Shown here piece after piece: positions 1-64,000 of a stretch of 64,000 nt of DNA. The DNA comes from Torpedo marmorata (Eukaryota). Each line of letters begins with the position of its first letter. The first letter of the stretch is position 1. The stretch lies in assembly GCA_977017645.1 (NCBI GenBank), contig OZ360225.1:2108001-2172000 (forward strand). Reading direction: 5' to 3'. The notes under the pieces are model-generated. The model worked only from the letters and a program-made list of their open reading frames with translations, was not told where the DNA came from and ran no database searches. Both the position numbers and the translations under genes were made by a program.

Positions 1-220
1 AAGTCCACTCATAAATTTGAGGAACCACACCTATATTCCATCTTGCCAGTCTCCAACCTGATGGCATCAATTTGGACGTCCAATTTCTGGTAACCCCTCC
101 CCCCTGTTCTCTCGCTTCCCCTCATCCTTTTGACTCCCTCTCTCTCGCTCCCCAGCCCCTTCCTTTCTTTTCTCCTACAAGATAGCATCTTCCTCAGCCC
201 TCTGCCTCCTCTCCCTATGG
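1..220 (+). mobile_element. Penelope-like element, degraded 3' fragment (GIY-YIG C-terminus plus C/T-rich tail)
   Basis: gaggaaccacacctatattccatcttgccagtctccaacctgatggcatcaat resembles the EEQHLIFRLGSLQPDGIN end of Penelope ORFs, followed by a pyrimidine tract as in the copy at 9845-10200. Confidence 0.6.
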
Positions 221-619
221 GTCAATATTAAAATTAGAATCACAAAGGTGATAATCTCCACCTTGCCATCTAATCCAGGTGGAATTTGTCATTGTGATAA
301 TAATATCAGAGATAGGGCTCCTCTTGAATAAAGTTGGGACCACTATCCAAGTGAATCGAATAACTATGGCAGAGTGGGGAAAATTAGAAAATACAACTGA
401 GCGAGAGGGCAGGGTAGCGAAATTGATTAAGGCAGCCAGACTCTGTGAGGGTGGGACAGGGGATATAATCAGAAGAGGAATTAGAATCTGAATAAAGAGA
501 AATAAAACCAGTCAAAACTGAAGGCTGGTTATTTTATCACCACCATAACAAGACCGGCACAAGTCGGTATGATCTAATACCCAATGTGGAGATGGTGGCA
601 AAGTGAATATGATTGGAAA

Positions 620-1142
620 TTACATATTGCAGGTTACTTAAGATTTAAAAGACATATACAATATGGAAAAAGCTTGGTAGCCTCAATAAAGAATGGGATA
701 AGGATCTTCACGCAAACAATCAAGGTCAGTATCCCTTTTGGCCTTGCCTGTTCATGTTTTATTTTATTGCTTTTTAAATGTTGCTATTGTATCTGCTTCC
801 ACCATTTCCTCTGGTAGCAAATTCAGGGCACCCTCTGTGTAAAAAAACACTTACCTCCTTTGAACTTTCCCCCTCTCACCTTAAACCTATGTCCTCCAAT
901 ATTTGATATTTTAATCTTGGGGGAAAAAAACACTGATCATCTGCTCTATCTCTGCCTCTCATGGGTTTATCTATTTTTATCAGGTTGCCTATGGCCTTCT
1001 AAGATCCCCAAACAATCCAGGTTGGTCCAACCTTCCCTTACAGCTATTACTCTCCAATCCAGGCAACATCCCAGTGAACCTCTACTGCACCCTCTTCACA
1101 GCCTCTGGATCGTTTCTGTAATATGGAGACCAGAAGTGGACA
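620..1142 (-). mobile_element. CR1 LINE, old 3' fragment
   Basis: Degenerate match to the CR1 3' ends at 37191-38045 and 28447-28880 (cccctctcaccttaaacctatgtcctc, caggcaacatcccagtgaacc). Confidence 0.6.
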
Positions 1143-1146
1143 CAAT

Positions 1147-1284
1147 ATTGAAGACGGGCTCGCCCAAAACGTTGATTATGTATCTTTATCTTTGCTACAT
1201 AAAGTACACTGCTTGACCTGCTGAGTTTCTCCAGCATCATGTTTTTACTTCAATCATGGTGTCTGCAGACTTTTGTGTTTTACT
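1147..1284 (+). mobile_element. Penelope terminal (pLTR) fragment
   Basis: Same tail as 10097-10200 (ttgacctgctgagtttctccagcat); flanked by an acaatatt duplication at 1142 and 1285. Confidence 0.7.
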
Positions 1285-1854
1285 ACAATATTACATCCAT
1301 GTAAGAAAGAAAGGGAGCAAGAAAGTAAGGAACTGAAGACTTCAGTTGGAGGGGAAATATAGAATTTACTTCAAGTGGTAACAGTGAATTTGGGAAACAC
1401 CAATAAGATTGGACAGAATCAACATGGATTTATAAAAGAGAATCTGTATTTGATAGCTATGCTGTAACTCACAGAATATATAAAGTTAAATCAGTTGATT
1501 TTTTTTGGACTTTATGTGTTGCCATGCAGGAGGCTATAAAATCATAGCACGAGATATTGGGGGTAATTGATTGAGGATTAATTAATGGATAGAAAACAGA
1601 ACAAATAAACGGACTATTTTCAATGAATCACTACAATGACCATTGGGGCGCTGTGGCAACTGATGATAGGCTGTGCATTAATATTATTTGGATAAGGGGA
1701 TAAAGGGGAAAGTTTGCTGATGATACTGGCCCAGGTGACAGTGCGAACTGTGAGGAGAATGTAGCGAGGTTTCAAAGGAGATAGCAAGCAAATAGAATAT
1801 AATATGGAAAAATATGAGGTCATCCATTTTGGTAGAAAAATTGGGAGGATGCAA

Positions 1855-2110
1855 AGTTCAAATTTATTGTCAGAGTATATACATAATATCACATACAACC
1901 CTGAGATTCTTTTTCCTGTGGGCCAGGCAAAATTTCTACTTATCAGTAGTGCAAAAAACTGTACTCAAGAAAAGATATGTATCCAAAAGAGAGAAATGTA
2001 AAGAAAGAAAGACATGTAAACAAACTGACTGCAATACAGAAGAAAAAAAATCAATAATAAATGTGCAAAGTAAGAGTCCTTAAATGAGTCTCTGATTGAC
2101 TTGGTTGCCT
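1855..2110 (-). mobile_element. Rex1/Babar 3' tail fragment inside degraded CR1
   Basis: Reverse complement of the Rex1 tail at 23530-23650 (ctctgacaataaa, agaatctcagggttgtatgtga). Confidence 0.7.
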
Positions 2111-2352
2111 TGCGCATGAATTACTGAAAGTTAACATGTAGGTGCTGCAAGCTAATTGAAGGGAGTTTGACCTTTATTGCAAAAGGACACGAGTACTTCC
2201 TCCAAGTATATTGGCCCTGGTGGGATTGCATGATTAGCATTCTGCACATGTCTGGTCTCTTTATCAAAGAAAGAATATATTTGTAATGTAGGGAGGGCAG
2301 TGAAGGATGGCAAGTTGCCATGTGAGGAGAGATTAAGCAGTGTGAGCCATAT

Positions 2353-2582
2353 GGGGCGACGTTTTTACAGCGGCAGCGACTGGGGTCCTAATCCGGCGCT
2401 GTGTGTAAGGAGTTTGTACATTCTCCCAGTGTCTGCGTGGGTTTCCTCTGGGTACTCCAGTTTCCTTCCACCCTTCAAAATGTACAGGGGTTGTAGGTTA
2501 ATTGGTGTATTTGGGCAGCACGGGCTCATGGGCGGAAGGGCTTGTTACCGTGCTGTATGTCTAAGTTTAAAATTTAAAATTT
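2353..2582 (+). mobile_element. tRNA-derived V-SINE
   Basis: V-domain gagtttgtacattctcccagtgtctgcgtgggtttcctctggg and AT-rich tail; matches copies at 11491 and 24331. Confidence 0.75.
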
Positions 2583-3830
2583 TCTCTTAAATAAAAGCAG
2601 AAATAATCTAGCAGGTCTGGCAGAATCTGTGGGCAGAAGAACAGAACTTGTATTTTAGGTTGAAGACCCTTGGTAATTCTCTTGAGTTTAGAAGAATGAA
2701 AGATGATTTTATGAAATGCACAAAATTGTTTAGCAGCTGGATAGGGTAGATGCATTCTTGATTTCTAGAAACCGGAGTCACAGTGTAAAAAATATGGGAT
2801 CAGTCAGTTAGAACAGAGATGAGGAGGAGCTTCTTGATCATGAGAGTTGTCAATGTTTTGAATTCTCCAACAAAAGGAGTTGAGGCCGTGAGTACATTCA
2901 TAAAAGAGACTGGTGGACCTTTATATGTTCAGAAAAATGGGAATTATGGTGTTTGTACACGAATGTGGCACTGAAGTCAAAGATACTATTGAATGGAGGA
3001 ACAGGTATGGCTTACCTCTGCTTCCATTTCTTTATTGTTTTGTTAGTACCGTCGCTGAAAGAAGAATTTTCTGTTTTATCGCTACAGTCCGTCGATCCTC
3101 AATCTCAATAATTTATTTATTTTTTCATTATCTGCCCAAACGTCAGATGGTTGAACTTATTCCTGACATTTCACCCCCATACTTTTTTAGATGTTTGCCA
3201 AATGCATGAGAGAGGTATGTTGTTAACAAATTCTTTGATATTCTAAACTGCCGTCCAGCAAGGAAGCATGACACCTCTTCTCAACACTCCATGTACAATA
3301 ATGATAATGGGATATTCAGCAGAGTGGAGAACCAAGTGGGTGCTTCTCTTCATGCTGGTGCTTGAGCAGACGACAAAGCCTTCAAAGCCTACTATTCATG
3401 GCACACCTTTAAGCAATTGATTACCTTCTTAAATGGTGAAACCAAGCCTACTGTAAGGGAATTTTGGCGTGGTTACCATGAATGCTATTGACAATTTAAC
3501 AGTAGCATGGAGGGAAGTGAAATCAAATACAATAAATCTTGTCTGGTGTAAAATCTATCCAGAATACGTTGCAGACTTCCTGGGTTTTGAGGAGCCAATA
3601 CAAAATCTTCATCAGGAGATTGTTGGGCTGGCACACCAGGCTGGATTTAATGAAATAAATGAAGAAGTTGTAGTGGAGTTACTTGAATCACATGGTGAGG
3701 AATTATCTAATGAGGACCTCATGGAGATGGAACAGCAACGTGCCAAAGAAGAGGACGATGATGAAACTGAGGAAGAGGAGACACCACGAATTTTAACAAC
3801 TAAAGATTTGTCTGAGGCTTTCCAGTTGTT

Positions 3831-6203
3831 TTTTTTTAATATTTTATTTAAAATTTTAAATCACAGAATACATAAGGTAAAATATGAAATTATCAAAATA
3901 CTTGTGATACATTTTCACCCCCCCTCCCACCCTCCCCTCCCCAACCCTCCCAACCCCACTAATCTAATAAAATAAAAAAAAAATAAAATAAAATAAAATA
4001 AAAATAAAAAAAGAAAGAAAAAGATAGAGTAAGGAGAATGTCAATCTAAAAAAATACATCTATAAATTAATTCTATTGTGGAGGTCAGGTTTGCCAGTAG
4101 ATCCGATGTCCAGAGATATTCAGATCCTTAAACCGACAACTTTCATATATGGGCTCCATATTTTTAAAAAGAAATGATACTTATTACGTAAATTGTAAGT
4201 AATTTTTTCAAGTGGTAAACACGAACGAAGTCCTGCATGCCATCTTTATAACCCTAAATCTAGATCAAATTTCCAAGTAATAGCAATACATTTCTTTGAA
4301 ACAGCTAAAGCAATTCGCAGAAATTCTATTTGATACATATTTAATTTCATCTTAATACTAAGTTTTCTAATATCTACAAACAAAAATATCATGGGATCCA
4401 TTGGAAATGTAATCTTAAATACTTTATCTAAAAATTTTTTAACTTTCAACCAAAAATCATAAACTTTTGGACAAAACCATGTAGAATGTACAAAAGAACC
4501 TTCCTCTTTATTAGATCTAAAACATAAACCTGATAATGTCGGATTAAATTTCTTTAATTTTTTAGGTGTTAAATATAATTGATTAAAAAAATTATATTGT
4601 ACTAATCTATATCTAACATTAATAATCTTCGTCATACTTAATTTACATAATTCTTTCCAATAATTTTCATCTATTGTTACATTCAAATCTAATTCCCACT
4701 TTAATCTTGATTTATGAATTCCTACTTTAGGAATTTTCCTCTGAAACAATTTATACATTTGAGAAATAAATTTATTTACATCTCCTTTAGTAACTAATAA
4801 TGCTAATTCATTCTGTCTTGGTAAGATCAAACTATAACCTAATTTCTCAATCAAAAATGCTCGAATTTCATAATAAGAAAAAAGTGTATTATCCAATATA
4901 TTGAATTTATCTTTCATTCTTTGAAAAGTAATAAATTTCCCAGCTTCAAAACAGTTATTTATTTTATTAATTCCTTTTTTAAACCAAATTTTAAATAATT
5001 TATTATTAATAGTAGATGGAATAAGTTCATTTTGATATAAAGACATCTTTGGAGAAATCGTTCCTTTTCCTCCTACTTCCTTATCCGTCTTATTCCATAT
5101 TTCTAACAAATGTTTAAGAATAGGAGAATTTTTCCTTCTTGTTGATATTAATTTAGAATCCCATTTATAAATAACTTCTTCTTTGGAATCTTCTCCTATA
5201 TTATTTAATTCTATTTTAATCCAAGCAGAAGATTTACTGGAATCAAAAAGTTCATTAACAAATTTTAATTGAGCTGCTTTATAATAATTTTGGAAATGAG
5301 GAAGTTGTAAACCACCCATTTCATAATTCCAAGTTAATTTTTCTATACCTACCCTTGCAAACTTTCCTTTCCATAAAAATTTCCTAATAATTGAATTTAA
5401 ATCTTTAAAAAAATTTTGAGGAATTTCATAAGGAATTGATTGGAAAAGATATTGAATTCTTGGAAAAACATTTATTTAATACAATTTACCCTTCCGATTA
5501 AAGTTATAGGTAAATCTTTCCAATTTTCTAAATCTTTTTTTATTTTCACAAATAATGGTAGATAATTTAATTTATATAAATTAGCCAATTTTGTATCAAT
5601 CCTTATTCCCAAATATTTAATTCCTTCTTTTGCCCATTTAAATTGTGTAATTTCTTTACACTTACTATAATCCCCTTGTGATAATGCCATAATTTCACTT
5701 TTATCAGAGTTAATTTTATATCTGGATATTTCCCCATACTCTCTCAATAACGCAGACAATTGTACTAAAGATGTAATAGATTTTGTCATATATATCAATA
5801 CATCATCTGCAAATAAACTAATTTTATGTTCTTCCATTCCAACTTTAATACCTACAATTTTAGCATATTTTCTAACTAATTCTGCCAAAGGTTCTATCAC
5901 CAAAATAAATAACGCTGGTGACAAAGGACATCCTTGTCTAGTAGATCTAGTCAGGGGAAATCTTGAAGAAATGTGTCCATTTGTAACTACTTTAGCAGAT
6001 GGTTCTTTATATATAGTTTTAATCCAATTAATAAATGTAGTTCCAAAACCAAATTTCTCCAATACCTTAAATAAAAAATTCCACTCTAATCTATCAAAAG
6101 CCTTTTCAGCATCTAGCGTTAATACTAATGGTAAATCTTCCTTCTTTTTATGTACATTAATTAAACTAATTAATCTAGCTATATTATCTTTTGAATATCT
6201 ATT
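3831..6203 (-). mobile_element. L1-clade LINE, 5'-truncated
   Basis: RT (TRQGCPLSP, FADD) at 5472-6062; C-terminal domain at 4246-5319; G-rich 3' UTR; poly(A); imperfect 16-bp TSD aggctttccagttgtt (3815-3830) / aggccttccatttgtt (6204-6219). Confidence 0.92.
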
Positions 6204-6631
6204 AGGCCTTCCATTTGTTAGATAAAGCTATAGCCATTTTCACTGAGAAAGATCCTCAAAGAGATAGAAGTGCAGAAGCAAACAGGATGATAATGAATGG
6301 ATACAATTGCTACAAGGAATTATACAAACAGAAGAAAAAAAATGCACAACAACAAACCTTGGACATGTTTTTCGAAAACCCAGCTGATCAAGAAGTTTGA
6401 GCAGTCACAGCACCAGCAACACCATGACCACCTATCACTCCACCCCAAGCTGAGGCAACACCAGGTCCCTCAGGAATTTCTTGCAACACTCCCACCCTCA
6501 CCTTCTGTGATGATGATGATGACCAAGCTACTTCTCTACCCTTCAGTGATGATGATCACTGTGGGATCCCAGTAGCTTCCCTCCCCATACCAGCCGCCAC
6601 CACTACGATCGACTGATTCACCAAAATTGAT

Positions 6632-6769
6632 NNNNNNNNNNNNNNNNNNNNNNNNNNNNNNNNNNNNNNNNNNNNNNNNNNNNNNNNNNNNNNNNNNNNN
6701 NNNNNNNNNNNNNNNNNNNNNNNNNNNNNNNNNNNNNNNNNNNNNNNNNNNNNNNNNNNNNNNNNNNNN
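6632..6769. other. Assembly gap (run of N)
   Basis: Run of N bases. Confidence 0.99.
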
Positions 6770-7104
6770 AGGAAGTTAACTCTTGTTTTTATCATTGAGT
6801 CTATGGTAAAATTGGTTTTGTTTAACGTCGTTTCACTTAAAGTAGCTCTTTCCAAGAATGTATCAACAACGTTAAGTGAGGACCTGCTGTATATGCTACT
6901 AAATATAGATTTGTGTTCATTTGAATTGCTTCTAGATAATCTTAATGTTCTATGATTAATTCAGAATTAAGCAGGACTGCTGCCTCACAGGCTTGCATCC
7001 TCCTCTCCTTTCCAAAAAAATTAATCTCTGCAATGTCCACTTGACAGTTTTGGAACTCTCAAACAGATCCATATTCTTTTTTCTGTGCACATAAAAGTGC
7101 AACG

Positions 7105-7720
7105 TAGAGTCATAGAGTTCCGCAGCATGAAACAAATGCCCTTTGGCTCAACATGTCCCTGCTGAACAAGCCAGTGCCACCTTTCTGTGCTTGGTCCATC
7201 TCCCTCCAATCTTTTCCTATCTATGTCCCTGTCAAAATGTCTTTTAAATGTTCGATTTGTCTCCACCTCTACCACTTCCTCTGGCAGTTCATTTCATATA
7301 TCCAACACCCTCCCTTTGAAGAAGGTTCCCCTCAGGTCCCTGTAAAACCTTTTTCTTGTATTTAAATCTGTTCTGTTGAGTTTTACATTCCCCTACTCTG
7401 GGAAAAAAAGACTATGACTGTTTTAAAATCCATTCTGATTTTATAAACCTATGAGGTTCCCCCCTTAACTTCCAGGAATAAAAGTCCCAACATATTCAGC
7501 CTTTCCTTTTTATTCAAGCATATCAGTCCTGGTAACATTCTTGTGAATCGTTTTGGCACCATATCCAGCATAATAATATATTTTCTATAGCTGGGTGAGC
7601 AGAACTGTATTCCAAATGCAGTTTCACCAACATCTTACATGTTGTCTCTGCTCTTGTACTCAGTGCCCTGACCAATGAAAGGAAGTATCCAAGACACATT
7701 CATCACCAACCTGTCAACAT
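7105..7720 (-). mobile_element. CR1 LINE, old 3' fragment
   Basis: Degenerate match to other CR1 3' ends (ccacctctaccacttcctctggcagttc, ggtaacattcttgtgaatc). Confidence 0.6.
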
Positions 7721-8131
7721 GCTGCTGGAGTAGTCATCATTTCAATAAAAGTAATTTGTATGAAGAATATTTATATGCTAAACCATTTGTATCAAATTAC
7801 TTCTACCGTTTGAGTTAACAAATATTCCAGGAGAATTTTTGAATGGACGATTACTAAAAGTATTTGAAGTGTTCCGTCCAGCGAAAATCCAGTTGACATC
7901 ATAATTTCATGATATCAAGGTGGCGATAGTTTCTGTAATGACAATATAGTTGCCAAATGTATATTTGCACGAGTGTAACAATAAAGTACTCTTTTGTCCT
8001 TTATTGGACTACCAAACTCACCCAAAGAACAGTGGACACCTGAGTACCAACCACCTAGATGCATTGTTTGCAGTGGAAGTAACAGGGGTATGATGGGGTA
8101 TGAAAGCAAGCAATATTGAAAAGACTTAATA

Positions 8132-9365
8132 CAGTAAAAACCCTGGTATCCGGCACCTACGGGGATTGGTAGATTCCATATAAGCGAGTTTTCTGGTTGC
8201 TTGAGACTCACTCTTACAATGCCTAACTAATGCACCTGCATTAAGAATAAACAGTTTAAAAGACAAAAGACAAAAATACTATACTGTACTTACACTGAAC
8301 CAGTGGTTTTAAAACTGCTCCCCAAACTCACATTCCACCTTAAGCAATCCCTATGCTATAAGTGTTCTGTGATTGGTAAGGGATTACTTAAGGTGGTATG
8401 TGAGTGGGAAGGGAAGGTTGAGAACCATTGCTCTAGACCCAATTGTTACTGAAATATTTTGCTTGAGAAAAATTGTCATTGGCCCATTTCCTTTGGAGTT
8501 ATGAAACCGTGCACATAACGAGTCAGTTAGGTACAATTAAAACAGTGGTTTTCAAACCTTTTCTTCCCACTCACATACCACCTTAAGCAATACCTTACTA
8601 ATTACAGAGCACTTATGGCATAGGGATTGCTTAAGGTGGAATGTGAGTTCAGGGAGGCAGTTTGAAAACCACTGCATTGAACAAATGTCACTTGCATGAA
8701 TATATACACTTTAAATCATTTTACTTTATGTTCAGTCACATTCTTTGAAAACTTTTAACTGTTGCTGCATCTGTAGGTTCCTTCCCCTCCACGGAGCCAC
8801 CTGAAAGACGAACAATAATATTATATTTAACCCCCCCTCACAAGTTTACAGATAAAGCCTTACTAATATACTAATAAAGATAAAGACTCTTACTATGCAG
8901 GGATAAGGAGACATTTTAAGAGAGTCACCTCAACGGCGAGTGGCATCGAACAGCTCTTCATCCTGAGCGAAGCCATTTTATTCAAACACAACTTTATTCG
9001 AACAGCTGCTATGAGCAAAGCTCTTCATCCTGGGCGACACCATTTTATTCAAACACAACTTTATTCAAACCGCTGCTACGAGCAAAGCTCTTCATCTTGG
9101 GCGACGCCATTTTATTCAAACACTTTATTCAAACAGCTGCTACGAGCAAAGCACAACCAAGGCACTCCGCTGGCTGAATATTTGCTCCTATTTTCACCAA
9201 AAGTTTATGTGTTACTTCAGAGAACATAAACTTTTACAATTTTAAACTTTTATTTAAATTATTATTTATTTTAATTGTTTTTAATTTATTTATCTCCCTT
9301 GATTTTTTTTGCCGGTTGCTTGAGGTTGCCGATTGCTTGTATTCCGGATAACAGAAGTTTTACTG
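8132..9365 (+). mobile_element. Tigger/pogo-type non-autonomous element (MITE) with internal ~63-bp tandem repeats
   Basis: TIR cagtaaaaaccctggtatccgg ... ccggataacagaagttttactg; TA TSD; related copies at 16804-17019 and 29286-29977. Confidence 0.8.
8301..8674. mobile_element. hAT (Charlie-like) composite MITE
   Basis: TIR cagtggtttt(c/a)aaac; 8-bp TSD cactgaac/cattgaac. Confidence 0.85.
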
Positions 9366-9635
9366 TAGATTAAGTGGCAGCTGTGGAAAGAGAAACAGAA
9401 TGATAATTTCAGGATGCTAATGGGAAGCTTGTGTTGGGTGCTGAGAATTTGGTGATAGCAATTGATAAAGGTCCCTTACTCATTGCATTACTTGACATTG
9501 CAAAGGCCCCAGTGGCAGTTTATCTTTCCTGCTACTTCTTGTTTGAATCTTTCCAACAAGTTCTATTCGTGCCATTGTACCAAAAAGGTCCAAGCAAAAT
9601 CAAGCTGCATCCAATAATAGCATGGTGTATTCAGA

Positions 9636-10200
9636 AGTAAAACAGGAAAATCTGTAGACACCGTGATTGAAGTAAAAAATACAAATGCTGGAGAAACTCA
9701 GCAGGTCAAAAAGTGTCTTTTATGTAGCAAAGGTAGAAATACATAACCTACGTTTCGAGCTTGAGCCCTTCATCAAAGTGTGAGAAAATGCCGGCAGGCG
9801 TCCGAACAAAAGAGTGAGGGGGGAAGGGGGGGGTGGCAAATGCCCGTCTGGGCTCTCTCCAGCCAGATGGCATTAACATTGACTTTTCTGCTTTCCACTA
9901 AACCTGCTTGTCGTTCCCTTCCCCTCCCCCCTCACCTGTCCTTCCTGTTTTTCCCCACCTACCTAGCCATCCCTCCTCCCCCTCTTTGCTGCTGTCCCCT
10001 CCCTCCTTTCTCCACCTATCATCTCCTGCCTTTGCCATCCCCCCCACTTCCCCCCTCACTCTTTTGTTCGGACGCCTGCTGGCATTTTCTCATACTTTGA
10101 TGAAGGGCTCAAGCCCGAAATGTCGGTTATGTATTTCTACCTTTGCTACATAAAAGACATTGTTTGACCTGCTGAGTTTCTCCAGCATTTGTGTTTTTTT
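9636..10200 (+). mobile_element. Penelope element, 5'-truncated with inverted pLTR
   Basis: RLGSLQPDGINIDFSAFH* at about 9845-9901; 9636-9830 is an inverted copy of the tail (mirrors 10040-10200); flanking tggtgtatt duplication. Confidence 0.85.
10090..10135 (+). ncRNA. Minimal hammerhead-ribozyme-like motif in Penelope pLTR
   Basis: TTGATGA-A-GGGC-TCAA-GCCC-GAAA-(C/T)GTCGGT; homologous motifs at about 9745-9780 (-), 45010-45045 (-) and 1147-1175 (+). Confidence 0.55.
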
Positions 10201-10466
10201 AACGTGGTGTATTGTACCTTCTCATTGATATCCCAGTAACATTTGATAAACTAAACCACTGTTTCCACAATTGACTTGAATTTACAAATTCCAGTGCTTG
10301 GTTGCATTGTTACATATTCAAGTATTCCTGGAATGTCTCCAGTGATACTTCCTTTCCTCATTGATGTTCTATTAGCCCTGGTTTCTCTCTCTTTCTTGAT
10401 ACTTATTGGCTGCACCCTCTTGCTCATCTTCTTACTGCCCTGGTGATATCAATGGATGACTTAGAG

Positions 10467-10836
10467 CAGTGGTTTTCAAACTTTTTCTTTCCACTCACAT
10501 ACCACCTTAAGTACAGTAATCCCTATACCATAAATGCTCTGTGATTAGTAAGGGATTGCTTAAGGTGGTATGTGAGTGGGAAGGGAAGGTTGAGAACCAC
10601 TGCTCTAGATCCAATTGTTACTGAAATATTTTGCTTGAGAAAAATTGTCATTGGCCCATTTCCTTTGGAGTTATGAAACCGTGCACTTAACGAGTCAATT
10701 AGGTACGATTAAAACAGTGGTTTTCAAACCTTTTTCTTTCCACTCACATACCACCTTAAGTAATCCCTTACTAATCACAGAACACTTATGGCATAGGGAT
10801 TACTTAAGGTGGAAAGAAAAAGTTTGAAAACCACTG
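10467..10836. mobile_element. hAT composite MITE (second copy)
   Basis: Same TIRs and internal spacer as 8301-8674. Confidence 0.85.
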
Positions 10837-11490
10837 ACAGAGCAACTTCCACAGTTACAATGTTAATATTCCACTCCACCAACACTTTATTACCACCTAA
10901 ATAATGAGCAATTATCTGAATAATTTAATGAATGGAAGAGAATAAATTGCAGCCAATTAATTATTTCATGCTGGATTATAGATGGATATTTTGAACTTGT
11001 ATTTATCTAGTGTTAAATAGTGCTTGTACAGCATTTGAGGCACCAATAAGCTTAAGAAACTCTTTCAAAATAATTATGCCAAATTCTCAGAACAATACTT
11101 GGGTAGTTTGGGCTTAAATTTCCAACATTGATCACTTTTAACAACAATGATCGAAAAACGCAGCACACTTTGATATCCCCCAGACCAGGAGGGAAGTACA
11201 TATCACACACATTGTCCAGATTTTCCACCAAACATGCACCATTCCTTTTTTTTTTACATGCAATTACAACAGTGCCACCACACACTATCTTGCTTGTTTT
11301 TGATCATCACAGTAAGAGAGGGATAGGTTTTAAAATGAATTCATATCTTTGCAAGTTGTGCAATTCTCTATGCTTCGTTGCTTCAAGAGGGTGGTGGATA
11401 TTCCTGCACAGCCTTCCCATGACTTGCAGTGGAATGCCTCCAGAAATATCAGGAAAAGCAGGCCAAAGAACGGCAGATGGAATTTAACTC

Positions 11491-11866
11491 AGGGGCTGCA
11501 CGGTTGGCGTAGCGGTTAGCATAACGACTTTACAGCGCCAGCGATCGGGACTGGGGTTCAAATCCTGCGCTCTCTGTAAGGAGTTTGTATGTTCTCCCCA
11601 TGTCTGCGTGGGTTTTCCCCGGGGGCTCCGGTTTCCTCCCACCGTTCGAAACGTACTGGGGGTTTAGACATACAGCAGGGTAACGGGCTATTTCAGCCCA
11701 CGAGTCAGGGCCGCCCAATTTACACCCAATTAACCTACTCCCCTGGTACGTTATTGAACGGTGGGAGGAAATGGTGTAGGTTGATTGGGTGTAATTGGGC
11801 GGCACAGACTTGTGGGCCGAAATGGCCTGTTACCGTGCTGTATGTCTAAATTTAATTTAAATTTAA
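11491..11866 (+). mobile_element. tRNA-derived V-SINE with an inverted SINE 3' fragment inside
   Basis: A box (tggcgtagcggttagc), B box (ggttcaaatcc), V domain; 11663-11772 is an antisense copy of the tail. Confidence 0.85.
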
Positions 11867-11879
11867 GTATGCGGTGATC

Positions 11880-12467
11880 CATTTTGATAAATCAATTCAG
11901 GGCAGGACTTACTGTACATAGTAAATGATAGGGGCCCTGGAGGATGTTGTAGAACAGAAAAAACCTGGGGATACAGGTGCATCTTTCCCCGAAAGTCATG
12001 ACACAGATAGACAAGGTGGTGAAGAAGGTAGGAAGGTGTTTGGCACACTTGCCTTATTCGGTCAGGGCGGTGAATACAGGGGTAGGGACGCCATGATACA
12101 ACGTTGTAAGTCATTGGTGAGGGCACACTTGGATTATTCTGTGCAGTTTTGATTACCAAGCTGGAGGAGGGGTATCATTGAGCAGAAAAGATTTAAAAAG
12201 AGGTTGCTGGGACTGGAGAGCTTGTGTTATAAGATGGGCTAGCACGAAAATCATGGGGCAATTGAAAAGATGAATGGTCACAGTCTTTTCTCCAGGGTAG
12301 TGGAGTGTAAAAGGAGAGGGCAAGGGTTTAACATGAGCGGGAAAGCTTTAAAATGGACCTGGGAAACAACAATTTCACACAGAGGGTGGTGCATATATTG
12401 AAAATTGCTGCCAGAGGGAGGAAGTGTGAAAAAATACAACATTTCAAAGAAATTTAGACAGGCCATG
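11880..12467 (+). mobile_element. CR1 LINE 3' fragment (continues 16107-16200)
   Basis: KSLVRAHLDYSVQF motif; tail tctatgattc/ctctatgact at 16180-16210. Confidence 0.7.
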
Positions 12468-12624
12468 GTCTATGGCAGGGGTGGCCAAACTTGCTTAACG
12501 TAAGAGCCACATACGACAAACTTCAGATGTTTGAGAGCCGCAACAATCATGCGATCGCAAGCCACGCCCACTAAAACTACCATTGTGAGCAGCGGCTCAT
12601 ACCATTCCTGTCACAGCCAACATA

Positions 12625-15600
12625 CCGTATATGCCGTTGTCTAGGATGACTCGTGTATAGGACGACCCCGGAATTTCCACCTAAAATGTAGGTTTTGAGT
12701 GATCCCCTTTGAATAAGACAAACCCACCAAATCTGGCACTTACCGCTGACCAGTGGATGCTGTTAAAAGCAAATCACAATATTTTAATAACAAATTATCA
12801 TTTAAAGGTTTAAATTTTATTTGGATATTTTAAACACTGTCAGCTCCTGTAACAGGCTGTTTAAAGCCTGTACAGAGCCGACAGCAGTGGGACCGGGCGG
12901 ATGGACACCGTGGAGGAGCGCTGGGACTTTGCTGATAACTAATGGGGCGTGCGCGCAGGAAGATGGTGGCGGTGTTGCGACTTCGTCATCAAGGTAAATT
13001 TTAGAGCACATAAAGTGTTGGCGTGGCAATTAAAGAAAGATCAAACTTCTAGAGCAATAAATGCTATAAAAAAGAATTCTAAGAAAATAACGTATAAACC
13101 TCGAGAAATAAATGATTCTTTTAAAGATTATTACTTGAATTTATATAAATCTCAGATTGATCAAGATGATTTTTAAATTAATAGATTTTTATCTAAAATT
13201 AAGTTACCTAGATTAAATACTCAAAGTAAAGAATTTTTGGACTCGTCTTTTTCAATGAGGGAAGTTAATGAGGTTCTTACTTCTTTAGCGAGTGGTAAAT
13301 CTCCAGGGGAAGATGGATTTCCATCAGAATTTTATAAGGAGTTTAAAGATTTATTGATACCTCCATATATGGATGTGTTGAAACAAATAGCGGAAACTCA
13401 TTCGTTACCGGATACATTTTCAAATGCAATAATTACAGTTATACCTAAAAAAGATAGAGATGTGTTGAAAACAGAATCATATAGACCAATTTCATTGTTA
13501 AATGTGGATTATAAGATAATGGCAAAAATCTTAGCAAACAGAGTGGCTAATTATCTACCAGATTTAATCCATGTAGATCAAGCTGGTTTTATTAAAAATA
13601 GATATTCAAAGGATAATATAGCTAGATTAATTAGTTTAATTAATGTGCATAAAAAGAAGGATGATTTAGCATTAGTATTAACGTTAGCTGCTGAAAAGGC
13701 TTTTGATAGATTAGAGTGGAATTTTTTATTTAAGGTATTGGAGAAATTTGGTTTTGGAACTACATTTATTAACTGGATTAAAACTATATATAAAGAACCA
13801 TCTGCTAAAGTGGTTACAAATGGACAAATTTCTTCAAGATTCCCTTTGACTAGGTCAACTAGACAAGGATGTCCTTTGTCACCAGCATTGTTTACTTTAG
13901 CAATAGAACCTTTGACAGAATTAACTAGACAAGATGTTAAGATTGCAGGTATTAAAGTTGGAAGAGAAGAGCATAAAATTAGTTTATTTGCAGACGATGT
14001 ATTGATATGTATGACAAAACCTATTACTTCTTTAATACAATTGACTGCTTTATTGAGAGAATATGGGGAAATATCTGGTTATAAGATTAATTCTGATAAA
14101 AGTGAAATTATGGCATTAACACAAGGGGATTATAGTAAATGTAAAGCAATTACACAATTTAAATGGTCAAAAGAAGGAATTAAATATTTGGGAATAAAGA
14201 TTGATACAAAATTAGTTAATTTGTATAACTTAAATTATTTACCATTATTTATGAAAATTAAAAAAGATTTAGAGAGTTGGAAGGATTTACCTATAACTTT
14301 AATGGGAAGGGTAAATTGTATTAAAATGAATGTTTTTCCAAGAATTCAATATCTTTTTCAATCAATTCCTTATGAAATTCCTCAAATTTTTAAAAAGATT
14401 TAAACTTAATTATTAGGAAGTTTTTGTGGAAAGGAAAGTTGGCTAGAGTAGGTATAGAGAAATTAACTTGGAATTATGAAATGGGTGGCTTACAACTTCC
14501 TAATTTTCAAAATTATTATAAAGCAGCTCAACTAAAATTTGTTAATGAACTTTTTGATTTAACTAAGTCTTCTGCTTGGATTAGAATAGAATTAAATAAT
14601 ATAGGAGAAGCTTCTAAAGAAGAGGTTATTTATCAATGGAATTCTAAATTAATATCAACAAGAAGGAAGAATTCTCCTATCTTTAAACATTTGTTAGAAA
14701 TATGGAACAGAGTGGATAAGGAAATAGGAGGAAAAGGGTTGATTTCTCCAAAAATGCCTCTATATCAAAATGAACTTTTTCCATTTACTGTTAATAATCA
14801 ATTATTTAAAATTTGGTTTCAAAAAGGAATTAAGAAAATAAATGATTGTTTTGAAGCTGGTAAATTTATTACTTTCCAAAGAATGAAAGACAAATTTAAT
14901 ATATTGGATAATACACTTTTTGCTTATTATCAAATTAGAGCATTTTTAGTTGGGAAATTAGGCTATAGTTTGACTTTACCAAGACAGAGTGAATTAGAAT
15001 TATTAGTTACTAAAGGAGACGTAAATAAATTTATTTCTCAAATGTATAGACTGATTCAGAGGAAAATCCCTAAAGTAGGAATTCATAAATCAAGATTAAA
15101 ATGGGAATCAGATTTGAATGTAACAATAGATGAATATCATTGGAAATAATTATGTAAATTAAGCATGATGAATATTATTAATATTAGATATAGATTAGTT
15201 CAATATAACTTTTTTCATCAATTATATTTAACACCTAAAAAGTTAAAGAAATTTAACGCGACATTATCAGGCTTATGTTTTAGATGTAATAGAGAGGAAG
15301 GTTCTTTTGTACATTCTACATGGTTCTGTCCAAAAGTTTATGATTTTTGGTTAAAAGTTAAAAATGCTTTAGATAAAGTATTAAAAATTACATTTCCAAT
15401 GGACCCTATGATATTTTTGTTTGGAGATATTAAAAGAGTTAGTATTAAGATAAAATTAAATATGTATCAAATAGAATTTTTACGATTTGCTTTAGCTCTA
15501 TCTAAGAAATGTATTGCTATTACTTGGAAATCTGACGTAGATTTAGGGTTAGAAAGATGGCATGCAGAACTTCGTTCTTGTATACCACTTGAAAAAATTA

Positions 15601-16036
15601 CTTATAATCTACGTAATAAATATCATTTCTTTTTGAAAATATGGAGCCCATATATGGAGGTTGTTGGTTTAAGGATTTGAAGATCTCTGGACATCGGATC
15701 TGACTGGCGAACCTATCCTCCATAATAAAATTAGTTATAGATATATTTTTTAGATTGGCATTCTCCTTATTCTATCTTTTTCATTTTTTCTTTCTTTTTT
15801 ATTTTAGTAGATTAGAAGGGGTGGGAGGGTTAGGGAGGGGAGGGAGGGAGGGAGGGTGAAAACGTATCACATGTATTTTGATAATTTTATATTTTACCTT
15901 ATGTATTTTGTGATTTATAATTTTAAATAAAATATTTTTAAAAAGGTAAGTTTTTAGACCCGTTGTATAGGACGACCCAGATTTTAAGGTGAAAATTTTT
16001 AGTTTCGCGGATCGTCCTATACAGCGTCATATACGG
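12625..16036. mobile_element. Tc1/mariner-pogo-type MITE interrupted by L1
   Basis: TIR ccgtatatgccgttgtctagga ... tcctatacagcgtcatatacgg; TA TSD on both sides. Confidence 0.75.
13003..15942 (+). mobile_element. L1-clade LINE, 5'-truncated, disrupted ORF2
   Basis: GKSPGEDG, YRPISLLN, TRQGCPLSP, FADD and C-terminal CFRC...H...WFC in ORFs 13237-14403, 14424-15149 and 15165-15680; poly(A); TSD about aaggtaa.ttttaga. Confidence 0.92.
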
Positions 16037-16803
16037 TATTGCCGCGAGCCGCAAATTATGTGAAAGAGCCGCATGTGGCTCGTGAGCCGCGGTTTGGCCA
16101 CCCTTGGTTTAAGGGGATATGGGCCGACGTGGTCAGAATAGAGGAGATGGGACAAAGGGCAGGGTTCTGTGCTGTGTAATTCTATGATTCTTTAACTCTA
16201 TGACTCTTTAACGCTCTGACTTATGAATGATCACTTAAGGACATGATGAGGTACAAGAACGCAAACCTTCTCTGTCTGCACCTCATCTTTTTTCTTAGGT
16301 AGTGGAGTGCTCATCAGGCCTCTAAATAAGTTGGACCCAGCGTCTTGGCAGCCTGTTTTCTTGAGTTATTGAGGGATCAATACCTGAACAGACATCATTG
16401 TTCATAACTTGTGCTGCTGCTATGACTGATCACCGGGCACTGCTGAGAAATTTGTGAAAGGCCACAGTGGAGCATATCTTTGCATAATGGTGATTGATCT
16501 GCATGAGCAAATCTTACAGTGTACACAAAGTTCCAAGGTGGTTTTCAGTAATTGTTAATGCCTGGCAAAATTGTTTCAACACTGAAGTCTCAGAAGGCAC
16601 TTTGGCTATGACTATTAGAAGTGCCTTTGGCATGGTTATAATGTGGCTGTCAGTGCATGTGTGTCGTGTGTTTCCACACACTGGTTTTACCAGCAATGCA
16701 GTTGAGTCGTCCTCCAAATATCTCTCATGTATCAGTGCAGAGACACGTTTTGTTGGAGAGGAGTGCCCTTGGCTTAACATTTTCTGGCTCCACCTTGGAA
16801 TTA

Positions 16804-17019
16804 CAGTAAAGCCCCAGTATCCGGCACCTATAGGGGGATTGGTAGATGAGTGAATTTTCCAATTGCTTGAGATTGTGTGTTGGGTGGATTGGCAAACTAA
16901 CAGCGAGGCGCGCCAGTTTAAAACTTCCGTATTTTTATACCTGTTTATTTTTCGCAATTTTTTTGACAGTTGCTTGTGGCTGCTGGTTGCTTGAATTCCG
17001 GATAACAGGGGTTTTACTC
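16804..17019 (+). mobile_element. Short Tigger-type MITE (deletion derivative of the 8132 family)
   Basis: cagtaaagccccagtatccggcacc ... ccggataacaggggttttact, TA-flanked. Confidence 0.75.
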
Positions 17020-17117
17020 TACTTAAACTAATCCAGTTTCCTGAAATTCTCAACACATCAGGTCACAACTGTGGGAAGAGAAGCAAGTTCACATTTCAGG
17101 TCAAAGAGCCTTTGTCA

Positions 17118-17547
17118 AATTACTTATAATTTACGTAATAAATATCATTTCTTTTTGAAAATATGGAGCCCATATATAAAAACTGTCGGTTTAAGGATTT
17201 GAAGATCTCTGGATATCAGATCTGACTGGCGAACCTATGTTCCACAATAAAATTAGATTATAGTTGTTCTTTTTTAGATTGACATTCTCCTTACTTTATC
17301 TTTTTCTTTCTTTCTTTCTATTTTATTAGAATAGTAGGGGTGGGAGGGTTAGGGAGGGGAGGGAGGGAGGGGGGGTTGAAAATATATCACATGTTTTTTG
17401 ATTATTTTGCATTTTATAATATGTATTATTGAGTGATTTAAAATTTTAAATAAAATATTTAAAAAAAATAAATAAAATTTAAAAAGAATAAAATAAAAAA
17501 TAAAAAAAAATAAAAAATAAAAAAATAATAAAAAAGATTTTTTTTTT
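17118..17547 (+). mobile_element. L1 3' fragment with A-rich tail
   Basis: KITYNLRNKYHFFLKIW end plus 3' UTR; perfect 15-bp TSD aaagagcctttgtca (17103-17117, 17548-17562). Confidence 0.9.
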
Positions 17548-17849
17548 AAAGAGCCTTTGTCACTTTTGCTGAGTATTTTTGGAATTTTCTGTTTTTATTT
17601 TGGTTTTTGATATCTTTGTTTTTTTTTTAATTGTCTAATCCAGTTTCCTGTTGTGTTGTTCACTGTAATCAACTTTTTAAAATTATCCTAATACTTCCCA
17701 AAATGTGGACTGCTCAACTCCTCCAATCTAGGCAGGCCACCTTCTAATAAAGAATTGCTGGAAGAACTCAGCAGGTCAGACAACATCCATGGCTAGAAAT
17801 GGTCAGTCAATGTTTCATATCTGAACCCTTTTGTTAAGACCATCTTCAG

Positions 17850-19270
17850 CCTCTCCTTGTAAATCAAGCCTACCGGATAACATTCTTATGAATATTTTCT
17901 GCACCCTTTCCAGCTTCATGATATATTTTCTATAACTGGATGACCAGACTGCACACAATACTCCAAGTGTGGTCCCACCATCAACCTGTACAGTTGCAAC
18001 ATCACATCCCTGCTCTGTACTCAATGCTCTGAATGATGAAGGCAAGCATTTGAATGACTTCTTCACCACTCTGCTTACCTGCGTCACTGCTTTCATGGAT
18101 CAGCGTACCCCTACTCCCAAGATTCTTTGCTTTACAACACCCCCAGGACCCTACCATTCACGGTACAAGTCCTGCCCTTGTTTAACCGACCAATATGCAA
18201 CACCCCTCACTGGTTTGTGTTAAATTCCATTTGCCATTCCTTGGCCCACTTTCACAGTTCATATAGATCCTGTTGGAAGCTAACCTTCTTCACTATCCAC
18301 TATACCACTAATTTTGCTGTCAACTGAAAAATTACAAACCATGCCACTCATATTGTCTTCAAAGTCCTTAACCCTGATCCCTGCGGCGCTCCGCTGGTCA
18401 CAGACCTCCAATCGGAGCAACAACCCTTCACTATCACCCTTTGCTTCCTACCGTCAAGCTATTCTTAACCAATTGGTCAGCTCACCTTGGATCCCATATG
18501 ATCTGACTTTCCAGACCAACCTACCATGCATGTTGTCATGTCCATGTAGGCAACATCTACCACCCTGCCTTCAACATTCTTCTTGGTCACCTCTTCAAAA
18601 ATCTCAATCAAATTCGTGACATATGATTCCCCATGCACAAAGCCTTGCTAACTATCCCTAATCAGTACTTACCTTTCCAAATGAAGGTATATCTTGTATC
18701 TCAAAATCCCAACCAGTAACCACCCATGACTGATGTTGTCCTTACAGCCTTTGGTAAATAAAGGCACAACATTAGTCACCTTCCTGTCTTCCAGCTTATC
18801 ACCATGTTCAACAATGATGCAAATATCTCTGGCAGGTCTCCTATAATGTTCTAGGATACCTAACTAATGTTCTAGGATTCACTAGCTTCCCATAAAGTTC
18901 TTGGATACACTTGTCCATACCCTGGGGATTTATCTGCCATTATGCATTTTAAGATCTCCAGCACCTCCTCTTTTGTAATTTGGACTCCCTTCAAGATATC
19001 ACTATTTTACAGAGTCCCCTTACCTGTATGTCTTTCTCCATGACAAGTTCACGACCGTCTCCTGTGACTCCAAAGGGGACTTTTAAGGGGGCCTACTCCT
19101 TCTCTAGTTACTCTTGACTTTAGCATACTTGTAAAATTTCTTAGGATTCTCCTTAAAGTTGTCTGCCAGAGCCATCTCATACCCCTGCCTTACTCTCATT
19201 ATTTTCCTCTTAAGTTAACTCTTACATCTTTATATTGCTTGAGGGATTTGCTTGATTTCAGATCCATGAT
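17850..19270 (-). mobile_element. CR1 LINE ORF2, degraded
   Basis: Remnant YRKYIMKLERVQKIFIRMLSG and other RT-region CR1 motifs. Confidence 0.65.
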
Positions 19271-19705
19271 TCGTCCAAAGTTGCTAGATTTACAAATTGG
19301 TGAATGAAAATAAATTGAGCAATTGAAAGCGTAAGTCCATCTTTCAAGGTGATGGCAGTAAATGACTGCCATTCTCCTTCATCTGCACAGTGTGAGGACT
19401 CTCTCTTCCAGGTTCTGAATATTTTAAAAAGGTTTTCTTAAGGTCAAGGTTAAGTTTATAATCATCCCCCTTTCTGTCACCTTTCTCCATCTTTCTTAAT
19501 TCAAACTTTATTTTAGCTTCTGCACCTGCTACAACATTGAAATTGTCCTCTCCAATACACCCTCCTTCCCAATCCTACCTCAGTTTATTGCTCGGTTATA
19601 AATTTTACTGCTGAAATAGGTGCTCTGTTGGTTACAGTTTTCAACTGAATCCCAATGACCCTGAATCAGTTCAAACTTTGAGAAACATTTGAGGGTAGAA
19701 GTTTA

Positions 19706-20436
19706 CATAAGAACATAAGAAATAGGAGCATGAGTAGGCCATCCGGCCCATCGAGCCTGCTCCTCCATTCAATGAGATCATGGCTGATCTGATGATAGGT
19801 TCATCCCCACCTCCCTGCCTTTTCCCCATATCCCTTAATTCCCCTACTATGTAAAAATCTACCCCAACCTTGTCTTAAATATACTTACTGAGGTAGCCTC
19901 CTCTGCTTCAATGGGAAGAGAATTCCTTAGATTCACCACTCTCTGGGAAAAGCAGTTCCTCCTCATCTCTGTCCTAAATCTACAACCCTGAATCTTGACG
20001 CGATGTCCTCTAGTTCTAGTCTCACCTACCAGTGGAAACAACTTATCTAACTTTATCTTATCTGTGCCTTTCATAATTTTATACATTTCTATAAGATCCC
20101 CTCTCATTCTTCTGAATTCCAGCGAGTACAGTCCCAGATGACAATCTCTCCTCATAGACTAACCCCCTTATCTCTGGAATCATCCTGGTGAACCTCCTCT
20201 GCACTGCCTCCAAAGCCAGTATATCCTTCCTCAAGTAAGGAGACCAGAACTACATGTAGTACTCCAGATGCAGCCTCACCAGTACCCTGTACAGTTGCAG
20301 CATAACCTCCTTGCTCCTAAATTCAATTCCTCCAGCAAAGAAGGCCATCATTCCATTTGCCTTCTTTTTAGCCTGCTGCACCTGCAAACCAACGTTTTGT
20401 GATTCATGCACAACCACTCCTAAGTCCTTCTGCACA
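19706..20436 (-). mobile_element. CR1 LINE 3' fragment
   Basis: LGLYSLEFRRMRGDLIEMYKIMKG and QLYRVLVRLHLEY; (cataagaa)n tail at 19706. Confidence 0.85.
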
Positions 20437-21360
20437 ACTGTATCACCATATCCAGCTCCAACAGTGTCATCAATTTTGCAGATGACACAACAGTAATTGG
20501 CCTCATCAGCAACGATGATGAGTCGCACTACAGAGAAGGGATGGAAAATCTCATGAAATGGTGTGAGAGAAATATCCTGAGTCTCAACATGGACAAGATA
20601 AAGGAGATGATTGTGGACTTCAGGAGGACCAGGAGTGACCAACTTCCACTACACATCAATAACTCTGTAGTGGAGAGAGTGGAGAGCACCAGGTTCCTTG
20701 GAGTTCACTTAACTTCACTTATCGTAGACACATAACATCTCCTCACTTGTCAGGAAGGTGCAACAGCGACTGCACTTCCAGAGAAGACTGAAGTGGGCAA
20801 GGCTACAGGCTGCCATCATGTCAACCTTCTACAGGAGCTCTATGGATAGCGTCCTGGCTGGATGCATCACGGGTGCTGCAGAGAAATGGATCGGAGGTCA
20901 ATTCACAGGACCATAAGAGTGGCAAAGAGGATCACTGGAGTCTCCCTCCCCCCCATCAACGTGATCTACCGGGATCGTTGTCTGAAGAGGATGCACAAAA
21001 TCATTGAGGACCCCTTCCACTGAGGACACAGCATCTTTCAGCTGCTCCTGTCGGGAAAGAGATACAGGAGTATCAGGGCCAGTACCACCAGGCTGAGGAA
21101 CAGCTTCTTCCCACGGGCAGTGAGAATGCTGAACGATAAAAAGACCTGCTCACACTAACCATCCAAGACTCTCATATTTACGAAACAATATTTATTTATT
21201 TATTTGTATATATGAATACTTGTCCTGCATTTGTATTGTTTGTCTGTATGTGTGTTATGACTGGTTGTGTGTCTGCGTGATATGCACCGAGGACCAGTGA
21301 ACGCTGTTTCATCAGGTTGTACTTGTGCAATCAGATGATAATAAACTTGACTTGATTTGA
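20437..21360 (+). mobile_element. Rex1/Babar LINE 3' fragment (family A)
   Basis: FADDTTVIGLI, KEMIVDFRR, ERVESTRFLGV; tail aataaacttgacttga. Confidence 0.85.
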
Positions 21361-21459
21361 GTATGTTTTTAGTCACTGGGATTTAAGGGTTCAGCTGATT
21401 CAAGGATAAATAACTCATTAAATTTGATCCTAATGGTTGTTGTGATAAAAGGTCAGATA

Positions 21460-23655
21460 GAGCCTTCTGCCTTCATACAGACAGAGCCTAAAGAGGGAGA
21501 CTCCTGAGGTCAGGACAGCTGGGAAGTGGTCGCAGGAGGCTGAAGAACGGTTACAGGACTTCCTCGAGTCAACGGATTGGGTGGTGTTCAAGAACTCTGC
21601 TGAGAATCTGAACGAGTACACCGAGGCTGTCACACACTTTATCAAAACAGCTGTGGATGAGTGTGTCCCCACCAAATCATTTAGGGTATTCCCCAACCAG
21701 AAGCCCTGGATGAACAGTGAAATCTGGAACCTGCTGAGAGCCAGATCGCAGGCATTTAAGACCAGAGATCCAGATCAGTACAGCAGGAGCAGGTATGATC
21801 TCCGGAAGGATATCTCCCGGGCGAAGTGGAGATTCCGGATGAAAATGGAAACAATAAGGGACACCCGACAGCTGTGGCAGGGTCTGAATGCCATAACCTG
21901 TTACAAAACCAAATCCGGTAAAGTAGCTGACGGCAAAGCTTCTCTCCCAGAGGAACTCAACGCCTTCTATGCCCGATTTGACAACAGTAACAGCGAAGAA
22001 CCACCCCTCCGCACCCCCACGTCCCCTGACGATCCCATCCTGTCCGTATCGGAGGATGACGTGCGTGCTGCCTTCAGGAGAATGAATTCGAGGAAAGTAT
22101 CCAGACCGGATGGAGTACCTGGCCGAGTATTAAAGATCTTTGCTGATCAACTTACCAATGTATGCACGGATATCTTTAATATCTCACTCCAGCAGGGTGT
22201 GGTACCCACCTGTTTCAAACAGGCATCAATCATACCAGTGCCCAAGAAGAGTGCAGTAACCTGCCTTAACGACTATCGACCAGTAGCACTTACATCAACA
22301 GTGATGAAGTGTTCTGAAAGGCTGGTGATGAAGCATATCAGCTCCTGTCTGAGCGGTGACATGGATCCACTCCAGTTCGCCTATCGCGGCAACAGGTCTA
22401 TGGCGGATGCCATCTCACTAGCCCTACACAAAGCTTTGGAACACCTGGACAGCAAAGATGCATACATCAGTATGCTCTTTATCGACTACAGTTCGGCATT
22501 TAACACCATCATCCCCTCAAAACTGATCAGCAAACACCCCACTGTATAATTGTATCATGGATTTCCTCACCTCCAGACCACAATCAGTGAAGATTGGTAA
22601 GAACTTCTCCTCCACAATCTCCATCAGTACCGGAGCACCACATGGCTATGTTCTTAGCCCCCTGCTCTATTCACTTTACTGTGTAGCTCAGAATGACAAT
22701 AACACCATCTACAAATTTGCCGACGATACCACGGTAGTAAGTTGTATAAAGGAAGGGGATGAGTCAGCATACAAGATGGAGATTGAAAACTTGGCTGAAT
22801 GGTGCACCAACAACAACCTTGCACTCAATGTCACCAAAACTAAGGAGTTGATTGTTGACTTCAGGAAAGGAAAGCCAGAGGTATACAATCCAGTGATCAT
22901 TGGGGGATCAGGGGTGGAGAGGGTGAGCAAATTTAGGTTCTTGGGAGTCACTATCTCGGAGGATCTTTCCTGGACCCAACACACCAATGGCATCGTGAAG
23001 AAAGCACATCAGCGCCTCTACTTCCTCAGAAGTTTGCAGAGGTTTGGTATGACACCAGAAACCCTGGCAAATTTCTACAGATGTGTGGTGGAAAGTGTGC
23101 TGACCGGCTGCATCACGGTCTGGTATGGGAACACCAATACCCCTGAGCGTAAAGCCCTAAAAGGTAGTGGACACAGCCCAGGACATTACTGGCAAAACCC
23201 TCCCCACTATTGAGTACATCTACAGGGAACGCTGCCGTCGGAGGGCAGCAGCAATCATCAAAGACCCACACGACCCAGCACACGCTCTGTTCTCGCTGTT
23301 GCCATCAGGAGAGAGGTATAGGTGCCACAAGACTCCCACCACCAGTTTTAGGAACAGCTGCTACCCCTCTACCATCAGAATCCTCAACGACAAAGTCAAA
23401 TCAGAGACTCATTTAAGGACTCTTAATCGTGCACTTTATTGATTTTTCTTTGCTCTCTCTGCATTGCAGTCAGTTTCATTTTCAGTTTCATTCGTTACCT
23501 GTTAGTAATTCTTTTGATTGTTTACATGTTTACACTGTGTACAGTTTACTTTTGCACTACCAATAAGTGGTAATTCTGCCTCGCCCCTATGAAAAAGAAT
23601 CTTAGGGTTGTATGTGACGTCATGTATGTACTCTGACAATAAATCAGAAATCTGA
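21460..23655 (+). mobile_element. Rex1/Babar LINE, 5'-truncated (family B)
   Basis: ORFs 21581-22549 and 22557-23213: [42 protein letters not shown]; tail ctgacaataaatcagaaatctgaa. Confidence 0.92.
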
Positions 23656-24330
23656 AAATATATTAGGGTGCCAATGACAAGTATCAGATCCCATCTAGCT
23701 TTCTCTATTAAGGCTGGCCCAGTGTGTCCACCTCTGATGTGCTCGGCACAGACAGCTTGCATATCATGGAGGAAATCTGTGGACAAGTGCAGCGTGTCAA
23801 CCAATTGTTATTTTTTAATGTAAATTATAAATAGACGATCATTTTTAAATTATAAATAGATGATATTTTTTCCTAGCCAATCAGAACCTTGACTTGTGCA
23901 GCAGTCATCAGTGGAAGTGAATAACAATGTCCTAAATGATACAGAGGGCACCTCATCATGGATGCACTCAAAGCAGGCACCAGTTTGCCAAGACCAGAAG
24001 GAAGACAGGAACAGGTCATGGAGAGAGGATAGAGTCCTTACTGGTTGGCGCAACTCCCACCGAGCTCTGCTCAGCTGCTCACAAATGCTGCGCCATGGGC
24101 ACTACCAATGAAGAGGAGAATCAGTTAACCAGGACAGACAAAGTGCAATGCTCAGGCAGACCTTCAGTGGAACTCAGATTACAATCAGATCAACCATGAT
24201 TTTATTAAAAGACAGGGCATGCTTGAGGGGCAAGTTGTTGAGTTTATGGATGTTTGGAGGAACCACAGCTTCCTGTGGCAGGGCATATGTGGTAGCAAAG
24301 TACTCAGAGAAATGGTTTAGTAATGGTTTA

Positions 24331-24568
24331 GCGGCGGCACGGTTAGTGTAGCGGTTATCGCAACACTATTACAGCACCAGCGACCCAGGTTCAAATCCGG
24401 CGCTGTCTGTAAGGAGTTTGTATCTTCTCCCCGTATCTGCTCCGGTTTCCTCCCACCCTTCAAAACGTACGGGGGTTGTCGGTTAATTGGGATATTCGGG
24501 CGGCACAGGCTCGTGGATCAGAAGAGCCCGTTACTGTGCTGTATGTCTAAATTTAAAATTTAAGATTT
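24331..24568 (+). mobile_element. tRNA-derived V-SINE
   Basis: A/B boxes (tagtgtagcggtt, ggttcaaatcc) and shared tail ctgtgctgtatgtctaaatttaaa. Confidence 0.85.
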
Positions 24569-26004
24569 AGTAATCTGGCCCAGAAATATAGCCAAATTCC
24601 TTCAGGGCAGATGTGGAAATTAAAATCAAAGTAATTACTTCCAGTGGTGATTCGAAGGAACCTAATAGATTGTAGGTTCACTGGTATTCTATAAGAAAGG
24701 AAATTTATTGATCCTGCCCATTCTCCCTTACATTTGATTCCAGTCCCACGGCAATCTCACTCACTCGGAACTACCCTGTGAAAATGGCGTAATTCCCTCA
24801 CTATGGAGGCTTTTGGTGATGTGCAGCAGGTACTTGCCTCACCAGCAATATCGACATGCAGAGAATGAAAATAAAAGCTATTGAATGTTTCAAACAATTG
24901 ATTCTGAGAGAAGAGCAGCTTTTACTCTCTGATCTGCGACTTAGGTCATCAGTGAATTTGTATGATTTGCAGGGCACTGCGTCAGTCGAGTCGAACTATT
25001 TTGAGGATTCATACCCCTCTGATTCCTGATTCTGTTATACAATTTATTTGCTGCAATCGAAGTTTTAACATACAGTAATTGCAACCCTGAAATATTTATG
25101 TGGTGTGGATGAGGAGCCAATTGCACAATGAGTCATCTTTAAGAGATTTAATACATTCCACTTAAATCAGTTCTGGTTGGACTGGGCAATCAATTGAAAT
25201 AGACACAGCTAAATTCAATGCATTGAATAGGCAATCTAATGGGTTTGTTCAGACACACAACTGATTCCGATTCGGAGACTTCAGATTCAGACACTATTGT
25301 ATGGTAATAAAACAGAAATGTAATATTACACAAAATTGCTTTTAGTTTGCCATAAGGTAGACAGAGATTTGCCATTAGCATTAGCATTGCCCCTTACAGT
25401 CAGAGAAAGAGAAGCAAGTTATCGTGTGTCCGTGGATTCGCCTCCAGCACTCCCGCAGCCTCTGCAACCACACAAGCTCCAGTTTACTTCAAACCATCTT
25501 TCCTTCACAGCTAATTTTTCAATACATGACTGTACATTCCAGGCAGCAAAGTGAACAATGCTTTAATTCTTGCGTAGCGTAATCCTTTAAATATCCACAT
25601 GATTTTTAGATAGAATAAAATGGTTGGTATTACGGCTACAGCTACTTTGTAGGGAAACATGAACCTAACAGTCTAATAACTGAGGCTATTGATGTAACCT
25701 CAATCAGATTGTCACCCTTACCCTTCATATATCCTTTTTTAAGACGCAGTGGGCTCTTTTTAAAATTAATTCTCTGGCTTGGGAAGCTAGTTGGTCCAGT
25801 GCAACCAGCCAAACAAATATTCCAGAAAAAATACCAGGTTGTCCAAATGAAAAGGCAATATCCTTATAACATCACAGAGGGGAAAGTATTTCTATCCCTT
25901 CCCAGGAGTTTCTACTCAAACATATTGCAGAGATGGTCAGATATCTGCAACTAAAGCAATTATTTTTTCTCAATCAGGGAAGCGGTTGTATCAATACCAG
26001 GACG

Positions 26005-26730
26005 GTGTGGTAGAACAGAGGGATCTGGGAATACAGGTACATAATTCCTTGAAAGTGGCGTCACAGGTGGATAGGGTTGTAAAGAGAGCTTTTGGCATAT
26101 TGGCCTTCATAAATCAAAGTATTAAGTACAGAAGTTTGGATGTTATGGTAAAGTTGTATAAGACATTGGTGAGGCCAAACTTTGTGCAGTTTTGAGTATT
26201 GTGTTCAGTTTTGGTCACCTAACTACAGGAAAGATATCAATAAGTTGGAGAGAGTGCAGAGAAGATTTACTAGGATGTTGCCTGGACTTCAGGAACTGAG
26301 TTACAGGGTAAGTTTAAACAAGTTAGAACTTTATTCCCTGGAGTGTAGAAGAATGAGGGGAGATTTGCTTGAGATTTAAAATTATGAGGGGGATAGACAG
26401 AGTAAATGTAGGTAGGCTTTTTCCACTGACGTTAGGTGAGATACAAACCAGAGGTTAATGGTGAAAGGGGAATAGTTTAGGGGGAACATGACGGGGAACT
26501 TCTTCACACACAGAGTGGTGGGAGTGTGGAACGAGCTGCCAGCTGAAGTGGTGACTGCGCGTTCAATTTTAACATTTAAGAAGAATTTGGACAGGTACAT
26601 GGATGGAAGAGGTATGGAGGGCTATGGACTGGGTGCAGGTCAGTGGGACTAGGCAATTAAGATGGTTCAGCACAGACTAGAAGGGCCGAAGGGGCCTGTT
26701 TCTGTGCTGTAATGTTCTATGGTTCTATGG
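26005..26730 (+). mobile_element. CR1 LINE 3' fragment
   Basis: EQRDLGIQV, YCVQFWSP, LERVQRRFTRMLPGL; tail (ttctatgg)n. Confidence 0.9.
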
Positions 26731-27189
26731 AAGGTGAGTGCAACAATATCAAGGATGCAGGCGATTTGGAAAACAGGCAGATTCTCAGAGAAAAATGAGA
26801 TGCGGATGCAATATAAACATTTATATTCACAGATATCTATATTACACAGACTAAAGGACATAAATCAAGTTGTGGTTCTCTGTTTTAATTTTGCTTTCAA
26901 TTTTGGATCCAGAAATAAGCATTAAATCATTATATGATTTGTTTAAGGATGATGCCAACTTCTCCAGATTTATCTTACTGTTGCAGCTATCTTTCTGCAA
27001 CAGTGGCTAATTGAAGGAAGACATTGTCATGGTGTCATTCTCCTGCCACCCTCTTCTTGGACAGAACTATGAGTTTGCAAATATGCACCTCCAGATTCAA
27101 AGAGAGTATCTTTCCTTCTGTTACATGAGGCAACAATTTTTTTCAAAATGTTTGCTTCCTGAAACAATATTGGGGATTATGATAGACAC

Positions 27190-27894
27190 AAGCTGAACAC
27201 AAAGATACTTTTAGATTTGCTGTATCACGTAGGAAGTTGGAGAGACATTTAATTAACTTTTATTGAATTTAGCATGTTTATTCGCATAATAATGCTGACA
27301 CATTGCGTTAGTTCAACTGATGTAAAAATGTTTTGCCGCTGATTTTCGTTTGCACTCAGCATCTAATGTCTCTCGTGTCAGTGTCCAACATTGTCGGCCA
27401 GCATTGGTGGATTCCAGATGCCCTGATACCGCTTTTCCATGGTCGCATTGTCCTGGTGAAACCTTTCACCATGTTCGTCACTGACTGCAGGGGAGAAGTC
27501 TAAGTGCGAATGCAGAAAATGAATTTTCAATGACATGTTGCACTTCATGGTTTTGTATGCTTGAAGCATGTTGTCAATCAGCTCGATGTAGTTTGGTGCT
27601 CTGTAGTTGCCAAGAAAATTCTCAACATCTTTAAATGCCTTCCATGCCTAAGACAACATTTGCATAGCACCTGCACTGAGTGCATGCCCAGACATGCTTG
27701 GACTGACCAAAACAGCTTGCTTTGTGGGCAATATATTAGTAGACTTAAAATATGTCAGGAAATCACAAAAATAGATTATATCAGAATAAAGATACGTGAT
27801 GTGAAAAGCTTAAGGTGATTTTTGTGATTAGTAGCCCAAAATCCATAAAATACACCCAAAAGTGTTCAGGAAACAAAATCTCCATTGTCCAGTG
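27190..27894 (-). mobile_element. Chapaev3/CMC-like DNA transposon remnant
   Basis: MSLKIHFLHSHLDF...SDEHGERFHQD...MEKRYQG transposase motif (27378-27569); element end ttgtccagtg (CAC/GTG terminus); superfamily assigned from memory. Confidence 0.55.
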
Positions 27895-28446
27895 TTTTTA
27901 GAATCTGGAATGGACATTCCATTAGACGTTGCCTTTTCTCTTTCACACAAAACCCTGCACTTCATTTTGTTGTACTTCTTTATTTTTAATTCCTGTACTG
28001 CCTGCCGTACCATGTAAAGGATGACTAGCTTCGATGACACACAAAACAGTTTTTCACTGTATCTCGACACATGTGACAATAATCATATCAATTCAAGATT
28101 AGTGTGAAGATGTGGTAAGGGTCTATAAACTGTTTAACATGAGAATTCCAACAAATGTAACCATGACAACATCAGTGAATCAGCAGCTTAGCAGCTGAGC
28201 AAGATCCAATGAAGAGGGTTCTTTAGATCTCCACCTATACGATGAGGGGTAGAAGCTCCCACCAGCAAAGGGAAGCCCTCTGAGTGTTAACACAGATATT
28301 GCGCCTGAAGTTCTTCTTTCAGATCCAAAGGCATGAACCGTTAGTCAGAAGTAGGATAATATATCCCTTTCAGTCCTTTCAAATTGACATTACACATCTC
28401 CTTTCTTCCTTTTGCTGTATGAGCTTTTCACCGTCTCTTTCTGTCT

Positions 28447-28885
28447 ATTCATAGAACATAGAACGTTTTACTCCAGCACAGTACAGGCCCTTTGGCCTGT
28501 TCCGACCTATATATCCTACCCAAAAAAAATGAAACCCCTCCTACCTCATAACCCTCTATTTTTCTTTCATCCACGTACCTGACTAAGTGTCTCTTAAATG
28601 CCCCTAATGTATTAGATTCCACCACCACCCCTGGCAAGACATTCCAGGCACCCACAACTCTCTGTGTCAAAAACTTACCCCTGATGTCTCCCCTAAACTT
28701 CCCTCCCTTCACTTTGTACACATGTCCTCTGGTGTTTGCTATTCCTGCCCTGGGAAAAAGGCACTGGCTGTCCACCTTATCTATGCCTCTCAGAATCTTG
28801 TAGATTTCTATTATGTCACCTCTCATCCTTCTTCGCTCCAGGAAGTCCCAGCTCTGCTAACCTTGCCTCATTAGACTTATTTAGC
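28447..28885 (-). mobile_element. CR1 LINE 3' fragment
   Basis: MRGDIIEIYKILRGIDKV...TQRVVGAWNVLP; (catagaa)n tail. Confidence 0.85.
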
Positions 28886-29285
28886 AATCTTTACCCCTTT
28901 TTATTATTAGTGGTGGATCTTTTTTATTTGATTCTGCTTTCTAAGTTTGACAGTGGACTGTGAAATTCTATCTCAGTTATTGTCACAACAAAGGGTTGGT
29001 ACTTCTTCAACAATAATGGCCACATGATTCAGGGTAAGTGTTTCACTCAAAACAAGTTTTAATGTCTATTGATTCAACTATACTACAGTCTAATGCTCTT
29101 CAGAAAACATTAAATGACAAGTAAATAGCAAAGATTGGCTGCTTGGCACAGAGTGAATAGACCCACCTCTCCAGGTTGTTCACTCAGATGTGAATTTTGA
29201 CTCTCATGAGTTTTTTTTAATTTTGAAAGGTTATACTCTCTTTCTATATAACATTTAGATGCCTTAGGCTGCATCCTTTGAAATA

Positions 29286-29977
29286 CAATAAAATCTCAGT
29301 ATCCAGATTTCAAGCAACAAGCAACCCAAGCAACCGACAAAAAAAATTGAGGAAATAAATAAGTAAATACTATTTAAAATAAATAAGAATAAGTAAAAAT
29401 TTAAATAAAAGTTTAAAATTGTAAAAATAAATGTTCTGCGGAGCAACGCACAACCCCTTGGTGAAGATGGGAGCAAACGTTCAGCCAGCGGAGCGCCCCG
29501 GTCGTGCCCCGCCTGCAGCAACTGTTAGAATAAAGTTTCAATAAAGTTGTGTTTGAATAAAATGGCGGCGCCCAGGATGATGAGCCGGCCGATGCCGCTC
29601 GCCGTTGGGGCGACTCTCCCAAAGTGTCTCACTATCCCTGCCTAGTGAGAGTCTTTATCTCTATTAGGTATATTAGTAAGGCTTTATCTGTAAACTTGGG
29701 GGAGAGGGGGTTAATTATGATGGCAGCATGGTTAGCATAGCGGTTAGCGCAACACTGTTATGGGAATTACCTGATTGAACTGAACTTTGCATTACTAAGG
29801 GCTGCAAGACTGATTTTTTTCAAATTACATTACATTTTGCACTGTCTTTTGTCTTTTAAACTGTTTATTCTTAATGCAGGTGTATTAGTTAAGGCATTGG
29901 AAGAGTGAGTCTCAGGCAACTGGAAAATTCACATATCCAGCATCCACGATAGGTGCCGGGTACTGGGGATTTTACTG
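29286..29977 (-). mobile_element. Tigger-type MITE (8132 family)
   Basis: Reverse complement of internal segments of 8132-9365; TA-flanked TIRs. Confidence 0.75.
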
Positions 29978-30571
29978 TATATAGACTATCCTTTTATCTG
30001 CTTCTCATGGCTTTGTGTGTTGGCTCCCTTATTCGTTCTTCAGTGTTGGTGCCTAAGCATGTTAGCCATTGCATCACTCATAAAGTAGCTAGCTTCTTCT
30101 GGATTGGCTGTTACCATGGTTCTGAAACATCAGCATTCTCTGCCTTTTAGCTTTCAAACTCTCTTTCTATTCACAGGGAAAAGTGCACAATTCTCCCTTC
30201 CAGACTGACCTTCATGTTCATGTATCTGGGGTTGAATAACCACCGTTTGGATTTAGACACAATGAACCGCAAATAGAGCCATTCCCGTGCCAGAGACCCA
30301 GGTTCAGTCATGACATCGGGTGGCTGTTTGTGTGGCGTCTGTGCATTCTTCCTGTGACAATATAGGATTCCTCCAGTTACTCTGGTTTCCTCCAAAATCC
30401 CAAACGCATGCAAGTTTAGGGGGTTAATTTCTCACTGTAAGTTCCCACCCTGTGTGTAGACATGTGGTATGATCAATAGGGAATTCATTGGAATATGGGA
30501 GAATAAAAATAGGATCAATGTAAATGATGCTTGACAGTTGTCATGGAATTGGTGGATCAAATAAGACTATT

Positions 30572-31676
30572 TCAAGTCAAGTTTATTGTCATCTGATTGC
30601 ATAAGTACAAACTGACGAAACAGCGTTCTCCAGTCCTCGGTGCAAAACATGCAGACAACACAACCAGACATAACAAGATTCAAGATTCAATTTATTGTCA
30701 TAGTAATAAGACAGTGTCATATTCCATGAAATTTCTTTTTGCCTGCTGCAAGGCAGACAGATTCGCCACCGGCAGAAATTCCCTAAGCACCTCTAACATT
30801 CCTTACAGTCAGAGAAAGAGAAGCAAAAGAAAGTCCCCCCCAGAGTCACCAAGTGTCCATAGATTCACCTCCAGTGATTCCGCAGCCTCTTCAGCCACAC
30901 AGAGTCCAGTCCAAACCATCGGCATCCCGAGCTCCAGATCCGAACCTCCAACATGGTCAGGTCGCCCTCGGCACCCCCTCGCATCCCGGTTCCGATACCT
31001 GGTACTCCTCCAGCCAGTTCAAGCCAGCCTCCAGCAGTCCGCAGCCCGGTGTGAGTCCCCCGACAGCAGTCTCCAGCAGCCCACAGCCTCCGCGAGTTCC
31101 TCGCCTCGAGTCGCCAGCAGCCCGCCGCATGCACTGGTCCTTCAGCCTCAGATCCCCTCACCGGTCCGCCGCCGTGGTCACCGTCCCGTGGGTCGTCTCC
31201 TCCGCTTCTCCTTCTCAGACAGGGGGTGATCTTCCCGTCCTCTGGTGCCCTGCTCCAGTCCTCCACTTCCCCGGAGTCTGCAGCCCCTCGTGGCTGATGC
31301 CGGTTAAAAGGCGCTGCCATCTTGGGCGCAGACCCCGCGGTCGCGGGATCTTAAATAAAACCACCGTCGGCTCCTTTAACGGGCCGTTCAAAGCCCATGC
31401 GGAACCGACGGTAGTCGACTGGGTGGCTGGACCCCGCGGGAGCGCTGTATCTCCGCTCCCACGCTCCCCGCAGGTCCGCACCAGTGGCAGCGCTGCCGCT
31501 ACAGCGGCTCCGGCAGCGTCGCCATTTACTAGCACACATACAGACAAATAATTCATATGCAGAAAAAGTATTTTATCTATAAAAATAAATAAATAAACAT
31601 TGCTTTGTACAAATGAGAGTCTCGGATGGTTAGTGTGAGCAGTTCCTTTGGTCGTTCAGCATTCTCACTGCCTGTG
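30572..31676 (-). mobile_element. Rex1 (family A) 3' tail interrupted by a GC-rich non-autonomous retroelement
   Basis: 30572-30674 and 31530-31676 are the reverse complement of 21110-21355. Confidence 0.7.
30675..31529 (-). mobile_element. GC-rich non-coding LINE-dependent element with Rex1-like 3' end
   Basis: tgacaataaa plus (gaatctt)n tail; CpG-rich 5' head; truncated copies at 31955-32295 (+) and 25263-25500 (-). Confidence 0.6.
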
Positions 31677-32787
31677 GAAATTTGCCTGCTGTATGACTAT
31701 GACTTTAAACAATATCAATAAAACATTAAAGCAATGAGATGCTAGCACATGATCATTCTATTGGTGGCCTCATTGAAGGAAAAACATGCAGCTCAATTCT
31801 CTCAGTGATGGTATAACATGATGTCGATAAAAAACTTCACCCAAGAAACACAAGTTAAATATCTTAGAGAAGTTAAGCTTATCTGACCCACATAAGTAAT
31901 CATTATTTGAACACTAAAAGGATAAACAGAAAAAATCTTAAACACAGTGGAGATTGGAGGTACAGAGGTACCAGGTATCGGAACCAGGATGCGAGAGTGT
32001 GCCAAGGGCGCTGGAGGCTTCCTGATTGTGTTGGAGGTTCGGATCTGGAGCTTGGGTCGCTGATGGTTTGGACTGGACTGTGTGGCTACGGAGGCTGCGG
32101 AAGCGCTGGAGGCGAATCTCGGGGACTCGGTGACTCTGGGGGGACTCTCTTTTGCTTCTCTTTCTCTGACTGTAAGAGGCGCCTGGCAATTTCTGTTGAT
32201 GGAAAATCTGTCTGCCTTTCGGCAGGCTAAAGGGAATTTCGTATAATATTGCCCCTGTTTTATTACATGACAATAAAGGAATCTGGAATCTTGATTTTTT
32301 TCCTCCTTCCTTCTGCAATAGACGTTAAGTGTTTTATCTGAGTGGAATGCAACAACACTCCAACAAGGACCTTTAGGGGAATGGCAACTGGCTTACACTG
32401 TCACTTTTTCCAGAGGTAGAAATAGAACCATAGAACGTTACAGCACAGAAACAGGCCCCTTCAGCCCTTCTAGTCTGTGCCTGATACGCCCATCAATAAC
32501 TCCAAAAGACTAGAAGTTACACAAGAACTGAAAGGCTTTTATTAGCTACAGAATGGAGCTACATTCGTGCTGATGATCTGTCCCGGACTGGGGGAGGAGC
32601 AGTGGCACAATGGCCTTTATTCAAGGGGGGTAGGGGGAGGAGCCACCGGGACAGTCAGCAGGGCATGTCCAAACCTATCACCAGCCCACAATACATATAC
32701 AGTGGTTTACCACATTCACCCCTCCTTTTAAAAGAGTCCAGCGGGGTGAAGTGAACACTAACAACACATTAAAAAAATATATTAAAG

Positions 32788-35700
32788 TCAAAGATCAAGT
32801 CGATCAGGCGGTCGAGTCTGACGTTGTGATCGGCGCAGTACTTGTGGTGATGGGGCAGGCGGCGGAGCTACCTCCTGCCTGGTTTGGGGTACCGGAACGT
32901 CGGGTGATGGCGAAAGTGCTGGTGAGTGTGGTGTCGTGTTGGGATCGAATGGTGCGTCTTGTGTTTGCACGGGGGTAATCGTAACAAGGGGGTGTTCGAG
33001 GGCGGGTTCCGGTGCTCCTGCGGGCGCCAGGTCCCGGATGGAGACGGTGTCTTCCCGCCCATCAGGGAAGACCACGTAGGCGTACTGGGGGTTGGCATGA
33101 GCTAACTGGACCCTCTCGACCATTGGGGCGTATTTATTGCTCCCGACATGTTTGAGGAGCAGCACTGGCCCTGGGGACGTCAGCCATGCTGGTAGGGTAG
33201 TCCCGGTGGTCGACTTCCTGGGAAAAGAAAAGAGTCTCTCATGAGGAGTCGCATTGGTGGACGTACTGATATGCCTATCAATTAGCACTCAAGAGACTAT
33301 GAGAGGGTTAACGAACCATAGGCTTTAATACACATAAAACAGACCAACAGTAGACCTGCAGATCTCGACCGGAATGTGGTCGGAGCAGTGGCACACAGGC
33401 CTTTATTCAGTTGAGAAAAGGGGAGGGATTACCTGGACATCCAAAGGAGGGGAGAGGAGTCGCCGGGACAGACAGCAGTACATACAATACACAAACAGTG
33501 GTTTACCACACGTACATAGCAGGGATCGGATGGAATGGAGGGCCTCGGGAAGGACTTCTTGCCAGCGGGAGACTGGTAATCCCTTAGACCTGAGGGCTAA
33601 GAGAGTGGCCTTCCAGACCGTGGCGTTCTCCCTTTCCACCTGTCTGTTACCCCGTGGATTGTAGCTCGTGGTCCTGCTAGTGGCGATACCCCTGGCCAGC
33701 AGATATTGTCGCAGCTCATCGCTCATAAATGAGGACCCCCGGTCGCTATGGATATAGCAGGGGAAACCAAACAAGGTGAAGAGTTTGCGGAAAGCTTTTA
33801 TGACAGAGGTGGCCAAGGTATCGGGGCAGGGAATGGCAAAAGGGAACCGCGAGTACTCATCAATAATGTTGAGGAAGTGCACGTTGCGGTCGGTGGATGG
33901 GAGGGGACCCTTGAAGTCGACGCTGAGTCGCTCAAAAGGGCGGGTCACCTTAACTAGCTGTGCCCTGTCAGGGCGGTAGAAGTGCGGTTTGCACTCCGCG
34001 CAGACCTGGCAGCTGCTGTTCGTCGTCCTGACCTCTTCTAGGAGTACGGTAGATTACGGGCCTTCACAAAGTGAAAAAGCCTGGTAACTCCGGGGTGGCA
34101 GAGGTCACAGTGGAGGGCATATAACCGATCGATCTGTGCGCTAGCGCACGACCCCCGGGATAGAGCATCGGAGGGCTCATTGAGCTTCCCGGGCCGGAAC
34201 ATAATATCATAGTTGTAGGTGGAGAGTTCGATTCTCCACCTCAGGATTTTATCGTTTTTGATTTTACCCCGCTGCTGATTGTTGAACATGAATGCGACTG
34301 AGCGTTGGTCAGTCAGCAGGGTAAACCTTTTGCCGGCGAGATAGTGCCTCCAGTGCCTGATAGCTTCCACTATGGCTTGGGCCTCTTTCTCCACCGCGGA
34401 GTGCCGAATTTCTGGGCCTTGAAGGGTACGGGAGAAGAACGCCATCGGTCTTCCCGTTTGGTTGAGGGTAGCAGCCAGTGCGAAGTCGGACACGTCACTC
34501 TCTACTTGAAAGGGAGTGGACTCGTCCACCGCGTGCATTGCTGCTCTGGCAATGTCCCCTTTTATGAGGCTAAAAGCCTCACGTGCCTCCGTTGCAAGGG
34601 GAAAAGTGGTGGACTTGACTAGGGGGCGGGCCTTATCTGCGTAGTTAGGGACCCATTGGGCGTAATATGAAAAGAAGCCCAAGCACCTTTTGAGGGCTTT
34701 GAGGGTGTGGGGAAGCGGTAGTTCCAACAGGGGGCGCATGCGGTCGGGGTCGGGGCCGATGACCCCGTTCTCCACGACACACCCCAGGATAGCAAGTCGG
34801 GTGGTCCCGAACATGCACTTATCCCTGTTGTAGGTGAGATTAAGTGCTTTGGCCGCCTGGAGGAACTTCCGAAGGTTGTTGTCGTGGTCCTGGCGATCGT
34901 GACCGCAGATAGTGATATTGTCCAAGTACGGGAAGGTGGCTTTTAAATTGTACTGGTCCACCATCCTGTCCATCTCCCTCTGGAAGACGGATACCCCATT
35001 TGTGACTCCAAATGGGACGCGCAGGAAATGATAGAGCCTGCCGTCCGCCTCGAAGGCGGTGTAAGTGCGGTCCTCTCGGCGAATGGGGAGCTGGTGGTAG
35101 GCAAATTTGAGGTCTATGGTGGAGAAGAGCTTATATTGTGCTATCTGATTAATCATATCCACAATGCGTGGAAGGGGGTACGCGTCAAGCTGCGTGAACC
35201 TATTGATAGTTTGGCTATAATCTACCACCATCCTATTTTTGTTCCCATTCTTTACGACGACCACCTGGGCCCGCCAGGGACTTGTGCTCAGTTCGATGAT
35301 CCCCTCCCCAAGTAATCGCCTCACCTCTGACTTGATGAATACCCTGTCCCCTGCACTATATCTCCTGCTTTTGGTCGCCACAGGTTTACAGTCAGAGTTC
35401 AGGTTGGCGAATAGTGACGGGGGCGGGATCTTGAGGGTGGATAGACCGCAAGTAGTGTGGGGTGTGTTTTTGAGGAACTGGTGATTACCGACGGTAATCG
35501 ATGGGAGGGGCCCGTCATACTTCATGGTAATGCTCTGGAGGTGACTCCGGAAATCGAGTCCTAGTAGTACAGGTGCACACAGTCGGGGCATGACCAATAG
35601 CGTGAAGTCCCGGTATTCCGTGCCCTGTACCACTATCGTCGCCACACAACCCCCCCGGATGTCTGTTGTGTGCGACCCGGAAGCCATGGCAACCCTTTGG

Positions 35701-35984
35701 CTTACCGGCAGTGTCACGAGGCCACATCGCTGCACTGTGTCAGGGTGGATAAAGCTTTCCATGCTGCCCGTGTCGAACAGGCAGTTTGTCCTGTGTCCCT
35801 CGACCAGAATGTCCATCATTGACCTCGATAGTTGATGGGGTGCACTCTGGTTGAGTGTCACTGACGCCAGTGTTAGGTCGTTGTCTTGATCCGACGTCGC
35901 GATGGAGTGGCCGCTGTCCCGGGGTGGCGGCACCCTGTGTCGACTCGCCGGCGCGGAAGAAGATGGCCGCCCCATGGATCGCAC
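32788..35984 (-). pseudogene. Gypsy Pol (protease, RT, RNaseH, integrase), frameshifted and interrupted
   Basis: LFDTGS protease; YLDN (YxDD-like) RT; SAVEKEA/TDQRS RNaseH; H...CHPG and HSDRGSSF integrase; frameshift near 34040; solo LTR at 33267. Confidence 0.92.
33267..33510 (-). mobile_element. Solo LTR of a related Gypsy family inside the integrase
   Basis: tgatatgcc...gtggtttaccaca, same termini as the host LTR; perfect 5-bp TSD CGTAC. Confidence 0.92.
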
Positions 35985-36934
35985 GTGTTAGCGTCGGGTC
36001 GGTAAGATGGCGGCGCCGGAAGTGAAGTGTCGGGTCGGTAAGATGGCGGCGCCGGAAGTGACGAGGCCCAAGATGGCTGCCCCCATTCCTCGCACGAGTT
36101 GGCAGCGGCGGGTAGGTAGGACGGCGGCGCCGGAAGTGACGGCACATAAGATGGCCGCCCCCGAGTCTCGCATGCGGCGCTGCTCGAAACCGCTCGCGGC
36201 TTTGAGCGGCAGACCTTAGCAAAGTGGCCTTTCTTACCGCAGCTGGAGCTGGTCGCTTCGCGGGCCGGGCAACGTTTTCGGGGGTGCTTCTCGAGCCCGC
36301 AGAAATAGCATTTCTCGGGCTCGCGGCTGATGGTGGCAGTAGTCGAGTCGCTAGTCGGGTGGGGGGTCGGTGGCATCCACGGGGCCTGCTGGAGATCGCG
36401 CACTTGAATAGCATCCGAGTTCTGAAGCGCGGCCTCCAGCGTGTCGGCCAGTTCAATCGCAGAACGGAAGGTCAGGTCAGCTTGTTCCAGCAGTCGCTGG
36501 CGCACGTACACTGACCTGATCCCCGTGACAAAGGTGTCTCTTCCTAGCAGCTCTGCATGCTGTTCAGCCGTCAGCCCCCTGCAGTCGCACGCCCGCACGA
36601 GTGTCTGTATGGCCCGTACGAACTCCGCGATCGACTCCCCGGGCCGCTGCTGCCGCGTCGTTAGCCTGTGCCTCGTGTATACAGAGTTCACAGGCCATAT
36701 ATACTGACGTTTTAGTGCATTCATCGCCTCCTCGTAGGTCTGCAAGTCGCGGATCATCGAGTAAACTCGTGGGCTTACCCTAGAGAGGAGGACCTTGCGT
36801 TTTTCCGTGTTGTCCTGCACCTTGATCTCCTGTAGGAACGACTCAAAGCAGACTAGCCAGAGTTCGAAGGCGTTGCCGACGTCCGATGCTTGCGGGTCGA
36901 CGTCCAGTTTGTCTGGTCTCAGAATGTTCTCCAT
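35873..36934 (-). pseudogene. Gypsy Gag
   Basis: MENILRPDKLDVDP N-terminus; CYFCG...HPRKRC and CGKKGHFAKVC knuckles. Confidence 0.9.
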
Positions 36935-37190
36935 ATTTACAATGTAGTTAATAAAATTGATACGCCCATCAATAACTCCAAAAGACTAGAAGTTACACAA
37001 GAACTGAAAGGCTTTTATTAGTTACAGAATGGAGCTACATTCGTGCTGATGATCTGTCCCGGACTGGGGGAGGAGTTGTGGGACAATGGCCTTTATTCAA
37101 GGGGGTTTGTGGGAGGAGCCACCGGGACAGTCAGCAGGGCATGTCCAAACCTATCACCAGCCCACAATACATATACAGTGGTTTACCACA

Positions 37191-38045
37191 GTGCCGAACC
37201 ATTTTTTTGCCTAGCCCCACTGACCTGCACCCAGTCCATAGCCCTCTATACCTCTCCCATCCATGTACCTGTCCAAATTCTTCTTAAATGTTAAAATTGG
37301 GCCCGCATTCACCACTTCAGCTGGCAGCTCGTTCCACACTCCCACCACTCTCTGTGTGAAGAAGTTCCCCATCACGCTCACCCTAAACCTTTCCCCTTTC
37401 ACTCTTAGCCCGTGTCCTCTGGTTTGTATTTCACCTACACTCAGTGGAAAAAAACCTGTCTACATTTACTCTGTCCATCCCCCTCATAATTTTAAATACC
37501 TCTATCAAATCTCCCCTCATTTTACTTCGCTCCAGGGAATAAAGTCCTAACCTGTTTAACCTTTCCCTGTAACTCAGTTCCTGAAGTCCAGGCAACATCC
37601 TAGTAAATCTTCTCTGCACTCTTTCTTTCTTATTGATATCTTTCCTGTAGTTAGGTGACCAAAACTGAACACAATACTCCAAATTTTGCCTCACCAATGT
37701 CTTATACAACTTTACCATAACATCCCAACTCCTATACTCAATACTTTGATTTATGAAGGCCAATATGCCAAAAGCTCTCTTTACAACCCAATCCACCTGT
37801 GACACCACTTTAAGGGAATTATGTGTCTGTATTCCCAGGTCCCTCCTTTCTACCGCACTCCTCAGTGCCCTACCATTCACCGTGTATGTCCTTTCTTGGT
37901 TTGTCCTCCAAAATGCAACACCTTACACTTGTCTGCATTAACTTCCATCTGCCATTTTTCGACCCATTTTTACAGCTGGTCCAGATGCCTCTGCAAGCTT
38001 TGAAAACCTTCTTCACTGTGCACAACAATCTTAGTGTCATCTGAT
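37191..38045 (-). mobile_element. CR1 LINE 3' fragment (tail continues 32423-32481)
   Basis: ORF 37431-37880 ERRDLGIQ...YCVQFWSP...MRGDLIEVFKI. Confidence 0.9.
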
Positions 38046-38439
38046 AAATAAAATGTTGTGTAAAAAATGATTGAGCTGTATTTTACTCTGGCTAATGTCA
38101 CTTGGATTGTTTTCCCCAAATTATCGGTATATATGATAAAACAATACCAGTGTATACAAATGGTGGGAGAGATGGGTGAGTTACTACAGATAGGTTCAAT
38201 AATGAATTAAGTTTGAGAACTGGTAGAAACCTATTTAATCTGTGATTATGTTGCAAGATGGCGACTGCTATATTTTGCATTTGTCAAAAGCTAGAACAAG
38301 GGAGTACTTTCGTCTGCATGAACTTCCTATTGAGGTTACCAAGAGCTATTAACAGATGGGCTGACAGGGCACCTTGTAGGAGAATTGTGAACTGATGCAT
38401 CAGTGACAGAAATGTCTCTTCAGTAGATCACAGACAATT

Positions 38440-38655
38440 AAATTCAAGTTCAAGTTTATTATCATCCAATTACACAAGTACAACCCGATAAAACAGCGTT
38501 CTCCGGTCCTCGGTGCAAAACATGCAAACACACAACCAGACATAACACACACAGAGGCAAGCGATACATATGCAGGACAAATATACATATATAAAAACAA
38601 ATAAATATTGTTTAATAAATAGTAGAGTCATGGATGGTTAGTGTGAGCAGTTTGC
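38440..38655 (-). mobile_element. Rex1 (family A) 3' tail fragment
   Basis: ttcaagttcaagtttatt...ggatggttagtgtgagcag. Confidence 0.7.
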
Positions 38656-38661
38656 TTCATT

Positions 38662-38840
38662 GGTGGTGTGGCGACCCCGCGGCCTTCCCCGGGTCGGTGG
38701 TGTAATGATCCCGTGGCCTTCCCGGGTCGGTGGTGCGGTAACCCCGCGGCCTTCCCCGGGTCGGTGGTGCGATGATCCCGTGGCCTTCCCGGGTCGGTGG
38801 TGAGGTAACCCCGCGGCCTTCCCCGGGTCAGTGGGTGCGG
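38662..38840 (+). repeat. CpG-rich 33/34-bp tandem repeat (about 5 units) at the 5' end of the CR1
   Basis: ggtggtgnnnnaccccgcggccttccccgggtc alternating with ggtggtgnnatgatcccgtggccttcccgggtc. Confidence 0.85.
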
Positions 38841-41405
38841 TAGTCTTTTGAGTTTTAGGGATTTGAGCGAGAGACTGTGAGACCCGGCTGCTTTAAATTG
38901 GTGGGCGGTATAAGCGGAGCGGCCATCGTGGGAGTGGCCATCATGTGAGTGGGCCAGAGTAGGAGAGGGGAGTTGAGGCTTTGGCTCAAGAGGGTTAGGC
39001 AAGCAGAGTCTGAGGTGAGTATCTGGTACGTTCTTTCTTTCCTAAGTGAGGGCATAGTTAGAGCATTTAAAATGACTCCTGAGACAGTGATGTGCCTCTC
39101 ATGTGAGATGTGGCAGTCCTGGGGGAACTCCCCTCTCCCAGAGAGGCACATTTGCCAGAAGTGTATGCAGATGGACGAACTGGAAGACCGTGTTAGGAAT
39201 CTAGAGCAGCAGCTGGAAGACCTTCGGCTCATAAGGGAGAAAGAAGCAGTCATAGATCAGAGCTACAGGGAGGTAGTCACACCTAGGCTGCCAGAAGCAG
39301 GTAGTTGGGTGACAGTCAGAGAGGGGAAAGTGAAGGTGAGCAGGCAGGTAGTACAGAGCACCCCTGTGGCCATTCCCCTGGATAATAAGTATATCGTCCT
39401 GGATACTGTTGGGGGGGATGACCTACCAGGAGGGAGCCACAGTGGAAGGGCCTCTGGCACTGAGCCTGGCCCTGTGGTGCAGAAGGGTGGGACAGAGAAG
39501 AGGAGAGCTGTAGTCATAGGGGACTCTATAGTTAGGGGGGCAGACAAGAGATTCTGTGGGCGTGTGAAAGACACCTGCATGGTATGTTGCCTCCAGGGTG
39601 CCAGGGTCCGGGATGTCTCTGATCGGGTCCAATGCATTCTGGTGTGAGAGGGAAAGCAGCCGGAAGTTGTGGTACATGTTGGTGCCAACAACATAGGTAG
39701 GAAAAGGGACGAGGTCCTGAAGAATGAGTTTAGGGAGCTAGGCAGAAGGCTGAAGAACAGGACCTTAAGGGTAGCATTCTCAGGATTGCTGCCAGTGCAA
39801 CGTGATAGTGACGGTAAGAATTGGAGGAGATGGCAGATGAATGTGTGGCTGAGGAGTTGGTGCAGGAGTCAGGGTTTTAGATTTTTGGATCATTGGGATC
39901 TCTTCTGGGGAAGGTGGGACCTGTACAGATGGGATGGCTTACACCTGAACTCGAGGGGGAGCAATATCCTTGCGGGCAGGTTTGCTAGTGTGGTTCGGGA
40001 GGGTTTAAACTAGTTTGCAAGGGGGATGGGACCCGGAGTGATAGGACAGTGGAAGAAGTGCATGAAGTAAAGCCAGATCTATCATTTAGAGAGGCTTTGA
40101 GGAAGCAGAAGCAGAATATAGGGTATAAAAGTAGTAAGGTAGAAGGGCTAAAGTGCATGTAGTTGAATGCAAGAAGCATCAGGAATAAGGGTGATGTACT
40201 GAGAGCTTGGATACATACATGGAACTATGATGTAGTGGCCATTACAGAGACCTGGCTGGCACCAGGGCAGGAATGGATTCTGAATATTCCTGGATTTCAG
40301 TGTTTTAAAAGGGATAGAGAGGGGAGGAGAAGGGGAGGAGGGGTGGCATTACTGGTCAGGGATACTATTACAGCTGCAGAATGGGTGGGTAATGTAGCAG
40401 GATCCTCTATTGAGTCAGTATGGGTGGAAGTTAGGAACAGGACGGGAGCAGTTACTCTATTGGGAGTATTCTATAGGCCCGCTGGTAGTCGCAGGGATAC
40501 CGAGGAGCAGATTTGAGGCAGATTTTGGAAAGGTGCAAAAATAACAGGGTTGGTATCATGGGTGACTTCAACTTCCCTAATATTGACTGGCACCTGCTTA
40601 GTACCAAAGGTTTAGACGGGGCAGAGTTTGTTAAGTGTGTCCAGGACGGATTCCTGTCACAGTATGTTGACAGGCCGACTAGGGGGAATGCCATATTAGA
40701 TCTAGTATTAGGTAATGAACCGGTCAGGTCACAGATCTCTCAGTGGGTGAACATTTGGGGGACAGTGACCACCGCTCCCTGGCCTTTAACATTGTCATGG
40801 ACAAGGATAGAGTCAGAGAGGACAGGAAAATATTTAATTGGGGAAGGGCAAATCATGAGGCTATAAGGCTAGAACTTGCGTGTGTGAATTGGGATGACAT
40901 TTTTGCAGGGAAATGTACTATGGAGATGTGGTCGATGTTTAGGGATCTCTTGCAGGTTGTTAGGGATAAATTTATCCCGGTGAGGCAGAGAAAGAATGGT
41001 CGGGTGAAGGAACCATGGTTGATAAGAGAGGTGGAAAATCTAGTCAGGTGGAAGAAGGCAGCATACATGAGGTTTAGGCAGCAAGGATCAGATAAGTCTC
41101 TTGAGGAATATTAGGTAGCAAGAAAGGAGCTTAAGAGGGGGTTGAGGAGAGCAAGAAGGGGACATGAGAAGGCCTTGGCGAGTAGGGTTAAGGAAAACTC
41201 CAAGGCATTCTTCACTTATGTGAAGAACAGAAGGATGACAGGAGTGAAGGTAGGACCGATTAGAGATAAGGGTGGGAAGATGTGCCTGGAGGCTGTGGAA
41301 GTGGGTGAGGTCCTCAATGAATACTTCTCTTCAGTATTCACCAAGGAGAGGCTCCTTGATGACGGTGAGGACAATATGGTGGGGGGGGGGTTTAATGTTC
41401 TAGAG

Positions 41406-41780
41406 CAGTGGTTTTCAAACTGCCCCCCTAAACTCACATTCCACCTTAAGCAATCCCTATGCCATAAGTGCTCTGTGATTGGTAAGGGATTGCTTAAGGT
41501 GGTATGTGAGTGGGAAGAAAAAGTTTGAAAATCACTGTTTTAATCGTACCTAATTGACTCGTTAAGTGCACGGTTTCATAACTCCAAAGGAAATGGGCCA
41601 ATGACAATTTTTCTCAAGCAAAATATTTCAGTAACAATTGGGTCTAGAGCAGTGGTTCTCAACCTTCCCTTCCCACTCACATACCACCTTAAGTAATCCC
41701 TTACTAATCACAGAGCACTTATGGCATAGGGATTGCTTAAGGTGGAATGTGAGTTAAGAGGGGCAGTTTTAAAACCATTG
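41406..41780. mobile_element. hAT composite MITE (third copy)
   Basis: Perfect 8-bp TSD ttctagag (41398-41405, 41781-41788). Confidence 0.9.
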
Positions 41781-43524
41781 TTCTAGAGCATGTTGATATT
41801 AAGAGAGAGGATGTGTTGGAGCAGTTATATTCCCCAGGCTGCTCCATGAGGCGAGGGAGGAAATTGCTGAGGCTCTGGCTAGGATCTTTGTGTCCTCGTT
41901 ATCCACGGGAATAGTACCGGAGGATTAGAGGGTGGAAAATGTTGTCCCCTTGTTCAAAAAAGGTAGTAGGGAAAGTCCAGGTAATTATAGACCAGTAAGC
42001 ATTACGTCTGTGGTGGGCAAGCTGTTGGAGAGGATTCTTACAGATAGGATCTATGGGCATTTTGAGAATCATGGTCTGATCAGGGACAGACAGCATGGCT
42101 TTGTGAAGGGCAGATCATGTCTCACAAGCCTGATAGAGTTCTTTGAGGAGGTGACCAGACATATTGATGAGGGTAGTGCGGTGGATGTGGTTTACATGGA
42201 TTTTAGGCATTTGACAAGGTTCCACATGGTAGGCTTATTCAGAAAGTCAGAAGGCATGGGATCCAGGGAAACTTGGCCATGTGGATTCAGAATTGGCTTG
42301 CCTGTAGAAAGCAGAGGGTTGTGGTAGGGGGAGTACATTCGGATTGGAGGGCTGTGACTAGTGGTGTTCCACAAGGATCGGTTCTGGGACCTCTGCTTTT
42401 CGTGATTTTTATTAACGACTTGGATGAGGGGGTAGAAGGGTGGGTTGGCAAGTTTGCAGACGACACAAAGGTTGGTGGTGTTGTGGATAGTGTATTGGAG
42501 TGTAGAAGATTGCAGAGGGACATTGATAGGATGCAGAGCTGAGCTGAGAAGTGGCAGATGGAGTTCAATCCGGAGAAGTGTGAGGTGGTACATTTTGGAA
42601 GGACAAACTCCAAGGCAGAGTACAAAGTTAATGGCGGGATTCTTGGTATTGTGGAAGAGCAGAGGGATCTAGGGGTCAATGTCCACAGTTTCCTGAAAGT
42701 AGACAGGGTAGTTGCAGGGGTTAAAATCACTTGTATAGCCAGGGCTGCCAGTCCCGCCGTTTGTTTTGCATTCCTTTGAATGTTTCTGTGGTTGCGGCCT
42801 GTGAGACCAAGGTCTCTTTCTGTGTGCTTTCGAGATAATACAGGCAGTTTTGAATTGTCCTGAGTTCTGCGAAGATGGAGGTTCTTAGAATAGAGCTGAA
42901 ACTCTATTGACCGCATCAAGTATCGCAACAAGTATTGCTTCAAGTAACGTTTCAAGTAATGTATTAAGTATCTATTAAGCATCATGTTGATCGTGTATCA
43001 AAGTTGATAAGTAACCTTGGAAAACTCTATTCGACTTTGTCATGAATCTTTCTCGAAAAGCGAGTCATAAACAAGGAAATTACAGGCTCTCCAGGCGACT
43101 ATATAGGAAGATAGTCACTACATCTTAGTCAATAGAAAGGTTGTTATTGACTCGTTAGTCAATAGAAGACGGATCTTCAAGCAAGACTCGTAAGTCAAAG
43201 AAACCTGGACTATTGACTTGTTAGTCAATAGAAGGATGTATCTGAAGACATAGAAAGTTGGAAATCGAATTTGGAAGAAGACTGGATTGATTGGGCTCTG
43301 TAACAGAATCAGCTCGGCACAGACACAACAATCAAATCCATTGTTTGAAGCGGTAAGCCTTCTGTGTTTATTAAGGATTAGAACACGGTTTGGGGCATTG
43401 GAGCCGCTTGTCCGATGGATTGTTTTGGTTTTGGAAAAATTGTTGTGCATGTTTGATATATGAGTGTGACGAACGACCCGATGGAGGAGACAGCAGCTTT
43501 GGCTGCCAAGAAACTGTCGAGGAC

Positions 43525-43620
43525 ATGAAAGTAACAGAGCTTATTGAAGAATTACAAAGGTGACAATTAAATACAAACGGAAACAAGGCAGATCTACAAG
43601 CAAGACTGAGGGAGGATATA
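43525..43620 (+). pseudogene. SAP domain at the BEL-1 Gag N-terminus
   Basis: MKVTELIEELQR*QLNTNGNKADLQARLREDI fits the SAP pattern LKVxELKxELxxRGLxxxGxKxxLxxRL. Confidence 0.8.
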
Positions 43621-44902
43621 AATAAAGTTTCAGTTGCTGGGGATATGAATCCCACAGAATTACTGCCAGAAATATTAAGAGCAGCTAAGATCAGTCACGA
43701 GATAGTGGCTGAAGTTTTATCACAAGATGGCGGTGTGAAAGGTGAAAAATCTAAGATGGAGACATTGGTAGATTGAAGCATCGTCTGAAGTACAGGACCT
43801 AATAGGACCTAATGATAGTGTCTCAAATGCTGGTAGCATGAAAAGTAAGAGGAGTTCTAGAGCAGGCTCCAGAGTTTCAAGTACTGAATCTTTGCACAGA
43901 AAGATTCACGCAGACGCAGCAGTTCTTAAAGTAGACAGACATTACTTCAGATTGAATTGAACTTAGAAGATAAGGAGGAGCAGATAAGACTGACACAGGT
44001 GCGGCGATGACAAGAAGAGGAGCAAGAGGAAATGCAGCGATGAAGAGAAAAAGAGCTACAGGAGGAACAGCTATGAATGAAGGAAAAGGAGCTAAAAAGG
44101 CAAAATAAGCAACTGGAACTGGACAGAAAAATTGCTGTTAATGGGGCAAGGTCACAGGCACTAGAAAGTTCAGTGGTATCTGGTGCTCGAAGTAAATTAT
44201 GGAAAACATCAAGTTTTGATGAAGGACTTCAGGAAAAGAAACTATTAGATACCAAAGCTGAGGCAGCATTAGAACTACAACATTGGCTTCGTCTTGAATT
44301 AAACAGGTCTAGGTACAAAGCTGAGCCAGTGACAGAACAACAAGAAACGCTTGGGCCAGGACTAAGCGGGTTAACACTCGGTGCTGGGCTAGTGTTACAC
44401 CCACAATATGGACAGTCTTGAAGCAAGCAGAGCAAGGGATGAGCGAGCGCCACGGATGCGAGATGTGCGGATGCGAGATGTGCAAAATCCCGAATTAACC
44501 AAGGAGCTAGATATCGAAACCCAATGATGGCCGCAATGGACCAAGATGGGAGCCAAATGCCATCTCTTACAGAGTCATACCAGGTGCTCCCGGCAAGAAT
44601 GAGAAATCCGGGTGGACAAAGTAACGTAAACCTAGGCATGACAAAACAGGATGAAATGGCTGCATTGTTAATTCAGTTGCAGACACTCTCTTCTCTGCCC
44701 AAGATAAAAATTCCAATTTTTGATGGTGACCCACTTCAATTCCAAGGGTTTATGAAAAGTTTTGAACGTGGCATTGAAATTAAAAGTCACAGCTCGGACG
44801 ATTGTTTAGAGTATTTGCTTCAGTTCACGAGTGGACGACCGTGAGAACTTGTAAAGAGTTGCCAGCATATGACTCCAAATCAAGGGTACAAAAGGGCTAA
44901 GT

Positions 44903-45173
44903 AGTAAACACGAAAATCTGTAGACACCGTAATAATGTAGTAAAAAACACAAATGCTGGAGAACTCAGCAGGTCAAACAGTGTCTTTTATGTAGCAAAGG
45001 TAGAAATACATAACTGACGTTTCAGGCTTGAGCCCTTCTTCAAAGTATGAGAAAATGCCGGCAGACGTCCGAACAAAGGAGTGAGGGGGGAAGGGTGGGT
45101 GGGAAAGGCAGAAGATAATAGGTGGAGACAGGAGGGAGGGGACAGTAGCAAAGAGGGGGAGGAGGGATGGCTG
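44903..45173 (-). mobile_element. Penelope pLTR fragment in BEL gag
   Basis: Near-identical to 9636-9830 and to the reverse complement of 9970-10200. Confidence 0.85.
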
Positions 45174-45261
45174 GTTATTAGAGGAACATTTTGGTGACAA
45201 GTATAGAATTGCTAGAGCTTATATAAAGAAGGCTCTTTCATGGTCGTCAATAAGACCAGAG

Positions 45262-48200
45262 TACTGGGGTAATTATACCAGTATTGTATTCATTGGGTTT
45301 TTGTTTCTTTTCTATTTTCTTGTTTTTTCTTTTTCCTTTTAAGGAGCTGTCAAATAGACTACGATTCTGGAGGAAGGTGCTGGTGGATTTGATGGAGAGA
45401 GATTTAATAAAATTTAGTAATGATGGATAGTAAAATAATAAATGTAGTAAGTATTAATATAAATGGGCTAAATAATCCGATTAAAAGGAAAATAACTTTA
45501 GCGCATATTAAAAAGTTAAATGTAGACATAGCTTTTTTACAAGAGACACATTTGACAGATTTGGAACATCAGAAGTTAAAAAGAGAATGGGTTGGTCAAG
45601 TGGTTGCTTCTTCATTTAATTCTAAAGCAAGAGGAGTAGCCATATTAATTAATAAAAAGTTACCTTTTAAAATACAATCTGTGGTTTTAGATGTGGTAGG
45701 TAGATATGTTTTAATACATTGTCAGATATATTCGGAATTGTGGACACTTATGAATATATATGTACCAAATGCAGATGATGAACAATTTATTCAAGATTCT
45801 TTTTTGCATTTGTCAGAAGCTAATGATAATATTTTAATTGGTGGGGATTTTAACTGTTGTTTAGATCCGATAATGGATAAAAAATCAAGATCAGTTGCTA
45901 AATCTAAAATTTCCAAAAGAGTTCTTACTTTGATGAAACACTTAAATTTAATAGATATTTGGAGAAAATTGAATCCTAGAGAAAAAGATTACTCTTTTTA
46001 TTCTTTTAGACATGATTCATATTCTAGGATAGATTTGTTTTTATTGACTTCACAAGTTCAAGATAGAATAACACAAGCATCGTATAAAGTGAGAATAATT
46101 TCTGATCATTCGCTTTTATTAATGTCTTGTATAATTCCAGAAAAAGAAAAAACTATATATAGGTGGAGATTTAATTCTTCTTTATTAAAAAGAATGGATT
46201 TTTGTGATTATATAAGAAGGGAAATTCAGGAATTTTTACAAATAAATTCTAATTCAACTGATAACATAAACCTGATAATGTCGGATTAAATTTCTTTAAT
46301 TTTTTTGGTGTTAAATATAATTGATGAAAAAAATTGTATTGTACTAATCTATATCTAACATTAATAATCTTCGTCATACTTAATTTATATAATTCTTTAC
46401 AATGATTTTCATCTATTGTTACGTTCAAATCTAATTCCCATTTTAATCTTAATCTTAATTTATGAATTCCTACTGTAGGAGTTTTCCTCTGAAACAATTT
46501 ATACATTTGAGAAATAAATTTATTTACATCTAATTCATTCTGTCTTTGTAAGATCAAACTATAACCTAATTTCTCAATCAAAAATGCTGTAATAATATAA
46601 GAGAAGATTTCAAAGAAGAAGTTATTTATAAATGGAATTCTAACTTAATATCAACAAGAAGGAAGAACTCTCCTATTTTTAAACATTTGTTAGAAATATG
46701 GAATAGAGTGGATAGGGAAATAGGAGGAAAAGGGTTGATTTCTCCAAAAATGCCTCCATATCAAAATGAACTTATTCCATGTACTGTCGATAATCAATTA
46801 TTTAAAATTTGGTTTCAAAAAGGAATTAAGAAAATAAATGACTGTTTTGAAGCTGGTAAATTTATTACTTTTCAAAGAATGAAAGATAAGTTTAATATAT
46901 TGGATAATACACTTTTTTGCTTATTATCAAATTAGAGCATTTTTAGTTGGGATATTAGGTTATAATTTGATTCTACCAAGACAGAGTGAGTTAGAATTAT
47001 TAGTTACTAACGGGGGTGTAAATAAATTTATTTCCCAAATGTACAGATTGTTTCAGAGAAAAATCCCTAAAGTAGGAATTCATAAATCAAGATTAAAATG
47101 GGAATTATATTTGAATGTAACAATAGATGAAGATCATTGGAAAGAACTATGTAAATTAAGTATGACGAAGATTATTAATGTTAGATATAGATTAGTTCAA
47201 TATAATTTTTTTCATCAATTATATTTAACACCTAAAAGTTAAAGAAATTTAACGTGACATTATCAGGTTTATGTTTTAGATGTAATAGAGAGATAGGTTC
47301 TTTTGTACATTCTACATGGGTCTGTCCAAAAGTTTATGATTTTTGGTTGAAAGTTAAAAAGTGTTTAGATAAAGTATTTAAGATTATATTTCCGATGGAT
47401 CCTATGATATTTTTGTTTGGAGATATTAAAAGAGTTAGTATTAAGATGAAATTAAATATAATTTAAAGATTTATTGATACCTTTATATATGGAGGTATTG
47501 AATCAAGTTACTGAAACTCATTTATTACCAAAGACATTTTTAAATGCTATAATTACGGTTATACCAAAGAAGGATAGAGATGTGTTGAAAACTGAGTCTT
47601 ATAGGCCTATTTCATTATTAAATGTTGATTATAAAATAATGGCAAAAATTTTAGCGAATAGATTAGCTAAGTATTTACCAAATTTAATTCATTCAGATCA
47701 AGCTGGATTTATTAAAAATAGATATTCGAAAGATAATATAGCTAGATTGATAAGTTTGATTAATATAAATAAGAAGAAACAAGATTTACCATTGGTGGTA
47801 ACATTAGATGCAGAAAAGGCATTTGATAGAGTAGAGTGGAATTTTTTATTTAAAGTTTTGGAAAAATTTGGATTCGGAGATAATTTTATAAATTGGATTA
47901 AAACTATATATAAGGAACCTACGGCTAAAGTAGTTACAAATGGACAAATATCACAAAAATTTTTGTTATCAAGATCAACACGACAGGGATGTCCTTTGTC
48001 ACCTGCTTTGTTTGTCTTGGTAATAGAACCTTTAGCAGAAATGATTAGAGAAGATATAAATATAATGGGAATAAAAGTAGGTAGGGAAGAACATAAGATT
48101 AGTTTGTTTGCAGATGATGTATTAATATATATGACGAAATCTGTTAAATCACTTCAACAATTGGCCAATATATTGACAGAATATGGTGAGATATCAGGAT

Positions 48201-50591
48201 ATAAAATTAATTCAGATAAAAGTGAGATTTTAGCTTTATCCCAAGGGGATTATACTAGATGCAAAGAAGTTACAGATTTTAAATGGACTTTAGAGAGTAT
48301 TAAATATTTGGGAGTCAAAATTGATACAAAATTAGAGAATTTGTATAAATTAAATTATATTCCTTTATTTATGAAAATAAAAAAAGATTTAGAGCTTTGG
48401 AAAGATTTACCTATAACTTTGATGGGAAGAGTAAATTGTATTAAAATGAATGTTTTTCCAAGAATTCAATATCTTTTTCAATCGATTCCTTATGGTATTC
48501 CAAATAAATTTTTTAAAGATTTAAAATTTATTATTAGGAAATTTTTATGGAAAGGAAAGTTGGCAAGAGTAAGTATAGATAAATTAACATGGAATTATGA
48601 GATGGGAGGGTTACAACTTCCTAATTTTCAGTATTATTATAAAGTGGCTCAATTAAAATTTATTAATGAATTCTTTGATTTAAATAAATCTTCTGCTTGG
48701 ATTAATATAGAATTGAATAATATGGGAGAAATACATAAAGAAGATATTATTTATAAATGGAATTCTAAATTATTATTACTTAAAAAGAAAAATACACCAA
48801 TTATTAAACATTTGTTGGAAATCTGGTCACAAGTAGACAAAGAGATAGGTCAAAAAGGATTAATTTCTTTAAATACACCAATATATCAGAATCCGCTTTT
48901 ACCATTTTCTATGGATAATCAGTTACTTAAGTTATGGTTTTTAAAGGGAATTAAGACTTTAAAAGATTGTTTTGAAGCAGGTAGATTTATTACTTTCCAG
49001 AGGTTAAAAGAAAAATTTAATATATTGGATAATACAATGTTAGTTTATTTTGAAGTTAAAGCTTTTTTGATTGAGAGATTAGGGAATGAATTAATAGCAC
49101 CAAGGCAAAATGAATTGGAATTATTAATTACTAAAGTCAATGTTAATAAATTTATATCACAAATGTATAAGTTGTTTCAAAGAAAGATGTCTAAAGTAGG
49201 AGTGCATAAGTCTAGATTGAAATGGGAATTAGATTTGAATGTTAATATAGATGAAAATCATTGGAAAGATTTATGTAAATTAAGTATGACAAAAGTTATT
49301 AATGTGAGATATAGCTTAGTACAATATAATTTTTTTCATCAATTGTATTTGACACCTAAAAAATTAAAAAAATTTAATCCAGCGTTATCAGATATGTGTT
49401 TTAGATGTAAAACTGAAATAGGAACTTTTGTACATTGTACATGGTCATGTTCAAAAATTCAAGATTTTTGGTTGAAAGTTAAGAATTTTTTAGAAAGAAT
49501 TTTTAATGTTGAAATTGCAATGGATCCTATGTTATTTTTATTTGGAGATATTAAAAAATTTAGTATTAGACATAGATTAAATATGTATCAAGTAGAATTT
49601 TTACGTATAGTATTAGCAGTTTCGAAAAAATGTATAGCTATTACTTGGAAATCGGATGTTGATTTAAATTTAGAGCGATGGCATGCAGAGTTACGGTCAT
49701 GTATACCATTAGAAAAAATTACTTATAATTTACGAAATAAATATCATTTCTTTTTGAAAATTTGGGGCCCATACATGAGGATTATGGGTTTAACATTGTA
49801 AATTCTCTGGATATCAGATCCGCTGGCGAAATAACCTCTAAGATATATTAGTTTTTAAGCTTATTGACTCCTCACTCTATTTTTCTATTTTTCTATCTTT
49901 TCTTTTCTTTTTTCTTTTATTATTTTATTTTATTTTAAATTTAGACTAGGGGGATATAGGGGTTAGGGAGGGGAGGGTGGGAAGGATGGGGGAGAAAATG
50001 TAATCACATGTAATTTTTAAAGAATTATATGCAAAATTATATTATGTAATGTGTGATTAAAAATTTAAATAAAATATTAAAAAAAAAAAAAAAAGATGAA
50101 ATTAAATATGTATCAAATAGAATTTTTGCGAATTGCTTCAGCTGTTTCTAAGAAATGTATTGCTATTACTTGGAAATCTGATGTAGATTTAGGGTTAGAA
50201 AGATGGCATGCAGAACTTCGTTCTTGTATACCACTTGAAAAAATTACTTATAATTTACGTAATAAATATAATTTCTTTTGAAAATATGGAGTCCTTATAT
50301 GAAGGTTGTTGGTTTAAGGATTTGAAGATCTCTGGACATTGGATCTGACTGGCGAACCTATCCTCCATAATAAAATTAGTTATTGATGTATTTTTTAGAT
50401 TGACGTTCTCCTAATACTATCTTTTTCCTTCTTTCTTTCTTTTTATTTTTATTAGATTAGAAGGGGTCGGAGGGTTAGGGAGGGGAGGGAGGCAGGAGGG
50501 GTGAAAATGTATCACATGTATTTTGACAATTTTATATTTTATCTTATGTATTTTGTGATTTAAAATTTTAAATAAAATATTTTTAAAAAAA
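45262..50591 (+). mobile_element. Rearranged L1 (spacer plus ORF2 endonuclease, templated patch, 3' end)
   Basis: APE ORF 45420-46289 (NINGLN, LQETH, GGDFN, SDH); 3' part 46594-47459 plus 50093-50591; TSD aataagaccagag/aataagacagag. Confidence 0.85.
47460..50092 (+). mobile_element. L1 (second subfamily) nested in L1, with uninterrupted 775-aa RT/C-terminal frame
   Basis: ORF 47474-49801; poly(A); 17-bp TSD aagatgaaattaaatat (47443-47459, 50093-50109). Confidence 0.93.
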
Positions 50592-52230
50592 AATAAGACA
50601 GAGGACACCAATGGTTTACAAGCTTACGCTCTATTTCGAAGAGGATGTTGCAACGTCACGACAGAGATTAGCCATCTTGGAGAGCTGGACATGCCTCTAA
50701 ATATGGTAAGCATTGTAGATAAATTACCCAACCGGATGAGAGAATTATGGTGAAGACAAGAAAATTCCATGTGACAGCTAACTTTAAGGATTTGGTGAAT
50801 TTCATTGAAGAACAAGTGGATGTTGTTACAGATCTGGTGTATGGAATTAAAGATACTCAAACAATGAGTAAAGAAGTTGAAAAGTCCAAATCGTATCCTC
50901 AACCAAAATTGAAGACAAATACATTTGCCTCCTCTCTGACAGTGGTGGATAAAGAAATTAAGAAAAACAAAAGTTTGCCTGATGAGAAAATGTTTTTATT
51001 ATGTAATGATAAACATGATTTGGAAAAATGTGCACAGATGGAAAAGAAGATGCATAGTGAGAGAATCGTTTTCTTGAAGGAAAATGGTGTGTTTTGGCTG
51101 TCTGTGTAAAGCATACATTGGCAAAGACTGCAAAAAGCGACTCAGCTGCGATATATGTAATCGAAGGCATCCAAAAATGCTACACGTCTTCAAAGAAAAG
51201 AAGGATACAGAAAAGGAACAAACATCGATAAAAGAAACAGATGAAAACAGTGCTGAAGCTTCAGGACCGACAAGTGGGCTTACTGGGGCCACTGCAGATA
51301 GCTGTAAACTCTCGCTAGTACCTGTACAAGTCCAGGCTAAGGATGGGAATGCATCAGTACATACTTATGCATTTCTTTACCCAGGAAGCACTGCATCATT
51401 TAGCACTGAGGGGGTTATGAAAAGGCTTAATCTTGAAGGAAAAAATACAAAGATTCTATTGAAAACCATTGGACAAAGAAAGGTCGTTGAAACTAACATT
51501 TTTTCAGTATTAAAGGTTGCTGGAAAACAGAGTGATGATTTTTGTGAACTTCCAGACATATATACACAGAAGACCATGCCTGTGCATAAAGGAAACATCC
51601 CACATCAAAGTGATGTGCTTCAGTGGAAATATCTGAGAAAGGTTTATATACCGGGAGCTCATAACTCTGAGATAGAAATGCTAATTGGTTTGAATGTACC
51701 AAAGGCTGTGGAACCAATAGAAGTAATCCCTAGTGAAGGAGATGGACCTTACGCTATTAAAACAATGCTTGGATTGACAGTGAATGGACCATTAGAAAGA
51801 AAGAATGATATTGCTCAGAAGCAGTCAACAACAAATGTCAATACAATATCTGTTGTGAAACTCAAGGAACCTTTAGAAGAATACAAACAGTTCTTAGAAA
51901 GTCTTACTGATGAAAATAAATCAAGAGCATCTAAATCAGTGAAGAAGAAATTGTTTTCATCAAAAATGGATGAAAATGAAGCATTAGAAGATGCTGCAAA
52001 TACTGCTGGTGATTAATCCTGTGAAGCTAAATCAAAGGCAGGAATAAAACAAATATCTGGAAACAAATCTGACAATATGGTACAACTGACTTCAGAGTAC
52101 AAAATGTTGAAAAATAACTTAGAAATATTGGATGGTCCAGAAAACAGTGACCAAAAGGATTTTAACTTTGTACTTGGAAACAAAACTGGATCTGATGATT
52201 CTTCAGTTTTGAAAGTAACCAAAAAGAGAA

Positions 52231-52477
52231 GCAGTTGACAAGAATGAAGAATTAATTGCAAATAGAATTTGTAAAACCAAGAGGAAGAAAAGAATAACTG
52301 CTGAAGAAATGAATACAGTTATTGAAGAAAGGGATTCAGCATTGTCAAGATGTAAAAAATTGGAGGAAGAGATTCATTTCTTGAAAGAGAACGTCATTGT
52401 TTAATGACACCAGACAACTGACTATGGAAAACAATGAAGAATGTACCTTGAAGATGCAAAAGGAAAGAAATAGTACA
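52231..52477 (+). pseudogene. MIPOL1: MIPOL1-like coiled-coil coding fragment inside BEL-1
   Basis: AVDKNEELIANRICKTKRKKRITAEEMNTVIEERDSALSRCKKLEEEIHFLKE, then after a frameshift NDTRQLTMENNEECTLKMQKER; resembles recalled MIPOL1 sequence RIYKTKE...RITAEEMSALIEERDAALSKCKRLEQELHHVKE...NNMRHLTAENNQERALK (from memory, not searched). Confidence 0.7.
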
Positions 52478-52548
52478 TTCTTGAAGACCCATTTGATAAA
52501 TACAGAGAAAGAATTTAATAAAAAACTTCAAGATAAATAATCAAGAAG

Positions 52549-53686
52549 GAATTAAGAAAATTAATAACTGTTTTGAAGCTGGGAAATTCATTACTTTTCA
52601 AAGAATGAAGGATAAATTTAATATATTAGATAATACACTTTTTGCTTATTATCAAATTAGAGCTTTTCTGATTGAGAAATTAGGTTATAGTTTGAGTTTA
52701 ACAAGACAGAATGAATTAGAATTATTAGTTACTAAAGGAGATGTAAATAAATTTATTTCTCAAATGTATAAATTGTTTCAGAGGAAAACTTCTAAAGTAG
52801 GAATTCATAAATCAAGATTAAAATGGGAATTAGATTTGAATGTAAGAATAGATGAGAATCATTGGAAAGAATTATGTAAATTAAGTATGACGAAGATTAT
52901 TAATGTTAGATATAGATTAGTACTATAATTTTTTTCATCAATTATATTTAACACCTAAAAAACTAAAGAAATTTAATCCGACATTATCAGGTTTATGTTT
53001 TAGATGTAATAAAGAAGAAGGTTCTTTTGTACATTCTACATGGTTTTGTCCAAAAGTTTATGATTTTTGGTTGAAAGTTAAAATTGTTTTAGATAAAGTA
53101 TTGAAGATTACATTTCCAATGGATCCTATGATATTTTTGTTCGGAGATATTAGAAAATTTAGTATTAAGATGAAATTAAATATGTATCAAATAGAATTTT
53201 TGCGAATTGCTTTAGCTGTTTCAAAGAAATGCATTGCTATTACTTGGAAATCTGATGTAGATTTAGGGTTAGAAAGATGGCATGCAGGACTTCGTTCGTG
53301 TATACCACTTGAAAAAATTACTTATAATTTACGTAATAAATACCATTTTTTCTTAAAAATTTGTAACCCTTATATGAAAGTTGTTGGTTTAAGAATTTGA
53401 AGATCTCTGGGTATCGGATCTGCTGGCATACCTGACCACCACAATAGAATTAGTTTATAGATGTATGTTTTTTAGATTGGCATTCTCCTTATTCTATCTT
53501 TTTCTTTCTTTTTTCTTCTTTCTCTATTTTTATTTTATATTTTTTTTTTAATTAGATTAGTGGGGTTGGGAGGGTTGGGGAGGGGAGGGTGGGGGGGTGA
53601 AAATGTATCACAAATATTTTGATAATTTCATATTTTATTTTATGTATTTTGTGATTTAAAATTTTAAATAAAATATTTTTTAAAAA
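52549..53686 (+). mobile_element. L1 3' fragment
   Basis: ORF2 C-terminus, G-rich UTR, poly(A); short TSD aagaag. Confidence 0.9.
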
Positions 53687-53879
53687 AAGAAGTAAAACTG
53701 AATTGAAGGTTGCAAAATTGAATCCGAAATTACAGGAAAAAACAATGAAAGTCAGAGTGGCTGTTGATAAGTTTGAGGAATCAATGATATTTGAGTCCTA
53801 CCCTTTCTATAACCGACTGCAGAAGAAAAAGAAAAAGAGAAAGAAGACTCATCTTGTGACCTCAAGAAAGTGAATACCT

Positions 53880-55159
53880 AAATTCACCAATTATTAAACA
53901 TTTGTTGGAAATTTGGTCACAAGTAGATAAAGAAATAGGTCGGAAAGGATCAATTTCTTTAAATACACCAATATACCAAAATTTGCTTATACCATTCTCT
54001 ATTGATAATCAGTTACTTAAATTATGGTTTCAAAAGGGAATTAAGACCTTGAAAGATTGTTTTGAAGCTGGTAGATTTGTTACTTTTCAAAGGTTAAAAT
54101 AAAAATTTAATATACTAGATAATACAATGTTAGTTTATTTTCAAGTTAAAGCCTTTTTGACTGAGATATTAGGGAATGAATTAGTAGCACCAAGACAAAA
54201 TGAATTGGAATTGTTAATTACTAAAGTTAATATTAATAAGTTTATATCACAAATGTATAAATTATTTCAGAGAAAGATGTCTAAAGTAGGGTTAAATAAA
54301 TCTAGATTAAAATGGGAACTAGACTTAAATGTTAATATAGATGAAAATCATTGGAGAGACTTATGTAAATTAAGTATGACTAAAGTTTTGAATGTTAGAT
54401 ATAGACTAGTACAATATAATTTCTTTCATCAATTATATTTAACACCTAAAAAATTGAAGAAATTTAATCCAGCATTATCAGATATGTGTTTTAGATGTAA
54501 GAGTGAAATAGTCTCTTTTGTTCACTGTACATGGTTATGTTCAAAAATTCAAGACTTTTGGTTGAAAGTTAAGAATTTTTTAGAGAGAATTTTTAATGTG
54601 TTTACGATGGATCCTATGTTATTTTTATTTGGAGATATTAGAAAATTTAGTATTAGAAATAGATTAAATATGTATCAGGTAGAATTTCTACGTATAGTAT
54701 TAGCAGTTTCGAAAAAGTGTATAGCTATTACTTGGAAGTCAGATGTAGATTTAAATTTAGAAAGATGGCATGCAGAATTTACATTCATGTATACCATCAG
54801 AAAAAATTACCTATAATTTGCGTAATAAATATCTTTTTTTTTGAAAATTTGGGGCCCATATATGAGAATTATGGGTTTAACAATTTAAATTCTCTGGATA
54901 TCGGATCCACTGGCGAAAATAACCTCTATGGTAGAATTAGTTTGAAGCTTGTTTTCTCCTCACTCTTTTTCTATCTTTCTTTTTTCTTTTTCTCTTTTAC
55001 TATATTTTTTTGTTTTTAGAGTAGTGGGGATGTAGGGGTTAGGGAGGAGAGGGTGGGAAGGGGGGGGGGAGAAAATGTATATCACATGTATTTTCAAATA
55101 TATGTATTTTATTCTATGTATTTTGTGATTTAAAAATTTAAATAAAAAAAAAAATAAAA
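53880..55159 (+). mobile_element. L1 3' fragment (second subfamily)
   Basis: 16-bp TSD aagaaagtgaatacct (53864-53879, 55160-55175). Confidence 0.92.
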
Positions 55160-55673
55160 AAGAAAGTGAATACCTTGGAAATTGAAATTGACTTTCTAAA
55201 CAGAACGATTACTGAAATCTGACTTTCACAAGAAGCAGAAAGCTTTGATGATTGATTTTCACTTTCTTTTGAATATTTACCCAATGTATTATATTTGATT
55301 TGCTTCGTAGTGGTAATTATTATTGGCAGATATAATAATTAGGGGCCGGTATTGTAGGGGTTAAAATCACTTGTATAGCCAGGGCTGCCAGTCTGGAGCA
55401 GCCCGCCGTTTGTTTTGCATTCCTTTGAATGTTTCTGTGGTTGCGGCCTGTGAGACCAAGGTCTCTTTCTGTGTGCTTTCGAGATAATACAGGCAGTTTT
55501 GAATTGTCCTGAGTTCTGCGAAGATGGAGGTTCTTAGAATAGAGCTGAAACTCTATTGACCGCATCAAGTATCGCAACAAGTATTGCTTCAAGTAATGTT
55601 TCAAGTAATGTATTAAGTATCTATTAAGCATCATGTTAATCGGGTATCAAAATTGATAAGTAATAACCCACAT

Positions 55674-57415
55674 TTATATAAATTAAATTATGTACCTTTA
55701 TTTACGAAAATAAAGAAAGATTTGGAAAATTGGAAAGATTTGCCTATAACTTTAATGGGAAGAGTAAATTGTATTAAGATGAATATTTTTCCAAGAATTC
55801 AATATCTTTTTCAATCAATTCCTTTTGGAATTCCAAAATTTTTTTTAAAAGATTTAAAGTTTATTATTAGGAAATTTTTATGGAAAGGGAAGTTAGCAAG
55901 AGTAAGTATGGATAAGTTAACATGGAATTATGAGATGGGAGGAATGCAACTCCCTAATTTTCAATATTATTATAAAGCAGCTCAATTAAAATTTGTTAAT
56001 GAATTTTTTGATTTAGCTAAAACTTCTGCCTGGGTCAATATAGAATTAAATAATATAGGAGAAAATTATAAAGAGGATATTATTTATAAGTGGAATTCTA
56101 AATTATTATTAGTAAGAAAGAAAAATTCACCGATTATTAAACATTTGTTGGAAATATGGACGCAGGTAGATAAAGAAATAGGAGGGAAAGGGTTAATTTC
56201 TTTAAATATGCCATTATATCAAAATCCACTTTTATCATTTACTATGAATAATCAGTTATTGAAAGTATGGTTTCACAAAGGAATTAAGAATTTTAAAGAT
56301 TGTTTTGAGGCTGGAAGATTTGTTACGTTTCAAAGATTGAAGGAAAAATTTAATGTATTAGATAATACATGGTTAGCTTATTATCAAGTTAAAGCTTTTT
56401 TGACTGAGAAATTAGGGGATGATTTGATTGCTCCAAGACAAAATGAGTTAGAATTATTAATAACTAAAGCAAATGTTAATAAGTTTATTTCTCAAATGTA
56501 TAAATTATTTCAGAGAAAAATGCCTAAAGTAGGATTACATAAATCAAGATTAAAATGGGAATTAGATTTAAATGTTAATATAGCTGAACATCATTGGAAA
56601 GATTTATGTAAATTAAGTATGACTAAAGTTATTAATGTTAGGTATAGATTAGTACAATATAATTTTTTCCATCAATTATATTTAACCCCAAAAAAATTAA
56701 AGAAATTTAATCCGACATTATCGGATTTGTGTTTTAGATGTAAGAGTGAAATAGGTTCTTTTGTTCATTCTACATGGTTATGTCCAAAGATTCAAGATTT
56801 TTGGTTGAAAGTTAAGAATTTTTTAGACAGAGTTTTTAATGTTATGTTTCCAATGGAACCTATGTTATTTTTATTTGGTGATATCAGAAAATTTAGTATT
56901 AGGAATAGATTGAATATGTATCAGGTAGAATTTTTACGGATTGCTTTAGCTGTTTCAAAAAAATGTATTGCTATTACTTGGAAATCAGCTTTAGATTTAA
57001 GTTTAGACAGGTGGCATGCAAAACTCCGTTCGTGTATTCCTCTGGAAAAGATTACTTATAATTTACGTAATAAGTATCATTCTTTTTTAAAAAATTGGAG
57101 CCCATATATGAGAGTTATGGGTTTAAGGATTTGAAATCTCTAGATATCAGGTCTATTGGCGAGTTTAACCTCCATGATAAAATTAGTTTGTAGATGGTTC
57201 TCCCCTTACTATTAATCTATCTTTCTTTTTTACTATGTATTTTTTTTTATTATTATTATTTTTTTTTAGAATAGTGGGGATGGGTGGGGTTTGGGAAGGG
57301 AGGGAGGGTGTGGGGGGAGGAAATATATATCACTTGTATTTTGAAAGTTACATATTTTGATTTATGTATTTTGTGATTTAAAAATTTAAATAAAATAATT
57401 AAAAAAAATTTAAAA
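55674..57415 (+). mobile_element. L1 3' fragment in the BEL-1 3' LTR
   Basis: Open ORF2 C-terminus to 57134; 16-bp TSD aagtaataacccacat (55658-55673, 57416-57431). Confidence 0.93.
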
Positions 57416-57895
57416 AAGTAATAACCCACATAAGGTCTAATAAACCTTGGACAACTCTATTCGACTATGTCATGAATCTTTCTCAAAAAGCGAGTCATAA
57501 ACAAGGAAATTCCAGGATCTACAGGCGACAATATAGGAAGATAGTCGATACAATAGTTAAGAAAGCATTTGGGGTGTTAGCTTTCATAAGTCAAGGGATT
57601 AAGTTTGTAAGGGTTAAAATGACTTGCACACATATTCTTGCTAACCAGCCGGCGAATATTGTTTACAAATTCCATGAGTATTTCTCCATAGTAACAGCGT
57701 TTAAGCCAAGGTCTTTTTCTGCATGTTTGAGATAAACAAATTAGTTTTCAATTTACTTTTGTACTGTGTAGGACCAGAGCAAAATGAAGACGGTCCGTAT
57801 AATTCTTTTTGACCATTCTTTTCAATGTATTAACATTTTATTGTCTGTTTTATTAATTGTTTTAAGTATAGTTTAATTGTTTTATCAAAGTTCTT

Positions 57896-60467
57896 TTTTT
57901 AAATATTTTATTTTAAATTTTTAAATCACACAATACACTGTATAAAATGCAAAATTATCAAAATACATGTGATACATTTTCTCCCCCCCCACCCTCCCTC
58001 CCCTCCCTAACCCTCCCACCCCTACTAATCTAATAAAATAGAAAAAAAAGAAAGAAAAAGATAAAATAAGGAGAATGTCAATCTAAAAAAAAAAAACAAC
58101 TATAAACTAATTTTATTGTGGAAAATAGGTTCACCAGTCTGATCTGATATCCAGAGATCTTCAAATACTTAAACCAACCATTTTTATATACGGGCTCCAT
58201 ATTTTCAAAAAGAAATGATATTTATTACATAAATTATAAGTAATTTTTTCAAGTGGTTTTGCTGAACGAAGTTCTGCATGCCACCTATCTACCCCTGAAT
58301 CTACATCAGATTTCCATGTAATAGCAATACATTTCTTAGAAACAGCTAAAGCAATTTGCAAAAATTCTATTTGGTACATATTTAATTTCATCTTGGTACT
58401 AATTCTTTTAATATCTCCCAATAAAAATATCATAGGATCCATTGGGAGTGTAATTCTTTTTTTTATATATATTTTATTTAAAATTTTAAATCACAAAATA
58501 CACAAAATCAAATATAAAATTATCAAAAATACTTGTGATACATTTTCACCCCCCCTCCAACCCTCCCCTCCCCAACCCTCCCAACCCCACTAATCTAATA
58601 AAATAATAAAAAAAAGAAGAAATAGAAAAGAAAAAGATAAGGTAAGGAGAATGTCAATCTAATAAATACATCTATGAACTAATTCTATTATGGAGGTTAG
58701 GTAGCCAGTAGATCCAATGTCCAGAGATCTTCAAATCCTTAATCCAACAGCTTTCATATAAGGGCTCCATATTTTTAAAAAGAAATGATATTTATTCCGT
58801 AAGTTATAAGTAATTTTTTCAAGTGGTATACATGAACGAAGTTCTGCATGCCATCTTTCTAACCCTAAATCTACATCAGATTTCCAAGTAATAGCAATGC
58901 ATTTCTTTGAAACTGCTAAAGCAATTCGCAAAAATTCTATTTGATACATATTTAATTTCATCTTAATACTAAATTTTTTAATATCTCCAAACAAAAATAT
59001 CATAGGATCCATCGGAAATATAATCTTAAATACTTTATCTAAAAAATTTTTAACTTTCAACCAAAAATCGTAGACTTTTGGACAAAACCATGTAGAATGT
59101 ACAAAAGAACCTTCCTCTTTATTACATCTGAAACATAAACCTGATAATGTCGGGTTAAATTTCTTTAATTTTTTAGGTGTTAAATATAATTGATGAAAAA
59201 AATTGTATTGTACTAATCTATATCTAACATTAATAATCTTCGTCATACTTAATTTACATAATTCTTTCCAATGATTTTCATCTATTGTTACATTCAAATC
59301 TAATTCCCATTTTAATCTTGATTTATGAATTCCTACTTTAGGGATTTTCCTCTGAAACAATTTATACATTTGAGAAATAAATTTGTTTACATCTCCTTTA
59401 GTAACTAATAATTCTAATTCATTCTGTCTTGGTACAATCAAAGCATAACTTAATTTCTCAATCAGAAAAGCTCTAATTTGTTAATAAGCAAAAAGTGTAT
59501 TATCTAATATATTAAATTTATCTTTCATTCTTTGAAAAGTAATAAATTTCCCAGCTTCAAAACAATCATTTATTTTCTTAATTCCTTTTTGAAACCAAAT
59601 TTTAAATAATTGATTATTAATAGTAAATGGAATAAGTCCATTTTGATATAAAGGCATCCTTGAAGAAATCAATCCTTTTCCTCCTATTTCCTTATCCGTC
59701 TTATTCCATATTTCTAACAAATGTTTAAGAACAGGAGATTTTTTCTTTCTTGTTGATATTAATTTAGAATACCATTTATAAATAACGTCTTCTTTGGAAT
59801 CTTCTCCTATATTATTTAGTTCTATTTTAATCCAAGCAGAAGATTTAGTTGAATCAAAAAATTCATTAACAAATTTTAATTGAGCTGCTTTATAATAATT
59901 TTGGAAATTAGGAAGTTGTAAACCACCCATTTCATAATTCCAAGTTAATTTTTCCATACCTACTCTTGCTAACTTTCCTTACAATAAAAATTTTTGGGAG
60001 TGTAATTCTTAATACTTCATCTAAAAACTTTTTAACTTTCAACCAAAAATCATATATCTTTGGACAAAGCCATGTAGAATGTAGAAAAGAACCTTCCTCT
60101 CTATTACATCTAAAACATAAACCAGATAATGTCGGATTAAATTTCTTTAATTTTTTAGGTGTTAAATATAATTGGTGGAAAAAATTATATTGCACTAGTC
60201 TATATCTGACATTAATAATTTTTGTCATACTTAATTTACATAATTATTTCCAATGTTCTTCATCTATTGTTACATTCAAATCTGATTCCCATTTTAATCT
60301 TGATTTGTGAATTCCTACTTTGGGCATTTTTCTCTGTAATAATCTATACATTTGAGAAATAAATTTATTTACACCTCCATTAATAACTAATAATTCCAAT
60401 TCACTTTGTCTTGGTAAAATCAAACTATAACCCAACCTTTCAACTGAAAATGCTCTAATTTGATAAT
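57896..60467 (-). mobile_element. L1 3' fragment with a second L1 (58459-59993) nested in it
   Basis: Outer TSD aagttctt (57888-57895, 60468-60475); inner 17-bp TSD ttgggagtgtaattctt (58442-58458, 59994-60010). Confidence 0.9.
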
Positions 60468-61190
60468 AAGTTCTTAACGCATAAAGTTCTAATAAACAGT
60501 GAAAAACTCAATGCTACTTTAGAACGGACTTTCCATTTAACGAGTCAAAACAACACCGTCTGCAAGCTGTCCGAGCGATTATAAAGGGAGATAGTCGCAA
60601 TATTTAGTCAAAAAGAATTTTGGATTATTGACTCATATGTAAATAAAATGGACTATTGACTCGTTAGTCAATAGAAGACGGATATTCAAGCAAGACTATT
60701 TAGCCAAATGAATATGGACTATTGACTCATTAGTCAATAGAAGACGGAATTGAAGCATAGAAAGATGGAAATTGGATTTGGAAGAAAAGACTGGATCGAT
60801 TGGGCTCTGTTTAGAGCAGATTGATAAAGGAGGCACAAACATCAACAACCAAGACCATTGAAGAAGCGGTAAGCCATTGGAAGTTTATTCTGCATATTTA
60901 TTACAAGTTATGTGGACTGTTTTGGTTTTGGAGAGATTGTTGTGAGTGTTTAGTGTCTGAGTGCGACAAACGACACAATGGAGGAAGCAGCAGCTGTAGC
61001 TTCTTAGGAACTATGTGTCGAGAAGATGAAGGTATCAGAACTTATAGAAGAATTGTGAAATCAGCAATTAAAGAAAAATGGAAACAAAGCGATTCTTCAA
61101 GCGAGACTGAGGGAGGATATAGATAAGAAAAAGGTTACAGTAGTTAGGGATACACATCCCATAGAATTACTGGAAAAACCATTAATAGAA

Positions 61191-63803
61191 TTTTTAAAAA
61201 AAAATATTTTATTTAAAATTTTAAATCACAGAATACATAAAATAAAATATGAAATTATCACAATACTTGTGATACATTTTCACCCCCTTCCCACACTCCC
61301 CTCCCCAACCCTCCCAACCCCACTAATCTAATAAAATAAAAATAAAAAAATAAAATAAAATAAAAAAATAATTAAAAAAAAGAAAGAAAAAGATAAGGTA
61401 AGGAGATTGTAAATCTAAAAAATACATCTATAAACTAATTCTATTATGGAGGTCAGATAGCCAGTAGATCCGATGTCCAGAGATCTTAAGATCCTTAAAC
61501 CAACAGCTTTCATATATGGGCTCCATATTTTTAAAAATAAATGATATTTATTCCGTAAATTATAAGTAATTTTTTCAAGTGGTATACATGAACGAAGTTC
61601 TGCATGCCATCTTTCTAACTCTAAATCTAAATTAGATTTCCAAGTAATAGCAATAGATATCTTTGAAACAGCTAAATCAATTTGCAGAAATTCTATTTGA
61701 TACATATTTAATTTCATCTTAATACTAAATTTTTTAATATCTCCAAAGAAAAATATCATAGGATCCATTGGAAATGTAATCTTAAATACTTTATCTAAAA
61801 AAATTTTAACTTTCAACCAAAAATCATAAACTTTTGGACAAAACCATGTAGAATGTACGAAAGAACCTTCCTCTTTATTACATCTAAAACATAAACCTGA
61901 TAATGTCGGATTTAATTTCTTTAATTTTTTAGGTGTTAAATATAATTGATGAAAAAAATTGTATTGTACTAATCTATATCTAACATTAATAATCTTCGTC
62001 ATACTTAATTTATGTAATTCTTTACAATGATTTTCATCTATTGTTACATTCAAATCTAATTCCCATTTTAATCTTAATCTTAATTTATGAATTCCTACTT
62101 TAGGAGTTTTCCTCTGAAACAATTTATACATTTGAGAAATAAATTTATTTACATCTAATTCATTCTGTCTTTGTAAGATCAAACTATAACCTAATTTCTC
62201 AATCAAAAATGCTGTAATTTCATAATAAGCAAAAAGTGTATTATCTAATATATTGAATTTATCTTTCATTCTTTGAAAAGTAATAAATTTCCCAGCTTCA
62301 AAACAATCGTTTATTTTCTTAATTCCTTTTTGAAACCAAATTTTAAATAGTTGATTATTAATAGTAAATGGAATAAGTTCATTTTGATATAAAGGCATCC
62401 TTGGAGAAATCATTCCTTTTCCTCCTATTTCCTTATCCGTCTTATTCCATATTTCTTTTTTTTAAAAAATATTTTATTTAAAATTTTTAAATCACAAAAT
62501 ACATAAAGCGTAATATAAAATTATCAAAATACATGTGATACATTTTCTCCCCCCCCAACCACCCTCCCCACCCTAACCCTCCCGGTACCGGCTGGTCTGA
62601 TGAGGAGAAAATTATTCATTATTAGTAATGGCGGATAGTAAGTTAATAAATGTTGTAAGTATTAATATAAATGGGCTAAATAATCCGATTAAATGGAAGA
62701 GAACTTTGGCATATATTAAAAAGTTAAAAGTTGATATTGCCTTTTTACAAGAGACACATTTGACAGAGGCAGAACATCAGAAACTGAAAAGAGATTGGGT
62801 TGGTCAAGTGGTTGCGTCCTCATTTAATTCTAAAGCAAAAGGAATTGCTATTTTAATTAATAAAAAGTTACCTTTTAAGTTACAGTCTGTGATTTTAGAT
62901 GTTTCAGGAAGATATGTTTTAATAAATCGTCAAATATATTCAGAAATGTGGACACTTATGAATATATATGTGCCAAATACGCAAGATGAACAATTTATTC
63001 AAGATTCTTTTATGCATTTATCAGAAGCAAATGAGAATATCTTAATTGGTGGGGACTTCAACTGTTGTTTTGATCCGATACGAGATAAAACATCAAAATC
63101 AATTATTAGAACTAAAATTGCAAAAAAAATTCTTTCTTTGATGAAAGATTTGAATTTAATTGATATTTGGAGGAAGTTGAACCCAAGAGAAAAAGATTAT
63201 TCTTTTTATTCTTTTAGACATGATTCTTACTCTAGAATAGATATGTTTTTATTATCATCTCATTTACAAGATAGAGTTACTCAAATACAATATAAAGCAA
63301 GAATAATTTCTGATCATTCGCCTTTAATAATGTCATGTATAATTCCAGAACAAGAGAAAATTGCATATAGATGGAGATTTAATTCTTCCTTATTGAAAAG
63401 ACCGGATTTTTGTAATTATATAAGAAGAGAAATTTATGAATTTTTACAGATTAATTCTAATTCGATTGATAATACATTTATTATTTGGGAGACTTTAAAG
63501 GCTTATTTAAGAGGTCAAATAATAAGTTATTCAGCAAAGGTTAAAAAAGAATATGTTCAGGAATTAGATAAATTGGAGAAGGAGATTGAATTTTTGGAGA
63601 AAGATTTATTCCATATTTCTAACAAATGTTTAAGAATAGGAGAATTTTTCCTTCTTGTTGATATTAATTTAGAATCCCATTTATAAATAACTTCTTCTTT
63701 GGAATCTTCTCCTATATTATTTAATTCTATTTTAATCCAAGTAGAAGATTTAGTTGAATCAAAAAGTTCATTAACAAATTTTAATTGAGCTGCTTTATAA
63801 TAA
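61191..63803 (-). mobile_element. L1 in BEL-2 gag, interrupted by further L1s
   Basis: ORF 61415-62413; resumes 63606-63803. Confidence 0.88.
62457..63605. mobile_element. 5'-inverted L1 insertion (about 125-bp 3' end on -, spacer plus endonuclease on +)
   Basis: 15-bp TSD ttattccatatttct (62442-62456, 63606-63620); APE ORF starts at 62628. Confidence 0.85.
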
Positions 63804-63990
63804 TTTTTTTTTTAAAAATATTTTATTTAAAATTTTTAAATCACAAAATACATAAGGCAAAATATAAAATTATCAAAATACATGTGATACATTTTCTCCC
63901 CCCCAACCACCCTCCCCACCCTAACCCTCCCACCCCCACTAATCTATAAAATAAAGGAAAGAAAAAGATAGAATAAGGAGAATGCCAATT
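63804..63990 (-). mobile_element. L1 3' UTR/poly(A) fragment
   Basis: Poly(T), C-rich tract and conserved UTR end. Confidence 0.8.
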
Positions 63991-64000
63991 GTTACAAATT

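Follow-up and report, generated by a model that had tools for sequence, protein, structure and literature searches.

Comparative sequence evidence for probable self-priming of reverse transcription in BEL/Pao retrotransposons related to two elements of Torpedo marmorata

The window analysed here, a stretch of 64,000 nucleotides from contig OZ360225.1 of the 6.2 Gb Torpedo marmorata genome, holds two LTR retrotransposons on its forward strand, BEL-1 and BEL-2. BEL-1 begins with a 5' LTR at 42713-43122 that has TG...CA ends and from which the poly(A) signal has been deleted, followed by a broken gag (SAP, DUF1759-like and Cys-His boxes) and protease, split by LINE insertions (43564-52016), and by a fragment resembling the host gene MIPOL1 that occupies the position of pol (52225-52480). 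A polypurine tract (55342-55352) precedes the 3' LTR (55353-57552), which contains a LINE insertion and the only AATAAA found in the two LTRs of this element (57439). The 5' LTR of BEL-2 (57606-60602) contains LINE pieces at approximately 57895-60484, carries AATAAA at 60491, and terminates in ATA, not CA. We set the LTR ends of both elements from 3' and solo LTRs and from the target-site duplications of other copies; LTRs, polypurine tract, and target-site duplication are all present in the window elements. The LINE insertions represent one family, with endonuclease and reverse transcriptase (RT), densely nested into both elements across 45390-64000. A search of 42500-61200 against Rfam gave no match.

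Judged by sequence homology, both elements are non-autonomous derivatives of BEL/Pao (Belpaoviridae). Their gag-protease piece has 102 homologues in fish, oyster, and amphioxus, many of them with PF05380, PF03564, or PF18701, and the protease region in the window is approximately 59-65% identical to autonomous copies of the same genome. RT, RNase H, and integrase were found neither in the window elements nor in the fetched copies of families A and B, in which pol is replaced by the MIPOL1-like fragment (best match E 6e-29, 73% over approximately 87 amino acids; mammalian matches 57-58%), retained in the checked copies. Autonomous relatives were sought among 7,945 RT candidates in the genome, 150 of which were scored; a protease-RT-RNase H-integrase pol was found in L104, and a 1,999-amino-acid frame of an autonomous relative matches Peptidase_A17, DUF1759, RVT_1, rve, and DUF5641 in Pfam. 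Like the Belpaoviridae described by ICTV (PMC8742986), the autonomous relatives encode Gag Cys-His boxes, protease, RT, RNase H (Peptidase_A17), and integrase in the same order, and the elements have LTRs of 0.4-0.65 kb and a polypurine tract. A Pfam scan found no chromodomain, nor were proteins of the Ty3/gypsy chromovirus type present, and a search of IMG/VR found no relative. A second RT query, with 150 of its 7,455 candidates scored, found no other BEL lineage that could serve as a tRNA-primed control. The window families, having no RT, would be mobilised in trans by autonomous relatives sharing the signal described below.

Just past each 5' LTR lies a short box that is an exact complement of a site within the same LTR. 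In BEL-2 the box at 60607-60619 pairs over 13 nt with 57801-57813, and in BEL-1 the box at 43128-43136 pairs over 9 nt with 42903-42911, a site of which the 3' LTR holds a copy at 55552-55560. These complements were reported in the initial annotation and are exact, and the spacers it gave between LTR and box (5 nt in BEL-1, 4 nt in BEL-2) are right when LTR ends are taken from other copies. The sites lie about 190 nt (BEL-1) and 195 nt (BEL-2) into their LTRs, also as described. Their placement upstream of AATAAA holds for BEL-2, and the poly(A) signal is downstream of the site in the families examined, but the claim fails for the 5' LTR of BEL-1, from which AATAAA has been lost. The 18 nt primer-binding site (PBS) for tRNA-Arg or tRNA-Gly that ICTV ascribes to the family, with priming by host tRNA (PMC8742986), is absent from the window elements: no TGG follows either LTR, in agreement with the annotation, and within 32 tRNA genes of nine types the best match was 5-7 nt and internal.

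Considering composition and seven possible offsets, the chance of such a match is approximately 0.016 for a 9-mer and 0.0004 for a 13-mer. BEL-1 taken alone is therefore the weaker case, resting on modest evidence of 9 bp and on a leader with competing hairpins, although a sister subfamily pairs over 10 bp. Its box occurs three times (43128, 43158, and 43224), twice inside local hairpins, and the tandem leader hairpins at 43144-43232, in which site and box are repeated, compete with the long-range pairing when the leader is folded. Tandem hairpins are also found at 60625-60741, and in both arrays each unit consists of the 3' part of the predicted primer and a copy of the spacer and box.

The initial annotation had also argued for a compensatory change between the two elements, and on two elements this was thin; in the larger sample, covariation extends across the scored copies of the genome. 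We collected 90 copies with a 5' LTR and scored 83, placing site and box by their flanks and dropping seven in which the site or the LTR end was lacking. In 73 of the 83 copies no fewer than 9 of the 11 positions pair, matched insertions and deletions included, and the 83 retain three rows mis-mapped from a decayed reference (L096, L201, and L203) that count against the hypothesis. Mean pairing is 9.78, which 0 of 10,000 permutations attain; exchanging sites and boxes between copies gives a mean of 7.85 (sd 0.13). These were plain swaps in which kinship among copies remains. With the same test, pairing exceeds its swapped value in family A (8.73 vs 7.85, n=15), family B (10.15 vs 8.36, n=27), and family D (9.84 vs 8.72, n=38), each with 0 of 10,000 permutations, and is not significant in family C (n=3). 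Two or three Watson-Crick types occur at each of positions 6 to 10, and runs of 3, 4, or 5 T in the site are accompanied by runs of 3, 4, or 5 A in the box.

This pairing is kept while the LTRs themselves diverge. Family D and family A LTRs share only stretches of 14-21 nt and still retain 10-12 bp, as do autonomous families whose LTRs have almost no likeness to those of family A; likeness was judged from local alignments, global identities being inflated by gaps (shuffled baseline 70%) and set aside. The first ten positions of the box do not vary among 26 young copies. At the 5' end of the primer, where self-priming would predict variability, 23 young copies show four alleles, as many as are seen in 7 of 149 control windows. 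By target-site duplications, the right end of the LTR is CA or ATA and the spacer 0 to 6 nt, depending on subfamily (L094-L110 and L216-L235). Roughly thirty nearly identical LTR copies of family B, all with a common flank, lie at approximately 14.8-16.7 Mb of one contig (G000:C80; L062-L083 and L088-L090), apparently a tandemly multiplied block.

The pairing is also kept in elements of other hosts, for which a metagenome scan gave 79 loci. Twelve elements had an LTR end that could be defined from the 5' and 3' repeats, four of them adjusted by eye where the alignment overran, and 10 of the 12 have a match of 10-14 bp located 0-6 nt past the LTR end, compared with 8 of 960 control windows. The two misses are L137, which is decayed and pairs over 9 bp, and L183, which pairs over 6 bp under a strict acceptor filter and 10 bp without it. 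Three of the ten matches are contiguous; the other seven arise only once a GT-AG intron within the LTR is taken out, and most of these introns have a donor of the GTAAGT type and an acceptor rich in pyrimidines. Of the 79 loci, 65 had sufficient upstream DNA for a blind scan, which returned 89 independent matches of at least 10 bp, in 31 of which GT directly follows an LTR-end-like triplet (background 3.1%); among spliced matches of at least 10 bp, 16 of 19 begin in this way. Of 26 families picked by hand, 25 have a primer ending in AC, which is partly a selection effect; the following base, which was not selected for, is C in 22. TGG occurs near just one of 29 foreign boxes, and that same box has a 10 bp spliced self-match.

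The spliced form bears directly on the nature of the partner. The locus L174 falls within a group of intron-bearing relatives that share its box, yet it has the exon-exon joint as contiguous DNA and so captures at least one precise loss of the LTR intron. Because seven of ten matches exist only across an intron and the intron was lost precisely in L174, the primer is most likely RNA. Moreover, a box that complements a splice joint can be neither copied from DNA nor maintained by a host RNA, which points to the element's own RNA as the partner; we regard this as the strongest argument. In an RT tree of 94 sequences, from which four loci without RT were excluded, the window lineage falls in a clade where every scored member has the contiguous form, while a second clade holds most spliced forms along with three intron-less branches. 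This tree is midpoint-rooted with weakly supported deep nodes, and the intron may therefore be either ancestral or derived.

Together with covariation and conservation in relatives, the splice-junction form supports self-priming at the primer-site position, and we consider it very probable that these elements prime from the 5' end of their transcript in a manner resembling Tf1. The box takes the place of a tRNA site and pairs with the 9-15 nt site in its own LTR. Transcription would begin at or just ahead of this site, and the first 10-14 letters of the RNA would bend back and anneal to the box. Cleavage behind the conserved ...AC, by the RNase H of RT if the analogy with Tf1 holds, would then provide the 3' end for RT. 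Plus-strand synthesis would copy the primer and thereby rewrite the box, giving rise to covariation. At a broader level, it seems likely that a BEL/Pao branch spanning phyla self-primes without tRNA, that the primer is often put together by the host spliceosome from a very short first exon, and that the intron-less forms, here and in fish, follow or precede that intron.

Folding of the leaders counts in part against this mechanism. When 18 leaders were folded to 5 nt past the box, duplex probability was at least 0.87 in 17; extended to 60 nt past the box, it was at least 0.8 in 11 and approximately 0 in BEL-1, L026, L104, and L118. A hairpin at the end of U5, located at 43095-43118 in BEL-1 and 60575-60598 in BEL-2, has arms with compensatory changes in these two families, in D, and in several relatives; its mean stability is -7.3 kcal/mol vs -4.6 kcal/mol for other LTR windows, but it is weak in several. 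The loop of this hairpin in BEL-1 consists of TATA-like letters. We rejected the idea that these act as a TATA box close to the end of the LTR, with transcription starting at the box, as they belong to the loop and do not resemble TATA in family D and most relatives. No TATA box was found ahead of the LTR site, and assembled RNA contigs compared with one family B and one family D LTR gave no usable start. Two further points count against the proposal: the predicted first exon of the spliced relatives is only approximately 3-8 nt, and integrase would need to cope with spacers that range in length from 0 to 6 nt.

Other explanations for the pairing deserve consideration. Covariation proves pairing, not priming, and the duplex might instead be a conserved leader structure for packaging, dimerisation, or a translation switch in an element primed by something else; the ability of leader hairpins in families A and B to displace the duplex would fit such a role. 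We nonetheless find this unlikely, since in every family examined the box lies exactly where the 3' end of a primer is needed to set the end of U5, AC|C is conserved at the end of the duplex, and neither a second conserved candidate site nor, apart from the one foreign box noted above, a TGG is present. Somewhat less likely still is self-priming by the site copy in the 3' LTR, or in a second packaged RNA, cut at that place in a transcript that starts well upstream. Both LTRs do contain the site, no very short first exon would be needed, and the transcript start at the site is itself an inferred position. However, the poly(A) signal lies well beyond the end of the site, which is thus not the natural 3' end, and the pairing stops after 10-15 nt. 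The intron is also retained in the LTR although the box corresponds to the spliced form; this would fit splicing of the cap-proximal copy, with the intron inherited from the unspliced 3' copy.

Priming by a host RNA such as a tRNA fragment, snRNA, or rRNA end, with the LTR match being secondary, agrees with the tRNA-Arg or tRNA-Gly priming given for the family (PMC8742986), and our comparison covered tRNA genes only, 32 of them with nine anticodon types. Yet the 83 copies in a single genome have 33 different 11-nt boxes, indels included, that track their own LTR, and the short internal tRNA matches came from a set that included one Arg and one Gly gene; we consider a host primer highly improbable. 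The least credible reading is chance, or an inverted duplication at the DNA level tied to the tandem leader hairpins, for which BEL-1 alone, with its 9 bp and threefold box, might be cited. Pairing occurs without tandem hairpins in autonomous and foreign families, and the complement of a splice junction is not copiable from DNA; this reading is largely refuted by the foreign controls, the permutations, and the blind scan.

Self-priming from the transcript 5' end, which we favor, has precedents in other retrotransposons. In Tf1, the PBS is paired with bases 1 to 11 of the RNA, and RNase H cuts between bases 11 and 12 (PMC7175516); self-priming is likewise described for Tf1/sushi (bioRxiv 2022.12.06.519325; PMC4600332; PMC5443660). 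Like Tf1, Tf2, Tj1, and other Tf1/sushi elements, in which those accounts place an LTR complement of approximately 11 nt right after the 5' LTR and no tRNA site (PMC7175516; bioRxiv 2022.12.06.519325; PMC4600332), the window elements would work as Tf1 does without being members of Tf1/sushi, as they belong to BEL/Pao and lack a chromodomain match, whereas Tf1/sushi are Ty3/gypsy chromoviruses. They further differ from Tf1 in having a local U5 hairpin by the box instead of a demonstrated three-duplex pretzel, a spacer of 0-6 nt, and many relatives that form the primer across an intron. For the plant elements Tcn1 (gypsy) and TAR (copia), which represent other superfamilies and hosts, self-priming has been predicted using, in the part of PMC6317226 considered, a threshold of at least 10 bp starting 0-5 bp past the LTR. 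BEL-2 (13 bp) and most relatives pass this threshold, BEL-1 (9 bp) is just below it, and the spliced form would be overlooked by it.

Within BEL/Pao, the main-text passages of three surveys (PMC3118150, PMC554778, and PMC6238403), supplements aside, do not mention the PBS or tRNA, and the passages of PMC3601003 covered here do not treat BEL LTRs. Our literature search, which extended to sources other than subscription papers and Repbase entries, found neither self-priming nor a spliced primer reported for BEL/Pao. The BEL-group element Cer7 of C. elegans has reportedly been proposed to supply its own primer, said to be a tRNA-like copy near the 3' LTR, unlike a fold-back of the transcript 5' end.

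BEL/Pao replication is officially described as primed by host tRNA and is poorly understood, and the comparative evidence strongly supports self-priming in this group. If the proposal is correct, a branch in fish and invertebrate hosts has independently adopted a mechanism for which Tf1 provides the only proof. This would account for the failure of PBS finders on these elements, make start sites predictable from sequence alone, and allow self-primed BEL/Pao to escape control by tRNA fragments. Should the relatives indeed build their primer by splicing, retroelement replication would be tied to splicing in a new way, with splicing of the cap-proximal LTR copy acting as a licence for reverse transcription.

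The window also holds other repeats. A Gypsy element on the reverse strand (32482-37190) encodes gag, protease, RT, RNase H, and integrase, has no chromodomain match, and is likewise without TGG. Of 20 copies fetched, 19 were parsed, and in 15 of these the post-LTR box is perfectly complementary over 14 bp to the stretch spanning the AATAAA of the element; 12 of 14 positions match in the window copy, making the element a second candidate for self-priming. Three related near-palindromic repeats of approximately 375-400 nt, at 8301-8675, 10461-10836, and 41395-41791, are MITE-like.
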